The position numbers and the translations under genes are program-made. Positions 1 through 64,000 of a stretch of 64,000 nt of DNA are shown in pieces. The notes beneath the pieces are model-generated. The model made no database searches, had not been told where the DNA came from, and saw only the letters and a program-made list of their open reading frames with translations. The stretch is from contig NW_026515670.1 of assembly GCF_025526975.1 (NCBI RefSeq), positions 434,001 through 498,000 on the forward strand. The letters are read 5' to 3'. Positions within the stretch are counted from its first letter, which is position 1; the number at the start of each line of letters is the position of its first letter. This DNA is from Fimicolochytrium jonesii. Lineage: Eukaryota.

Positions 1-815
1 TCAGTACAACGATCACCTTAGTCCTTCTCAAGAGGCCGTGATTCGTCGGGCGCATCCGCTGCCCACGTTACTTCCACTCTACCTCAGAAGAAGAAGAACA
101 AATCCGAGCCTGGCGGCGCTAGATGCACCCCCTCTACCCAATCCTCATCTTCTGACGCAACCAAGAAGCCTCCCCAGTGCAAATACTGCCAACGGGATGG
201 CCACAAGTCGGAAAACTGCTTTACTTACAAAGCTCGCAAAGACATTTTGGACAAGAACGCGAAAACTAAGCAGGATGCACCCGCTGCAGCCTCCACGGCC
301 CATGCCATGCACGTTCAAGTCCACCCAGCCAACCACGACATCCGCATCTTCAAGGCAAACGTGGATTCCGGCCGTACGGATCACATGACCCCCTATATTG
401 AGGATCTAGATCCATCCTCTCTTCAAGACTACCAACGCCTTATTGGACTCGTGGATTCGACTACCATCACCTCTCAAAACAAGGGTACCGTACTTATCCA
501 ACCTATGTCCGGCGGCAACGTTCTCGCTCTACGCGACGTGTTATTGGTTCCTAGTCTTGTCAAGCCGCTTATATCCGTTGCTCAATGCACTGATAACGGC
601 GTTACCGTCTCCTTTCACCCCACCGACGTTGTGATGTGGACTACCTTCCACACTGGTTGTTTAACTGATGTTCATATACAATAACTACTTTGCTGTAAGT
701 TATTGTAGACGGACTGGGTGTTTGCCTACCCAATGCACAAGCACTGGTCGCTTCCATAACCCCCCAACTTCTGCATCAACGTCTTGGACACGCTGGAAAC
801 CACATTCTCGCGGTT

Positions 816-2738
816 ATGCCTAAGATAGTAGAGGATTGGCCATCAGTGGGAGCTACGCCGGACTCCGGCGCACGCTGCGATCCATGCGCTCTCGGCAAAG
901 CTACCCGCCTTACCTTCCCTAAATCGACATCCCCGCCACACAAACCCGGTGAGCTGATACACAGCGATTTACAAGGTCCATTTTGGATCTGCGGCATCGA
1001 CGGAGAGCGCTACAGTCTCGCGTTCCTCGACGACGGCTCCGATTTCGCCCATACCTACTCCATCAAGGACAAGGAGGCATCCACTATTAGCGCAAGGTTT
1101 ATGATCTTTCATAAGTGGCTCAAGAATCAAACTGGCGTCTCCCTCAAGATCCTACGTACGGATAGGGGAGGAGAATACACTGGCGAGCTCACGTCGTACC
1201 TGCACAACAATGGGACTACCCATGAGTCCACTGTCGCGTATTCTAGTCAACAAAACAGGAAAGCAGAGCGCCTCAATTGGACGTTGCTGGACCGCATACG
1301 CGCCATCTTCGCGGACACTCACCTTCCCCGCAAGCTCTGGCCGTACATTCTGGAGGCTGCCTCTTACCTGCACAACCTCTACCCGCATTCAGTTGCATCC
1401 CCGGACGCCAAATCGCGCTCCGAATTCCTTACCGGTCGCCGCCCAAGCATCGCGCATCTGCACAAGCTCGGATGTCTCACGTACACTGTCGTTCCACCCA
1501 AGGGCCGGGACAAGATGGCAAATCGTGCTACCAAGACATACCTAGTGGGCTATGCTCACCAACAAGGCACCAAAGGGTATTATGTATGGGATCCAGTACG
1601 CGACACTGTCGCCGTCTCACGTGACGTTCGTTTCAACAAATCTACTGGGCTCCCTGAGCACCTTTGTCAAGATCCTGCTCTCCTAGATCTTCTAGAAGAT
1701 GCTCAAACCTCGCAAGAGGAGTTCCCTATCAAACACATCCTTTCTGAACGTCAGCGCCGCGGCAAGAACGTCCAAAAGGAATACCTTGTCAAGTGGGTTG
1801 GTTTTACTACCCCTACCTGGCAAAGATCCGCAGAAACCGCGCGCAGACTGGGTATACCTGCTGCGCAAGGGAACCAACTCACAATCAGCAATGTTACCTA
1901 TATCGACGGTTTACTTGAACAATTTGGACAACAAAACGCTACCCCGGTCTCCACGCCGTGCGCCGACTCTGCGCGTACCCAACCAGCCTCCGCAAGCCCC
2001 CCTTTTCCTAACAAGCTTCTCTACCAGGAAGCAGTAAGGGCCCTCACGTGGGCATCCATTACCTGGCGCTGGGATATTTCAACTGCCGTCGGCTTCGTCG
2101 CACGTCAAGTCTCAGCTCCTAGTCAAGCCGACTGGAATGATGTACTTCGCATCATGCGCTACCTTAAAGGTACCCGCACCTTCGAGCTTACCTACAAGTC
2201 CGTTCATTCAGATCAAGCTGGGCTTCGCGTCTATAGAGACGCATCCTACGCAGATGATGTCAACGACCGCAAATCTACCGCGGGCATCGCCAGCTTCTTC
2301 AACGGCCAGCTTATCTACTGGAAAAGCACCAAGCAGAAGTGCGTAGCTCTCAGCTCCACGGAAGCTGAGTATATTGCCGCAGCCCTCGGTTACAACAAGG
2401 TCTTCTGGCTCCGCTCGATTATCGCGGAGGTCTGCGGCGACGAATACGGCAACATCAAGGACCCCACGCCGATCCACATCGACAATCAGAGCCCCCGCGA
2501 GATTGTCAACCCCACGGCTATTACTCAACGCTCCAAACACATCGACGTACGCTACCACAAGCTACGCGACGGCGTGGCAAAGAAAGACGTCATACTCCTC
2601 GACACCGCGACGCAGGAACAACTGGCTGATTACTTCACAAAGCCTTTTCCTCCCGAGACAGATACGAAATTTATTCAAGCAATTGAAGAAGGATGTGTCG
2701 CTAGCAATAGACAGCCGGTGACAACTACGTCCAAATGA
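816..2738 (+). pseudogene. copia pol remnant: integrase, chromodomain, truncated RT, RNase H
   Basis: Motifs IHSDLQGP, LRTDRGGEY, SSQQNRKAER (integrase); FPIKHIL...YLVKWVGF..PTW (chromodomain); DASYADD..DRKST, ALSSTEAEY, RSKHIDVRYH (RNase H). The RT core with YVDD is missing, with a deletion junction near 1823-1845. Confidence 0.9.
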
Positions 2739-2796
2739 GACATGCAGAACACCCATACCGGGATCACTTCTGGGCACTATATATGACTTCGGCAGC

Positions 2797-3450
2797 TTAA
2801 CCCGCCACCGTAATAGCCGCCGCTGCCCCGTCACCGGGGGCTCCACCGGCTCCGGCTCCGCTTCCACCAGGCGGACCCCCTAAACCACCTCCCCCGCCGT
2901 TTCTGTCACTGTCTCCATCATCACTCGAAGACCAATCATCCATGTGCTTTCGCAAGTACTGGAGTTGCTTCATCATCTTGTCTCGCTCCCGTCTCTTGGC
3001 CGCATCACTGCGGCGCTTCGCCTCTTTCATCTTCTCCTTTGTTATGCCGCCTTTTCCTTTATATCGCGACTCCGAGACTGCCTTACATCCAAGGTAGTCT
3101 GCCTCTTCCATCAATGCCTCGAACGACCCCTTCTTTCGGTTCGATCGATCCAGTTTCGCCTTCGTAAACGCCAGGTGCTTCGCGAGGTTCTCATGGTTAT
3201 CCTTGCGGTACCTCCACGTCGATACCTCCGTTGCCAATCGAAGAGCTTCTCTAACTTGGGCTTTCGACATCGAAGAGTCGCCTGCGGACGCTGCGGACGA
3301 TGCGCGCGTAGAGCGCGTTGTCGGTCATGAGGGTCCCGGCGGAGGTGCAGCTGGAGCGGCTACTGGCCTCACCATCTTACGGGCCGTTTGCTTCTTCTTG
3401 CCGTCGCCGCTCTTCTTGCCACTCCCGCCGTTCTTGCCTCCGATTGCCAT
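2797..3450 (-). pseudogene. antisense accessory ORF in the copia 3' region, copy 1 (217 codons, one internal TGA)
   Basis: ATG at 3450 runs in frame to TAA at 2797 with a single TGA at 3327-3325 (CGA in copy 2). TATAAAA lies on the minus strand at 3549-3543. A homologous copy is at 11466-12044. Confidence 0.7.
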
Positions 3451-3695
3451 TTTTTTGCGTATTGTGTGGTAGTCTGGGATATGGTAGTTGAGTATGGGAA
3501 CGTTGTTCTTACCTCTCTGGGGCGACTGACAGCTGTCTCTTGTTTTATACTTGCGGCGATTTCCTCTTCTTTCATTTTACTCTTTCATTTCTTTCATTTT
3601 TAGTCATAGCTATTCACCCGACGTCCGCCCGCTTTTCGCGTACGGCCGCACTATTGTACTCATTGTTTGTTTTATCTTTCACTTAGATAGACTCA

Positions 3696-3883
3696 TGTCA
3701 CCTTAGGGTAGGGCATGAGATCACGTGTAGCATAGATTATATTGGAGTCCTACGCTCTGGGGTTACTCCCGAAGGGAAGAAAAGCCTTCGGGCGGCGCCC
3801 CAGGAGGTAGAAACTCTGGAATTCTTTCAATACATCGAGCGGAGACCGAGCTAGCGTCTGGCAACGGACCTAGCATTATTACA
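3696..3883 (+). repeat. 5' LTR of gypsy element A (5'-truncated)
   Basis: Aligns with 11266-11465, ends in ...TTACA, lacks the first 19 bp and has an internal deletion of about 12-13 bp. Confidence 0.9.
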
Positions 3884-3896
3884 TGGTAGCACCACC
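3884..3896 (+). promoter_or_regulatory. primer-binding site, probably initiator tRNA-Met
   Basis: TGGTAGCACCACC immediately follows the LTR-terminal CA. TGGTAGC is complementary to the usual 3' end of eukaryotic initiator tRNA-Met. Confidence 0.7.
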
Positions 3897-3922
3897 CTTC
3901 AAGATCTGTCTGGCAACCTACG

Positions 3923-5435
3923 ATGAGCAACTCTCAGGCGGGTGCTAATACCGCCGTCAGCTACGCGATAGTTAACAATGACCGCTTAGAGCTTGATCCA
4001 TTTGAACACCCGCATCGAAGGGCGCAACGGCTCGACGGCGACCAACGCCAAGGCAACGGCCCCGCAGAGCGTAACCGCCCCTTGCACAGGCGCAGGGGGT
4101 CACCCCCGTGGTCGCCACCTGGAAGGAGGCACTCCAGCTCACGCTCAGCGCGTCGACGTCGAAGCCCGGACCCCCGACGCCGGAATCGGACGCCAGAGCA
4201 GTACAGGCGCGGACGACGAGCTCGCAGGAGCATCTTCCCACCCCGTCGAAGGAGTCGCTCAGCAAGCCGCCACCACAGCCGCTCCCCGGCAAGGACCCGA
4301 AGCCGCTCCCCCATGCGGCGCAGGAGCCGTACCCCAGCCCGACAAGAGAACAGACAGGCAACAATCCTCCAAATCCTAGCCCAGCTGGCCAACACCAACG
4401 CCCAACTCCAGCAGCAATTCGAGCGCCTGGAGATGGACCGTCCAGATGACGGCCCCTTTGCTGGAGTACGGGTTAGCCGCGAGGACCATTTGGCGGCTGG
4501 CGAAGAGCGTAAGCGCAAGGCGGCCGCGGAGAAGGAGTTTCGAACCACCTTGGCTAAGATGCTGACCAAGATCGACGGTAAGCCTAACGGTAAAGACATG
4601 GTTGCCAAACTGGATGAGTTCGTCGACGCCCACCTACGCTATCTGGAAGCCACCGAATTCAGAACGGAGGACGGGGACGTGAAACACTTCGTAGCCCACT
4701 TGTCGGGAGACGCCGCTGAGCGGTGGAAGCTCGAGGCTCGCTTCAGAGAGCCTCCCGCCACCCGGGAACGGTTCCTGAAGGCACTCAGGCGCAGGTTCTA
4801 CCCCGCCAACCTCCGTAATTCGGTTGAGGCGAAACTGGCCGCGCTGAAGTTCAAAGACAGCATGTCCCACTACGTTTCGGCCTTCAACGCACTGACCACA
4901 CAGATTGCTATGCTCCCCAAAAAGGAACATCTTACGCCGGGACAGAAACGTGAGTACTTCCTGACCTTCCACCAGGTCGGACGTTGCATCCGTGAGTAGT
5001 GTTACCAGTTCATCCTACAAGAGGGCAATGAGGACGAAGACATCCCCATCAAGACCCTTCAGGAAGCCGCCCAGAGGGCCTTCCGCATCAGGGGTTATGC
5101 CGACCGGATCGCCCGCATTTTGGAAGACAGCAAACGGGTCCAACCCGCTAAGGCCACTCCGGCCCAGGCTCGCGAAGCGCGATACGCCCCGCACCTTCAA
5201 CTCCAACTGAGTACCCCTTGGGAAGGGGAGGAAAACTCAGCAAGGCGAATGTCACACTTGCGGCAGCAAGGACCACTACGCCCGAGAGTGCCCTAAGAAC
5301 CCGGACCGTCTCAAGATCTCGGCGGCGCCCGCCAAGGCCTTCGATGATGACAACAAGGAGTTCCATGTGGCCGCGGAGGAACCCCCAAGCCCCGCGTACT
5401 CCATCAAAAGTGAGGATTTTCTCCCCAGGGCCTGA
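3923..5435 (+). pseudogene. gag of gypsy element A (RS-rich N-terminus, retrotrans_gag, CCHC knuckle), with stops
   Basis: 358-aa ORF with LSGDAAERW...FLKALRRRF. It continues past stops to CHTCGSKDHYARECP (~5250-5295) and ends at TGA 5433-5435. Confidence 0.85.
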
Positions 5436-5830
5436 CCGCCTGCAGGGTCTCAGCGTCCACACAACCCGAGGGACCTACCGGACCCCGACTGCAGGACACC
5501 ATTCCGGAATAACGCCCCGGGCCCGTCACCGACAAGCACACGTTCATGGTTCATGGACGTGTTGGCGGTATCTTCGGCCGCATCCTCATAGACACCGGTT
5601 GCAATACCATGCTCGTCAGCGACTCAGTCGCACAACGCCCTGATCTTAACACGTACCAGTGTCCCACAACCCTTGAGGTGCGCTGGGGTGACAAAGCCGG
5701 ATCATATGGCGCCACGCGGATGATTTGCGCCGACCTCTCCGTCTTCATGGAGGAACGAATACCTCATAAGACCCCTCCGGTCCCGTTTGTCGTGGCCCCG
5801 ATCCGTGCGGATGTTATCCTAGGGCTACCC

Positions 5831-6359
5831 TGTTATGAATGGGCGGAGCCGATGGAAATAGAGGCGACTTGTGGTGCAGGTTGTTGACAGGTAATGGTAT
5901 TCAGACCGAAACAAGAACTGGAACAAGACTAGGAAGAACTGGTGTTGATCTGCTGGGGGATCAGGAAGTGGGGAGCTCAGGGAGGCGGCTATTTATGTTT
6001 TTCTGGGAAGGCTGGGGAAGCGTGGGGAAGCAGAAGGGTACGGAATGAGAGGGAAGCCAAGAGAAGCGCCAAGGTTGGGGAAGCATAGAAACAGAAGACT
6101 GGGGATGGGGTGGCTACGCTGAGGCTGTGGGCGGGTACGTGGGGAAGTATGGAGAAGGGTTTGTAAGCGCCGAGTGTTGGGAGGTGTGGCTACGTGCGGC
6201 TGCGTGGAGAAATGAAGGCAGTGGCAGGTGTGGGGTAGCGCGGCTGCGTGCGGCTGCGAGGTTTGGCAGATGTCAGGTTTTGACAGGGAATTGACATTGA
6301 CTGACTGTTGGGATGCTGTCATGAGGTAAGCGCATGGTATGGACGCGTCGTCCATAACA
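5831..6359 (-). mobile_element. solo LTR related to gypsy element B, inserted in the protease of element A
   Basis: Ends are TGTTATGA...CCATAACA with a perfect 5-bp TSD TACCC (5826-5830 and 6360-6364). It shares blocks with the LTR at 23753-24290 (GAAGAACTGGTGTTGATCTGCTGGGG; GCGTCGTCCATAACA). Removing it rejoins protease DVILGLP|YILDL. Confidence 0.93.
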
Positions 6360-7977
6360 TACCCTACATCTTGGACCTTGCCCTCATACGCTTATGGCGC
6401 GACAATGGGTTCCCGGCGCTTCAATTTGAGGCTAACGCAACCGTACTAACTTTCCGAGCTAAACCCTCCACCCGTCGATGGCAGCAACCCAGCGCTTGCA
6501 CGGCCCGGTTACTCGAACCTCATACGGCCCTCGCCCCCGCCGTTTCTACCCCAAGCGAGCGGCCTTAAATGAGGAGAGCTTCCTCACGGCCAAACAATTC
6601 AAGCGAGTAATCAAGAGGGATAAGACCACCGAGGTCTATACCGCATGGGTCTCACGCACGGACACGGATGTGGACCTGGCCACACACAACACCCTTGCGG
6701 ACGTCGCCGAAGCCGAGGCCAACTTTGTTCGCACGATAGAGGCGAAGAAACGTGCGATCCTAGCGGACCGAAAGGCAACGGCCACCCCCCCCGGATACCA
6801 CCCCGGAGGACCCACTCCTGTCGGTTGCCGCCGACCACCCTCTTTGCCCCACGTTGGAACAGTTTACAGATACCCTCTTCACCGAACAGACCGGCCTGCC
6901 GCCGGACCGCGGCGACGACAACTTCAGCATCAATCTGAAGCCCAGCTCCAAGCCTGTCATGCTCCCACTCCGCCACTTGGCCCCCGACGCACTCAACAAG
7001 CTACGGCCGCAACTCGAGCGCCTATCATCCCGTGGGTGGATCTCCCACTCTAAGAGCCCCTGGGGGGCACCCGTACTGTTTGCCCCAAAGAAGGACGGTG
7101 GCCTCCGCTGCTGCATCGACTACCGGGCCCTCAACAAGATGACCCATAAGGACGCCACGCCCCTCCCGAACCTCAACGAGCTTCGGGACCGCCTCGTCGG
7201 CATGAAGGTCTTCACCGCTATCAACATCCGCGATGCCTACCACTGCATCCTCATTCGGGAGGAAGACCGTGAGAAGACTGCCTTCCGGACGCGCTTCGGC
7301 CACTTCCAGTACAACGTATTACCCTTTGGGCTGACAAACACACCCAGGACGTTCCAACGCCTCACGAACAAACTCCTGGGTGACAAGTACGATTCATACC
7401 TCATCTCTTACCTCGATGACATCCTCATTTTCAGTCCCAACATGGACTCACACATCGGGCATGTCACTGAAGTGCTCAAGACCCTCTCGGCTCACCGCCT
7501 TCACGTGAAACCGTCCAAATGGCAGTGGGCAGTGGACCAGGTCAAGTTCTGCGGGCACATGGCCAGTAAGGACGGCCTTTCCATCGCCCTATCCAAGGTC
7601 GAGGCTGTCCGCGCTTGACCCGAACCCACCAGCGCCCTCGAGCTCCTCTCCTTCATGGGGCTAGTCAACTTTGTCAAGGAATACATTCCGCATTATGCTG
7701 ACACAGCCCTCCCACTGACCAACCTTCAATCCGGCACCCGCCCGTGGCAGTGGGGCGCCGAGAAACAAGCAGCCTTCGACACCATCAAGGCGCGCGTCAC
7801 CGATGCCCCTTCCCTGGCGTTCTTCGACCGTGATAAGTTCCCTACGTCTTCTCCGACGCGTCGGGCTTCGCCGTAGGGGGCTGGATCGGTCAGGGCACGG
7901 ACTGTCAAGGGAATCGTCTCGATCGCTCGGAACGCCCTGGAGAGGTGGTACAGTCACAGAGAGAAGAGAAAAATGTT

Positions 7978-8024
7978 TGGGGAAGGTAGGACTCAAACCC
8001 ACGCCACCTGGGTGAGAGCCAGGT
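7978..8024 (-). pseudogene. 3' half of a tRNA-Glu(CTC)-like sequence (tRNA pseudogene or SINE fragment)
   Basis: Minus strand: anticodon arm CCTGG-CTCTCAC-CCAGG, variable loop TGGC, T-arm GTGGG-TTTGAGT-CCTAC, 3' acceptor strand CTTCCCC-A, then a T5 run. The D-arm is absent. Confidence 0.65.
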
Positions 8025-9837
8025 GACTATCGAATACCTCCCCGGCGAGTTCAATCACATCGCCAACATCCTCAGCCGCACACCGCTGTACGCCCCAAAG
8101 TGCGCCAGCTGTCAGATGAAGGTCGAGGTGATCTCCATTGTAACCGGAACACCTATACCGCACATCACCGGCCGCCTCCCTACCGACGCCGAGTGGCTCA
8201 CTGCGCTTGACAATGACCAGTTCTGCAAGGACACCCTCGCCCACCTGCAGACCACCGCAACAAACCCCGATGACCCCTCTACCCTCTCGGGTTTTGCCCG
8301 CCGCCTCACGCGCGACGACCGCGGCTTCCTTTTGTACCATGGCCGCCGCTACGTCCCCGAGGGCCTTCGGGGCCCGCTCCTCCGGTTCTATCATGACTCC
8401 CTGGCCAACGGCGGCTACTCGGGTGTCCAGCGCACCGTCGCCAAACTCCTCGCGCTCTACTACTGGCCCCGCCTCAAGCGCGAGGTCCACCAGTACGTCC
8501 GAACTCGTCTCAACTGCGAACGCAACAACCAGGCCCCCAACTTCGGGCTCCTACGCAGCATTCCGGTCCCCGACAAGCGCTGGTGTTGCGTCGGCTTGGA
8601 CATCTACTTCCCCAAGACAAACTCGAAGGGGGGTGAAGTGGGAGACGAGTCCGTCATGGACAACGGAGCCGTCCTCATCCTGGTGGACTACTTATCCAGC
8701 CGCGTAATCCTCCTCAAGCCCCACGCCAAGGCGACGGCAAAGGAACTCGCCCGGCTGTTCTTCGACCAGGCCTTCCGCATCACGGGCATGCCCCACATGA
8801 TCATCAGCCATCGGGACACCAAATGGACCGGCGCCTTTTGGAAGCACCTCCTGAAGTGCGCCGGCGTAGAGCAGGAACTCTTGTCGGCACGACACCAACA
8901 GACCGACGGCAAGACAGAGAACGTCATCAAGACAATCAAGAAGATGATGGTCCCCTACCTGAACGACACCAGCTCGAACTGGCGTAAGATGCTTCCCCTC
9001 CTTGAGTACAACTACAACAGGACGCCCCAGACCTCCACGGGCATGTCCCCGTACGAGATCGACATCAGGTACATCCCAAAGGTACCCGACCAATGGGGTA
9101 CCAGCGACTCAACAGAGCAACTGAAACACGCCAATCGAAAGTGCATTGAGGAGCGCATGCAGCAACTGATCGAGGTAAGCCCCATCGTTCAGCACAGACT
9201 CCGAGAGGCCCAGAAGAGGCAGGCAAGATACTACGACAGAAACAAGAATACGGATGCGTCCGTAGTAGGCAACCAGGTCCTGCTGAACCGCGAAGGCATC
9301 CAGATCAAGAGTATCTTGGCCCGAAACCAGAAGCTGTCCGCGCTGTGGATCGGGCCCTTCACCGTCAGCGGAAAGGGGCCCCACCCGGACACCTACGAGC
9401 TGGAGCTCCTCCATGAGTTCAGTGGACTACACCCGGTGTTCCACGTCAACATCCTACGCAGGTACAACCCTCTGGAGAACGGCCCATACCGAAAAGTGGA
9501 CGCGCCACCCCCCCCCCCCCCCCGAGGAAGTCAACGGCAAACTCGAACACCGAGTTGGAGACATCCTCGATTCCAAGTGGGTACGCAACACCGAGATGTT
9601 CCTGGTCAAATGGGCCGGCTACGATGTGTCCCAGAACACCTGGGAGCCACTCCACCACGTCCGCGACACCTCAGCCCACAAGCGATATGTCCGAAAGCAA
9701 GCCGCCAAGCGCCAGGAGACTCGGGAGACCAAGGGGAAGGAGAGAGCGGCAGTCTCTCGTCGCTGTAAACATATCTGAACCTTGTACATACATCAAAACA
9801 GAGTTTCTACTGTCCGAAATGATCATTACCATTGCGG

Positions 9838-10077
9838 ACCCATGCGGGCGGGTACTTAGTACCAAGGCCTATGATGCAGGCGGTCACGTAGTACAAGGGC
9901 CTATGAGGCGGGCGGGTACGAGGTACCAGGGCCTATGCGAGCGGGCAAGCGAGGTGTCAGGGCTCATGCGGGCGGGTATGCAATACCAAGGCCCAAGATC
10001 CGGGCGGGTACAAGGTACCATGGCCTATGCAAGCGGGTGCGAGGCACCAGGGCTCAGGACGATCGGTGAAGTACCAA
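9838..10077 (+). repeat. degenerate tandem repeat, about 8 units of 27-32 bp
   Basis: Consensus close to GGGCCTATGCGGGCGGGTACNAGGTACCA, repeated head to tail between the pol stop and the end of the antisense gene. Confidence 0.8.
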
Positions 10078-10144
10078 AGGGAAACGCTTCAAGGAGATCA
10101 AATTCAACAAAACATATACAAGAAAGAAGAACGACGACGCCAGG

Positions 10145-10902
10145 CTAAATACCAGCCTGTTTGGCAAAAGACCATTGGCAACGTGTGCCGTGGCAGGCGG
10201 CCCCCATGCCACAACGCCGCGGGACGAACTGCTGGACGTTCATCTGGCTAAAGGGAGCGCGTCACGTCAACGGCGGGACCTGTCAAAGATTCACGACTGT
10301 TGTACTTACGCGCAGACATGCCCCATACAATTGATGTGGTCGCAGGGCAAGACCTGCACGTCCTGGGCCAGAGAATTGCAGTCGGGCCACACACAGGTGC
10401 AGGGTAGCCCCTGGCAGAAGAGCGGCGTTTCGCACTCCTCCTCAAAACTGTCAACGTAGCCGCACGTAAACCCACGGACGCGCGTGTCGGTCTGTCGGAA
10501 AGAGACGTGAGCTGTCAGTCACCTCACGGGAACCACCCATAACATGCGGTTCCTTACGGTGTCATCACAGAGCGGGAGGATGCAAGGCCGGCATATAACG
10601 TGCTGGCACGCTGAGAGGAACATCTTGCGGGGGCCAAACGTGTTGCAGTTCCAACACGTAGGTCGGGCCGGTGGAACGGGGGCTCCGGGGTACTGTCCGA
10701 GTGCACCTCAGGGGTGTCCTGAGATAGAATTGGTCAAACCACGTAACTTCGGTCAATTGGGTACCCTCCGTAGACTCACCACTTGCTGTCGCTTGAGAGC
10801 CTTCTTTAGGCTGTCCCCTTTGGTGGGGCCCTCGCCTACTCGCTTCTTGCCCGATGATGGGCTGGCAGCGGCAGGCTTGGCTGGAGGAGCTACGCTGGCC
10901 AT
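10145..10902 (-). CDS. antisense 4-exon gene inside gypsy element A encoding a ~189-aa protein with two RING-like zinc fingers (possibly frameshifted)
   Basis: Exons 10902-10780, 10718-10558, 10491-10310, 10247-10145. Introns are 61, 66 and 62 nt with GTGAGT/GTAAGG/GTAAGT donors and YAG acceptors. Motifs CWNC-x12-CQHVICRPC and CVWPDC-x11-CDHINCMGH. The model needs +1 nt in the C5 run at 10682-10678, or an alternative acceptor at 10693. Confidence 0.75.
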
Positions 10903-11004
10903 GATGAAGATGGGAACGGCGACGGTGAGAGGTTTACGAGATTGCGAGCAAGAAATGTAAGTCCGAGGACTGGTGGGAAGGTGCCGCAGGGACCACTGCC
11001 TTCC

Positions 11005-11012
11005 TTTTTATA
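11005..11012 (-). promoter_or_regulatory. TATA box of the antisense RING gene
   Basis: GCATATAAAAAGG on the minus strand, about 100 nt upstream of ATG 10902. Confidence 0.6.
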
Positions 11013-11246
11013 TGCCGCGGGGACAAGGACCATGGCCCCCCACGACCAGCTGAGGCCGATTCATCTCTACCTCATATCGGCGTGGATCTGATTGCCATCA
11101 TGGTGACCACCGGTGACGCCAGCCGCTCCAGTAGAGCCATGCGCACTCCTCATGGCCGACACCTGTGTTAGCTCCACATCAAGTAGCAGCGGGGAGCGAC
11201 TGACAGGTGCGGTCGGTGTCGGAGTGACACTTGGCTCTAAGGGGGG

Positions 11247-11465
11247 TGTAATGAGGTGCTGCAGGTGTCACCTTAGTGCGGGGAAGCCCGTAGGGCATGA
11301 GATCACGTGTAGCATAGATTATATTGGAGTCCTACGCTCTGGGGTGACTCCCTAAGGGAAGAAAAGCCTTTGGGCGGCGCCCCGGGAGGTAGAAACTCTG
11401 AGATTCTTTCATTACATTGAGCGGAGACAGAGCTAGCCTCTGGCAATGGACCTAGCATTCTTACA
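11247..11465 (+). repeat. 3' LTR of gypsy element A
   Basis: TGTAATG...TTACA, preceded by a PPT and homologous to 3696-3883. Confidence 0.92.
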
Positions 11466-12044
11466 CGGACCCCCTGGACCACCTCCCCCGCCGTTTCCGT
11501 CACCGTCTCCATCATCACTCGAAGACGAATCATCCATGTGCTTTCGCAAGTACGTGAGTCGCTTCATCAACTTGTCTCACTCTCGTCTCTCGGCCGCATC
11601 ACTGCGGCGCTTTGCCTCTTTCGTCTTTTCTTTCGATATGCAGCCTTTTGCCTTATATCGTGACTCCGAGACTGCCTTACACCCAAGGTAGTCTGCCTCC
11701 TCCATCAATGCCTCGAACGACCCCTTCTTTTGCTTTGATCGATCCAGCTTTGCCTTCGTAAACGCCAGGGGCTTTGCGAGGTTCTCATGGTTATCCTTCC
11801 GGTACCTCAACGTGGCCACCTCTGTCGCCAATCAAAGAGCTTCTCTCACTCGGGCTTTCGACATCGAAGAGTCGCTTGCAGACGCTGCGGACGATGCGTG
11901 CGTAGAGCGCGTTGTCGGTCGTGAGGGTCCCGGCGGAGGTGCAGCTGGAGGGGCTGCTGGGGTCCCCGACTTACGGCCCGTTTGCTTCTTCTTGCCGTCG
12001 CCGCTCTTCTTGCCACTCCCGCCGTTCTTGCCTCCCTTCGCCAT
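11466..12044 (-). pseudogene. antisense accessory ORF, copy 2 (two CGA>TGA stops, 3' end cut at the gypsy LTR)
   Basis: ORFs 11832-12044 and 11577-11831 are in frame and homologous to 2797-3450. TATAAAA lies at 12143-12137 on the minus strand. Confidence 0.7.
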
Positions 12045-12566
12045 TGTTTCGCGTATCGTGTGGTCGTCTGGGATATGGTAGTTGAGTATGGGAACTTTGG
12101 TCTCACCTCTCTGGGGCGACTGACAGCTGTCTCTTGTTTTATACTCGCGGCGTTTCCCTCTTCTTTCATTTTACTCTTTCATTTCTTTCATTTTAGTCAT
12201 AGCTATTCACCCGACGTCCGCCCGCTTTTCCCGTACGGCCGCACCATTGTACTCATTGTTTAGCTTTATCTTTCACTTAGATAGACTCGTGAGTTTGAGT
12301 GGGGGTGTTGGAGGTATCATCCTCCCGAGTCCCCGGTTAGGGTTCCCGTAGTTTATTTCCTCACGTGACTCCCCTCCCGCTTACGCCACACTTCCGAGTA
12401 CGGGACTTCACTCTTTTCTTCCCTTTCGGACCTTGTGTCCTCATTACACCACAGACTTTTCTAAACAAGACAATACATACTTCACAGTACTACATCTCAC
12501 ACAACATAGAGTTTGCTCAGTCATCTGCTTCCTCTGCCGACTACTGCTAAGTGCTCAGTTCCAGCA
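11466..12566 (+). mobile_element. 3' end of a copia-type element (second copy): antisense ORF, PPT and LTR
   Basis: 11466-12289 is a diverged copy of 2873-3695. It is followed by TTGAGTGGGGG (PPT) and an LTR at 12306-12566 with ends TGTTGGA...TCCAGCA. Confidence 0.8.
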
Positions 12567-12638
12567 CAACGGGGAGAATTAGGAGGAGGAGGAGGAGGAA
12601 GGCGGAGGGTTGGCGGATGGACTGGCTGATGGAGGCAA

Positions 12639-12851
12639 GGAGTAGATTCACTTCCTTAGAACGATCTGAATTTTGCAGCGTATGAACTTGGTGCGGCGTA
12701 TGAACTTGGTGCGGCGGATGACCTTGGATGGGGACCCATATGAACTTGAGTAGGTAGTTGCGTATGAAGTTATAAATCAGCATGTGAATAAGAAAAAAAT
12801 GTTCGTATCAAAATATACTTCTCTATGTGAACTGAAAATGCGTTCAGGATA
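12639..12851 (+). repeat. dispersed repeat, possibly a DNA-transposon end; inverted partner at 35033-35205
   Basis: GGAGTAGATTCACTTCCTTAGAACGATCTGA...GCGTTCAGGATA matches the reverse complement of 35033-35205. It has internal GCGTATGAACTTG subrepeats. Confidence 0.8.
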
Positions 12852-13071
12852 TGTCGCACATCGCCGCAATCAGGGATCAACCAAGATTCAACAACAGCAT
12901 TAAAAACACTGTAGCTTTGGCGGCTTTCACATGGCCAAAACACCCTGGGCGCAAACGCACGCTCTGTGTACGCGATCGATCCCGGACAGCTCTCATCGAT
13001 TTTACATGGTCATGTGACTAGCAGACAGAGTTATTAGGATCCTCTTGCCATCCACCCTACTCGGTAAGTTC

Positions 13072-13240
13072 TGTTGCCATCGGAAAGGAACACTTTATCG
13101 ACACGGATATCGATTCTCACCTTGGTTCCCCACCTCCCCCGAAACACCTCAGTATGTCTGGACTTTGTTGCCATCGGAAAGGAACACATCTCGACACGGA
13201 TATCGATTCTCACCTTGGTTCGCCACCTCCCCCGAAACAC
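13072..13240 (+). repeat. direct duplication of about 75 bp (period 94 bp)
   Basis: TGTTGCCATCGGAAAGGAACAC...CACCTCCCCCGAAACAC starts at 13072 and at 13166. Confidence 0.85.
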
Positions 13241-13382
13241 GCCAACGTTGCGGAATCAGGACTATGTGGGAAGCTAGTATAGAAAGTGATGTATTCCTCT
13301 CCACATGCCATGCTTCTATAGTCCCGTCTCCCTTGGCTCTCGGAGCTGCGCTCGGAAAACAGTGCCACTGAAAACGGGTCGC

Positions 13383-14994
13383 TCATCCTTCCTCGTCGTG
13401 GGGGACGCCTGCACTGGGAGCCATCGTCTGCCAGCCTGATATCGCCCCGACTGTCCACGCTGGTTCGCTGCCTGGTACAGACACGTCGTTTGCCTTAGAC
13501 GATCGCTTCTTTTTGCTTGACCCGCCTGTAGCCACCCCGGAGCCTGGGACAGCCGCCGCTTCTTTCTGCTTGGTTTCGCAGACAAATCTGCCGGAGGGTG
13601 CATATGTTAGCTTTCCGACAGTGCGTTCGGTTGTTGCCAAGATTGCTATGGTGTTTTACCCATATAGGATAAAGCCCGAAATAGTGAGCATCAACGCTGG
13701 AGCGCAGAAATTCCATAACAAGCAAAACAGTATGGAAATCCCCTGAGCTCCGGTCAAAATCCTGAGACATATTCCAATTTAAGCGAAATCCATCCACTCA
13801 TCAGAGTTTCAGAAAATGGGTTTTGGTCAAATTTTCATACCGTTCCTGCTGCGTAGCGTAAGCGACGATCGCTAATACATAGCATGCCAGAACCCCTGAG
13901 AGGGATATCGTGATGTAGAGAAGCTGTATTGGATTCCCAATCAGACACGAATGGAAACCAAGGTTAGGTAGATGAGCCGACATACTTTGCGACGTACAGC
14001 TTCCAGCGTCCGAACACGCCCACTGTAGTTCCCATTCTGCTTGATTTCATTTGTTGTCAAATACAAAAGGCGATTGAGCTGGCGCCCGAAGAAAACGAAT
14101 GAGGCAAAGGCGAGGGAAGTCCAGATTCTAACGAGATATGGTATTTATCGTTGCGGGGAGCCGTTGATCAAATGGTTATGCGGTGGTTTACGCAGTACTC
14201 ACCCCCATATCCAATAGTGTGCCGAAGTAACCTTCCGCCCCATATCCATGTCTTTATGATCCATGTAGTAGCCAGCCACTCTGCTAAGATAATTCAGAAA
14301 CATAGTCATCGAACGGAAGCGGCAAAACGGACTTACCCCGCAAGTGTATTTGCGAGGACCGTGGGAACTACGATCATAAAAATGCAGAAGGCATTCATTT
14401 GGCTTCCCCTTGGCAGATAGACCTTTGACTGATCTGCAACCGCTATCCGTTCAGGGGTCGCAAATATCCTGGATAGTTTGGTCAGCAGTGGAACACGCTA
14501 CAGGTCGGAATATCAAGGATTCCTCACAGCCCGATAAGGTAGAGGACGCAACTCGAATAGCCGAATCCCCATGGCCATTCATGGAAAGCCTCCATGATAT
14601 ATCCTTCGTTACGGACGTGCCCATACCCGAGGACTCCAGAAATCATCATCGCACAGAACAGCGTCCGCCCTGGTCGCAGTGATAAGGAAGTGTTTAGCAT
14701 GCGTGATCGGTTCGACAGGGAGACACTCCTTGAAGCCTCACCTATCATAAAAACGAAAGCGCAGGCTACATATCCGGGCAGAGGATGCGGTCGAAATACA
14801 CCCCCTTCAAATTGGAATACTTTTCCTTTCTTCACCCTGAGGAGGTGGAACAAAATGCCCCCGTAGATAATCGTCGTTATGCCGCTCGCAACTAGGTTGA
14901 CCTCGTACACCTTATGCACCCAGGGCCTTCCCTCTCCCAGTAGCGAAACACGCCAGTCGGCGTACGGGAAGAACGGGTTATGTAGCTCATCCAT
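13383..14994 (-). CDS. hypothetical multi-exon, multi-pass membrane protein
   Basis: Successive minus-strand ORF pieces with hydrophobic helices (LVASGITTIIYGGILFHLL; LLYITISLSGVLACYVLAIVAY), GTGAG/GTAAG donors between them, and a polar C-terminal tail. The exon structure is not fully resolved. Confidence 0.55.
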
Positions 14995-15943
14995 GTCGTG
15001 AAAAGCAGGGAGGAGTAACACCTTGGAGCTCCTGGAACTGCTGCACCACCGCCTTTCACTTTATGGAAAGATGCCGCCGCCTGACGGGAATCCAGCCAGA
15101 ATCCCCGCCCTGATCCCCGCCCATACTTTTCCGCCCGAGTCCCCAGGACTGCCTGCCAGTTTGGTTAACCTTATCGACACCGTCACCTGGTTTTGAAAGT
15201 GTCCACCAGGCGCCGACGCGCTGGCCGACGCGGTTGGAAAGCAAGTTCCGCCTCCCAGTTCAGCAGTTCAGAGCTTTCAGAGAGTTCAGCCCAGTTCCTC
15301 CGTTCATGCTGCCAGGTAGGATAATTCTTGACAGCGCATGCCTATGATGATTGTAAGACGATTGTCGAAGGAAAAGTGGACGAATGCGAGTCGATGATGA
15401 GGATGCAAGTCCCGAGGAGGTGCCAGGACAATCTGAAGACCAGCTTTATGCTTGGGAGAAGAAAGCCCTTGTATACGAAGTGACCAACCCAACAGTACCT
15501 GCATTGTACAGTACCTCAACCTCTGGCCTGTTGTGGGTAGGAGCAAGAGTGTAGTTGCAAATTTCGCGCGAACAGTGAGCAACAGTGGATGCCAATGCTG
15601 TGAAAGCTACATCACCGAAGGTGGTTCCAGCAGAGACGAAACCTGCGTTAAAAAGTGCGGGACCTCTGCAGCTCAAAGTCTTGTCTCTCCTAGAGCCGTA
15701 AATGGCAGCATCTGCCATTGAATACGTAGTTCGCGGTCGAGAACTTGCGGGAAGAGTTTGTGAATAATGAGCAGTAAGGAGCGTGTATTGAGCGGAATTG
15801 CGAAGAGAATGTAATGTATTCAAACTGACGAACTACTACTGCTAAGGCAGATCACCTCAATGAGCGATCGGTTCAAAAGACACAACAGGCTACGACTCAT
15901 TACTAAGAGATGAGGGCGAGATTGCGACCAGGGCTACACTAGA

Positions 15944-17116
15944 TCAGACGGCAGCGGCTTCAACTTCCTTCTTGTTGAACTCTGCAGGATAAGGGATGCG
16001 GGTGGAAGTGAAGAAGGTGATTAATCGCAACAGATGTCGGACGAGCCGGCTGCTCAAAGTATCCTTACGGTTCTGATCGTGTTTCTTCACGTTGTTGTAG
16101 TTGTTGTTGTCTGAAATGCGTCGTTGTGATGAGAAAGGGAGAGCAAACGGCGGCAATGAGTAGTCTGTTGTGCTTACTCTGGTCCTTCTTTTGAGCGCTG
16201 TTATGATCTATAGCGAGAAGACGGGATGGATGGAGATGGGGACGTGGATTAATCGCAACGACTAGCGGGCGTTGAACTCAGGGCAGATATGTCCTACGGT
16301 TCTTGTTGTTTTGATTGAGATGATCCTTCTCGAAGTTGTTCTCTGGTTGCAGCCAGTGTTAGAGGTGCGCCTGAGAGCGAGTAAGAAGAGAACTCTAACC
16401 TTGATTGACCTTCTCCAGAATCTGATTGCGCTGGTTGGCCTCGATATGATCCCTGAACGGGGAACCGAAAAGGTGATATGTTTAGATATACACATATTTA
16501 CACAGAGCACATGACGGCAGCGATACGCACTCTTGCAAGTTGTTATGAGCGTTTTTGTTGGTGTTTTGATTGGCGTGGTGCTGATTTTGGTTGGCGGAGT
16601 TTTTATGCGCATTGTGCTGTTTGGGATGGTCAGCCAGCGCTCCCCAAAGTTCCCAACGGTCTAAGGACTTACCTGGCTGTTCTTCTGGATGTTATGCTCG
16701 TCCTTGTAACCTGCGGCCTGGACTTCCTCAACGTCGGCTTCATACAAGAATCCTGTGGTCGAGGGATAAAATGATTAACATCGGCAGCGAAAGGCAACTC
16801 TCTCCTGCATTCTCCCAACCTTTCTTTCCATATCCATAGAAGGGCTTTTTTCCGTCGAAGTCGTTCTTCTTAAAATCGAAGTCAATCTTCTTTCCGTCGA
16901 AGTCGTTCTTTTCAAAGTCATTGGCCCAATTTCCTTTCACACCGGCGGCTTCAACCTGCACAGATGAGAAAGACATTTACGTTATGTCTGTGCATATTTA
17001 TGTCAATAATCACCCTGTATGAGATGGCAACTTACAGCCCCAGCGGGAGTCGGAGCGGCATAGATGCTCACGATCGATTGAGCGATGGACGCAATGACAA
17101 GGAGTGTGGCCTTCAT
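15944..17116 (-). CDS. secreted Asn/Gln/His/Lys-rich low-complexity protein, 9 exons, 196 aa
   Basis: Exons 17116-17036, 16955-16820, 16752-16673, 16616-16531, 16452-16400, 16342-16298, 16207-16178, 16110-16069, 15981-15944 join in frame (591 nt) through eight GT-AG introns. Signal peptide MKATLLVIASIAQSIVSIYA; TATAAA at 17256-17251. Confidence 0.85.
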
Positions 17117-17877
17117 GCTGATGATGTTTTGAGAGTAGATTGGGGAGAAGTGTATCGGATTTCGGTGATTTGAAAGGATGCTTGTAGTAGCTTCAGGCAA
17201 GAAGTAGAGGAAGGCGATGATGAGAAGGGAATCGCTCGGCTGCTGCCGGCTTTATAGCCGACGAGCCACGCCAAGAATTGAACACACCACGTATCATTTT
17301 CGCATAAACATGCCAAAACCCTATGGCAGCGTACAGCGTGCTTCCAAACCAAATCCAATGTGGTGAAAAGCTGCGGAGATTAAGTTTTAAGGTGTAGTCG
17401 GCAAATTAGCTTTCAAGGTTTCGTGAGCACGGTCCATGCAACAAAAAAAGGGCACTTAAAGTTTGGAGGTAAACCTTCTGGAGGTCGAACCCAATTTCGA
17501 GTACTCCACAAGTCTCTCTCTCGAGAAATGCTCTAGCTTGCATGACGAGAAAGCGCTCCACATTCACCTGCACCGGGCGATGGTTTCAGTTTGCCTTTGA
17601 AGTTTGGGAAAGGTGTGTAGAAGGGCCAGCGACTGCCCTGCAGCGGGAAATGAGGCACCGTCATGTCACGCCCAGCAAGTCGGCTTGACATTTTGCCTGC
17701 TCGCAAGGAAGTGCGCTTTCAGAGCTTTCCACAAGTACCTCTCATATCTCATATCTTATAATGAAAGTATACCCCTGGAAACCATTTCAGCGTGTGGAGA
17801 GAACTGGTTATAAGAACTGACATCTTGTTGACAGGAGGGACGCGCTGTCGGTTTTTGTCAAACATGCCAGATAAGTA

Positions 17878-18219
17878 CAGTCAGTGTCCATAAAGCTGCG
17901 TCCCCCTAGGCGTCCCCCCCATAATTGATTTCAATGTCCGTTTCACAAAGCGAGGTCGCGCGTTTCCCAGCGGCAAGCAAACCTGAAAGGCAAGACGAAC
18001 GTGGCCCCCAGCCAGAGCTAACAGCCAACCAGACAGCCAGCGGCACCGGGAGGGATTAGAGCCCTACTCTAGAACCCTAATACCTAGCGGTGGCGCCGTC
18101 GAGTGCTGGGGTTGTCAAAAAGTTGGAGGCGATGTCGGCCTCTCGGATGGCTGTTTTGCTCTGGGGGCCGACACTCTGACTTAATCTTGGGGGGGACCCA
18201 GCTTTATGGACACTGACTG
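17878..18219. mobile_element. Tc1/mariner-type MITE
   Basis: 28-bp TIR CAGTCAGTGTCCATAAAGCTG(C/G)GTCCCC with one mismatch, TA on both sides (17876-77, 18220-21), and no ORF. Confidence 0.92.
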
Positions 18220-18323
18220 TACGTGGATCTGAACTAAACTCCTCCCATCTATAGGCGCGAGGTTGAAAACTCTATGCGTGTATGCAGAAGCGAGGAGGGA
18301 ACGAAGGGCGAGTGGGATCTAGC

Positions 18324-21300
18324 TCAGAGAAGCTCCCTTACAAGCACTGGCTTCCTTACGGCATTGGAGAACCCTTCATTGAACTTGTAGCTAATAGTGG
18401 GATACCGCCGTTCTTCCACTTTCGGGCTCGTGGGTGTTGATGCAGAAAGTCCTAGAGGTGGAGAAACGTGCGTCAGTTTTTCAATAAGTGCACCGGCGTT
18501 CCCGGAATTGCCGAAGATCCTAGGTACAAGAAGTATGTTTTTTTCAGCCTAATTACCTTCAGTCTGCATGTCTTGTGCGGCATTCGGTGTGGTTGCGGTG
18601 AGTCTCCCGAAGAAATCCCGCTCAGGCTACGAAAACCGTGAAGGCATATCAATTTGAGCACGCAACTGGGACAAAGTTATCAAACGAACCTTGTATTCGT
18701 CTTTCGTTGTCCCAGATCTTGGGATCAAATCTTTTACGACCTTAGGTTTGAGCCGCGTCGTTGTAGTTACGCCGACGTTCTTGACATCCCCAGACCGATC
18801 ACTCAACTGTCGGCCGTTCCGATAGTCCGCAGGGACAGTCGACTTGTTCTCGATAGCGGCTGCATCAGTCACTGGTTCCGAGCGTCGGATTATTTCGCGA
18901 TCAATCTGGACAATTCAGATGAGGTTGTGCCCACGTCGCCCTGATGCAGTGAAAAACAATGCAATCTTCGCACCTCCATCGAGATCATTTGCTTCAGAGC
19001 GTTTGAGGCCCCGAGTGCTCGCTTGTTTGACAGTGCGAGCGCAAGGGACGACCCACTTTGTTTTATTTGAGCGGTTAAGGACCGCGCAAAGAGCTCCAGT
19101 GGTCTATAGGTATCAATATATGCATCGTCAGCACTCGAGCGGATCTTCAATATAGGAGGATAGGACAACTCAGGTTGACAGGTCCACCTACGGATCAAGA
19201 TGAAATGCGAACGCCCCTTCTTCTGTCCTGTCATGTCGAAAGCGTAGCCCGAAAGAAGCCATAATATCTACCAGCCGATGAAAGGCTTGCGCTTCGGCTG
19301 GTTTCATCAAACGCGTATTGACCTGTGTGTAACAATGATATCAGTCCCCAACCCGGCATCACGGGCCCCACCGCTCAAAAATCTCGCACTATCGAGACAT
19401 CAATCGCATACCAGACGGATTTCGGGAGAGATAATGGAAAGTAGATAGGATACGAGATGAACCACCACCGTTTCAACATTATTCCAGCACCGGCGGAACA
19501 GGGGCGGCATTCCGTGAAGCAGGTTCAGCATGATATTCTTGTTAGCTTTAGTCGAGGCGGCGACCTGAGCCAATAGGAAAACGATCAGAAAGGGTCGCTG
19601 ATAAAAGCCCAACCACTCTTCGCCGGATCACAGAGAAGGAAAGGTACGTACCAAAGCTTCGCGTCTCGGATACTCCAACCTCAAACGCGATGCGCTGGAA
19701 AACAGCCGGTGGAAGGTAATGGGAATGAATGGCACATATGGCGCGACTTCGTATCTATGCCGGACGTTAACAAGGTAATCGAGTGTATCGTGGAAGGCAA
19801 GCCAATCGAGGGCCCGCTCAATTTTGCTCTTTGGGACGGCTGTGCACAACGAGGTAGACATAGAGTTGTGACCACGGCTCGACGCAGTATCGAAAATGTT
19901 TGTGCGCAGATAGTTTTCAAAGCATCCTGCAGCGGTAGGAGAAGCCTATATCAGAACATACTAGTATCTCACGCTTGGGTGTGGACTGTTTACCTTGCGT
20001 AATCCTATCATATTCCCCGTTTGCCGTCACCAGCGAGTGCAACCTTTGAATGAACTTCCCATCCCTTTTGCTTCCTGAAGACATTGTCAATGAAACGACA
20101 GTCCATCTGAATGACATGTGACCACCGCTCACGGACGCGGTCGACGCACCTTGACCAAGGCCGTTTGCAGCGGACATTTGTCGTCGTCCGCTTGTGTTCG
20201 CCGATGCAAACAATTCTTGCCAGACAAGAAACAGTCCTTTCCCCATGTCCTTTTGCCCGACATCCGCCTTTGCAAGATGTTCCAAGGTGAGGACGTTGGT
20301 TTTGCGCCGCAGGAATTGAAGGGTATTGATGCAGCTCCGGATGTCGCCGTCCGTCATTTCGCAGAGTGAAGTCAATGTGCGCAGATCAGCCTGGAGACCC
20401 TCCCATCGGCACACTTCATGCAGTCTCTTGGCAAGGATTTTCATTGTCGGAGGCTTGAACGTAATCATCTTGACATAAGGGCGAAGCACGCGGAGAACAG
20501 GGGCATATCTGGGGCCGATCCGTGAAAATCGTCAGCTCATATTCGCGCGTTTAATTTTCAGGTGAACGTACGGGTCGTTGCAGATGCAAATGATCGGACG
20601 CAACAAGGATCGCCTGCCCTTCTTGTCTCCCTTCTTCGAATAAGCTCGATCCGCCCTCTTTCCCTGCGGATGCACGTAATCCACCAGCAGTTTCATGAAG
20701 TTCTGTTGGGACGAAGCACATGTCAGGTGGAACATCGTGACGAGACGTAACAATGTCTACCCACCTGATCTTCTTGCCCACTTGAGCTGGCTCCGTCAAT
20801 TTCGTCAATGACAAGGAGACTGGGTTTCTTCGTTCCCATGACAGACTGTGTTTCAAGAGCTCCCACAAGTTTATTTTTTATCGCCCCCCCTGTTCGATCA
20901 TCACTGCGACAACGCGTAGAAGTGCGTTAGGGTTTTATCACCTGCGAGGACCATGGATTGTGCTCACTCACCTGGCATTGATTTCTGCCACGCTGTATCC
21001 CGCATGTCGTGCGATGACATGCGCTAGCGTCGTTTTGCCAAGTCCAGGGGCCCCCGTCAACAGGAGTATCTAGAGATGCCCATGGTAAGTCAGGCTACTC
21101 CCGTCGTTAAGTGCTCAAGAGAAGATGGCACACTTCAGCTTACTTTCTGTTCCGGTCGTCGAAGGGGATCCGTCCACTTTCCCCAAACTTCAATTTAGCA
21201 AGGTGTGAAACGTGACACCAGCATGGACCTAACAAGCGGACTAACCTGTGTCTGCTCTGCTTTGTTGTACATTGCCGTCTTGCTGACTTTCTTGAAAACA

Positions 21301-23084
21301 CAGTAATCCCACTCCTTTACCCACATGAGGACCTCACGATTGACTCGCTGTAGGGAAACATCCTATCAGCTTATGCAGGTGTCGCCCCTTGGCTGACTAT
21401 GTCCTGGATGAGCAACCCACCTCGTCCCCAACAAGATCAATGTACATTCGTGGTGCGTATTTGTCGACCCAAAGCCTTTCTTTCGATGCCCCGTCCTTGG
21501 ACAAGATATTTTCTGCAATAATGGACCTTCCTCGCGCGTCGACCAAATCCCTCTCAGCGGCTGGATTCGCCTTTTCAGCACCGATCTCATCCAGTAGACT
21601 GTAAACGGATGTTCGGCCAAGAAGGTTTGCCTTAGCTGTTACGGTGTCGACGGGATTGGCCGTCGCGTTCGTCCGGCGATGTGGGAAGTAAAGCCGTGCT
21701 CCTCCAGTAGATGTGGCCATTCGGAAGCGGTTGGTATTGGCAGGCAGAATGTGGTAGTTTTTGGTTGGAAACTGCATGAGTGCTCTTGATTCGGGCATCG
21801 ACGTCGAGCTAGGCGCGGCGGCTTCCCATACATTTGCCGACATGCTATCGATCTCAATCGGTGCGGAAGATGCATCTGCTGTCACCGGGTGGTGTGGAGG
21901 GGCAATGTCGGCTTGTCGCATAATGCGTGACGCATGCACTGAAGGACCACCATCCTCCTCGTCAGAGTCCGGATATTCAAGTGTCTGTTGTTGAAATGAA
22001 TGCGACTGTTCCCCTACTTGATCTGGTCGCCTCACGGCGTTGCTCTGCGTAGCACGGGCCGCACCCCTGCTCCGAAACTCCTTGGGCATCGCACTTGCGC
22101 TCGCCTTGACACCCAGCTCATCATCTTCAGATACCCCACCCAAGGAGATGCGCTTTGTGGGCCTAAGGAGTTTGATCTCGTCTAGTGGCCTTTTCCTGCT
22201 TGCATCCAATATTTTCCGCCTTTCTGATGGCAACGCCCCCGTAATCCCCGGTAGAAGATGTCCAGGCAGATCAGCAGACACTTGATTCGCGGTGTGCTTG
22301 CCAAGCCAGCTGTTCCTGAAAGCATCGAAAGCAGTCTCATTCTCCGCATTTGATTTCCGATCAGAGTTTTTCGACGGTTGGGAACGATCGGGGATGTTCG
22401 CCCGCGGCGGCAAATTCCCTCCAGGAGCCACCTTCCCCGAATCAACGGCTGCATCCTCGTCGGAATCGTCGTCAAATGTGAAAGCTCGATTACTGAAAGT
22501 ATTCCGTTTCGTAATCGGACCGCCCGCCGTCGAAGTCTGTCTCGCTTCGAAAACGTTTATTCCCCACTGTGATGATCCAGCGCTAAAATCCATCACGTTC
22601 TCGGATTCGCCGAAGCTCAAGGCGGTGAGAGGCTCCATGCTGGCTGCGGATCGCGTAGGATGGGAGCTGACGACGGGCAAGCTGCTTCTGATTTGAAAGT
22701 TACTCGGCATTGGTGTGGGCTGCTCCATTCGTGAGCTGGGTGAGGTGAAAGTCGGCGGGGAAGACGAAAACGGGTCCGTACACTGGTCTGCACCGTTGAA
22801 GTTAACCTCGAGTCGCAACCCATCGAAAACGACCGGAGGTTGGCAATCACCTGGTGGTCTTTGTTGAGGCAGTAGTGCACTTGCTGCGGCTCCGCCGTAC
22901 CGTTTCAAAGGGGAAGGGAATCGCCCTGACAAAGGACATTTGCCGGGTGAATGGACGGACAGGAATGAGGCACACATGCGAGAACGGCCTTACCCGACTG
23001 CTCGCTCTCCATAGCTAGCATAGCGTCCATCTCCTCGCCATGTTCCGCCTCCCACACATCCATATCTTCTAGTGGTTCGTCCAT
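18324..23084 (-). CDS. CTF18: chromosome transmission fidelity protein 18 (RFC-like clamp loader subunit), multi-exon
   Basis: LWVDKYAPRMYIDLVGDE, Walker A GAPGLGKTTLAHVIA, EINAS, RPIICICND, GDIRSCINTL and C-terminal YKFNEGFSNAVRKP. The start exon MDEPLED is inferred. Confidence 0.93.
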
Positions 23085-23197
23085 TCTGTCTGCACTGCAG
23101 CTGCTCGCAATGTGAAGGGCATGTTTTGGGTAGCTGAGCTTGGTTGAGGGGGCGTGCGCCCGTTCGGACATGATCCGGAAAATAACGCGTTGGATTA

Positions 23198-23290
23198 CAA
23201 GTTGCCTTCATCGGCGACGCCTCAGGCAGAGGTACAATGATGTGGATGGCAGATAACCACCACGGAAAATGGGATGGGGTGAAATCTAGA
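23198..23290 (-). ncRNA. candidate Fanzor omegaRNA scaffold / element right end
   Basis: About 90 nt directly 3' of the Fanzor stop, with two hairpins (GTGG-TGG...CCA-T-CCAC; TGCCT...GGCGTCGCC...AGGCA), ending at a TA (23197-23196). The position matches described Fanzor loci; the boundaries are inferred. Confidence 0.45.
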
Positions 23291-23752
23291 CTACCGGTTA
23301 CGGGAGAATGCGTCTGGTCTGCGGCCATTGCCAAACACCACCGAACGCACAATCGAGAGGAAATTCTTGGTACTTAGGACGTCCCGATTGTGCACTTTCA
23401 TCCGTAGTGGTTGTCTTCCAGGAATCTCAAATGGCGTCCAGTCTTGGTTGATACATTCGGGGTTGGGGCAACCCACCAATCCATGGATCAACCCACCAAT
23501 CCATGGACGAATTCCATTCTTCCCTTTCTAGCTTGCCATGGCCGAGAAGACAGCCGTCGTCGGATGTTTTTCTTCACACGACCGTGGCAGTTGGGGCACA
23601 CGGACGACGTTCGATACTCATCTAGCAAGTAACATGGAATGCTGTTTCTTGCAAAGAGTGTGCGGAATCTAATTGCCATGATGAGTTAGCATATTATAGT
23701 ACATAAAAAACAATGATGGTCACTCACCCCTTGGTCTTTGATGACTCCTGAA

Positions 23753-24290
23753 TGTTATGATCTCGACGACGGAGGCGGAAGCGAAGTAGAGAAGACAGGG
23801 CGAGAGTGATAGGCGACAAGAGATTGTATTGGCGAAACAAGAAACAAGGACTAGAACAGGAGATGAGAAGAACTGGTGTTGATCTGCTGGGGAGGAAGGG
23901 GATGGACGAAGAGAGGCCGGCTATTTATAGATAGGCAACCCAGCAGATCAGAGAACAACAACAACAAGAGGGGACTGGGGGGCGCCAGCTATGCTCCTAG
24001 AGCGTGCGTGGCGAGCGTAGAGAGCATTGCTACAGCTGCTGGCTATGGGGAAGCAGTGGGGGGTGTGGAGAAGCCGAGGGGGGATTGGCGAAATGAGAGG
24101 AGAGTGGAGGAGTGGCAATATTGCAAGAGGATTGGCGAAATGAGAGGAGAGAGGGGGAGTGGCATTGACATTGACATTGACACTGACATTGACACTGACA
24201 TTGACATTGACATTGGCGTTTGACATTTGGCGGTTGACATTGGCGGCTGTCAGTAGGTAAGCTTATGGTATGGGCGCGTCGTCCATAACA
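23753..24290 (-). repeat. 3' LTR of gypsy element B
   Basis: Minus strand TGTTATGG...TCATAACA follows the PPT AAAGAGAGGGGTGA. Contains a GACATT microsatellite and is related to the solo LTR at 5831-6359. Confidence 0.92.
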
Positions 24291-27200
24291 TCACCCCTCT
24301 CTTTAGCGGCGGCGGCGGCGGCGTCGAGTTTGGTGTGGCCGCAGAGGAGGTGCTATGGGGACAGAGGAAGGCTTGTTGGGGTACGCGTTGTGGAAGTCCT
24401 GGAGAAGTGCGTCGGTATGGGTGAGGTGTTCCACGGGCTCCCAGGTGTTCTCAGAGTCAGGCCAGCCCTGCCATTTGACCAAGTACTGAAGGCGACGACG
24501 ATGGATGCGAGAGTCAAGGATGGCTTTGACAACCCACTCTTCTTGACCCTCAACGGTCTCTGGGGGCGCGGGTTCGGGTTCGTGTCGTTCGGGGATGGTG
24601 AGGCGGGGTTCGAGGAGCGAGACATGGAAGACATCGTGGATTTTGTACGTAGGCGGGAGCTTGAGCCGGTAGGCGACGGGATTGATTTTTTCAACGATGG
24701 GGAATGGACCAATCTTGCGATGGTCGAGTTTCTGAGAGGGCCGGGTTGTCTGGAGGTTTTTGCGCAGGAGCCAGACGTGGTCGCCAGGCCTGAAGTCCGG
24801 TCCAGGAATTCGTTTGGCGTCGGCGTAGCGCTTCATTTGATCTTGGGCTTCCTTGAGCTCGAGGGCGAGCTGTTCATGGACTTCCCTGATTTGTTTAGCG
24901 CGGGCTTCAGCGGCGGGGTTGACGGATTCGGAGGTAGCAGAGGCCGCGAAACTGAAGCGGGGGTGGAGACCCTTGTTGGCGTAGAAGGGGGTGGTCTGGG
25001 AGGCAGACTGATGGGTGTTGTTGTAGGCGAACTCGGCGGACGTCAGAAGCTGTTTCCAGTTGTCCTGTTGGTGGTTGCAAAAGCATCAGAGATACTGCTC
25101 CAGGATCTGGTTGGTGCGTTCCGTCTGGCCATCGCTCTGGGGGTGGAAGGCCGAGGAGAGGTTGGCTTTTGCCCCAAGGAGTTCGAGAAGTCGACGCCAG
25201 AACCGGGACTTAAACTGAGGTCCTCGGTCAGAGATGACGTCGTCGGGGAGGCCGTGGAGACGGATGATGTTGTGGAAGACTAGGTCGGCGGTGGATTCGG
25301 CGGATTCTGACTCGCTGCAGGCGATGAAGTGGGCCATCTTGGTGAGGCGACAGTTGACGTTCAGGATGGAGTCGTACCCGTCCACGGGAGGCAGACCGGA
25401 GATAAAGTCCAGGGACCAAGATCCCCAAGGGCAGGTAGGGATACTGTTGGGCTGGAGTAGGCCGTATGGTTTGTGTCGACTGGATTTCGCTTGGCTACAG
25501 GTATCGCAGGACTTGACGTAGGCCTTGACGAAGCGCCACTGGCCGGGCCACCAGTAGTTGCGGGAGGCGAGTTCGAGCGTCTTGGACATCCCAAAGTGGC
25601 CGGCTAGGGGAGTATCGTGCATGTCGTGGCAGACTTCAGCTCGGAGCTCGTTGGTGGGGACATAGACCAGGTTATCGTGCAGCAGGATCCCATCTTCATC
25701 TGAGAACCGCTTGATACGATCTTGGGTTTCCTCAGTTCGTTGGGCGAGGGGTATCTTGAGCTTTTCGCGAATGGTCTTAGCGAGGGGATCAGAGGCCTGG
25801 GCGGCCTTAATCTTGTCAAGCAGCGTGGTATCCATGGGTGTGAGGTAGGCAGCCGGCGAGTCGAAGGCGTTCGGGAGTCAAAATTGTGGTTGCCTGGGAG
25901 CGGAACGCTTCTTCCCCCTCTTTTAGCTCATGTTCGGAGCGTCGGGAGAGGGCATCGGCTTGGTGCTGCTGGGAACCGGGGCGATAGGTAATGACAAAGT
26001 CAAAATCCGAGAAGAATATCGACCAGCGGGCTTGGCGGCGGTTCAGGGTGCGGGTGGTCATGAAGTACTGAAGGTTTTTGTGGTCGGAGTAAACGGTGAT
26101 CTTGTGACGGGCGCCAATGAGATGGTGGCGCCACTGGGCAAAGGAGTCTTGGATGGCCAGAAGTTCCTTGTCGTAGATCTCGTAGTTGATCTCTTCGGCC
26201 GTGAATTTGCGAGAGTGGAAGGCCACGGGGTGGAGCTGATTGTCCTGGTCAGGTTGGAGGAGAACTGCGCCAAGAGCGAAGTCGGAGGCGTCAGTTTCGA
26301 CGACGAAGGGCTTCTCTGGGTCAGGGTGAGCAAGGATGGGGGCGGTGGTGAATGCTTTCTTCAGGTTCTCGAAGGCGGTGTTTGCGGCGGGTGTCCAGGC
26401 GTACGGGATGTCTTTCCGGGTCAGGGCTGTGAGCGGGGTAGCGATCTTGGAATAACCTTGGATGAATCGGCGATAGAAGTTGGCAAAGCCGAGGAACCGC
26501 TGGACGCCTTTGACATTCTTGGGAGGTTCCCAATCCGTGATGGCAGCGATCTTCTTGGGGTCCATCTGGATGCCTTTCTTGGAGATGATGAAGCCTAGGA
26601 ACTCAACGGATTCGCGGTTGAATTCGCACTTCTCTGGTTTGGCGTACAACCCATGCTGTCGGAGGCGGGACAAGACTTCGCGGACATGTTTGGGGTGATC
26701 TTCGGGGTTCTTGGAGAATATCAGGATATCGTCGAGGTAGACGACAACAAACACATCGAGAATGTCGCGGAAGATGTCGTTCATCAGGTACTGGAAGACG
26801 CCAGGAGCATTGCTGAGTCCAAAGGGCATGACATTGTATTCGAATAGGCCGTAGCGGCAGCGGAAGGCGGTCTTCCATTCATCGCCCGGGCGCATGCGTA
26901 AGAGGTTATAAGCGCCGCGGAGGTCGATCTTGGTGAGACGGCGGGCGCCGCGCAAACAATCCATGATACCGTTGATCAGGGGCAGGGGGTAGCGATTCTT
27001 CACCGTGATGCTGTTCAGGCCTCGATAATCGACGCAGAGGCGGAGAGAACCGTCCTTTTTCTTCACGAATAAGACTGGCGCACCGGCAGGGGACTTTGAG
27101 GGTTTGATGAATCCTTTGGCGAGGTTTTCTTCGAGGTATTCGCAGAGTGCCTTCATTTCTGGTTCGCTGAGGCTGTAGATCGGGCCGAAAGGTGGCTGCT

Positions 27201-28171
27201 TGCCTTCTTCCAGATCGATTGGACAGTCGTAGGGCCGGTGCTTGGGGAGAGTGTCAGCATTTCTCTTTTCGAAAACAGTCGGCGAAGTCTCGATACTCGG
27301 GGGGCAGGAAGTCTTTGATGTCTTTCTCGGGTGTCGGGGGTTACTGGGGCTAGGCGAGGCCGGGAGATCGGGTTTTCGCAGGGTTGGCGTAGGCGACAAA
27401 GACCTGGTCATGCCTTGCTGTGACCCGGAAGGCTGGGGCGGAGATGAACGAGACTTGGAGCGGCGTGGGAGCCGGTTCTGGGGTGCTGGAGCGAGATACC
27501 TTGAGTACTGGAATCGACCATGTTTCGTCGACGGGGACTTCATCCTGGGGGATGCGGATCAAGGGCTTGGGGGTTCTGGCGGGTGCTGGGCTCGGGGGTG
27601 CTGGAGAGTTGTCCCAATTCGTGAATTCATGGTACAGACAGTCGCAACGGAAACCGACCGAAAGGTTCTTGAAATCAAGGTTAATGTCGTGGAGGCGGAC
27701 CCAGGGGAGACCAAGGAGGATTGGAGCATGGGGTGATTTGGTGACATGGAAGACGAGTTCTTCGAAGTGGTCGTCGACCCACAGGCCTACTGGTTGGGTG
27801 TGATGGGTGATTGGCCCAGCAGAGCTGGGTTGACCGTCAACGAGTTCGATCATCAGTGGACGCTGATGCGGGACTAGGGCGATGCGGTGTTTGCGGGCAA
27901 AGTCTCTGTCAATGAAGCAGGACAGGGCACCGTTGTCGATCATGGCTGAGGTAGGTATCGGGGCGCGGCTGGATGATACCATGATGGTAACAGGGTAGTT
28001 GAAGGGTTCGACGGGACCCAGCGCAAGCATGGCGCGGGGGTTAATTTCGGAGTTTTCGACATGGGCAGCGGCTAGGAGGGTTGTGTCGGCTATAACGGAG
28101 TCGGGAACCAGGGGGGTGGCCTCTCCCGTTGCAGGAGCTGCGAGGTTAGGAGGCCCGGGGCGGTGTGTGTT

Positions 28172-28216
28172 GTCCAGTCGCTGGGGCTTTACTGCGGCTG
28201 GACTTTGGGAAAACCC
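28172..28216 (-). promoter_or_regulatory. -1 programmed ribosomal frameshift signal (gag-pol)
   Basis: G GGT TTT in correct phase (28216-28210), a 6-nt spacer, and stem GTCCAG-c-CGC...GCG-a-CTGGAC. The -1 frame is open into the protease ORF. Confidence 0.75.
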
Positions 28217-29164
28217 TGTTCGGTGGAGGGTTCTTTGATGTCGACGTTGGCGGCACGGGTGGTGGTCTTGTTCTTGACGGGGCAGACTTTTGCAATGTGC
28301 CCCGCGCCACCGCAGTAAAGGCAGAGGTTGTTGGAAATGCGGCGTTGGCGTTCCTGAGGGCTCAGAGGGCCGCAGGGACGAGCGGCGTCAATCTGCATAG
28401 GATCGCTGTGGTCGACAGTGGTGGTAGTAGTAAACGAGGTATGGGGAACCGGGAAGGTCTGGCGGCTTCTGTTTCGCTCCAGGCGGCGCTCAAACAGCCG
28501 GTTATCGCACTGGATAGCCTGCTCCATCACCACATCAATGGTGGCCGCAGGGGGCATCGTGAGCATCAGGTCTTTGACGTCTTCTTTAAGGCCACGGTGG
28601 AAGGTAGCAATCAGGGCCTGGTCGTTCCAGGAGACATCGCATTGTAGCTGGCGGAACTCAGCAACGTACTCGGTTGCCGCACGGGTTTGGCGAAGGTTCT
28701 GGAGCTTGTTTTCCGAGGTGCGGACCCTGTCGCTGTCTCCGAAGATCGATTGCATCTGACTGATAAAACTATCAAAGTCCTGAATCTGCGAGCAACGTGA
28801 ATCTCATCCCGGTAAAACTCATCCAGGGCTGGATCTGGGATATGGACGAATGTCAGCCCATGTATTACTAAATTTGAAAATCAAAGTTGAAGTAGAACAT
28901 CATACCCGCATGTTCGTAATCCACGATGAACGCGGAGAACGCCTCGATGTTCATGCTCCTGTGTGACGGAATCTGTGATTCCATCTCAGCAACGCCGGCA
29001 TTGATCTTCCGCTCTGTCATGTCTCTTCGAAAGTACCGAGACTTTGTCTCGACCGCCCGTTGATTGGATGTGTATCTGATATGGGGTGGTGCATTGTGAG
29101 GACGCTGCAACGGAATGTCGCCGCAATGGGGATGGTGGGGATAGGGGCGGTGGGAGCGGCAGCG

Positions 29165-29355
29165 GCAACGGGGGGCTGGGGGGTGGAGACGGAGACGGAG
29201 ACGGAGACGGAGATGGAGACGGGGATGGAGACGGGGATGGAGATGGAGACGGGGGGCTGGCGGGCGGAGACGGGGGGCTGGCGGGCGGAGACGGGGGGCT
29301 GGCGGGCAAGGACGGGGGGCTGGCGGGCGGAGACAGAGGGGGGGGGGGGGGGGGG
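29165..29355. repeat. GC-rich simple repeats inside a Fanzor intron
   Basis: GGAGAC/GGAGAT hexamers, about four 21-bp GGGGGGCTGGCGGGCGGAGAC units and a poly-G run, all inside the intron 29396-29076. Confidence 0.85.
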
Positions 29356-30780
29356 TAGCGGGGACAGCAGGGCAGTAGTAATCAACTGAAACTTACCGAA
29401 ATGGCCGCTCCTTCTTGTTGTCTTGACAGAATAGGAGGTCACGCTTGCCCGGATCAATGCAGACGATGTTTGGAGCCTCCCTTAAGTCGTCAATGTGGTG
29501 CTCAAAATACTGTGAGGCGCCTATGACAAGGCAGGTGCAGACCATGATTACACAAAAGAGGGCACCGCGGGGGGAGGGGGGGGGGGAATATACTAACTCA
29601 CCTAAATATGGCATTGCGTCCACCGCAAGGCTGTACGCAAGTGGTTCATCCTGGGGAGGAAACAGAGCCCATAACTTGTCGAGCACGGTCCGCTCAAGTC
29701 GTGTGAGGCGGGCAAACTCCTCTTCGGTTGGAAACTCTTCAAATGTTGCATACTTTGTAAACTGACGGACACGCTGATAATAGTGTCGCCGCTGCGCTCG
29801 GTTGACTCCAGCTCTACGGAGATGCAGTACGACTTGCTTCAAACCAAGCCTTTCATTGACATAGCGCAGAAGCATTTGAATGAAATGCTCTTGTACGTTG
29901 ACTTTGAGGTTTGTGAAGATGCTTGTAGCCGTGTACCCTGCGGTCTGTTGGCAATATTGCATGCGGATGGGGGCGAATCCATGAACATTACAGTAGTCTT
30001 GAACCCATGGACGCAACTCTTGCGCGATGACCGGATTGCCATTGTAGCCTGGATTGTTGAGCAGCTCAAACATCACACTGATGTGCTTGTCAGTGATGTC
30101 CGGGAAATCGTGTAGAGGATGATCAGCTGTGGTGGGCAGACGTACTAGTCAGGACATTGTTATGGGAAATATTATGGGAAATATACAGTGTACCTCAAAA
30201 ACTCACCAAGGTAGTACTTGAGAAAGAAGGTGGTGTGGCGCGCAAGGACGTGAACATTGCCGATGAACGTTGTCAGGCGCTCCCTTTGAACTTGATTCTG
30301 ATTATGGATTCGGTGAAGGGAAACCTTGGTGCTGGCATGCGTCTGCGGGCGGGGTCGTTGAACTGGTGGTGGTGGTGGCGGGGGCTCATACACCAGGGAT
30401 CCCCCCGGTGTGCTGGGAAAAAGGAAAGGGATGGGAGCGGGGAGGTTCAACGGACGCTGCAGACCCCTGTCCACCGGTGAAAGCCCTCGCTGCTGGTGCT
30501 GCTGCCCGTCTTCATCGCCGGAACTCTCGCTAACCATGTCTGCAATTGCTTGGGGCAAGTTTTTGACAGAAGGTGGGAATTCGAATCGCGGGGGCTGCAG
30601 TGGTGTCTGCACAGCGGTTGGCGGATTTATGGGCAGCCGCGGGGTAACCGGAGTAACTTTCCTCCTCTTCCGCCGTGGTGTGGTAGCTCCCGTAAAGAAG
30701 CCACCCCACAGGTGCCCCTGGACCGCCTGGTGTGATGACATGTTGGCTGTGCTGTGCCTTTTGCGTGCCTGCTAGAGATG

Positions 30781-31139
30781 AGGTGTATGCAGGTGATTGC
30801 CGTGATAGCTGTGTGTCAACGAACTCGCATCAGTGCTGTGGTAATGAAGCTGAGAACGGTGAGGAATTGCGGTTGTTACCTGGTGGCGGTTGAAGGTGAA
30901 ACCGGGGATGCTTACTGCTCACAATTGCGATTGGTATGTAATTGGGAGTGAGGATCCAGGTGAGGATACCACGTTTTTTACACGCGTGTAAAGGATGTGG
31001 GGTAGCTTCCTGGTGTGTGTACTGTACATGTGTGTGTGCAGACCTTCGGGAAGGTGTGCCGAGTAGCTTGCATTCTCTGCACTGCCAAAGGCGCTTCCTT
31101 CTCAAAAAAAAAAAGTCCGGCAATCACCTGCAACACCTG
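30781..31139. mobile_element. inverted-repeat-bounded segment (MITE-like, or left end of the Fanzor element)
   Basis: AGGTGTATGCAGGTGATTGCCG (30781-30802) is the inverse of CGGCAATCACCTGCAACACCT (31118-31138). The right side ends CACCTG-TA. Confidence 0.6.
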
Positions 31140-32200
31140 TACAACCAGCTCTCTATCTGCAGAGAAGAAAAGGGGGAGGGGTACGGTAACTATAAAAAGG
31201 AAGCTGTGGTTGAAACTGGTTGTTTACAACACTCCCTCTCAGACTACAGATCGAATTCAGTCGCAGTCGTCGTTGCAGTAGCTCTGCATTCTGATCTCAT
31301 GGAACGTTCCGCTCTTCAAGTCACGATCGCTCGAGTCCAGCTCGGAGTAGGAGCCGGGCTCGCGATTCGCTCTTCAAGTCACGATCGCTCGAGTCCAGCT
31401 CGGAGTAGGAGCCGGGCTCGCGATTCGCTCTTCAAGTCACGATCGCTCGTGTCCAGCTCGGAGTAGGAGCCGGGCTCGCGATTGGTTACGCCATCAACTT
31501 TATGCTGTCAACTTCCCCTATGGCAGCGGCGTACGGTGTATCGGCGCCTAGGACAGCCTCATCATCGTCTTTTGGTCGATATATGTCTTTCTCGCATGTT
31601 GTACTTCGTTGAGGTAAGGGTGTTTTGCGTGGATGAGCGTTTTCCATACCGAATCGTTTAACGATATTGTTCTTTAAGGTTCGTATGGATTGCATTGCGT
31701 ATGAGGAGGTTGGCGGCCGCTAAGTTCTTGCGGGTCTGATTCTTTTCGTCATATAGGTGATTTATCGCCTCAATTTGTTGAGTGATTTCTAGGGCGGCCG
31801 CGGCGGCTTCTCCGGCGTTAGCTACGTTGGATGCTCTGATGAGTTTGATCTCATCGTCTTTGAAGGCGAGAGGCATGGTAGTTTGAAGTTCATTCCATTC
31901 CATGAATGCTTTGATCTCGTCTTTCCAGATCTGGTAGTTCTCGCCGTTGGCAGAAAGGACCTCTACATGGTTCAATTTGGAGGCGGCAACAGTGGGGTTA
32001 CTGGTGGATGTCATGGTTAGGTTTTAGGGTAAGCGTCTTGTTGTTTTAGGATGTATAGATTTTTGCTAGCGGGATTTTTGTGTAGTGGCGTAGGCGGTCT
32101 GGCTCTAGCTCGTAGGTGGAATGGGTATTTGCGTAGGTGGTCTTTCTCTAGAGTGGGGTGGTCGTCTATGGTGCTGATAACGTGTTGTGGAACTCGTTAC
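31140..32200 (-). mobile_element. internally deleted Ty1/copia element resembling the Bianca lineage
   Basis: Minus strand: LTR end ...CAACA plus PBS CGTTATCAGCAC (32182-32171); gag LSANGENYQIWK (32014-31670) fused to RT fragment KRFGMENAHPRKTP...KDIYRPKDDDEAVLGADTPYAAAIG; PPT GAGAGGGAG, then an LTR start TGTTGTAAAC at 31231. Confidence 0.8.
31310..31483 (+). repeat. tandem repeat, 3 x 58 bp
   Basis: CGCTCTTCAAGTCACGATCGCTCGAGTCCAGCTCGGAGTAGGAGCCGGGCTCGCGATT starts at 31310, 31368 and 31426, with one mismatch. Confidence 0.95.
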
Positions 32201-32672
32201 TTTATTCCCCTTCACGACGGTGAAGACGGCGAAGAATTGGGGTTGTTACCTGGCCGTTGGATCATGTCCAGACTCTCCGAGCGAGAGTGCGACATGGCCT
32301 CCTTCCCAAACCTTTGTCAACGGGATCGTCCTGGCTGACCTTGCTCGACAAGTTCCGGCATTGAGGTTTAAACATTACGTGACCAACATCTCCTGTACAT
32401 GTAGCAAGCCGAACACCCGAAATCTTCGCATGTGTGCGTGCTGCATCCGTCAGTCAAAGCCGGATCAATCCATTCGCCCAAAGAAGGACCTTTTATTGAT
32501 AAGGAAATTCACATATACCGTGGCTTTCAGCGGGAATGGGCATAGAGGAGGGAAAATTGACGAGATATACTACCAAACGTCATTGGCAAACATGAGGAGA
32601 GACTACGGGGCACAATGAAGTGAAGATTATGAGGAGTGAAATCAAATTGAAGAAATTGGAACGTGGAACTCG

Positions 32673-33200
32673 TCAGGCCAAGACTGGCAAATAGTCTGTG
32701 CGGACGTAAGCTGGCGGGCCCTCGATATCCAGTCGAAGGAGTATCTGATGTTCTGCGGTAACGGATCCGGAGGTCTCGGCAGGTCTTTCGACCACGCCGG
32801 TCAAAGCCACCGCCTTCGACCCAGCCTGTAAGGTTCCTCGTGTGATTTGTGTGATCTCGATTTCGAACGTTATGTCGCGAGCGAACTTGGGATTGATCAA
32901 CGGCTTTCCGCGCTCAGTGGGAGTCCAGATGATTTCCCGGGCGAGCACCATGGGAGCCTGCGGCGCTTTGAGATCGCCTGAAGCGGTGGTAGAAACGGCG
33001 ATGTAAAGGACACTTGCAGCAAGGAATGTGCGGAGATCGAGATGCAAGTGCCCTCGGACAATGGTGCTAGAGTCCGATACTGTGAAGCTGACGTCCGAAA
33101 AGGCGAAGTCTTTGACTATCCGATCATGGTGCACTGCTTTCAATCGTCCGAAGAGGCAGCCGAGTGACTTAACACTGTTTATGGCTATAGCGGCCTCCAT
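32673..33200 (-). CDS. hypothetical protein, 175 aa, beta-strand-rich
   Basis: Single ATG-started ORF with globular composition; no family recognised. Confidence 0.45.
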   Translation of the reverse strand: MEAAIAINSVKSLGCLFGRLKAVHHDRIVKDFAFSDVSFTVSDSSTIVRGHLHLDLRTFLAASVLYIAVSTTASGDLKAPQAPMVLAREIIWTPTERGKPLINPKFARDITFEIEITQITRGTLQAGSKAVALTGVVERPAETSGSVTAEHQILLRLDIEGPPAYVRTDYLPVLA

Positions 33201-34126
33201 GAGTGTGGTTCTTCAATTGGGAGTGTATGAGGTTTTTCGGATGATTTCTGACACTCTTTCAAACTGGAAGGGTGGGGTGGCCGGAGTTGCTGCTGGTGGT
33301 TGTCCTTGTCCGGGAGACTTTTATTCTCTTCAAGCGCACATACAGTAGCAGTGTACACTGCACAGTGCACCGGCACAATACCCCCTCCCTATGTACAGTA
33401 GGTAACCTGTATGTAGCAGGATACGCAGACGGCAGCCAAGTCACCTGGCACCTCATATGTCGGTGCCAAGTCTTTCACAGGCTCTCCTGCACGTACAAAT
33501 TCAAGTACGGAGCACGCCATCCCGAACCCTCCCTTTGACCGCCAAGTCGACCGTTGAGGGTTCGGTGGTGTCAATTACTGTGATGTCGAATGGGCGGACT
33601 GCCATGCAAGTGATGACATCCCCGCCTTCCGTCAAAGAATGTAATAAGAACGATTGCATATGTCACGTGAAGTCACGCAGTTACTCTGTGGACAATCGCG
33701 TGTCGCTCTTGAGCAATCATCGCACAGCTGCGAATTGGGTTGATCCTTCAAAGCTTTCGACTCCGTCCATCGGTTAAAACATAGTCCAAGCTAGCCAACG
33801 TGAGTGTCGTCGCTCAATGACAGAGGGAGAGCGAGGGTTGGCGGGGACGGCAGATGGATGGATGGGTGGATGGAGACGGGCAGAATAGTGGTCGAATGAG
33901 GATGGATGGATGGTGACGGCGGTGGAGTTGGGACGAGACCCGGTACCGGTTGACATTCCGAATTCGAATGCTTGGACACGGATTTAGGGTAGACCAGCAC
34001 GCTACAGAGAAGCTTTGGGCGAGACGTTTGGGGAAGCGCAGTCTGGTTATGTCGTTAAGATGGGATTTCGCGACAGCGGCCAAACCCCTCAACTCACCGG
34101 GTTCCTCTCTGCCTCATAGGGTCAAC

Positions 34127-34530
34127 ATGAAGCTTCTTGCCGCTTATTTGCTTGCCACCCTCGGTGGCAACACCACCCCTTCCGCTGCTGATGTCAAGAA
34201 GATCCTCAGCGCTGTTGGTATTGAGGCTGAGGACGAGCGCCTGAGCAAGCTCATTTCCGAGCTCGAGGGCAAAGACGTCAACGAGGTTTGTACGACTTTC
34301 AGTCAAGTGCTCGTCTTTCGATGATAAAGTATCTGACTGGCTGCAACTCTTCGTAGCTCATCGCTGAAGGCTCCAAGAAGCTCTCTTCCCTCCCCGCTGG
34401 TGGATCTGGTGGTGCCGCACCCGCTGCTGCCGCTGGTGGTGCCGCTGCCGCTGCCGCCCCTAAGGAGGAGGCCAAGAAGGAGGAGAAGGAGGAATCCGAC
34501 GACGACATGGGCTTCGGTCTCTTCGACTAA
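34127..34530 (+). CDS. RPP2: 60S acidic ribosomal protein P2
   Basis: [15 protein letters not shown]...[13 protein letters not shown]; exons 34127-34285 and 34357-34530. Confidence 0.97.
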
Positions 34531-35032
34531 GCTTTTTAGTTTTCGATTCACTCAATACATCAATGCGAAAGCAGCTTCATGTACAGCAATTTGTTCAGTG
34601 CAGATCTTTTGTGACAATTTGGGGGAGATTTGGCCGTGCGTGAAGGAATCTGGCAGTGCCGACGACGTGCCTCCGACGAAGTAATCTGCATTGTGGAAAA
34701 TCAATTGGGAGGAGAGGCTGGGAATGGGACGGGTTTTTGGAGACCGCGAATGAGCCATCATTCAAACGCACGATCGTTTTCAGTGACGTTTGGAAACCAA
34801 ACAAACGCTACTTACGTTCTGTCGTGCTAGAACAACGCTGGTCACCATATTCCATCTGTCCCGACTCATCCATGAGACTGGTGGAAGTTTTGGCCCTATA
34901 TATCCTATGAAAGCGGGATTCCCAGGTCTTTGTATGATGATTTGCAATGTCCAGTCGGCCAGGTCCGTCGTCTGGGATCTACTGTATATACTGTAGGACG
35001 GTTTCCGTGGCAGACTGGCATATTGCACCCAG

Positions 35033-35205
35033 TATCCTGAACGCATTCTTAGTTCACATAGAGCAGTATTTTGATACGCACGTCTTTTTCTTATTCACAT
35101 CCTGATTTATAACTTCATACGCAACTACCTAATCAAGTTCATACGGGTTCCCATCCAAGGTCATACGTCGCAAATCAGATCGTTCTAAGGAAGTGAATCT
35201 ACTCC
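35033..35205 (-). repeat. dispersed repeat, inverted partner of 12639-12851
   Basis: The reverse complement aligns to 12639-12851 and lacks two internal subrepeats. Confidence 0.8.
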
Positions 35206-36257
35206 ATTATCCGGTCCATTTATCGTGCCAACAAGCTGCACGCGCGTGAAAAAGGATGCCGAAGGTGTGAAGCTCAACAGTAGCCGTTTGAACTTGAATG
35301 AACGTAGTGCGGATGAGGCTGGGATGTAAGCAAGCGGATGATCTCAATAGGCCGCCGTAGGAAGTGTAAATGCTAGAGGTATGAACCCTTTCAGCTGCAG
35401 ATATACTGTCCAGTAAATGCCATTGCACGGTACTGTACAACGCTTGAGTTTGTACCATGCCTCTGAAGGTTAACATCCGACCCTGAATCATAGAGGGTCT
35501 CTGCCTCGAGAGGGGAGTGTTAAAAGCACCCTCGCACTCCCCGGGGGACTCGGAGCTGGTAACATCGGCGGTAACGAAGAGTGCAGTACAACATGCCATG
35601 CCGATTTCAGCTCGCAATGATTTGAAGCGCTGTCGATTCATGGAAACGACCCCAGTACTAGAAAAGAAAAGCGGTTCTGGTTTCTCAATCCCCCATCCGC
35701 AAACTCATGGAAGCCCAGAGCCCAGACCAGCATCCATCCACCAAAGTAATTTAGGAAAACCTCTTCGGGAGAAAAGAGGCTTTTCCTGTACCGAGGACTT
35801 TCAATAAATTGTAGGGGCGCGTGTCGTTCTCAGCCAGAAGTTTTCTCATATTACTGCCTCCCAAATATTTCCCGAAGTCGCAACTATTCAGCGTCAACAA
35901 CACGGCGGGTCCGTCCTTCTCTCTCTTTTCCTTATTCCATCATTCGTCCTCGTGCCGCTGAACCTTGACTATATGCTCACGTTGTATCCCCTCGCTACTT
36001 GGCGGTCTTTCATTTTTTTTCACTTCAGCGGCTGCTTCATTATCTTTTTCTTTCATCTCTTTAATTTCAGCTTGAAGCTGAATACCTCTGACGTCCATCC
36101 GCAGCCGTCTGCTCTTTTTCTTTTCTGGCTAGCAACAGACGCGGGGGATCAGACAGCAAACTCGAGAAGTATTTAAGCTGGCCGATCGAAGTGCCATCCC
36201 CAATCCTATCAACCAGTCTCCTCCTTCCTTTGCAGGTTGCAACACATATTTTTTACG

Positions 36258-37007
36258 ATGCGCGGAATCCTTGTTATCCTCTTCGCCCTCCTGGCCGTCG
36301 CCAGCGCGGCCTCCGTTCCCGGCATCTGCACCGAGTGCTGCAGCAAGCCCCTCAGCGAGCAGCCCCTGGCTTGCTCTCGCATCGCGTGCCCTTGCCCTTC
36401 TTCTGCGCCGACGGTCTCCGCGGCGCCCTCCGACAACACGTTGACCGGCCCGTCCACTTGCGAGAAATGCTGCCTGTGGCCCGCCGAGGACAAGCCCAAG
36501 GTCTGCTCCCGGATCAGATGCCCCTGTCAGTTCTTCACCGCGAAGGCAACACCCTCCGCCGTTCCCACCGAAACCACTTCGACCTCCCCTTCGATTTGCG
36601 AAAAATGCTGCCTGTGGCCTGCCGAGGACAAGCCAAAGATCTGCTCCCGCCTCAGGTGTCCCTGCCAGTTCTTCACCGCGAAGGCAACACCCTCCGCCGT
36701 TCCCACCGAAACCACTTCGACCACCCCTTCGATTTGCGAAAAATGCTGCCTGTGGCCTGCCGAGGACAAGCCAAAGATCTGCTCCCGCCTCAGGTGTCCC
36801 TGCCAGTTCTTCACGGCGAAGGCGACTCCTACCGCTACTCCTACTCCTGCCGTTTACGACGAGACCTGGGGCCCCGCCGTGTGCAAAGACTGCTGCACCA
36901 AGGCTTACCCTTGGGATGCCGGAGTCTGCTGGAGGATCAAGTGCAACTGCCCCGCTGGGTTGCCACCCAAGAAAGCGGCCGCGACAACCGCCGCCGAGCT
37001 CTTCTGA
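36258..37007 (+). CDS. secreted cysteine-rich repeat protein, 249 aa, five 6-Cys modules
   Basis: Signal peptide MRGILVILFALLAVASA; five C-x2-CC-x10-C-x4-C-x-C modules joined by Thr/Pro/Ser linkers. The three central units are near-identical 135-bp DNA repeats. Confidence 0.88.
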   Translation: MRGILVILFALLAVASAASVPGICTECCSKPLSEQPLACSRIACPCPSSAPTVSAAPSDNTLTGPSTCEKCCLWPAEDKPKVCSRIRCPCQFFTAKATPSAVPTETTSTSPSICEKCCLWPAEDKPKICSRLRCPCQFFTAKATPSAVPTETTSTTPSICEKCCLWPAEDKPKICSRLRCPCQFFTAKATPTATPTPAVYDETWGPAVCKDCCTKAYPWDAGVCWRIKCNCPAGLPPKKAAATTAAELF

Positions 37008-37193
37008 TGAGCGCAAGTGCAAGCGACTGTCGAGGGCCCCGTTAACGGTCCGATATCGGCCGCCCATAGACGACGAACTCTTCACACGAGTCAGATACCT
37101 TCCCTTCCCGTCCTAAACTGCTTGTCGCATAACCCTCAATTCCGCATTATAAGCCTATTCATTTTCATTGTACCCTCACGCAACTGCATATCC

Positions 37194-37271
37194 TCATCAT
37201 CATCATCATCATCATCATCATCGTCATCGTCATCGTCATCGTCATCATCATCATCGTCATCATCATCATCA
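37194..37271. repeat. (TCA/TCG)n microsatellite
   Basis: About 26 trinucleotide units. Confidence 0.95.
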
Positions 37272-37720
37272 CATACATTGTCGTTCAATAAAAGCATATT
37301 TCATCTTACAGAATCTCTCCATTTTCGTTCCTCCTTGGTCTTGTTCCACTCTCGGACGTCCTCTCCATCCATTGCGTACTTAAAAGGCGCCACCTCGTCG
37401 GGCGCTCGTTTTGCGTTTGTTCTCCCAAGTTCATTCCACATCCAGAGCGAGGGTGCCGAGGCTGCCGAGCCCCAAATGCAACGCGTGGAAAAAACGCGTG
37501 GGCCGCGTTGTCCGAACCAGTGTCCGAACACACTCGCCGGACATCCCCGTTTCTCACACTTGCGAGACCCGGGAAGTTTTATCGCTTGCAACATTGCAAA
37601 AGGCTTTGCTTGTGTGATGGCCGAAATTTTGGTGTAGGATTTCTACCATCGTCCCCTCGCCAGACCGCCCCGATCATCGCTTCCTTTCGCATTTGTGGGC
37701 AACATAGTCAAGTGTCCGCT

Positions 37721-39933
37721 ATGGACAGAACTCGGGGCTCGCCAACGGCAGGTCAGGGTGATGCGACACTGCGCCAGCAGCTCGAAGAGGCTTTGCGCCA
37801 GTTGAGGGAAAGAGATGAACGTGGGTCCCAGTGCTATCGATTCCCCGACCTTCCGACGACTGACGCATCCAATTTATTACCTCCGGTTTCCGCAGATATC
37901 GAACAAAAGGACAATGGTGAGTGACGAAAACCTCGGGTCATGCAACACCCGGGCTTCCAACGAACAAGCTCTATTCTGGGCAATGAACCAAATGAACCGA
38001 AATACCTTATCTCTCAACAGACCTGGTCATGGCAGCGGAGCTGGGTTCGTCTCTATTGGAGGACAACGAGCGCCTGAAAGCAGATTGCACGCGCTTGGCT
38101 GCCGAATTGGAAGAGCTGGCCGCCGCGCAACGGGGAATGTCGCTGAATCACCACCCACCGCCAACGCCCAGCCAGCACTTTGTAAGGCACCCACATCAAC
38201 AATCAGGAAATTTTACTCCATCACCAACCGGGGTAGCGATCTTGGACGCAAAGAGACGGGCGGAAGAGGCGGAGAGTAGTGCCATCTCTCGAATTGGAGA
38301 GCTGGAGGCGACAATCAGTGAGTTGCAAGCCCAACTGGAGCGGTTACGGCAGGATGTGCGACATTCCCAGGAGGCGGAGCGGGCTGCAGAGCGCAAAGCA
38401 GCACTCGCAGAGACAGAGCTGGCAGTCGCTACCCGTGAGCTCAATGGCGCGTTGACGAAATGTCAGGAGATCGATGAAGATCGCCGAAAGGTCTTGAAGG
38501 AGAAGACAGAGATTATGAAGAAACTGAAAGAAGCCGCTGACCGCGAGAAAGACCTGGAAGAGCTTGCTGAGTTGAGACATCATAATCGCGCTCTGGAAGA
38601 CGCTGTTGTGCAAATCACACAAGCGCGGGCAGAGATGGAAAGCGAGGTTGCTGCAGCGACGCACGAAACAGACGCATTGGCCCGGAAGTGCGAAGAGCTG
38701 GAAGCCATGATTGAGGACTACCGCACGGACAGCGAAAGACATCTCGCTCGAAACGATGAGCTGGTGTGGGAACTAGAGTCGGAGCGCGACCGGCTAAGCA
38801 AACTCGAAGCTCGTCTCGCGATCCTCGAACCAAAGAAGGAAGGCGGCGTGGAGGATGAAGGCGATCGAACACTGTTCAGCGAGGTCGAGGACCGTAGACA
38901 GGCTTTGGAGGACCGGCATGTCAATCTGACGCAGAAACATGCGGGCCTCGTCAAGGCGCACTCGATGACCGTCCATCAGCAGGAGCGCATGCGGAATCAT
39001 ATTTCGCGTCTCACTCAGCTCACGAACGCACGTGAAGGTGAATTGAGAATATCATTGCTGGAAGAAGCATTGGGACAGGCTGAGAGCGAGAAGCAGGAAC
39101 TTCAAGTCAAGATCGCTCTGCTGGAGAAAAGCAGGAGTGATTATGCCGGTCTGGACAATCGAGGCGGCATGATCGGGGCACGAAACGCCCCGCAGGGAAC
39201 ACAGGTTGACAACGAGATCGAGCTCGAATGCCTACGTCTACGCGTGGGACAGCTCGCAGCAGAGCAGGAGGAAACCACTAGGGAGCTGCGGACATTGCGT
39301 TTGCTCAAATCGTACGAAACGGAAAAGCTACGCAGCGCGGAGGCGCTTCTCCGTGAGCGGGAGGAAGAGCTTGTGCGGTTGAAATCCTCCAACTCGCAGA
39401 TCAAATTCGACTTGGACGAGGCAAAGGCGTGGATGAAGCGATTTCGCGCGTTAGGGCCAGACGCGGCTGCGGCTTCGAGACGGGAGTCGACTGGGAGCAG
39501 CGGAGTCGCTGTGACGGAGGAGACGAGAACAGTCCTCGTCCAATCGCAGTCTGGACATCCCAAACCGGTGTCAAGTACGGCCCCAGTCGAAGCGTCGAAC
39601 CCACGCATCACACCATCACAGCTTCCCTCTCGGGTGACCAAGTCGAAAGCGGCTACCAACGAAAATGTGACTCCAGACGCGGGCCATGCCCGAATGGACT
39701 CAAAACCGGCTCCAGACAGCTATGCATCTATTTCCGACATAACCGTTCTCGCCGATTCCACCAACACACCGGCCACTTCCTTAGCAACGGAAGACTCTAA
39801 TAAGCATCGCGCAGCTCAGAAGGCTCGAATAGCTAGCAGAGCATCGAGTGGACAAGGGGAAGCGAGGGGACCTGCTCATGTGTATGCAGGACGAATACAG
39901 ACTAATCCCGCCGGTGAATGTAATCAACAATAA
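37721..39933 (+). CDS. SPDL1: Spindly-like kinetochore dynein adaptor, 3 exons
   Basis: CC1 box DLVMAAELGSSLLEDN, a long coiled coil, Spindly motif GDRTLFSEVED and C-terminal CAAX-like CNQQ. Two short upstream exons splice in frame. Confidence 0.8.
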
Positions 39934-40331
39934 TACATATGATCGCCCGTTGGTGATTTTTACATGTCCAAACGTATCATGATTAACTTCTTTTAGACGG
40001 CCAGAAACCACGATTCGCATGGTGTGCCCTGCCAGAAGAGGATTTCTAAGCTTTTCCGGCAAATCCAAGCCAAAATGACCCGTACGTAAGGAGCACGTAT
40101 GGGCGAGGCTTGCGACGCGGCGGAGGTTCGGAGAGTGGCTGTCCACCGCCATGACAAATCCCACACGACCACAAGCCTCAAGAACGGGGAGTCGTGGACC
40201 CACATCGGTGTATAAGAGCGGTACTCATCGCAGGACCCCACTTCCCTCGCACGCTACTCGTAAGAGAAGAGAACCACTGCTCCGTTTCACTCATCCGTAC
40301 TCATACGTACTCATACTGCATACCGCACATC

Positions 40332-41251
40332 ATGTCTGCTTCGCCCAAGATCACGCTCTACACCTTTGGCACCCCCAACGGGCAAAAGGCCAGCATCGCG
40401 CTTGAGGAGCTGGGAATTGACTACAAGACGGTCGAAGTCGACATCAGGAAGGTGAGGAACTACCCGGGAGTCAATTTCCCGCTGTGACACGACGGTCGTC
40501 GGGGTTGTAGGTGGCTGGAGTGTGAAGATGTTGGTCTACGCCCGTCTGTAAACCACGCCCGACTGTAAACTACGCCCGACTGTAAACCACGGAAGCTCAT
40601 CGCCCCCTCCCACCCCATGACCACTCTCGACGCCCTCAGAACACACAAAAGGAAGAATGGTTCCTGAAGATCAACCCCAACGGCCGCATCCCCGCCATCG
40701 TCGACCACACGCGCGGCGATTTCCCCGTCTTTGAAACGGGCGCGATCCTGCTCTACCTCGCCGAACACCACGACCCGAACCACATCCTCGCACCTACAGA
40801 CGCCAACAAGCGCAGCGAGGCAATTCAGTGGCTCATGTGGCAGATGGTATGTTCCTGAAGCCGTTCTCGCAAGATGCGGAAAAGTCGTAAGCTAACAAGA
40901 ATCTGATAGGGTGGATTGGGTCCAATGCAAGGCCAAGCGAACCACTTCTTCCGCTACGCGCCTGAAAAGATCGAGTACGGAATCAAGCGATACCAGGACG
41001 AGACGAAGCGTCTCTACAGTGTCATGGAGCGCCAGCTGAGCGATGGGAGGGAGTACCTGATTGGGGAGTACTCCTTGGCGGATATCGCTTGCTTTGGTTG
41101 GGTTGCGGCTCATAACTGGGCCGGTGTTGGGCTTGAGGAGTTTCCTTTGCTGGACAAGTGGCTTCACCGCGCTGCTAAGCGTCCTGCCGTGGTTAAGGGC
41201 ATGAATGTGCCTCAGCATAACAGTCTTATTGAGAACGACTTCAAGGTGTAA
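40332..41251 (+). CDS. glutathione S-transferase, Ure2p/Nu-like class, 3 exons
   Basis: [43 protein letters not shown] and YSLADIA. An alternative last exon is possible at 41344-41392. Confidence 0.93.
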
Positions 41252-41883
41252 GTTTCTGGAGGGAGTTTGCAGAGAGCTCGCGCTATCAAGGACATGGGCC
41301 GTGCCGTGAGATAGGATGTAGTTTAGCTCATCTGACTATGCAGGCGAGAAACGCGGGGATCCGGTAGTTCCCAAAGTCGTGCGCGAATGTAAATAGGCTC
41401 AGTGTGATATATTAGCAATATCAAGTCGTCGATGTGAACATGGCTTATCAAAGCGGATAGTTCGACTGCACTGTTGGCTGGCAGGTCAATTTTGGACCCT
41501 CCTCTTGGTCAGAAATCCACGCACTGTGAAATCATATCGAAAGTGTATCATTATAGGTACGCCGACAACGGCTACATAGAAGCGCTCATAAAAACGAGGG
41601 AAGGCAGATTTGCGATGGCTATAGAAATCTAGGAACCTAGTTTGTGCAAATACGCCGGTAACGGGGCGGCGATTGTTTCCGAAGAAGCAAAAGGAGAAAT
41701 AAACAAAAGGGGGTCTGAAACTTTACATGGGGACCCTACAAGAAAAAAGTGGCGGAAGAGGGAGGGGAGAAGGACACAGGAAAGGGGCCAATATGTAGTC
41801 GCAGTCGGGGGGATTGTCTACATCGGGTGACGGTTCGTGCAGGGATATCAAGGTGTTTCAAAATGTTCGTGTGGAGCATGGGC

Positions 41884-43833
41884 TCATCGCGTTACGCCTT
41901 CGGTTGTGGCATCCTCGGTGGCTTCCACAGCGTCGGGTAGGGGCAGTGGCTCTGAACTTGCTTTGCGAATTGGCGGTCGGAATCCGTTGTGGGCGTCGTG
42001 CGCTACAGGGAACATAGAGTGTGAGAAAACACAATCACACATGACCCTGTTCCGTGTAAGAAGAGTCGTCTCACCTTCCACAACTTTTGCGAGATAAGCG
42101 CCAAAGTCCACAGCCCGCTTCATCTCCAATAATCCAGCCTTGTCGATTATCTGCGTGCTGAGGACTTGATATCTCGTCTTTGCCGCCTGGAACCGCCGGC
42201 GAGTCTGGTCCAGCTCCTTTTCTTGGTACTTCTGTGTATCTTCGGATGATTTGGATCTGAACCCGAATGGACGGGAGGAGCTCGACGACATGGATCCGGG
42301 GCTTAGTGTCGCAGCGCGTTGGACGTTCTTCTCCTCGAGATAGCCTAAGCGCGATGCGTAAGAATCGAATTCTTGACGGGCAGTCTTTTGCGTTTTGATG
42401 GTGTCTCGCGAGTCATTGATGGCTTTGCTCTTGAACGTCTTCAAGAAGCCAAGGTAGGAGTCCAGGGAGCTGATCACAGGCACTCGTTCCTTGCTGTTAC
42501 AGAGAAACCCCGATTATTATTCATGTCATACTCCTTCTCCCATCGAAAGTATCAACTCACCATTCAGAGTGATATGCCTCACCGAGGTGAACAAGGTTCT
42601 TGCCAATTTCCTCATCCGACTCCTGGTACCCTTTCTGTTGGTAGAAGAGCGACAGCTCCGCCTCTACCTCGTTCAATTGTTGTAAACAGGCCCGCTGCTT
42701 CTCGACCATCTTCTCCAATTGAGAGAAGTAGCTGTACATCGACTCGATCTCCTTTGCTGCCTCGTCGACTTCGGGTTGAGCAGTGACATGCGCCCACTGA
42801 AAAAAAATGTGAGCATTTTCAAGGGCGGGCCGGCAAAGGCGCCTATTATCCGATATCTACCTGCTTGCCCATTTGTTGACCCAATTTTTCCTTCACACGC
42901 TGCGACAGAATTTTCTGCACTCTGTCCATACCGGAGGGAGTGCTAGTGGCGAGCTTTGTGACTTGGCGAGTGAAGAATTCGCCAACCATATACTACCATC
43001 AGAAATCAGTCAGTAACATGAAAACACCATTCTCGCAGGAGGTAATGCGACATTGGACTACTTACATCTAACCGCTGGTTGAACTGCTTGGATCTCGAGT
43101 TATCGCTAAGAGGCATGCCATCATGGCGGGACGACATTGAGGATGCAGCGAATTGTGGTGGCGCATGCATATTGGTTCCTATCTCGCCAAGGGAAAGAGG
43201 TCGGACGCTCACAATTGGAGTTGGGGTGGCAAACGTCGGCAACTCGGTTGTTTGGAGTTCCGGGGCGGAAGTATCGGTGCGGGTGAGGGTTGCGGGACGG
43301 TTAACGACCATAGCTGGGGTGCTCATCGACCGCTTGAGGTGGGTGCCTCGCTGGGCGGATGACACGCGAGGTTGCAGTCCAGTGGATAGGACTGGAAGTA
43401 CTTCCGGCTCAGACTCTGGGGACGCACTCCGCTCGGAGGTTGCTGTGTATGCCTCCGGTTCTTCGTACACAGTTTCTAAAGGCTTGACATAGGTGGAACC
43501 CAGCGTCGATTCTTCGTCCTCCTCCACTTCACCAGCGTTGGCAGCGGCGAATGCGTGCATAGCCGGCTCGGGAAGTACCCCCGAGTCCCTGCGAATCAAA
43601 CCCAGAGGTTTGTCTTCGGAGTCGCTTTCTCCGTGGATAGCGTCGGTGCTCGCCGCCGTTGCACCTTCGAGAGACGTCCTCAAGCTGCCGTTATCGTCAG
43701 TGTAGACCTGGCCGGATTCGACCTCACTGGAGCCGGAAGTGCGTGCCTGGGGCTCCTCTTGCCCATTGTGTTCCGCAGCGAAGCCTTCACCGCTGCCCTC
43801 GTGTTGCAATGCTACTTCGACGTCACCGGTCAT
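41884..43833 (-). CDS. BAR / arfaptin-homology domain protein, multi-exon
   Basis: Disordered acidic N-terminus followed by helical KAINDSRDTIK...RQEFDSY...FQAAKTRYQVLSTQIIDKAGLLEMKR, which is typical of AH/BAR domains. Confidence 0.6.
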
Positions 43834-44686
43834 TGTGTGCTGGCTGAGCTTCTGAAGGGGATTCGTGTTTGTCGTTCTTCAATTCGAGGGCGAAATTGGT
43901 CCCCTTGACGTTTACTCGAATCTTCGTGATACTTGCTGGCGTCGAATAACGTTTCGGGACAGACGACGAAGGCAGGAAGTTGGCCGGTATTGATGACCCT
44001 TGGTTGCTGCTCTTGCGACGGCGGGTGGTGTGCTATGTGTCTCTTCCCTTTTTCCCCTTTCCCTTTGTCTTGCTTGCGTTTGGTCTGTGACAGGACAGTG
44101 TTTAGTGACGTCCGTGCTCTTTCCTTTCGCTTTCTCTCCGTCCCCTTGCGCAAGAAAGACAAAACCGCATCGCACTGATTCGCACACGCCCACCAACCTC
44201 ATCAGACACGCCGATCTCCGCAACGCATACTCGCATAATCGCTGTCCCACTGCGCCGGACATGGGTGCCGACGCTGCATGTCCGATTCCTATCGTCTCCC
44301 TGATGAGTCCCTGGTGGTGGGTGGGTGGGCCACAACCAGAAACCAATAGTAACGAGCTGCGTCCATGCACCGGGGAACAACTCGGAGATAGATCGAGAGT
44401 GCGCGTAGACGCCGGACGGCCAACCACGTGACAATCCGTTGGGTTGCCCTGTCATCGCTTTCAGGGCTGTCCATCCGAACTCCATGTCCAGAAATAAATG
44501 TCAAACCCTCGACAGCACAGTCCCCACCACCACTCATTAGAGCGGGCACATAGATATTCGGTTAGAGCTGACGGCCTCTGACGTGCGTTCTGCTTCTTTG
44601 GCTGAGCGCTTGAAGAGTAAGATGGAGACTCTTTCTGTCGGGGTGCGTCTGAAGAGCTTTCCATTCCTTCGGCGGTGATCTTCGCA

Positions 44687-47600
44687 ATGGGTTTCGCGGG
44701 TGGGGCCTTCCCGGGCGGCTTCCGCGAGTATATGCAAGTGAAACGAAGGAAGCTGGAAATACAAGGACAGGAGGTTGCCGTGGCAGGTTCCCAATCCAAT
44801 GTCTTGCAAGGGATCGTGATTTACTTCAATGGTAATAGTTGTGAGCGAGTGGTTTTTAGGCTAGTGGAGGGTGGGGCCGTCCCTGGCTCCTTATGTGAGC
44901 CACAGCGGACGATCGCTCTGAATTTTTTTTTCCCTGATCATCTGTGTTTCCTTCGCTGCTCAGGCTATACTGGAACAAGTGAGTTAACGATGATCCAATT
45001 GAAAGAGTTGGTTCTGGTGCATGGCGCTCGCGTGCGGGATAAACTAGAGCCCGATGTCACACATATTGTGGCCACGCAAGTATGAAATATACTGGCTTTC
45101 GCTGAACGATCATGCCAAACCGATAACCAGATGCCTGCCGCAGATGACAGACTCCAAGATAAATCAGCTGAGGAAACCAGTCGTGACGCCAGCATGGCTT
45201 TTGGATTCGATTCAGCAACAAAAGCTGCTCCCATGGATCCAATATCGATTGTACAGTGGTCTCGCTCCAACACAGAAAACACTGGCGGATTATGCGACCA
45301 CTTCAGATCCTCCCCTTGAAAAGCCACCGGCATCTTCCGAGGACGCCAACGAAGAATTGGGCTTACACCTTCAGTTGTCGGACGGGGAAAGCAGTGAAGA
45401 GGAAGCGGCGATACCTGATTGGGCGGAAGGTTATTTTGGGAAAGGGAGGCTACACGTGGACATGAACAGCGAGTGGGTGAAAGCAAACGTCTCGACGGCA
45501 CCAGGCTTTCTGCAAAAGTATTTCAATTCGTCACGGCTGCATCATTTGAGCACCTGGAAGAGCGAACTGCGTGACTTTGTCGCAGATCAAGCGCGGTCAA
45601 AACGAAAGAAGGACCGACCTACCTCAGGGCCACGCACGATAATGCATGTCGACATGGACTGCTTCTTCGCCTCTATATCCATCAGAGACAGACCGGAATT
45701 GCGCAATGTACCTGTCGCCGTCGCTCACTCGCCGGGGACTTCCAACAAATCCACTTCCGAGCTTGCATCGTGCAATTACGCTGCGCGAGAATACGGGATT
45801 CGCAATGGGATGTCGATTGGCCGTGCTCGCGAGCTCTGCAAAGATCTTCGCGTGGTACCTTACGAGTTTGACAAGTACGATGCAGCCTCCAAGGCGCTTT
45901 ATGCCATCTTGATCGACACAGCGGATGAGGTGCAGGCAGTGTCTGTTGATGAGGCATACATAGATGTCTCCTCGTTGATGCCCAAAACCTCGGATGGAAG
46001 CGAGATCAAACTCGCTGAGGATCTGAGAGCGCGCGTACTCGATGCCACCGGATGTCCTGCGAGGTGACGCCTAGACGTTTTCATCCCTCTGCTTCGGCGA
46101 CCTGATGTATGTCCTCCCCACTCCAGCATTGGCATTGGACCCAACATGCTACTTGCCCGGTTAGCGACAAAGAAGGCGAAGCCAAACGGCTCCTTTTTCG
46201 TGCCTCAAGAAGATGTCGCGACGTTCATGAGCGAGCTGCGTATCAGGGACCTCCCAGGTGTTGGCTATGCGTTGAGAACCAAAATGGAAGCTAAGAATAT
46301 CACAACGTGCCGAGAGCTTGCCCAACTGAGCTCGAGCGCACTCCAACGAGACTGCGGAGAGAAGATCGGACAGACACTCTACAATAGTATTCATTATGCG
46401 GCCTTTCGCTTGTCCCTTTACATCTCAACTGATCGAATTGCAATTCCAGACTGCCGCGGAATTGACAATCGGCCTCTCGAAAACAAGCCTCGGCAAAGCG
46501 TCGGTGCAGAGATCAACTGGGGTATGCGCTTCCAGAACTATGAACAGGTTAACAAATTCGTTCGCGAGTTGAGCGAAGAGGTCGTCAAACGCATGCGCGC
46601 AGCGTCCGTCAAGGGCAAGCATCTGACATTGAAGCTCAAGAAGAAGCGATATCAAGGAGAACCGCAGAAGGTTCTCGGCTGCGGCGATTGCGACAATCTC
46701 AGCCGCTCTGTGAAGTTTGCTCAGTTCATCGACGCTGTAGACATCGTCAGCAAAGAAGGGATTCGCATGGTCCATGAGCTCAATGTGGGCGCCGACGAAA
46801 TCCGTGGCCTAGGGCTGCATTTCTCCAGCTTGGAAGCATATGGCGACGCGTACACTAGCACCGACTTGAAAGGTCAGAGACGCCTAGATTTCGGGCCTGC
46901 ACCGGTCGCGGATGCACAGTCGTCTGAGCGACAGGAGTCAACCAAAAAAGGTACACCGGCACCGAAGCGCTCGAACGACCTGCTTGCGCAGTTCGGAATC
47001 AAACCTGGTGAAGTTGACTGGGACGTCTTGATGGAGTTGCCTGAAGATATTCGAGCGGAACTTCTACCATTGCTTGAAGAAAGGGCGAGCGCCGCGACGC
47101 CTACGAAGGCAACCGCACTATACATTGCGCATCAAACACCGCCGAAGAACAACCCGCGGGTGGACAAAGCGAACGTCAATTCATTCCATATGCTTCCAAC
47201 GGCATCGCAAGTAGACCCTGAGGTGATGCGGGCATTACCAGAGTCCATCCGGAAAGAGATGGAAGCAGCCATATCGCGCGCGAATGCATCAGGACGCGCC
47301 GGGCCGATTCAACGCCCGAACGCGAAACGTGGAACAAAAGGTCGCGGGGCAAAGTTTTCACCCACCAAAGGCCAGCTGCGATTCGATCAGATGATACCGG
47401 AAGTCCGTGACAACTCGACAGACCTGGCCATGAAGGCGGACACGGTGCCCGAACCATCGCCGCCTCCTACGTTGGGTGGACTTCAGGATGTGGAAGCAAT
47501 CCGGGAAATGCTGGGAGCCTGGGTGGAGCACTTCCGGAATGGACCCGAACCGGATGATGTCCTGGCGTTGAAGACCTACTTTGAAACGCTTGTGGAAGAT

Positions 47601-47810
47601 CTGGAGCTGGAGAAAGTTGATGCGCTTTTGTCGTGGTTGGGTTCCAAAATCAGGGCCGGAAAGCGCAGTGACAAGGGAAAGGGTAACGGAGCGTGGGCCG
47701 AAGCAAGCGAGGAACTGATGGATTCCGTCAAAAATGCCGTAAAAGCAAGATACGGCTGCGACCTGAAATCCGCAACTGTCGACAAAAACGGTACCCACAA
47801 CTATGTATAA
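44687..47810 (+). CDS. REV1: DNA repair protein REV1 (Y-family deoxycytidyl transferase), multi-exon
   Basis: BRCT (IYFNGYT, THIVAT, VVTPAWLLDS), SRLHHLSTWK, HVDMDCFFAS, SCNYAAR, VSVDEAY, UBM repeats (ELPEDIR, ALPESIR) and a C-terminal domain. The start codon is uncertain. Confidence 0.95.
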
Positions 47811-47852
47811 AGAAGCAAACCCGAAGTGTATGTTACAGATCCAATGGCCAAC

Positions 47853-50800
47853 TTAGTCTCGCAGTATGGAGACGATTCTTCTCTTTGCGACCAGTCCGTA
47901 CACTGGTCCTGTAGTCGAGATGAACGAAGAAACTACAGAAGTCACAATGGCTACGAGAGTGATGTCCCACGGGAAAGGGAAACCGACGGGCGTTTGAGTC
48001 ATGATGGCTCGTTGAGCTGCCATGGACCATCCAATGGCCGCTCCGATTAGCGCCTACAACAAAGAGGAACCTTGTTAGCAAATATAGGACTGCGTTACGA
48101 TTCAGACGGAAGCTTACCCCGAGCATGCCCGCGGTACTGGTCAAGATGAAGGCCTCATACGCGTATACCCGGAAAATCCCCCATTTCGTCACACCCAACG
48201 CTCTCAAAACGCCTAATTCCTTCGCCTGCTCGGTGATGTTTGTATACATGCACCCGTTCAAACTGAACAGCGTGATCAGCATCACCAATAGCGTCGCGAG
48301 ATTGAAGATGGTGCTCAACAGTCGCCGTGAGGATTTGATGGACTCTTGCTCCTTGTATAGACTAGTTACTGACGCGTCACTCCGCACAATGGCGTTCAGG
48401 GCATCGACCAATGATGCCGAAAGGCGGGGATACGCGGGATCCGACGTGTTTAGAGCAATCTGTATGCTATTGATCGGGATTTCATCCACGGACGTTCGTC
48501 GACCGTTTGTCAAATCGACCATCGTTGGGAACGACACGATGGCAGTTGTTCTCCGCGACGTGGGGAATTTGGTCATGATGGCCATTGGTGCCGAATCGAG
48601 AAACGCGGCCGGATGCAGAACTTTGTATTCTATCTCCGCTTTTGTTTGGCCATTGACGGTCGTTTTGAGAAGGAACGCGTCGGAGAAGTTTGTGTGGCTT
48701 TTCGAGAGCTGCTGGACAGCCAGGTTCGTGCGGAGGATGGTGCTGATGGCAGCCGACCGAAAACCTTCTGGAGAATACAATTGTTCCGACACGGAGGGGT
48801 ATTCTGCGGACAGGACTGGATTTGCTTCGTCGACGATGTAGATGAACGGACTTGGTTTGGGCATGTTGAACCAATTCGGCGACACTGCGATGACTTCGAT
48901 GTTGAATGCGGCTATGCGACCGAGGTTTGCCACTTGCGTGTTTTGCACAGCGCTGTCGAAAGAGCGTATCGATGACGATGCATATGCCCAATCTACAACA
49001 AACGGCTTGTTTCGTGTCAAGACATCTTCGATCGCTGCGGAATACTCCGGTTTGATGCCATTGTAGTCGTCTCCGGTCCGGACTTTGATTTCCGCGCCGA
49101 TGGCTAGCATTTTGCTGCAACGAGAAGGAAGTTTCAGATCCCACAGTCGATGATCATAGTGCGATCAGAATTGGCAAACATCAAACTTACTCGTATTCCA
49201 TGCCGTTCAACTCGACACTCAAATTAACGGATAGGAAAATGATGAACGCCAGCGCGAAGGCAAACATTGCCGACGTTTTGCGGTTGCGCATGCGATGCGC
49301 CACCAGATTCTGGGCCACCAGCGAATGAACCGCAGCGTTTTCGAAGAACACAACCATCAGCAGCAACGACAACAGGAACCGCTCCGCCATAGGCTGCATA
49401 TTGAAACTGAGCATCACGAGGCCGAACAGCATGCCTAGCAACAACGCCATGAAGATGTTGAACAGCATCCCATAGTTCGAATCGACAAGCGCTTTCGGAA
49501 CGAGGTAGTAGATGGCAAATCCCAAGCTTGCGAGCACGGCACCTGTCAATGCGCTCGGTATGATGCTTTGCAACGACCCGGGCCCACTTCGCTCGATTGT
49601 GATGACGACCGGCTTGACTTTGCTGTGTCTCTTGTCCAACGAATCCCGCAAGTTTCCTGATAGCGCCTGGCGGATGGGGAGGATCGCGGCGATGGCGGGG
49701 ACAGCGATGCCCAGCACCGTGGCGGTGATGATGGAGGAGAATGTGAGGAAGGCGGATATTTTGATGTTGGCTATGTTTTCCAAGAAGCGCTTCCCAAAGC
49801 CGAAGGCAATCTGGGCTAGGATTAGACCGATGGCCCATGCCGGCACAGAGTATGTAGCTGCTTGTATCTTGAGTGGTTGCAATGTGTGAGCGCAGTTCCA
49901 TGGCCCGTTCATCGTTGGTTTTACATCATCTTACCAATATCATCTGAACAATGCCCTTCCTCGTTTGCCCAATCATGCGCAGGATGCCCAATTCAAATGT
50001 TCTCGTCTCCACTGAAACCATCAGCAGATTGTATATCAGGAAACATGAAAGACCGACAAAGAGGGCTACCACGATGGACGTGATGAGCGATAGAAATTGG
50101 GAGAAGGTGCTGACAGTCTTTAAAGACCCCAGAGTATCGAGAGAGGTTGCTACGAGGTCCATCCCCAAGCGAAACTTGATAGCAGAGCCCCACTTGATGA
50201 TCCTGGCCGCAATCTTGTTGAAGTTTGACGTCAGATAGCATTGAAACCGCGGCTGATCACAAGCAAAGATGATCTGATGCGCTTCGCCATACTGTGCGCC
50301 ATTCCGCGACCCCGCAAGGAGTTGGTCTCCGAACGCTGGTGGGTACGAAGGAGCGAGATGGGGTGCCACGTTCTCTATGATCCATTTGTACTCCAAGACG
50401 GCCAGGTAGCCCGTGCGAGCCCACTGCGGGAACTTGTTCGAAGCTTCCTCATCAAATACGGCGCTCACCCGAAGAGGGGTATTGACAAGGGTGATATCTT
50501 GGAACCCTTGAGCGGTCGTCGCGAATTTGACGATAGTATAGACCGAGGGGAACATGAAGATGTCGTAACTGAGAAGGACAAAGTCCCCAACGCCGACGCC
50601 CAAAGCTCTTGCTGCTCTCTGCCCTATATAGACACCGCCCTGGGGAACCGGTGGCAATGTCCATGTTCTGCCGATTCCGTAGAGGCGTTCCTTTTCGGAA
50701 TCGATGACCCATGTTGATAATGAAACCCCGCCAGAGCACACCTTTTGTGCACAGCCTTTGGGATCGGCTTGGCATGCAGCTCGAAGAGAGGCTTTGGAAG

Positions 50801-51431
50801 CCAAGGTCCCTCCGCTGTCCGCCGAACTGTCGTCCGGCCCGATGTAGGAAAATGTCGTGTTCTGCGGTGCATTCGCCACATCCCACCCTATGCACTTCGA
50901 TGACGGATAGTACGCCATGTTGTAATTGTTTACTCTTGGCGTAGAGTAAGTGTACATCGCCTTGTCCGACAAGACCGTCTGCGCCAGCGTGTAATTCAGT
51001 CGGGTATATCCGGACGGCCAATCCGGCCAGACGGTCATGTCCGTCTCTCCGGCGGTCAGTTCTGCGATGCCCAGAAACACGACAGGGGTAATTGCCATGA
51101 CGCTCATGAGGACGGCAACGGCAAAGACGACTAAGCAGACGGAGCAGCAACCGATGCAGAACTGTGATTTTTGACGGGACGTCTCGCGGATGGAGTAGCG
51201 CCAAATGTTCGACACGCTTGTTCCTGCTGTCACAACTCGGCGATAGCGGGATTTGGGTGGATGTGCGTCGTGGCCATGTCGCCGCCGCAAAGGAGTTCCC
51301 TTGTCGCCGTTTCCATGGGGTGCTGGCGGGGCCTCGCCGCCGGCCCGCCATCGGTTTCCGCCCGGTACGTCGTTGGCGCTGGGTGCAGGGAGTGGTGGTA
51401 CGGGCGCCTGAATAGGCAAGACGCTCGCCAT
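47853..51431 (-). CDS. FtsX/MacB-type permease-domain membrane protein, multi-exon
   Basis: Two FtsX-like repeats (SVETRTFELGILRMIG; EQAKELGVLRALG) with flanking TM helices and large extracellular loops. Confidence 0.85.
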
Positions 51432-52098
51432 AGGCGACGGAATGGCTGATTGTCCGGTAAGCGGGAGGTAGTTGTTCGCGATGGGTTCCGGATAGACTCG
51501 ATGCTTGCGAGAAATCCTGGGTGCTTTTGCAGCCGGTAGCCCGTAGGCGCCCGTTATGAACTTCACACTGGTGCTGTCCTCAGATCTTCTAACATCCACC
51601 TCTCCGAGCGAGTCAATGGACACAATGCACAGGAAGCGGAGTACAAGCTCATTCGAAGTAGCGCGAATGACGCAGAAACGTGCGCCTTTTAAAGAGCCAG
51701 GATCACGCACGACCAGACAGTGGAATATGCAATGCTCAAGAACTTATGCAGGCTCGGTGAATGGGTTCCTTGCTTCTCGTGAGATGCTAGCCTTTATTGC
51801 CATCGACCAACATTTTCCGTGCAAATTCCGTCCGAAAACGCGTCGAGCGGAATTGCGAGTGATGAGTTCACGCGTCGAACGCCTGTTATTTTGCCAACCT
51901 TGTCAAAGCGACCACGGCCGCATGGCGAGGGCCACCACACACGAGCGAGGCATTGCTTGAGGATATAATGATTTATGTACATATACAGCACGAATAAAGG
52001 CAGACTTAGATATACAATTTCCATATGGAGCATGGATAGAAAACATAATAAGTTGGGTATGGAGGACCCTGCGCCATCTTGGGTGTATTTAGCCCGAG

Positions 52099-53936
52099 TC
52101 AGCGTGGGTATGGAACGATTTGAGGATCCGAAGGCATGTCGATACTGGATATCTCTGATACTCCGTCCGGCAAAGCAAAATTCCGGTCCAGGCACGTCAG
52201 CGGAAACATTCCTCGCGTGCCTAGTCTCACGTTCCAACCGTACGCCCAGCCTAAGGGAGGACCGACTTTAGAACGTGCCGGTGGCATCCAACATGCATTC
52301 TTGAGATGAGGATAAACTCACCATCTTTGAACACTTGTTCAATGAGCATGCTATCTCCCTCGTTCACCTCGATCTCGTCGTTGAAAACGGGCTGCATAAA
52401 CAATTGGGATGTGAGCCATCGAGCGAGGAGAGACTGAGCTGGGAGACGAAAAACACGTACCTCGTGACCGTATCGAGCGCAGATACGTGCCGAGGACGTG
52501 GGTTCCCGGTTAGGCGACGTCTCGGGGGTCTCCTTCGGCCGGTCCATAGTATTGTAATACATCGCTACGAGCATCCCTACACTGCTCGCGGTAGATGCCG
52601 CTAAAGAAAGCGGTCGCGGCAGGGTTCCGTCAATCTGCCGAGGTGACGTGTTGGGCATATCTACGCGTGCATCGGGCCCAAAGTAGTCCCGGTGATGCCC
52701 TGGTTGAAAGTCTGCCAAGCTAAGCCGTGAACCGGGAGAATTGATCGGCGGCAGCTGAGGTGTTACGGCGACCGACCTCAGTTTCGGAGGCGCTTTTGGT
52801 GGTGTGGTAGGGTCCTCAGCACTTTCGAGCGAATCCTGCCAGAGCTCAGAGTCCGCGGTTTGGAGAAACAGTCCTGGGCCTCCTACTTCCGAGAATAGGC
52901 TTGAGTGGCGGTGAGGCCGCGGTACTTTCTGCTTTGGTGCTGCTTCCGATGCCTTTATCGTCGATGTGCTCGCGCGGGAGATTGGTGTGGCTAAGTCTAT
53001 GGTCTTTCCGTCAGGACGCGTTTGTTCGTCCATGGATTCACGTGGGGTGGTTATCTGCTGGCTCGCATGTTTGTGATTGTTGGGCTTTAGGGTAGGATAG
53101 TAAAGAGCCGTTGCGCGAGGGTTATCGGATGCTGCGAAGTGGTTGCGAAGTGATGCTGGGGATGCTTGAGGGGGTCCCGAGGTCGCTTTCTGTGACCACA
53201 GTGCAGTAGATGCAATGGAGTCATGGTTCGGCGGCTTGTGCGCTGCCGGCTGTGTCCAGGAGATGTGCGCATCGTCTCGTTGCGCTTCTGGCACGGACGT
53301 GACGGGTGTCGGCCAGTAGTCTCTCAGAATAGGGTATGCCCTTCCTGGGACAGGGAGTCCCAGCTCTGGATCTGCTCCAATGGTCGCCATGTTTCCCGTG
53401 CCTTCCAGACCATCCGTGCTAGGGCGGTGATGTCTTACGACTCCCCACATGTCGGCTGTCCTTCTCTTCATCTCGCCAGACACTCTTATCAGCGTGGATC
53501 GGCGAACCCTAGAATCCCCAAAGCCCTTGTTCTTCGCCCGACGTTTCCGGATGCATGCCATGACAGTTGTGCAAAACACGCACAGAATGACAGTGAGCAA
53601 GACAGCACCCGCTGCACCGCTGATTGCGATCCATACTATCCTCTGATTATCGCCGGAACTGCCGGCAGCTCCCAAACTGGTATTGGACGATGGTGATGTC
53701 GATGAGATTCTGGTAGGGAAGATGACAATAGGTGTGCTGGTGGTGACGGTATGAGTTGCGGATGGGGAGCGTGAATACAGCTGTGATGGGCTTGGAATGC
53801 CACCTGGGGGTGGAAATGGGACATATATTGATGTTATTGATGGCGAAACGGTTGGAGAAGCGACCGTTGGGGTCTGGACATCGATAGGTGTTACTGTCGG
53901 CGTCGATAGCGAGCTGGTGGGTGAGGGCGAACTCAT
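52099..53936 (-). CDS. single-pass membrane protein with S/T/P-rich N-terminus and C-terminal SH3 domain
   Basis: TM IVWIAISGAAGAVLLTVILCVF followed by RKRR; the SH3 is split by introns: ARYGHE|PVFNDEIEVNEGD...FKD|GWAYG...GMFPLTCL. Confidence 0.72.
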
Positions 53937-54596
53937 ATTTCGAGATGCAAGTGGCCTGGGTACTTAATGTCCTGACGATCCAATATAGCGCAACCGGTTT
54001 AGCAGAAACCCTTGGCAGTAATCGTTGAAGCGAGGCGTTGATGTTCGCGATACGTACATGTACAGTTTGTTCGTTTGCTTTTCTCGTTTTGGCGGGCGGC
54101 GGGTATTTGAATCCCGAGTTCAGCACAGCGGCGGAGGCCGAATGCTGCTCAAGCTTGCAAGCTCCTCAATGAGTATCCGGACACGGTGGATGCAAAGCTG
54201 GGCATGCCAACACCTGGCATGGGAGACTCATCCAAGGGAGGTTGTTCATCGTGTTGAATCAGGCCCCCTTGAAGGACATTCATCTCATCGGGAACATTGA
54301 CATTGACATCGACATCATGGTTTTTAGGAACCGCGGGATGAGAATGGCGGAGGATTCGATTGAGGACGTGAAGAAGAAATAGAAGGGGAATCGGAAAAAA
54401 ACGCGTTGGAAAAAGAACCAGAATGGAAAGAAGAGAAGGAAGCAGGGGGACGCGTTTGCTGCCCGCGAGTGATCTCACGCGTCGCTGGTTCGGACTTTGT
54501 CTCACACTTCGCTTGTGGCTTTCCACCTGGCCAGAACGAAAAGCCTTCCTGAACTCCCTGGTGCCGAGTTGGCCACGGCCATGTGGAAAGCAAAGG

Positions 54597-56072
54597 ATGG
54601 CGTCCACGGCTCCTGATGTGCAGAGGTTCGGCTTAGACCATCTCTTTTGGCTCAACTGCAGGTTGTTCATCAGTGACGTCCTGGCACTTTCGCAACACCC
54701 ACAGGTTGCAGGTGAGTTGGTTGGCACACATTCGTTTCCTGACAGACTCCACTGAAGGAGATTACCTATGTACATGCAGAGGTTTATATGTTCAACGGAC
54801 GGCCTCTGAGACGGGTCGAAGTGACCGGTATTGTTGTGGGCAAAGAGGAATCTTCCGCTGTCATTACCTACACGGGTTCGTTAGCTATTGGCGGGTTCAC
54901 TTGGTATGTCCCTTGGCTCACTAAATCCGCACGCACTGTATGTAGTTGACGACGGGACTGGATTGCTTCCCTGTGTATACTGGTTCCCCATGGAAGATCG
55001 CGTAGTCTCGTCCCGGAAAACCTTGTCCCTGGGGGATTTAGTCAAGGTGTCCGGCCGCCTGGGCGAGTTCCGTTTTCAGAGGCAGATAACGATCAACAGC
55101 ATAAGTATGGACATTGTGGGATGAGGTATCGAAGGGCGGTCTTTCTGAATGACATCTACCACAGCTGTCGAGAATGACATGAACATGGAAGCGTTTAGAT
55201 GGCTCGAGATCCTGGACCTGAAGACGTCCTTCTATACGTCACCAACAGCAACCCTATCGGATACCGAATTGGAAGCAACGATGGCCGAGTGGCTGCGGCT
55301 GGAGTCGATGGCAGCCCCGATGGCCGAAAGCCCAGAAGAACTTACGGTGGGTGCACCGATGAATCTTATATTTCACGTTTCTATGGCTTTGATTGAACTG
55401 TCCCACGCATTTTAGGTTGTGTATCAAGCACTTCTCGATGAGGCACTAGCCGGCAGTCCGTCGGAAGCGGATCTTCTGACGATCATGCGGCTATTTATCA
55501 AAAGCAACGATTTCGAGAGGTTCCCCTTCTCTACACTGAGACTCTCCGATGACATTCTCCGACTTTCTAGGAGGATTCTGATAGGGCAGGTTTGTAACTA
55601 ATCGTAACATCGGGTTCCCGACCGATTGTACACGCTAAATACTAATGTGACACTTCAGACTGGTATCCCGAGTCCTTCGGATCAGCGGATTGATTCTACA
55701 GTAAGCCGCGCAGTCCAAGCGCTCGTCAATGAGGGTTTCATGTTCCACTTGAGCGATGAGTTTGACACGTATGAAGTGATTCGCCACGACTTGAACCTCG
55801 GTCCTGCTCTGTTGGAGATGATTCGGACTGAGAATGCAAAGGACGATGGCCGCAGTGGTTTGTGTCCATCCGTTTCCAAATTATTTCCGGATATCAGCCT
55901 AACGTAAGGGTCACCAGCAGGCGTATCGCAAGAAATGCTGATCTTTATGAGCCGGCGTATACCACAGTTTAAATTTGTTTCTAGGGTTGCCATAGAGGAG
56001 TCATTAAAATGCCTTATAGCATCCAGCGATATTTACGAGTCAGAAAATAAACAGTATAGAGTCATAGAGTGA
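54597..56072 (+). CDS. STN1: CST complex subunit STN1 (OB fold plus winged helix), multi-exon
   Basis: LFISDVLAL, PLRRVEVTGIVVG, VDDGTGLLPCVYW, LGDLVKVSGRL...RQI, NDMNMEAFRW and C-terminal SDIYE. Confidence 0.78.
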
Positions 56073-56109
56073 AGATATGGAATTACATTCGATACGACAT
56101 TGCACGGCC

Positions 56110-59100
56110 TCATTGTGCCTGGCCGCGTGCCCTGGCTGCGGCCTTCGGTGGGGCTCCTTGATTTATTACACCAGCCAGAGATGCTGCTGCATCCTTCGTA
56201 GTCTGCACGCCGGGTTTCGATGGAGTTGGTGCCGGTGCGGCCGCTGGTGTCGGTGCCGCCCCGGCCTTGCCTGCATCATATCGGCCTTTCCTAACAGACG
56301 CCAGCTTCATTCGCGCCTTCTCTAGCTCCTTCTCCATCTTGAGGATGGCGACCTGCGCGTCCATCTCGGCCACTCTCGAGCTTGCGACGCCACCTTTCCC
56401 ACTAGCCGACATCACAGATGAGAATTGGTCCGCATCGTCGAATGCGAGGTTCTGTTGAGCTGCACGGACTAAGTTGTCCGTCGAGTTGGTAACGGCCTTT
56501 CCGGCTGCTCTCAATCTGATTTGAGCCTGTGAGTTCGGATCCGCGCGAGCCGTCGCTGCGGACAGCAGTTGGATTGTCGAGGAGCTAACAGCTTTCGCAC
56601 TGACGATGACCCTCTCTCGCTCCAGTTTGCCCTTCATGGCTTGGTTTGCTGTATCGCAGAGGTCTCCCGTCGCGCCAGCCACGGTCTTTGCAGCACTAAC
56701 CAATCCATCGCTCCAAGTTCCGTCAGAAAAGTACATGGCCTCTTCCTTCGGACCCGTCCGTCCTTTCGCGACGAGTTCACGCTGAGCGCCCGTTGCCGAT
56801 CGCACTAAACCAGCGGTCGCAGCGGCGATGGCCTTTGCGGCTTCAACGATCTGCTCCTCGAAGTTCAGATCTTCGTTGATCTCCTTGGGACGCGGCGGTG
56901 CGAGGCTAGCCAGCTTCCGTGCGGCAGCATCGATGGAAGCAGCGGCGGCCAGCAACTCCCTCTCAGCAATAACGTTCGGGTCGTTGGCATCAACGTAACC
57001 AGCCGGTAGTAATGCGCTAGCAGCGGTGACAATGGCATTGACGGATAGCGCAACATCCTTCGCGGCCATCTGGACCTTCGTTTTGTTGTCGGGGTTGTTG
57101 TGCTCCTGTTGGGTCTTTAGACGGGCGAGGAGGTTCTTCACGGCGTCTCCTGCCTTTCGGACTGCATCGACCATCTGGCCCTTTTGTTCTGGCGGCGCCT
57201 TTTCCGTGGCGGCTTTTGCTGACCGGATAAGGTCTTCCATCTGTTTCTTTATCGCGTTGGCTGATGCCACTATATCCTCCTGCTTGCCCGATGCCGCAGA
57301 AACCAGGGCGGCGGCGGCAGTAGCTAGGAGTTTTGCGGATCCCGCTACTTCATCGGGCAGTGCTGTACCTTGAGCAGGTGCTACTGATGTCAAGACACCC
57401 AATGCCTCGTCGATTTCCGCCATCGCGCCTTCCAGAGCGCGAGTCCCCCGAGTAGCTTCGTCTCCCAGCACGCGGGCGCCTCTGATAAGTTCCCTCATCG
57501 CGAGGAACTCCGTTCTCAGCTTTTCGGCAAATTCCATCATTGCAGGATCGTCTGGGGACCGCCCACATGCATTGATCGCGCTGGCGATCAGGGCCTGCAG
57601 TCCTTCTGAAACGGCCTTCGCGGAATTCAGTAGCTGTTGCTGCATGTGCTTGTCGGCGGATGTGACTGCAGTAGCACCAAGACGAACTTTGTCCCTAAGC
57701 GCGCTCAGGGCCGTCACAGATGCGGTGACTACGGTTGCCAGTTCGTCTTGCGTAGCCCCTACGGCACCAATGTACGCTTTGAGCTCCTCAGTTGACGCTC
57801 GCGCAGCGCTCAATAACGGGTCCTTATGCCGGGCAAAGTTGTCCTTTACGTCTACAGGATCGAGCTGCCCAGCTTGGGCAAAGATCAAGTTTCCTTCCAA
57901 ATCGGCCACAATGCTGTTGATGTCCTCCATCGCCATCTTACACTGCAAGATCCCTTTTGACCCTTCCTTCACCACGCCCATCATGTTGGCTACTGAAATC
58001 GATACTTCGCGAGCGGCAGCACTGAGTTTAGCTCTCGAAGCTTGATCTGCAGCACTCTTGCCGCTGGCGTGGCGAATGGCTTCAATCAGCTTGACTCCGG
58101 AAGCCCCGAGACCTCTCAGGCCGTCTTTGATGCTCTCCTGAACTTTGGTATCGCTCGTGGCGCGAACCGCACATCCACCTTTTGTGCACATGTCATCATA
58201 TAGCGTGGCGATAGTCCCTGCCATCTGACGGAATTGCGCTGGTGTCTTTGCTTTGGCTATGACGTCTCCCACAGTCGCCACAATCTGCTTTCCGACGGCC
58301 TCGGCATCCTCCTCGTACAAGTGATATGCTTTCTGCACAGTATCGGGGATCTTGGAGTCTACGGACGAAAGTGTCGACTCGATGGTCTCCACCGCCTTTG
58401 TGAATTCTCCAGATTCATCACGAGATCCTTCGAGCGTCGCGACGAGTTTGCTGACGGCCGTCCGGACTTTGGCTTTCTCCTCTTCGACCTTCTTTCCTCC
58501 GGCGGCGTTCTTTCCATTTCCGCCGTTAGCCTTAGCCGCATACACGAAGGCATTCATGGCTTCTCCGAGAGCTTTGATTTGCTCCAATATGCTCATCTGT
58601 TGATGCATGTCCACCATGTTGGACGCAAGGCAAATGGCAGCGAGCGATGCCTGTTCATGAGGACAAAAGAGTTGTGAGCAAATGAACTTTTCAACCCCTT
58701 TTCAGCGAAAACGTCGACCCGTACCCTCTCGTATGACGCCGGGAGCTCGTTGACAGAAGCGCCTATGCCAGTCGCATCCTCCTTTGCTGCCTTTGCCAGT
58801 ACATCACATAAGCTGGCCATGGCACGAGCCGTATCTACCAACGCAGCGGCGTTCATCGTCTCCGCTTGCGGTGCAAGGTTGTTGACCGTAGCTTCCACAA
58901 TGGCACTGTCGACACTCACAACTGACTGCGACAGCTTTTCTAGTGCGATAGAGCACTCCTTTTGCCCTGGCGCGGAGGTGGTCACGGTCTGCAAAGATCC
59001 CTGAACGGCGTCCACCAAAGCTCTGCTATGAGCTTGCAGCATCTGCTGTGACCCCTCATCTTTCGGGTTGCTGCAGATCATTTTGACTGTACCAAGGAAC

Positions 59101-62100
59101 TCTTGTCCAGCGAGGATGATTGCCTGCGAGGCCTCAAGGATGGGCTTCTGAGCCGCAAGAGCAGCAGATCCCATCTTGGCCTCCGTTCCGGCGAATTCTG
59201 GCGATACGGCGAAACTCAGCAACTTATCGATGGCATCAGTCAACGGTACCGACGTTTCGTGACAACGGTTTCGCGCTTCTGCACTAGGTTTGAGTGCAAG
59301 TAGCTTTATTGTTTCGACCAGCGCCGAGGTACGTGTGGCTATATCTTTCGAGGCATTCAAAAAGTTTGCCTTTGCTGTTGATGTGATTTGCGGGTTTGCG
59401 GCCGCAACTTTGCAAGCACTGCAAAGACCACCCGTTTGCTTGGCGATCGTGCCCGCAATTTCGAGGATTTGCTGCTGTGAATTCCCCTCATCGACCAATT
59501 TCCTGCAGGCTTCCTTGATATCGTGGGCAAAATTGGCCAGACTCGCTTGATCAACAATCGGGGGAATGGCTGGGATCGAGGACTCATCCGAAACTCCAAC
59601 CATGTAAGCTGCACGGACGTTACTGTCTGTTACAGAGCTGATGTGGTTCGACAACTCGGCAGCGTCACTCGCGATCTTGGCGACGCTGCCGGATCGAGCA
59701 TTGCTAACAATTGAAGCTAGTATTGCAGACAAAGACTTGTAGGAGTCAGAGGCTTTGGCAATGCTTTCAGCGTAAGAATCTTGGTTGGAACTGGCATCGT
59801 TCACTGAATCCAGCCGCGCTGCGGCGTCGTTTAGGCCCTGCAGAGCAATGTTGCACTCAGCGTGTCCAGGTGCGGAAGCAGAGCACACATCCAGTAACTT
59901 GTTCACTCTTTCGCTGATAGACTTGGCTTCGTTCATCAATTGTGTTCGGAAGACAGCGTTCGAAGGGTCCAATGCTGAGGCTTTGCTGATAGTCAAGAGC
60001 TTCTCCGATGATTGAGCAACGTCCACCAAGATATGGGTGATATGCCCTTTTGCAACTTCGTCCTGCGTCGTTCCAGCATACACTCCACTGGCATCTCCAA
60101 GTTTGGTATATGCTTGACCAAACTGCTGAGCGTACTGTTTCAGTTCCTCCGGAGAAGCACGAGAAGCGATCACCAAGCCATTGGCGGACACAGTGATGCC
60201 AGTCGCAGCTGCCTGGAGCTTGCTCTGAGCAGCCTGGAAAGTCACACCGCTCGAACCTTTGGTCGACAGGCCTTTCTGTCTGATCTGCTCGCCAACCTGA
60301 TGAACCTGAGTGATTGCTTTATCGAGTTCTCGTTGACCCGGTAAGAACTTGGTCAAATCGCCCAACGCTTCCGATATGCCTTGGACTTCGCTCTCAAAGT
60401 ACGCTTGACGTTTTGGGTCCTGTCCAACCTCCTTCGAGCTTGCCAGCAAGTTCGAGAGTGCACCTGTGACACCATTGGCGGCGTTCAGAAGATCCTGACG
60501 GAGACTGAAGTCATTCTCGACCGATGCTAAAGCCAGTGCCGCGAAGGAAAGCGATTGTAATGCAGCGACAGCATCAGTGGCAGCATTGCCGGCCACTTTC
60601 TCATTCCTTTGTTGAACCCCTCCAGCGAGATGGGCAATGTTGTTCTGCAAAGCTTTAACAGCGTTCAGGATTTCGGTCTGCGACATTTCGGCTGTATACC
60701 CTTCAATGGGAACCAGGGCGGCTGGATTTGATGCGGCGGCAGTGAGCTCTTCTTGGTGCACTTGCAATGAATATACTGCGCTTTCCATTTCCATTCCAGC
60801 ACTTGCTTCTTCTGCTAGAATGAAAGCACGCTCCAATTTGGAGACGTCATCCTCCGTCTGCTTCATTGTGTTGATCATGGACGACTGTGATGAAGTATCG
60901 GCAATGGTGGGTACGGATACTTTGGCCATAGCGATCAGAGAGGCGCAAGGGGCAATGAACTTCTTCGCCGCTTCGATAAGTTTCAGCTGAGCGGCCATGT
61001 TCTCCGGCTCGCTCGCCGAGTTTTTCATCGCAGTCGTAAGAGCCGGCGTGATCTCGTTGATTCGCCGCGCTGCTTGATTCAGCTGCAATTGCGATGCTTG
61101 GTTCCGGTTGGATTGCGCTGTGGCGCGCGAAGCCGAGATGAGCTGGTTTGAGGAAGCGATCGAGTCTCGAACTGCCTTCACTAGCCTGTTGAACGCCTTA
61201 TTTCGGAGTTGGGGTCCGGCAGCCTCATTGGCTGCCGCGCGCACCGAAAGAATCGCATCTTCCAGTCGCCCCCTTGCAGCGGGATCGTTGAGATTCCTCG
61301 AGGAGTCCTTGGCTGCGGCCACCATCTTTGACGTCGCATCTCCAAGGGATCGCGCCACATACAGGAGCCGATTCTTCTCGTCAGAATCTTCGACATCCAG
61401 TCCCAGACCTTTGAGCATGTTGACGTACTGCATCGCGATCATGGTAAGATCCCTAGCCCCATTGACCACACCATCAACGGTGTCGATTTGCTGGAACATT
61501 TGGTCGATAGAGTTGAGTACTGCGTCATGCTGGATGTCGAACGGATCTTCTGTCGACGTATTCCCGCCTCGTTTTGCCTTCTCTACCAGCTTAGCAATGT
61601 TTTCTGCAACCCTCTGCGCGCTCTCCTTCATAGTTTTCTCTAATTTCGGGTTTCCAGCGGCCTCCGAAGACAGCACTAATTGCTCCACGGCATCACGCAG
61701 TAGCATGGCTGACTCGGCAAATTGCTCGAAACACTGAGTATTGGTGATTGCAGGACACACAGCAGTCAGACAGGCGACGAGCGCTGGACATGTTTCACCA
61801 ACTCTTTGAGCATTGAAGCTGATCATGGCTTGTGCATCGGGGTCTTTGGTGCCGCTTGCCATCGGGCGTGCAGTATTGATCAGATCCATAGCGTACTTGG
61901 TAACGTATTTTGCCGCTTGAAGCAGATCATCCTGAGACGCATCGTCCACATCCAGCCTTCCCATCAACATCAAGAGGTTTGCAGACGCGGCGGAGACCTC
62001 TTTGGCGTGATTAAAGAACTCCTCCCGGCCAGTGGTTTGCCCCATGCAGAGTGGCTGGGCGGCTTCGAGAAACTTCGCTGCTGCGATAGCAATTTCTCTG

Positions 62101-64000
62101 CCTGCCGCCAAGAGGTGTTCCTGATCTTCGTGATTCTCTTGCAGACCAGCAAGCAGTTTAATTCCTTGCGCCATTTGACCAAGATTGGAAGTCATCGTTA
62201 CGATGTTTGCCCCAATGACCTCGTAATCCATTTCTTCCATTGCACCTGTTGCGTTGTTCACCAAAGATCCTGCCGCCGCAAGATTTGCAATAATCTGAGC
62301 GGCAACGGCCTCGGCGTTTACGTCCACAGTGTTTTGCTTCCACTGAACTGCTGCAGCGTCGTTACCGAGCGGAGGTAGGTTGGTTGCGTGATTCATGTCG
62401 TTTGCCGCATTGTTAACCATAGCAAATCCATTACTGATACTCTGCATGACAGTTTGTTGAGCTCCAGAAATTTCCGACGTTCGTGCGGTATAACCGCCTC
62501 CAACTACACCATACTGCACTGGATATATGTTCGCTCCCGTGCGACCCCATCCGGCCCTCATCCCATCTGCCATCATCGTAGGTTGAGACATCTTCGTTTC
62601 CACGGCTGTTCTTGCACCGGCAGTAACAACGCCAACATTGGTGGCTCGACTCGGTGTCACATATTCCTCTAGAGTTGCTTGCTCCTCCTCGTCAATTTCC
62701 ACCACCTTTTCTGCTTCCTTCCGCTTCTTGATGATGATGTCAATATACCCTGCGATCAGTTGCGAAATTTGCTCCCCCTCTTTCGTCCGAACTGAGAAGT
62801 ATGCCTCAGCATAATCTCCGAAGTCCATGGTGAAACTGTTAGGTGACGCCGCCCAGCGACGCAACTGTGTCAGACGCCATTCACGGATGATTTCTTTGGT
62901 GAGTGGATCCAATTTGACAACACTCTGCTTGGTAATGCCGAGTAACATCGCGGAATCTTTCTTCTTCTTGGCTGTCTCGTCCTCGACGTAGAAGAAGGTA
63001 ATGCCGTAGGTTTTCAGCGACCGTGAGAGCTGTACATATCGAAATTTGGCATTGAGCTCCGTCAAGCCTTGCAGTTTACTGTGCTCCGTATAGATCCGCT
63101 TCTCCAGATTCTTGTCCTTCTGGTATTCTGGAGGGATGTATTCCTTTACCCTGCACACAGACACCGCCAACAAGTCAACGAGGGGCCTCACAGACGAGCG
63201 GTCAACATCGGCACTTACTTGATGAACCCAGCTTTGTGTTTGTCGGGCTCGTGATTTCCATACTGGACTTGCATTTGAATGGCAGCAAATTGACAGGCCT
63301 CCTCGGCTGTACAGGGATGCTTGCCGGAAATGATCATCTCCTTCGCCTGGTTGAACATCAGGTTCAACTGCACCGGATCGTTTCGGTCAATGTTTTGATC
63401 AGTGAAGAAGAACTTTTTTTTCAGCATGACCGTATCTTCTTCGTTGACGCCTTGTTCTCGCAGGGTCTTGTCCGGGTGAAGCCATTTGGTTTGGTCCCCT
63501 GCTAACGTGTCCAGACCAACCTTTGCTTTCGGTTGAGTCTTAGCGTCCTTTCCCACGCCTTGTTGCGCGGCCTCCAACGATCTCTCAGGCAAAATGGAGT
63601 ATTCCTCGGGGTTTTGGATGCCTATCCTCTCGCAAATAATTTCGACAAGTTGCTGTACATTTAGACTTTCGTCGATGAGAACCGTCTTGACGCTGTTGTC
63701 CATCGTTTTCACTTTTAGCGGACGATGCTTCTTTCGATATTCTAATGAATCGCCGGACACGAGGTCGTAGAAGTCAAGAAGCTTCGATGGCTGCAGCCAT
63801 TTCCCAGAATCGGGGGCCATGAGTCCATGATCTTGACCACCGGCACCCTCGCCGAACTTTTCACGGATTTCCCGGCAAACTTCATATACTGACATATCGC
63901 CCGAAAACTAAATTCAAAGGGGAGTGAGTGAAGACTTCCCATACAATGCTTGCCACGCTGCACGAACCTGCATAGTCTTCGTGAGGCCTAAGCCCACCGC
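56110..64000 (-). CDS. TLN: talin (FERM head, rod, I/LWEQ), 5' end outside the window
   Basis: KKFFFTDQNIDRNDPVQLNL, SLKTYGITFF, RRWAASPNSFTMDFGDY, ISQLIAGYIDII, helical rod, DGTWSDGLVSAAK and ILKMEKELEKARMKL. Confidence 0.96.

Follow-up and report, generated by a model that had tools for sequence, protein, structure and literature searches.

In this study we focus on a spliced gene that lies in antisense orientation inside a dead chromovirus, between pol and the polypurine tract (PPT), in a 64-kb stretch of DNA analysed as a whole (hereafter the window). The gene is almost certainly real. Profile matches and structural models indicate that the first of the two Cys/His units of its product is very probably a RING domain, and homologues occur among Powellomyces hirtus gene models and in the record of a Polinton-like virus.

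The antisense gene and the element around it

As stated in the original prediction, the minus strand between pol and the PPT holds a TATA box (TATAAAA at 11012), an ATG (10902) and four exons separated by three canonical GT-AG introns of 61-66 nt; all of these are present in the sequence (Table 1). Intron 1 itself was confirmed, with its donor start corrected to 10779. The phases agree at all junctions, the exception being exon 2, which is one base out of frame. Each of the three introns has a YTRAY branch-like word 19-27 nt from its acceptor, and GC content is 48-55% in the introns against 60-63% in the exons. A GTRAG..branch..YAG pattern of 55-75 nt, defined post hoc once the introns had been seen, is found three times in the span, all on the minus strand and none on the plus; in 2000 Markov resamples the mean count was 0.09, and two or more occurrences were obtained in 12 of them. 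Moreover, the RING signature C-x-H-x-hydrophobic-C-x2-C, a PROSITE-type pattern, is found only once, at 10608, when the 64-kb window is read in all six frames.

To restore the frame of exon 2, either a frameshift in its C5 run (10682-10678) or an alternative acceptor at 10693 had been thought necessary. The frameshift stands, and the alternative acceptor was rejected since the 13 residues that it skips match the homologues. This head of exon 2, here out of frame with the RING, is homologous to the P. hirtus proteins P0123 and P0127 and to the viral protein P0122, with scores reached by 3, 19 and 1 of 5000 shuffles. Therefore the 10719 acceptor is the conserved one (alignment score 330, versus 303 for 10693) and the window copy carries a frameshift, due either to decay or to a slip of the assembly in the C5 run. 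Most likely, the window copy is a pseudogene in a dead element and makes no protein.

Table 1 Features of the antisense gene, of the chromovirus that carries it and of host genes, in window positions.
Feature	Position	Strand	Remarks
5' LTR, truncated at start	3698..3884	+	93% identity to 3' LTR over 179 nt
PBS-like TGGTAGCA	3885-3892	+	directly after 5' LTR; also in L002/L004/L006
gag	3890..5450	+	Ty3 capsid match; stop at 4999 breaks frame
pol	5513..9778	+	protease, RT, RNase H remnant, integrase, SH3, chromodomain
Solo LTR of another element	5831..6359	.	inserted in protease region; 5-bp target duplication TACCC
Repeat array, ~six 32-nt units	9842..10056	.	between pol and 3' end of antisense gene
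Exon 4	10145..10247 (103 nt, TAG stop)	-	C10213, C10195, H10192, C10180
Intron 3	10248..10309 (62 nt, GTAAGT..TAG)	-	phase 2; P0122 ends at equivalent site
Exon 3	10310..10491 (182 nt)	-	RING ligands 7-8 (C10464, C10434) and start of unit 2
Exon 3, unit 2 residues	C10395, C10380, C10344, H10338, C10329, H10320	-
Intron 2	10492..10557 (66 nt, GTAAGG..CAG)	-	phase 0; contains in-frame stop
Exon 2	10558..10718 (161 nt)	-	conserved 13-aa head, one frameshift near C5 run, then RING ligands 1-6
Exon 2, RING ligands 1-6	C10656, C10647, C10608, H10602, C10593, C10584	-
Intron 1	10719..10779 (61 nt, GTGAGT..CAG)	-	phase 0; site matches 25-aa read-through insert in P0122
Exon 1	10780..10902 (123 nt)	-	ATG, low-complexity Pro/Ala/Ser stretch, basic cluster
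TATA box of antisense gene (TATAAAA)	11006..11012	-	110 nt upstream of ATG, within internal region of element; putative function
Polypurine tract	11238..11247	+	abuts 3' LTR
3' LTR, 218 nt, TGTAA...TTACA	11248..11465	+
REV1	45048-47810	+	host gene
FtsX-like permease	47833-51743	-	host gene
Talin	56110-63907	-	host gene

The element has the features of a chromovirus, namely PR-RT-RH-IN order, a C-terminal chromodomain, TG...CA LTRs, a PBS and a PPT. On the plus strand the Pfam order is Asp_protease_2, RVT_1, Integrase_H2C2, SH3_Tf2-1 and Chromo, with RNase H partly deleted, and the closest named reverse transcriptase by identity is that of P. hirtus (78%). Together with the talin gene of the window, which fits an early-branching fungus, this makes a Spizellomycetales chytrid the likely host. 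Compared with the related protein P0003, pol has suffered four frame switches, one stop, a gap of ~93 residues and the inserted solo LTR; a C15 run at 9509-9523 shifts its frame. The antisense gene lies between the end of the chromodomain frame (9778) and the PPT (~11238-11247), with the 3' LTR downstream, and occupies most of the 1.46 kb separating pol from the PPT. A perfect 12-nt complement joins positions 9799-9810, just past pol, and 11389-11400 in the LTR; it may be due to chance (~0.1 expected by a rough count) or be an RNA pairing signal.

No target-site duplication of a single insertion was found at the chromovirus. On either side of the element lies one copy of a directly repeated 826-nt Copia segment; the two copies are 91% identical (2872-3697 and 11466-12291, the whole spanning window positions 2872-12291). 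Because its flanks are this long Copia duplication instead of a short target duplication, the chromovirus likely arose by recombination between two insertions that lay at different sites of two Copia copies. A nested DNA transposon carrying the gene was considered and rejected, there being neither terminal repeats nor a target duplication around the gene.

Other mobile elements surround this locus. The ends of the solo LTR (5831-6359) match 23841-23928 and 24246-24296, in the LTR of a second chromovirus that lies on the minus strand at ~24300-30000 and has no cargo after pol. In the neighbouring Copia element, pol extends over 22-2738, and the PPT and the start of a TGTTGG LTR lie near 12306. 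Between its pol and PPT is an antisense ORF of ~200 codons, present in both copies (2797-3450 and 11440-12044, minus strand). It has a TATA box, and its product is basic and rich in Gly, with no match in Pfam. Between the two copies pN/pS is 0.43 over 187 codons, and all three stops are CGA/TGA changes. Thus, antisense cargo is seen in two unrelated LTR superfamilies of the window.

Homologues and membership of the LTR family

A HMMER scan of 1.84 billion representative sequences gave four matches at E<=0.001, of which two are true homologues. P0122 (DAC81638.1, E 1.8e-15) is annotated as the 'oncoid' of Powellomyces chytrid fungus MELD virus 1, and P0123 (E 2.7e-9) is a P. hirtus gene model of 178 aa; the other two, P0124 and P0125, were discarded as low-complexity noise. 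Altogether the family has five P. hirtus gene accessions on four contigs, namely P0123, P0126, P0127 (two accessions) and P0128 (KAI8911323.1, KAI8903067.1, KAI8921334.1, KAI8921335.1 and KAI8904226.1). The P. hirtus models are 91-94% identical to P0123, and such dispersed, near-identical copies are as expected of mobile-element cargo.

P0123 spans all four exons end to end, and in its gene model they are joined at the three intron sites of the window. Its identity to the exon 4 product is 52% over 29 aa, and four exon 4 Cys/His are common to the window and P. hirtus proteins. P0122 is 41% identical to the window protein over 117 residues; it has 25-residue inserts at the sites of introns 1 and 2 and a stop at that of intron 3, so that it reads as an unspliced gene, apparently with the same three introns. 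In both homologues a KR cluster stands at the same N-terminal place as in exon 1. Every row of an alignment of four proteins (A3) retains all 14 Cys/His of units 1 and 2, at an overall identity of 41-53%. Whether splice sites and Cys/His ligands are conserved, a question on which the original prediction turned, is answered by these homologues, which keep both the exon structure and the Cys/His residues.

Beyond these, further searches added no relatives. A profile search over 2227 candidates of 69-345 aa returned only three clusters, all linked to Powellomyces, and a word-indexed protein search with the read-through frame as query gave no match. Family DNA was not found in metagenome, viral and prokaryote contigs by a weak scan with short exact patterns split by the introns; element scans of viral contigs and a tblastn of phages were empty. 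As far as these sequences indicate, the family is small, with relatives found only in one chytrid and its Polinton-like DNA virus.

The MELD virus protein is a true homologue with shared Cys/His, unlike the window gene in that its annotation is a single unspliced ORF, with a name based on nothing but short motifs (PMC8502044, Starrett et al. 2021); neither 'RING' nor 'splic' occurs in the main text of that paper. Oncoids are a class defined by motifs (PMC11071296). An Rb-binding function was considered and rejected on the LxCxE motif: it is absent from all five family sequences tested, and the name 'oncoid' is therefore not borne out by that motif. Our comparison suggests that DAC81638.1 has been mis-annotated and is in fact spliced, with a RING product. 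The P. hirtus copies and the MELD gene may all reside in DNA viruses, or the MELD gene may reside in a nested retroelement.

The window has one copy of the antisense gene, and for the recurrence of the gene in other copies of the LTR family, proposed as a check, the evidence points both ways. In its favour, a second sample (run X1) holds contigs 91-96% identical to the pol end and to exons 2-3, these being contigs of 151 nt at depth 2, with the pol-end and gene contigs unlinked. On the other side, among six related metagenome loci (integrase identity 38-41%) three reach a complete pol-to-LTR region (L002, L004 and L006, 38-40%), and the antisense gene is absent from all three; the other three loci end too early. 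In the three complete relatives the LTRs are very short (107-121 nt), and the assembly gives the elements as circular permutations or in tandem; the 917-nt pol-to-LTR spacer of L006 has an antisense TATA box and no clear ORF. Among related pol proteins, P0036 has a ~200-residue insert between RNase H and integrase for which Pfam PF05869, a family of Dam-type adenine methyltransferases, is listed, as it is for P0064 and P0111.

In the listed differences between X1 and the window the conserved ligands are unchanged, and the one indel, at 10543, falls in intron 2. The 10 listed coding differences (of 20 on two contigs) comprise 2 silent and 8 replacement changes, where neutrality expects 22% silent; they give no sign of purifying selection.

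These data bear on whether the gene is a mere passenger, that is, an accessory gene of a MELD/Polinton-like virus, or a host gene, that recombined once into the retrotransposon lineage at the DNA level, kept its introns because it landed in antisense, and then decayed neutrally, of no service to the retrotransposon. The frameshift, the 2 silent against 8 replacement differences to X1, the absence of the gene from the three complete distant relatives, the higher identity of the P. hirtus proteins to the MELD protein (53%) than to the window protein (41%), and a locus that is a recombination hotspot of nested elements would all agree with it. However, there are no insertion scars around the gene; its promoter, four exons and all ligands are intact save for one lesion, while pol has at least seven; an identity of 41% with the ligands kept indicates long independent evolution; and the second sample has pol end and gene at similar identity. 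We regard a passenger as unlikely. The lack of an insertion scar, the place of the gene against the PPT, the multi-copy homologues and the X1 contigs favour a gene that is probably carried by this LTR family and is not a one-off passenger.

The two Cys/His units of the protein

The description of the product as a tandem RING-like protein holds for unit 1, through its Pfam match and predicted fold, and is not supported for unit 2, which has no Pfam match, a low-confidence model and no fold match. All eight ligands of unit 1 follow the C3HC4 order and are invariant in the four rows of A3. Pfam zf-RING_5 was matched in five of the seven members scanned, at E 1.1e-4 to 4e-3, under the curated cut-off. 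In the AF2 model of P0123, built from an input alignment of only four rows and with a mean pLDDT of 43, residues ~54-113 are the best-modelled part (pLDDT 57-72). In a fold search with unit 1 (VIA), the 50 matches listed are RING, SP-RING or U-box chains as judged by title or by the complex they belong to; the best has a Z of 5.6 and an rmsd of 2.3 over 53 aligned residues, and the tool's own note rates Z <8 as weak. Foldseek likewise returned RING-type chains, none at E<=0.001. PDB sequence searches gave weak matches, the best RING match being PCGF5 (E 0.039). Weak as these scores are, profile and fold evidence concur in predicting for unit 1 the RING fold that had been anticipated.

A standard RING E3 mechanism is not supported by the details of unit 1. 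Its last Cys pair is C-x4-C in P0123, P0127 and P0122 and C-x9-C in the window, where canonical RINGs have C-x2-C (PMC5462532). The residue at the linchpin place after ligand 8 is Gly, Gly, Gly and Glu in the four rows, not basic; the basic linchpin, present in over half of canonical RINGs, is thus absent. A polar residue precedes ligand 2. Given its last pair and the absence of the linchpin, unit 1 is not a canonical RING E3. An extended last loop without linchpin is a feature of RBR RING1 domains (PMC5462532), a trait that unit 1 shares by its sequence.

Furthermore, a RING fold does not mean a ligase, because the top fold matches include the SUMO ligase Nse2 (first), TFIIH Tfb3 and the arenavirus Z protein. 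The product could then be a non-catalytic zinc scaffold or E2 decoy, in the manner of arenavirus Z or TFIIH Tfb3/MAT1, whose RING binds an E2, the Gag/integrase of the element itself or a transcription factor, and so obstructs or controls this partner with no transfer of ubiquitin. The lack of a linchpin, the polar residue before ligand 2 and the departure of the last pair from the canonical C-x2-C (PMC5462532) are consistent with this, and in the fold search Z and Tfb3 score level with ligases. Yet RBR RING1 domains with such a loop still bind E2 in working ligases (PMC5462532), and most viral RING matches, all of them weak, are annotated as ligases. We consider this reading decidedly unlikely.

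Unit 2 begins 12 residues after ligand 8, and its ten conserved Cys/His are two above the need of a cross-brace RING. No Pfam match was obtained, nor any IBR or Rcat match at E<=10; its model has a pLDDT of 56 and a best fold Z of 2.5, without fold match. Comparison of unit 1 with unit 2 by hhalign gave a probability of 0.3% from very thin profiles, and an internal duplication giving rise to unit 2 is unsupported. Three readings of unit 2 may be considered: a variant RING; a catalytic C-x-H with two zinc sites, by the spacing of RBR RING2; or a knuckle with a CCCH-like finger.

The catalytic reading would make the protein a minimal RBR-like ligase, in which unit 1 serves as a RING1 holding E2~Ub open and the conserved C-x-H of unit 2 (C10344/H10338) takes ubiquitin as a thioester, with no IBR. 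The RING1-like loop without linchpin would suit such an enzyme, and the ten Cys/His of unit 2 would fit a catalytic pair plus two zinc sites, given the Rcat spacing that we presume. Against it, the protein has just two Cys/His units, with no IBR domain between RING1 and RING2 and no Pfam IBR or Rcat match at E<=10; unit 2 has no fold match, RBR RING1 chains merely tie with other RINGs at a Z of ~4, and exon 4 is known from just two lineages. This makes a minimal RBR-like ligase quite improbable.

Known systems and a possible role

The architecture is of a known kind, since antisense genes between pol and the 3' LTR have been described in plants and in Boty. Boty/BcGypsy1 of Botrytis cinerea is a chromodomain Ty3/gypsy element with the antisense gene brtn of Zhao et al. 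2011 (PMC7264820, PMC8365987, PMC4227169); like the element described here, it is a fungal chromodomain element with an additional antisense gene placed between pol and its 3' LTR. The window gene differs in its predicted RING, its DNA-virus homologues and its likely chytrid host, and the two are likened by description, not by sequence. The gene brtn is reported to be multi-exon. The belief that no fungal chromovirus carries such cargo is thus contradicted by Boty as regards an antisense gene, and stands as regards a RING, of which no case was found in the open-access literature.

The plant antisense ORFs (Grande gene23, RIRE2 and Retand TRP28) also lie antisense in the interval between pol and the 3' LTR, with their own promoter, a tandem repeat array in the region and a proposed nuclear role (PMC7264820, PMC11963269). 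They belong to non-chromovirus plant lineages (Retand) and are stated to be without relatives in other elements or viruses (PMC7264820), whereas the window gene has a viral relative. A passage search of the Retand paper (PMC11963269) gave no occurrence of intron, RING, zinc or ubiquitin, and for antisense products of this type PMC7264820 reports no known domain. For the plant antisense ORFs it has been put forward that the antisense transcript matters, through double-stranded RNA control of transposition (PMC7264820). Applied to the window gene, with no role for a protein, that idea is extremely improbable, as ligands and intron places are conserved at the protein level in the retrotransposon, the host gene models and the DNA virus.

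As to the protein, RBR RING1 domains (HHARI, RNF144, HOIL-1L) and C3HC4 RING E3s resemble unit 1 in ligand order and predicted fold (PMC5462532, PMC5548887), and the former also in their extended last zinc loop without linchpin (PMC5462532); RBR ligases differ in the IBR and recognisable RING2 that the window protein lacks. The giant planarian gypsy elements Burro/GYPSM1 carry ubiquitin-pathway-like domains too (AIR1 zinc finger, MATH, BIR), in a sense ORF1 polyprotein and not in a separate spliced antisense gene (PMC6431247). Rotifers provide known cases of extra ORFs common to different types of retroelement (PMC5408684). A survey of fungal LTR elements (PMC3248453) has no occurrence of RING, antisense or ubiquitin, and our searches of the open-access literature yielded no RING cargo described as antisense and spliced, nor one that a Polinton-like virus has in common.

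Introns of an antisense gene stay in the genomic RNA through reverse transcription. As the gene opposes the genomic RNA, its introns would go unspliced there and survive reverse transcription, and an intact family member would be copied at every transposition, introns included. There is about an even chance, in our view, that this spliced antisense gene is an accessory factor of chytrid mobile elements, likely engaging a host E2. The basic cluster of exon 1 suggests a predicted nuclear localisation signal, by which the N-terminus would bring the protein to the nucleus. Unit 1 would bind an E2 for ubiquitin or SUMO. Since its last zinc loop is long and a linchpin is missing, it would not bring about E2~Ub activation of the standard kind; a surface that handles the target or the thioester would come from unit 2. 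That the protein acts through an E2 seems to us slightly better than an even bet.

The target would be a silencing or restriction factor of the host, one that endangers retrotransposons as well as integrated DNA viruses; this would account for the presence of the gene in both kinds of element. Spizellomyces, a relative of the host that can be transformed, has 5mC in transposons only (PMC12695648), and in the duplicated Copia flanks 26 of 42 transitions fall at CpG, which makes up 16% of positions; silencing pressure is therefore plausible. Host silencing as the target is nevertheless a tentative and fairly unlikely proposal. The fullest version, a stripped-down RBR-type ligase (RING1 and a catalytic Cys, no IBR) whose intron-bearing gene is traded by chytrid retrotransposons and Polinton-like viruses as a shared counter-defence against a host silencing factor, is improbable.

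The function of antisense genes in LTR retrotransposons has remained open because their products resemble nothing known (PMC7264820). It now becomes testable, since the domain is recognisable and can be assayed, P0123 is a natural homologue that is intact, and Spizellomyces offers a transformable host relative. The presence of the same gene, its introns apparently included, in the record of a Polinton-like virus points to genes passing between retroelements and DNA viruses; mobile elements that are not related seem to have in common a tool whose likely point of action is the host ubiquitin system. Were the RBR-type counter-defence true, no LTR retrotransposon before this one would have had an anti-silencing gene of the ligase type, and the gene would tie a retroelement to a dsDNA virus by a direct link.

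Follow-up and report, generated by a model that had tools for sequence, protein, structure and literature searches.

A Fanzor1 pseudogene of the SpuFz1 clade, split by a gypsy element, in Fimicolochytrium jonesii

The minus-strand locus at positions 23291-30741 of the Fimicolochytrium jonesii window (the whole stretch of DNA analyzed, 64,000 nucleotides) is a Fanzor1 pseudogene. Fanzors are eukaryotic RNA-guided DNA cutters that are borne by jumping elements. The Fanzor of the window is one gene of six exons and five introns, with splicing predicted from the sequence, and extends from an ATG at 30741 to a stop codon at 23293-23291. Its parts, listed below in gene order, were delimited with the aid of P0023 (gene model EV422DRAFT_39733), a full-length paralog of 761 aa.

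30207..30741, minus strand: exon 1, with the ATG, PRRKRRK, a Pro/Gln-rich extension and the start of the folded core (tblastn with P0023, 88%)
30127..30206, minus strand: intron 1, 80 nt, phase 1 (a 62-nt form with its acceptor at 30145 is a less likely alternative)
29602..30126, minus strand: exon 2, REC domain (SpuFz1 match, E 5e-29)
29521..29601, minus strand: intron 2, 81 nt, phase 1, intact, GTGAGT..TAG
29397..29520, minus strand: exon 3 remnant, an in-frame deletion of ~122 codons (rest of REC, WED) followed by the RuvC-I DPG
29076..29396, minus strand: intron 3, 321 nt, phase 2, C-rich simple repeats
28906..29075, minus strand: exon 4, from the P0023 alignment
28835..28905, minus strand: intron 4, 71 nt, phase 1
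28781..28834, minus strand: exon 5, left piece, reaching the second deletion
23753..28780, minus strand: Ty3/gypsy chromovirus, 5'-truncated (Pfam, ORFs), with partial gag, protease, RT, RNase H, integrase, chromodomain and 3' LTR
23728..23752, minus strand: exon 5, right piece, QESSKTK
23669..23727, minus strand: intron 5, 59 nt, phase 2, GTGAGT..TAG, CTAAC at -21
23291..23668, minus strand: exon 6, with the RuvC-II Glu, zinc finger, RuvC-III Asp and stop, frameshifted by a 20-nt duplication (SpuFz1 match, E 7e-17)

That the locus encodes a Fanzor, as a sequence-only reading had proposed, is borne out by sequence and structure searches. Exon 2 and the last exon each match SpuFz1 separately, far above chance, and phmmer gave Fanzor1 homology at E 1.5e-133 (P0002). 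The structure model of P0023 matched SpuFz1 structures in Foldseek at E about 1e-48 (target TM, 0.84-0.86), and these structures ranked above PpFz1, GtFz1, and all Cas12, TnpB, and Fanzor2 chains; the top 7 matches were Fanzor1 only, and Fanzor2 first appeared at rank 44. The Fanzor1 fold (WED, REC, RuvC, TNB) is thus present along with the homology. Pfam left P0023 unmatched, as it did SpuFz1, and gave one window exon only a sub-threshold Cas12f1-like TNB match. All of the motifs claimed in that reading were located on the minus strand: PRRKRRK, resembling a nuclear localization signal (NLS), at residues 22-28, the RuvC-I DPG at 29455-29447, the RuvC-II DEYRTS at 23622-23605, the RuvC-III NRD at 23389-23381, and a four-cysteine zinc finger (CPNC and CPNPEC) whose two halves are separated by a frameshift in the window copy.

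The window pieces flanking the gypsy element are collinear with P0023 and with SpuFz1, in keeping with the proposal that both halves belong to one family and one gene. Four window pieces align in order with P0023 at 88, 96, 96, and 85% identity and with SpuFz1 at 33, 42, 61, and 46% identity. It is highly improbable that the two halves are different Fanzor copies joined by recombination between gypsy elements. The 5' LTR and the 5' target duplication are gone, as such an event would allow, and the insertion site therefore cannot be checked on both sides; however, the halves cover residues 1-590 and 632-760 of P0023 without overlap, all pieces are 85-96% identical to that one paralog, and the flanks resemble a single ordinary host gene neighborhood, in which a downstream exon matches CTF18 (E 1e-20; another CTF18 exon query found no match).

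Four of the intron lengths proposed earlier (81, 321, 71, and 59 nt) were recovered with GT..AG ends, but for intron 1 a length of 80 nt is more probable than the 62 nt first suggested, because the 80-nt junction occurs in 13/30 family models and the 62-nt junction in 1/30, the window's own model P0001, and because a CTGAC branch site lies 26 nt ahead of the 80-nt acceptor and directly abuts the 62-nt acceptor. Models P0034 and P0035 run the 3' end of intron 2 straight into AYC, and models P0010 and P0035 contain text derived from intron 3. Across 28791-28950 in run X3, all 7 indels among the rows listed sit within intron 4. The five intron sites are shared neither with the intronless SpuFz1 nor with three two-intron metagenomic relatives. 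The Pro/Gln-rich extension in exon 1 (~135 aa) is predicted to be disordered, with pLDDT below 50 at residues 1-39 and 41-131 of the P0023 structure model.

The window copy cannot encode a whole protein. It was already regarded as dead, and three lesions agree with this. The largest is an in-frame deletion that begins ~6 nt past the intron 2 acceptor (about 29515/29510) and corresponds to P0023 residues 356-478, about 122 codons; a contig of run X3 has a loose end at 29510 that continues as coding sequence. Exons had been presumed lost at 29601-29521, but that stretch is the intact intron 2, and the loss starts just past its acceptor. The segment said to be missing before QESSK proved to be P0023 residues 591-631 (41 codons), and a contig of run X1 with a loose end at 28781 continues as KAFSLRQKSE. 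The frameshifting 20-bp duplication, also noted previously, is tandem (23469-23507), and a related contig carries 20 gap letters over 23420-23590.

A gypsy element does split the gene, but the insertion is not the clean one that had been pictured: the element begins within gag at about 28780, its 5' LTR is absent, having been lost together with the 41 Fanzor codons, and its sole LTR is the 3' LTR at 24289-23753, whose end at 23753 recurs in contigs from three runs. Its pol contains stops and frame changes. The likely order of decay would be insertion of the gypsy element into exon 5, followed by a single deletion spanning the Fanzor-gypsy junction.

According to database labels, the family in F. 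jonesii consists of 30 gene models, one of them full length, spread over 20 contigs; it is multicopy, dispersed, and mostly broken across this eukaryotic genome, in the context of a mobile element. In a tree inferred by a quick method with SH-aLRT supports, the window copy grouped with 6 family rows (support, 100), and the family fell within a 21-row clade including SpuFz1 (support, 97). Its sister (support, 100) and nearest relative outside the family is a hypothetical protein of Gaertneriomyces sp. JEL0708 (P0033; 53-56% identity), which retains the loop arginine and DPN and whose model lacks the long N terminus. The idea of a distinct spliced family therefore stands at the family level only, as a well-supported branch, but this branch lies within the SpuFz1 clade (45% identity to SpuFz1), and spliced Fanzors had already been published. 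Jiang et al. 2023 (PMC10530073) describe intron-bearing Fanzors with an NLS, such as CrFNuc, and intron densities of up to about 9.6 per kb, compared with about 2.2 per kb in the window family. CrFNuc is an algal, Helitron-linked gene, compared here with the family by description.

Related contigs differed from the window exons at 19 listed sites, of which 13 were synonymous (29% expected; p 4e-4), a count that covers listed sites only, from shallow contigs. P0023 departs from family-fixed columns at 19/662 and may therefore be decayed too.

The ends of the element were predicted as follows.

23196..23270, minus strand: predicted omegaRNA scaffold and right end, 75 nt, beginning 21 nt after the stop and ending TA
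23181..23195, minus strand: predicted 15-nt guide, by analogy with SpuFz1, in the host flank just upstream of the CTF18-like gene
30781..31142, no strand assigned: upstream stretch containing a 22-bp inverted repeat pair

The omegaRNA-like right end is a feature that the sequence-only reading lacked. The predicted scaffold begins 21 nt past the stop versus 22 nt for SpuFz1, both are 75 nt long and end in TA, and a by-eye match to the SpuFz1 omegaRNA row shows agreement at 14 of the 19 leading bases. Loose ends at 23196 occur in 2 contigs of run X1. A hairpin is predicted at positions 8-29 of the scaffold; the fold does not stand out from chance (z -1.54; 12/200 shuffles equally good), the second half is unlike the long stem 2 of SpuFz1, and loop base G20 is T. 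Rfam gave no match in 22800-33000 at E values of 1 or below, and nothing could be learned from aligning the DNA of three right ends without an anchor.

A weak candidate for the left end is the TA/CAG at 31142-31138. The upstream region showed no match above chance to the right end, the search for a left inverted repeat gave a best local score of 17 versus a shuffled median of 19, and a further search of this kind in the window gave 6 matches versus 4.6 expected. Spu-1 has 30-nt terminal inverted repeats with CA upstream of the left one; no 30-nt terminal inverted repeat was found up to 34000 or within the window, and the left end may be lost here. Loci L001 and L003 had no clear terminal repeat. 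A copia-like relic lies upstream of the Fanzor gene; a pairing of 31231-30800 and 32600-32183 as the two LTRs of one copia element was not supported (score 71.5 versus a shuffled 95% of 66 and maximum of 85).

Another reading is that a bigger autonomous element, either a DNA transposon or one of the tyrosine-recombinase type, carried the Fanzor gene as mere cargo and has since lost its transposase and left end at this locus. The failure to find a left end and the upstream copia-like relic would fit, as would model P0055, in which the family protein is joined to a part resembling a tyrosine recombinase (Phage_integrase, E 6e-4, under the curated cutoff), and similar associations are reported for other Fanzors (PMC10530073). 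We nevertheless consider this unlikely: the fusion occurs in only 1/30 models and is equally well explained by nested insertion, the 39 ORFs scanned contain no DNA transposase, just as none had been visible before, and the SpuFz1 element likewise has none.

The closest known system is SpuFz1 of the Spu-1 element of Spizellomyces punctatus (PDB 8GKH, 9CEU-9CEZ; Saito et al. 2023, PMC10432273). SpuFz1 and the family share fold, domain order, D-E-D triad, and zinc finger; Spu-1 and the family share a high copy number, the lack of an internal transposase, and the 75-nt right-end scaffold ending TA (predicted in the family), and some Spu-1 copies carry gypsy insertions, as the window copy does. In contrast, SpuFz1 has no introns (1917 nt for 638 aa) and lacks the disordered N-terminal extension, whereas the family has at least five introns and a 761-aa member. 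Under a narrow definition of Spu-1 (an intronless ORF of ~630-640 aa, ~82% identity), the family, with 45% identity and five introns, falls outside. PpFz1 of Parasitella parasitica (PDB 9CF0-9CF3; Xu et al. 2024, PMC11423790) is a fungal Fanzor1 with DPG at RuvC-I (E 2e-34) but its identity is only ~20%, and it has an additional inserted domain as well as a short ATN motif.

The family also differs from SpuFz1 in DNA-contact residues (R96G, N133A, N385G) and retains only part of the CATA-reading set R96, Q129, Q130, N133, and R291 plus N385. Columns were counted over 27 family models, each only among the models covering it. The RuvC triad is kept (D383 in 21/23, E541 in 16/16, D606 in 12/12), as are Q129 and Q130, and position 291 is variable. 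The conserved arginine of the REC loop in the TAM groove, R96, is Gly in 15/16 models and R/K in 32/36 relatives, an approximate column assignment given that the REC loop is also shorter in the family. N133 is Ala or Gly in 18/18 models, and the Mg ligand N385 is Gly in 22/23 and retained in 31/35 relatives. Since R96 and N133 are replaced family-wide, intact sister copies would likely recognize a target motif other than CATA.

Nuclease-dead TnpB derivatives offer an analogy for an RNA-guided binder that acts on transcription. The family could similarly bind DNA under RNA guidance while cutting it little or not at all, having kept its fold and omegaRNA but lost key contacts, with an N terminus that could act on transcription. 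The three family-wide replacements and the ~135-aa disordered Pro/Gln/acidic extension, not present in SpuFz1, point in that direction. N385A is reported to inactivate SpuFz1 (PMC13434818), and loss of the groove arginine to inactivate GtFz1 (PMC11423790). However, the D-E-D triad is retained, the DNA-cutting PpFz1 also has DPG, L001 and L003 combine long N-terminal extensions with N385, and the copies of the family are scattered and mostly disrupted, as with a mobile element rather than a single domesticated locus. We therefore judge this reading, too, to be unlikely. Only slightly less doubtful is the broader prospect that an intact member is a working Fanzor without most of the SpuFz1 motif contacts (a near motif-free nuclease or a noncutting RNA-guided binder with a regulatory N terminus), coupled with repeated independent intron gain in the SpuFz1 clade, five on this branch.

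The reading that we favor, with a probability of roughly 80%, is a dead copy of a multicopy Fanzor1 element belonging to the SpuFz1 clade; when intact, the element likely encoded a spliced 761-aa nuclease that worked with a 75-nt right-end omegaRNA and would cut DNA matching 15 flanking bases beside a target motif. By analogy with SpuFz1, PRRKRRK would mediate nuclear import, the intact protein would bind the omegaRNA, and cutting of empty or excised alleles may let repair copy the element back; the element would have been moved by a transposase supplied elsewhere.

The locus itself is a fossil, a new family member that changes no earlier view of Fanzor biology. SpuFz1 serves as a human genome editor restricted by its strict CATA motif, and widening this is named as an open need in a 2026 engineering paper (PMC13434818). 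A full-length database model with 45% identity to SpuFz1 and naturally altered motif-reading residues is a cheap candidate for testing, and the nonoverlapping intron sets within one clade provide a small, clean case for intron gain in mobile genes. A PIP-box scan of the first 80 residues of the proteins examined gave 0 canonical motifs. The viral loci L007-L009 are distant, at 21-25% identity.

Our results demonstrate that the minus-strand Fanzor1 gene of the window is a real, dead copy from a chytrid family close to SpuFz1, the Fanzor1 of Spizellomyces punctatus. It is a single gene of six exons, broken up by five GT..AG introns and one retrotransposon.

30741-23291, minus: Fanzor1 gene (the window copy)
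24289-23753: 3' LTR of a Ty3/gypsy chromovirus
23507-23469: 20-nt duplication
23270-23196: 75-base predicted right end of the element

The sequence-only reading had joined both halves of this locus into one Fanzor. Used as separate queries, exon 2 with the DPG stretch (E 5e-29) and the opening portion of the final exon (E 7e-17) both return SpuFz1 as top match; the halves therefore do not belong to different families. Protein searches lead to a family whose database label is the chytrid Fimicolochytrium jonesii, with 30 models on 20 contigs that differ in length; some models may be pieces of one locus. Model P0001 reads like the window locus, including its private deletion junction, which makes F. 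jonesii the most likely source of the window. All five checked motifs are present in 8 of the 30 models, and only the paralog P0023 (761 aa) covers the full span. The four pieces of the window copy show 85-96% identity with P0023 and 33-61% with SpuFz1; P0023 and SpuFz1 share 45.5% identity (281/618). The P0023 structure predicted by AlphaFold (mean pLDDT 73; residues 1-131 low) is closest to that of SpuFz1, followed by the Fanzor1 proteins PpFz1 and GtFz1. In a quick tree of 52 rows, mostly long proteins that we chose out of 219, the window copy falls among 6 family rows (support 100), the family is sister to a hypothetical protein of Gaertneriomyces sp. JEL0708 (support 100), and both lie with SpuFz1 in a 21-row clade (support 97). 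A profile search returned 5047 representatives at E <= 0.001, and thus the wider group is large. At another locus, model P0055 joins a family fragment to a region resembling a tyrosine recombinase (Phage_integrase, E 6e-4).

Fanzors as a class are already known, introns and NLS included; the F. jonesii family is apparently undescribed. No description was found in literature naming Fimicolochytrium, or Fanzor with chytrid, a search that covered titles only for the listed Fimicolochytrium papers (15 of 17) and few subscription papers. The genus name and accession prefixes are absent from the searched text supplements of Saito 2023 (PMC10432273). The family is also absent from the searched part of the Jiang 2023 supplements (PMC10530073), which carries little weight, as "punctatus" and "Rhizopus" are absent there too.

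The proposal that this copy is dead is borne out by two coding deletions and a frameshifting duplication. The first deletion removes P0023 residues 356-478 right after the intron 2 acceptor, with the frame kept, and takes away most of the WED domain; in a related contig from sequencing run X3, coding sequence carries on from 29510 at this point. The second removes residues 591-631, and here the window sequence directly enters mid-gag of the chromovirus, whereas a run X1 contig goes on from 28781 with the expected peptide. The chromovirus keeps only its 3' LTR, and contigs of three runs stop at 23753. The simplest account would be a single deletion spanning the Fanzor-gypsy junction. The 20-nt duplication, as previously claimed, is present and introduces a frameshift between the two halves of the zinc finger. 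It falls on VHGL.G codons, an intron position in the metagenomic Fanzor loci L001 and L003; this coincidence is probably chance, since the repeat unit lacks AG.

Introns 2-5 have the lengths first proposed (81, 321, 71 and 59 nt). For intron 1, 80 nt fits better than the proposed 62 nt: the 80-nt junction occurs in 13 of 30 family models, the 62-nt one only in P0001. Splicing in the window copy is presumed from the sequence. Intron text leaks into P0034 and P0035 (intron 2), P0010 and P0035 (intron 3), P0008 (intron 4) and P0007 (intron 5), and sister copies therefore share these introns. The 7 indel rows listed for a related contig of environmental origin all lie inside intron 4. Several models (P0005, P0032, P0035, P0055, P0072) skip or begin at DKVFKHRK, near P0023 residue ~423 within the segment deleted from the window copy, a pattern that hints at a possible sixth intron.

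According to the available supplement (PMC10432273), SpuFz1 is intronless (638 aa in 1917 nt). Among 6 loci returned, three distinct elements from metagenomes (L001 = L002, L003, L004) have two introns each, at SpuFz1 residue 164 in all three, 585 in two and near 533 in one; for L001 and L004, the second intron was recognised by eye as an in-frame insert with splice signals. The five window introns map to SpuFz1 residues 65, 244, 401, 458 and 524, and none of them recurs in SpuFz1, L001, L003 or L004. Across these genes, independent intron gains would be the simplest reading. Fanzor intron capture, with densities up to ~9.6 per kb, is already published (Jiang 2023, PMC10530073, in the part available). 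Near their N-termini, L001 (approximately 4695-4730) and L003 (approximately 511-560) carry ITDFF or ITSFF beside a basic NLS. These stretches presumably resemble PCNA-binding motifs (PIP boxes) and were not seen among the database proteins scanned; if true, they would tie Fanzors to replication forks.

The D-E-D catalytic triad is preserved. We compared 27 family models, leaving out three fusion-like ones, with 39 relatives. The SpuFz1 R96 column holds G in 15 of 16 covering family models (R/K in 32/36 relatives), the N133 column A or G in 18/18 (N in 19/37 and H in 8/37), and the N385 column G in 22/23 (N in 31/35). In the accessible text of Saito 2023 (PMC10432273), R96 and N133 touch the CATA target motif and N385 is a Mg ligand. 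We read these changes as a probably altered target motif. A less likely alternative is that the family has lost cutting, as N385A abolishes SpuFz1 activity (PMC13434818, excerpt) and GtFz1 cannot do without its loop arginine (Xu 2024, PMC11423790, excerpt). PpFz1, however, has DPG and is active according to the same paper. Among the exonic differences listed for related contigs, 13/19 are synonymous (p 4e-4), and therefore the protein was under selection as these lineages diverged. The point worth following is P0023, full-length with altered motif-reading residues.

Of the element ends, the right has a candidate boundary at 23196, where two run X1 contigs with unlike flanks depart from the window sequence; the left was looked for at the window locus and not found. 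The 75-base candidate right end begins 21 nt past the stop, has TTTTCC after one base and ends in TA. The SpuFz1 scaffold is likewise 75 nt, begins 22 nt past the ORF and ends in TA (Saito 2023, PMC10432273 and supplement, parts available). By eye, 14 of the first 19 bases are in common, whereas the second halves are unlike. L001 and L003 have a TTTTCC-type start motif, then a hairpin. The fold of the element's candidate right end is not significant by itself (z -1.54), and the region has no Rfam match. By analogy, the 15 bases that follow 23196 are predicted to serve as the guide; they lie ~100 nt upstream of the likely start (~23084, our reading) of a CTF18-like gene.

Further features of the window are as follows.

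31139-31118 and 30802-30781: 22-bp inverted repeat pair, ~315 nt apart
31231-32200, minus: copia-like relic with a short gag-like ORF (32023-31658; DUF4219, E 0.08), three 58-bp tandem repeats (31310-31483), and a purine tract then TG at 31231
22-12300: cluster of broken retroelements, with copia-like pol (699-2738), a second gypsy (3890-9768), gypsy-LTR-like fragments (5908-6364) and an 827-bp repeat pair (2872-3697, 11466-12291)
36177-37007, plus: ORF whose start resembles a signal peptide, carrying 2.7 copies of a cysteine-rich repeat of 46 aa (CEKCCLWP..C), without a Pfam match
33917-63907: ordinary host genes (60S acidic ribosomal protein, arfaptin-like, REV1, FtsX-like permease, talin)

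The copia-like relic may have disturbed the left end of the Fanzor. One arm of the 22-bp repeat encodes an SRQ.P peptide that is present twice in the upstream part of P0010, and the repeat may therefore represent a subterminal motif that recurs in the element.
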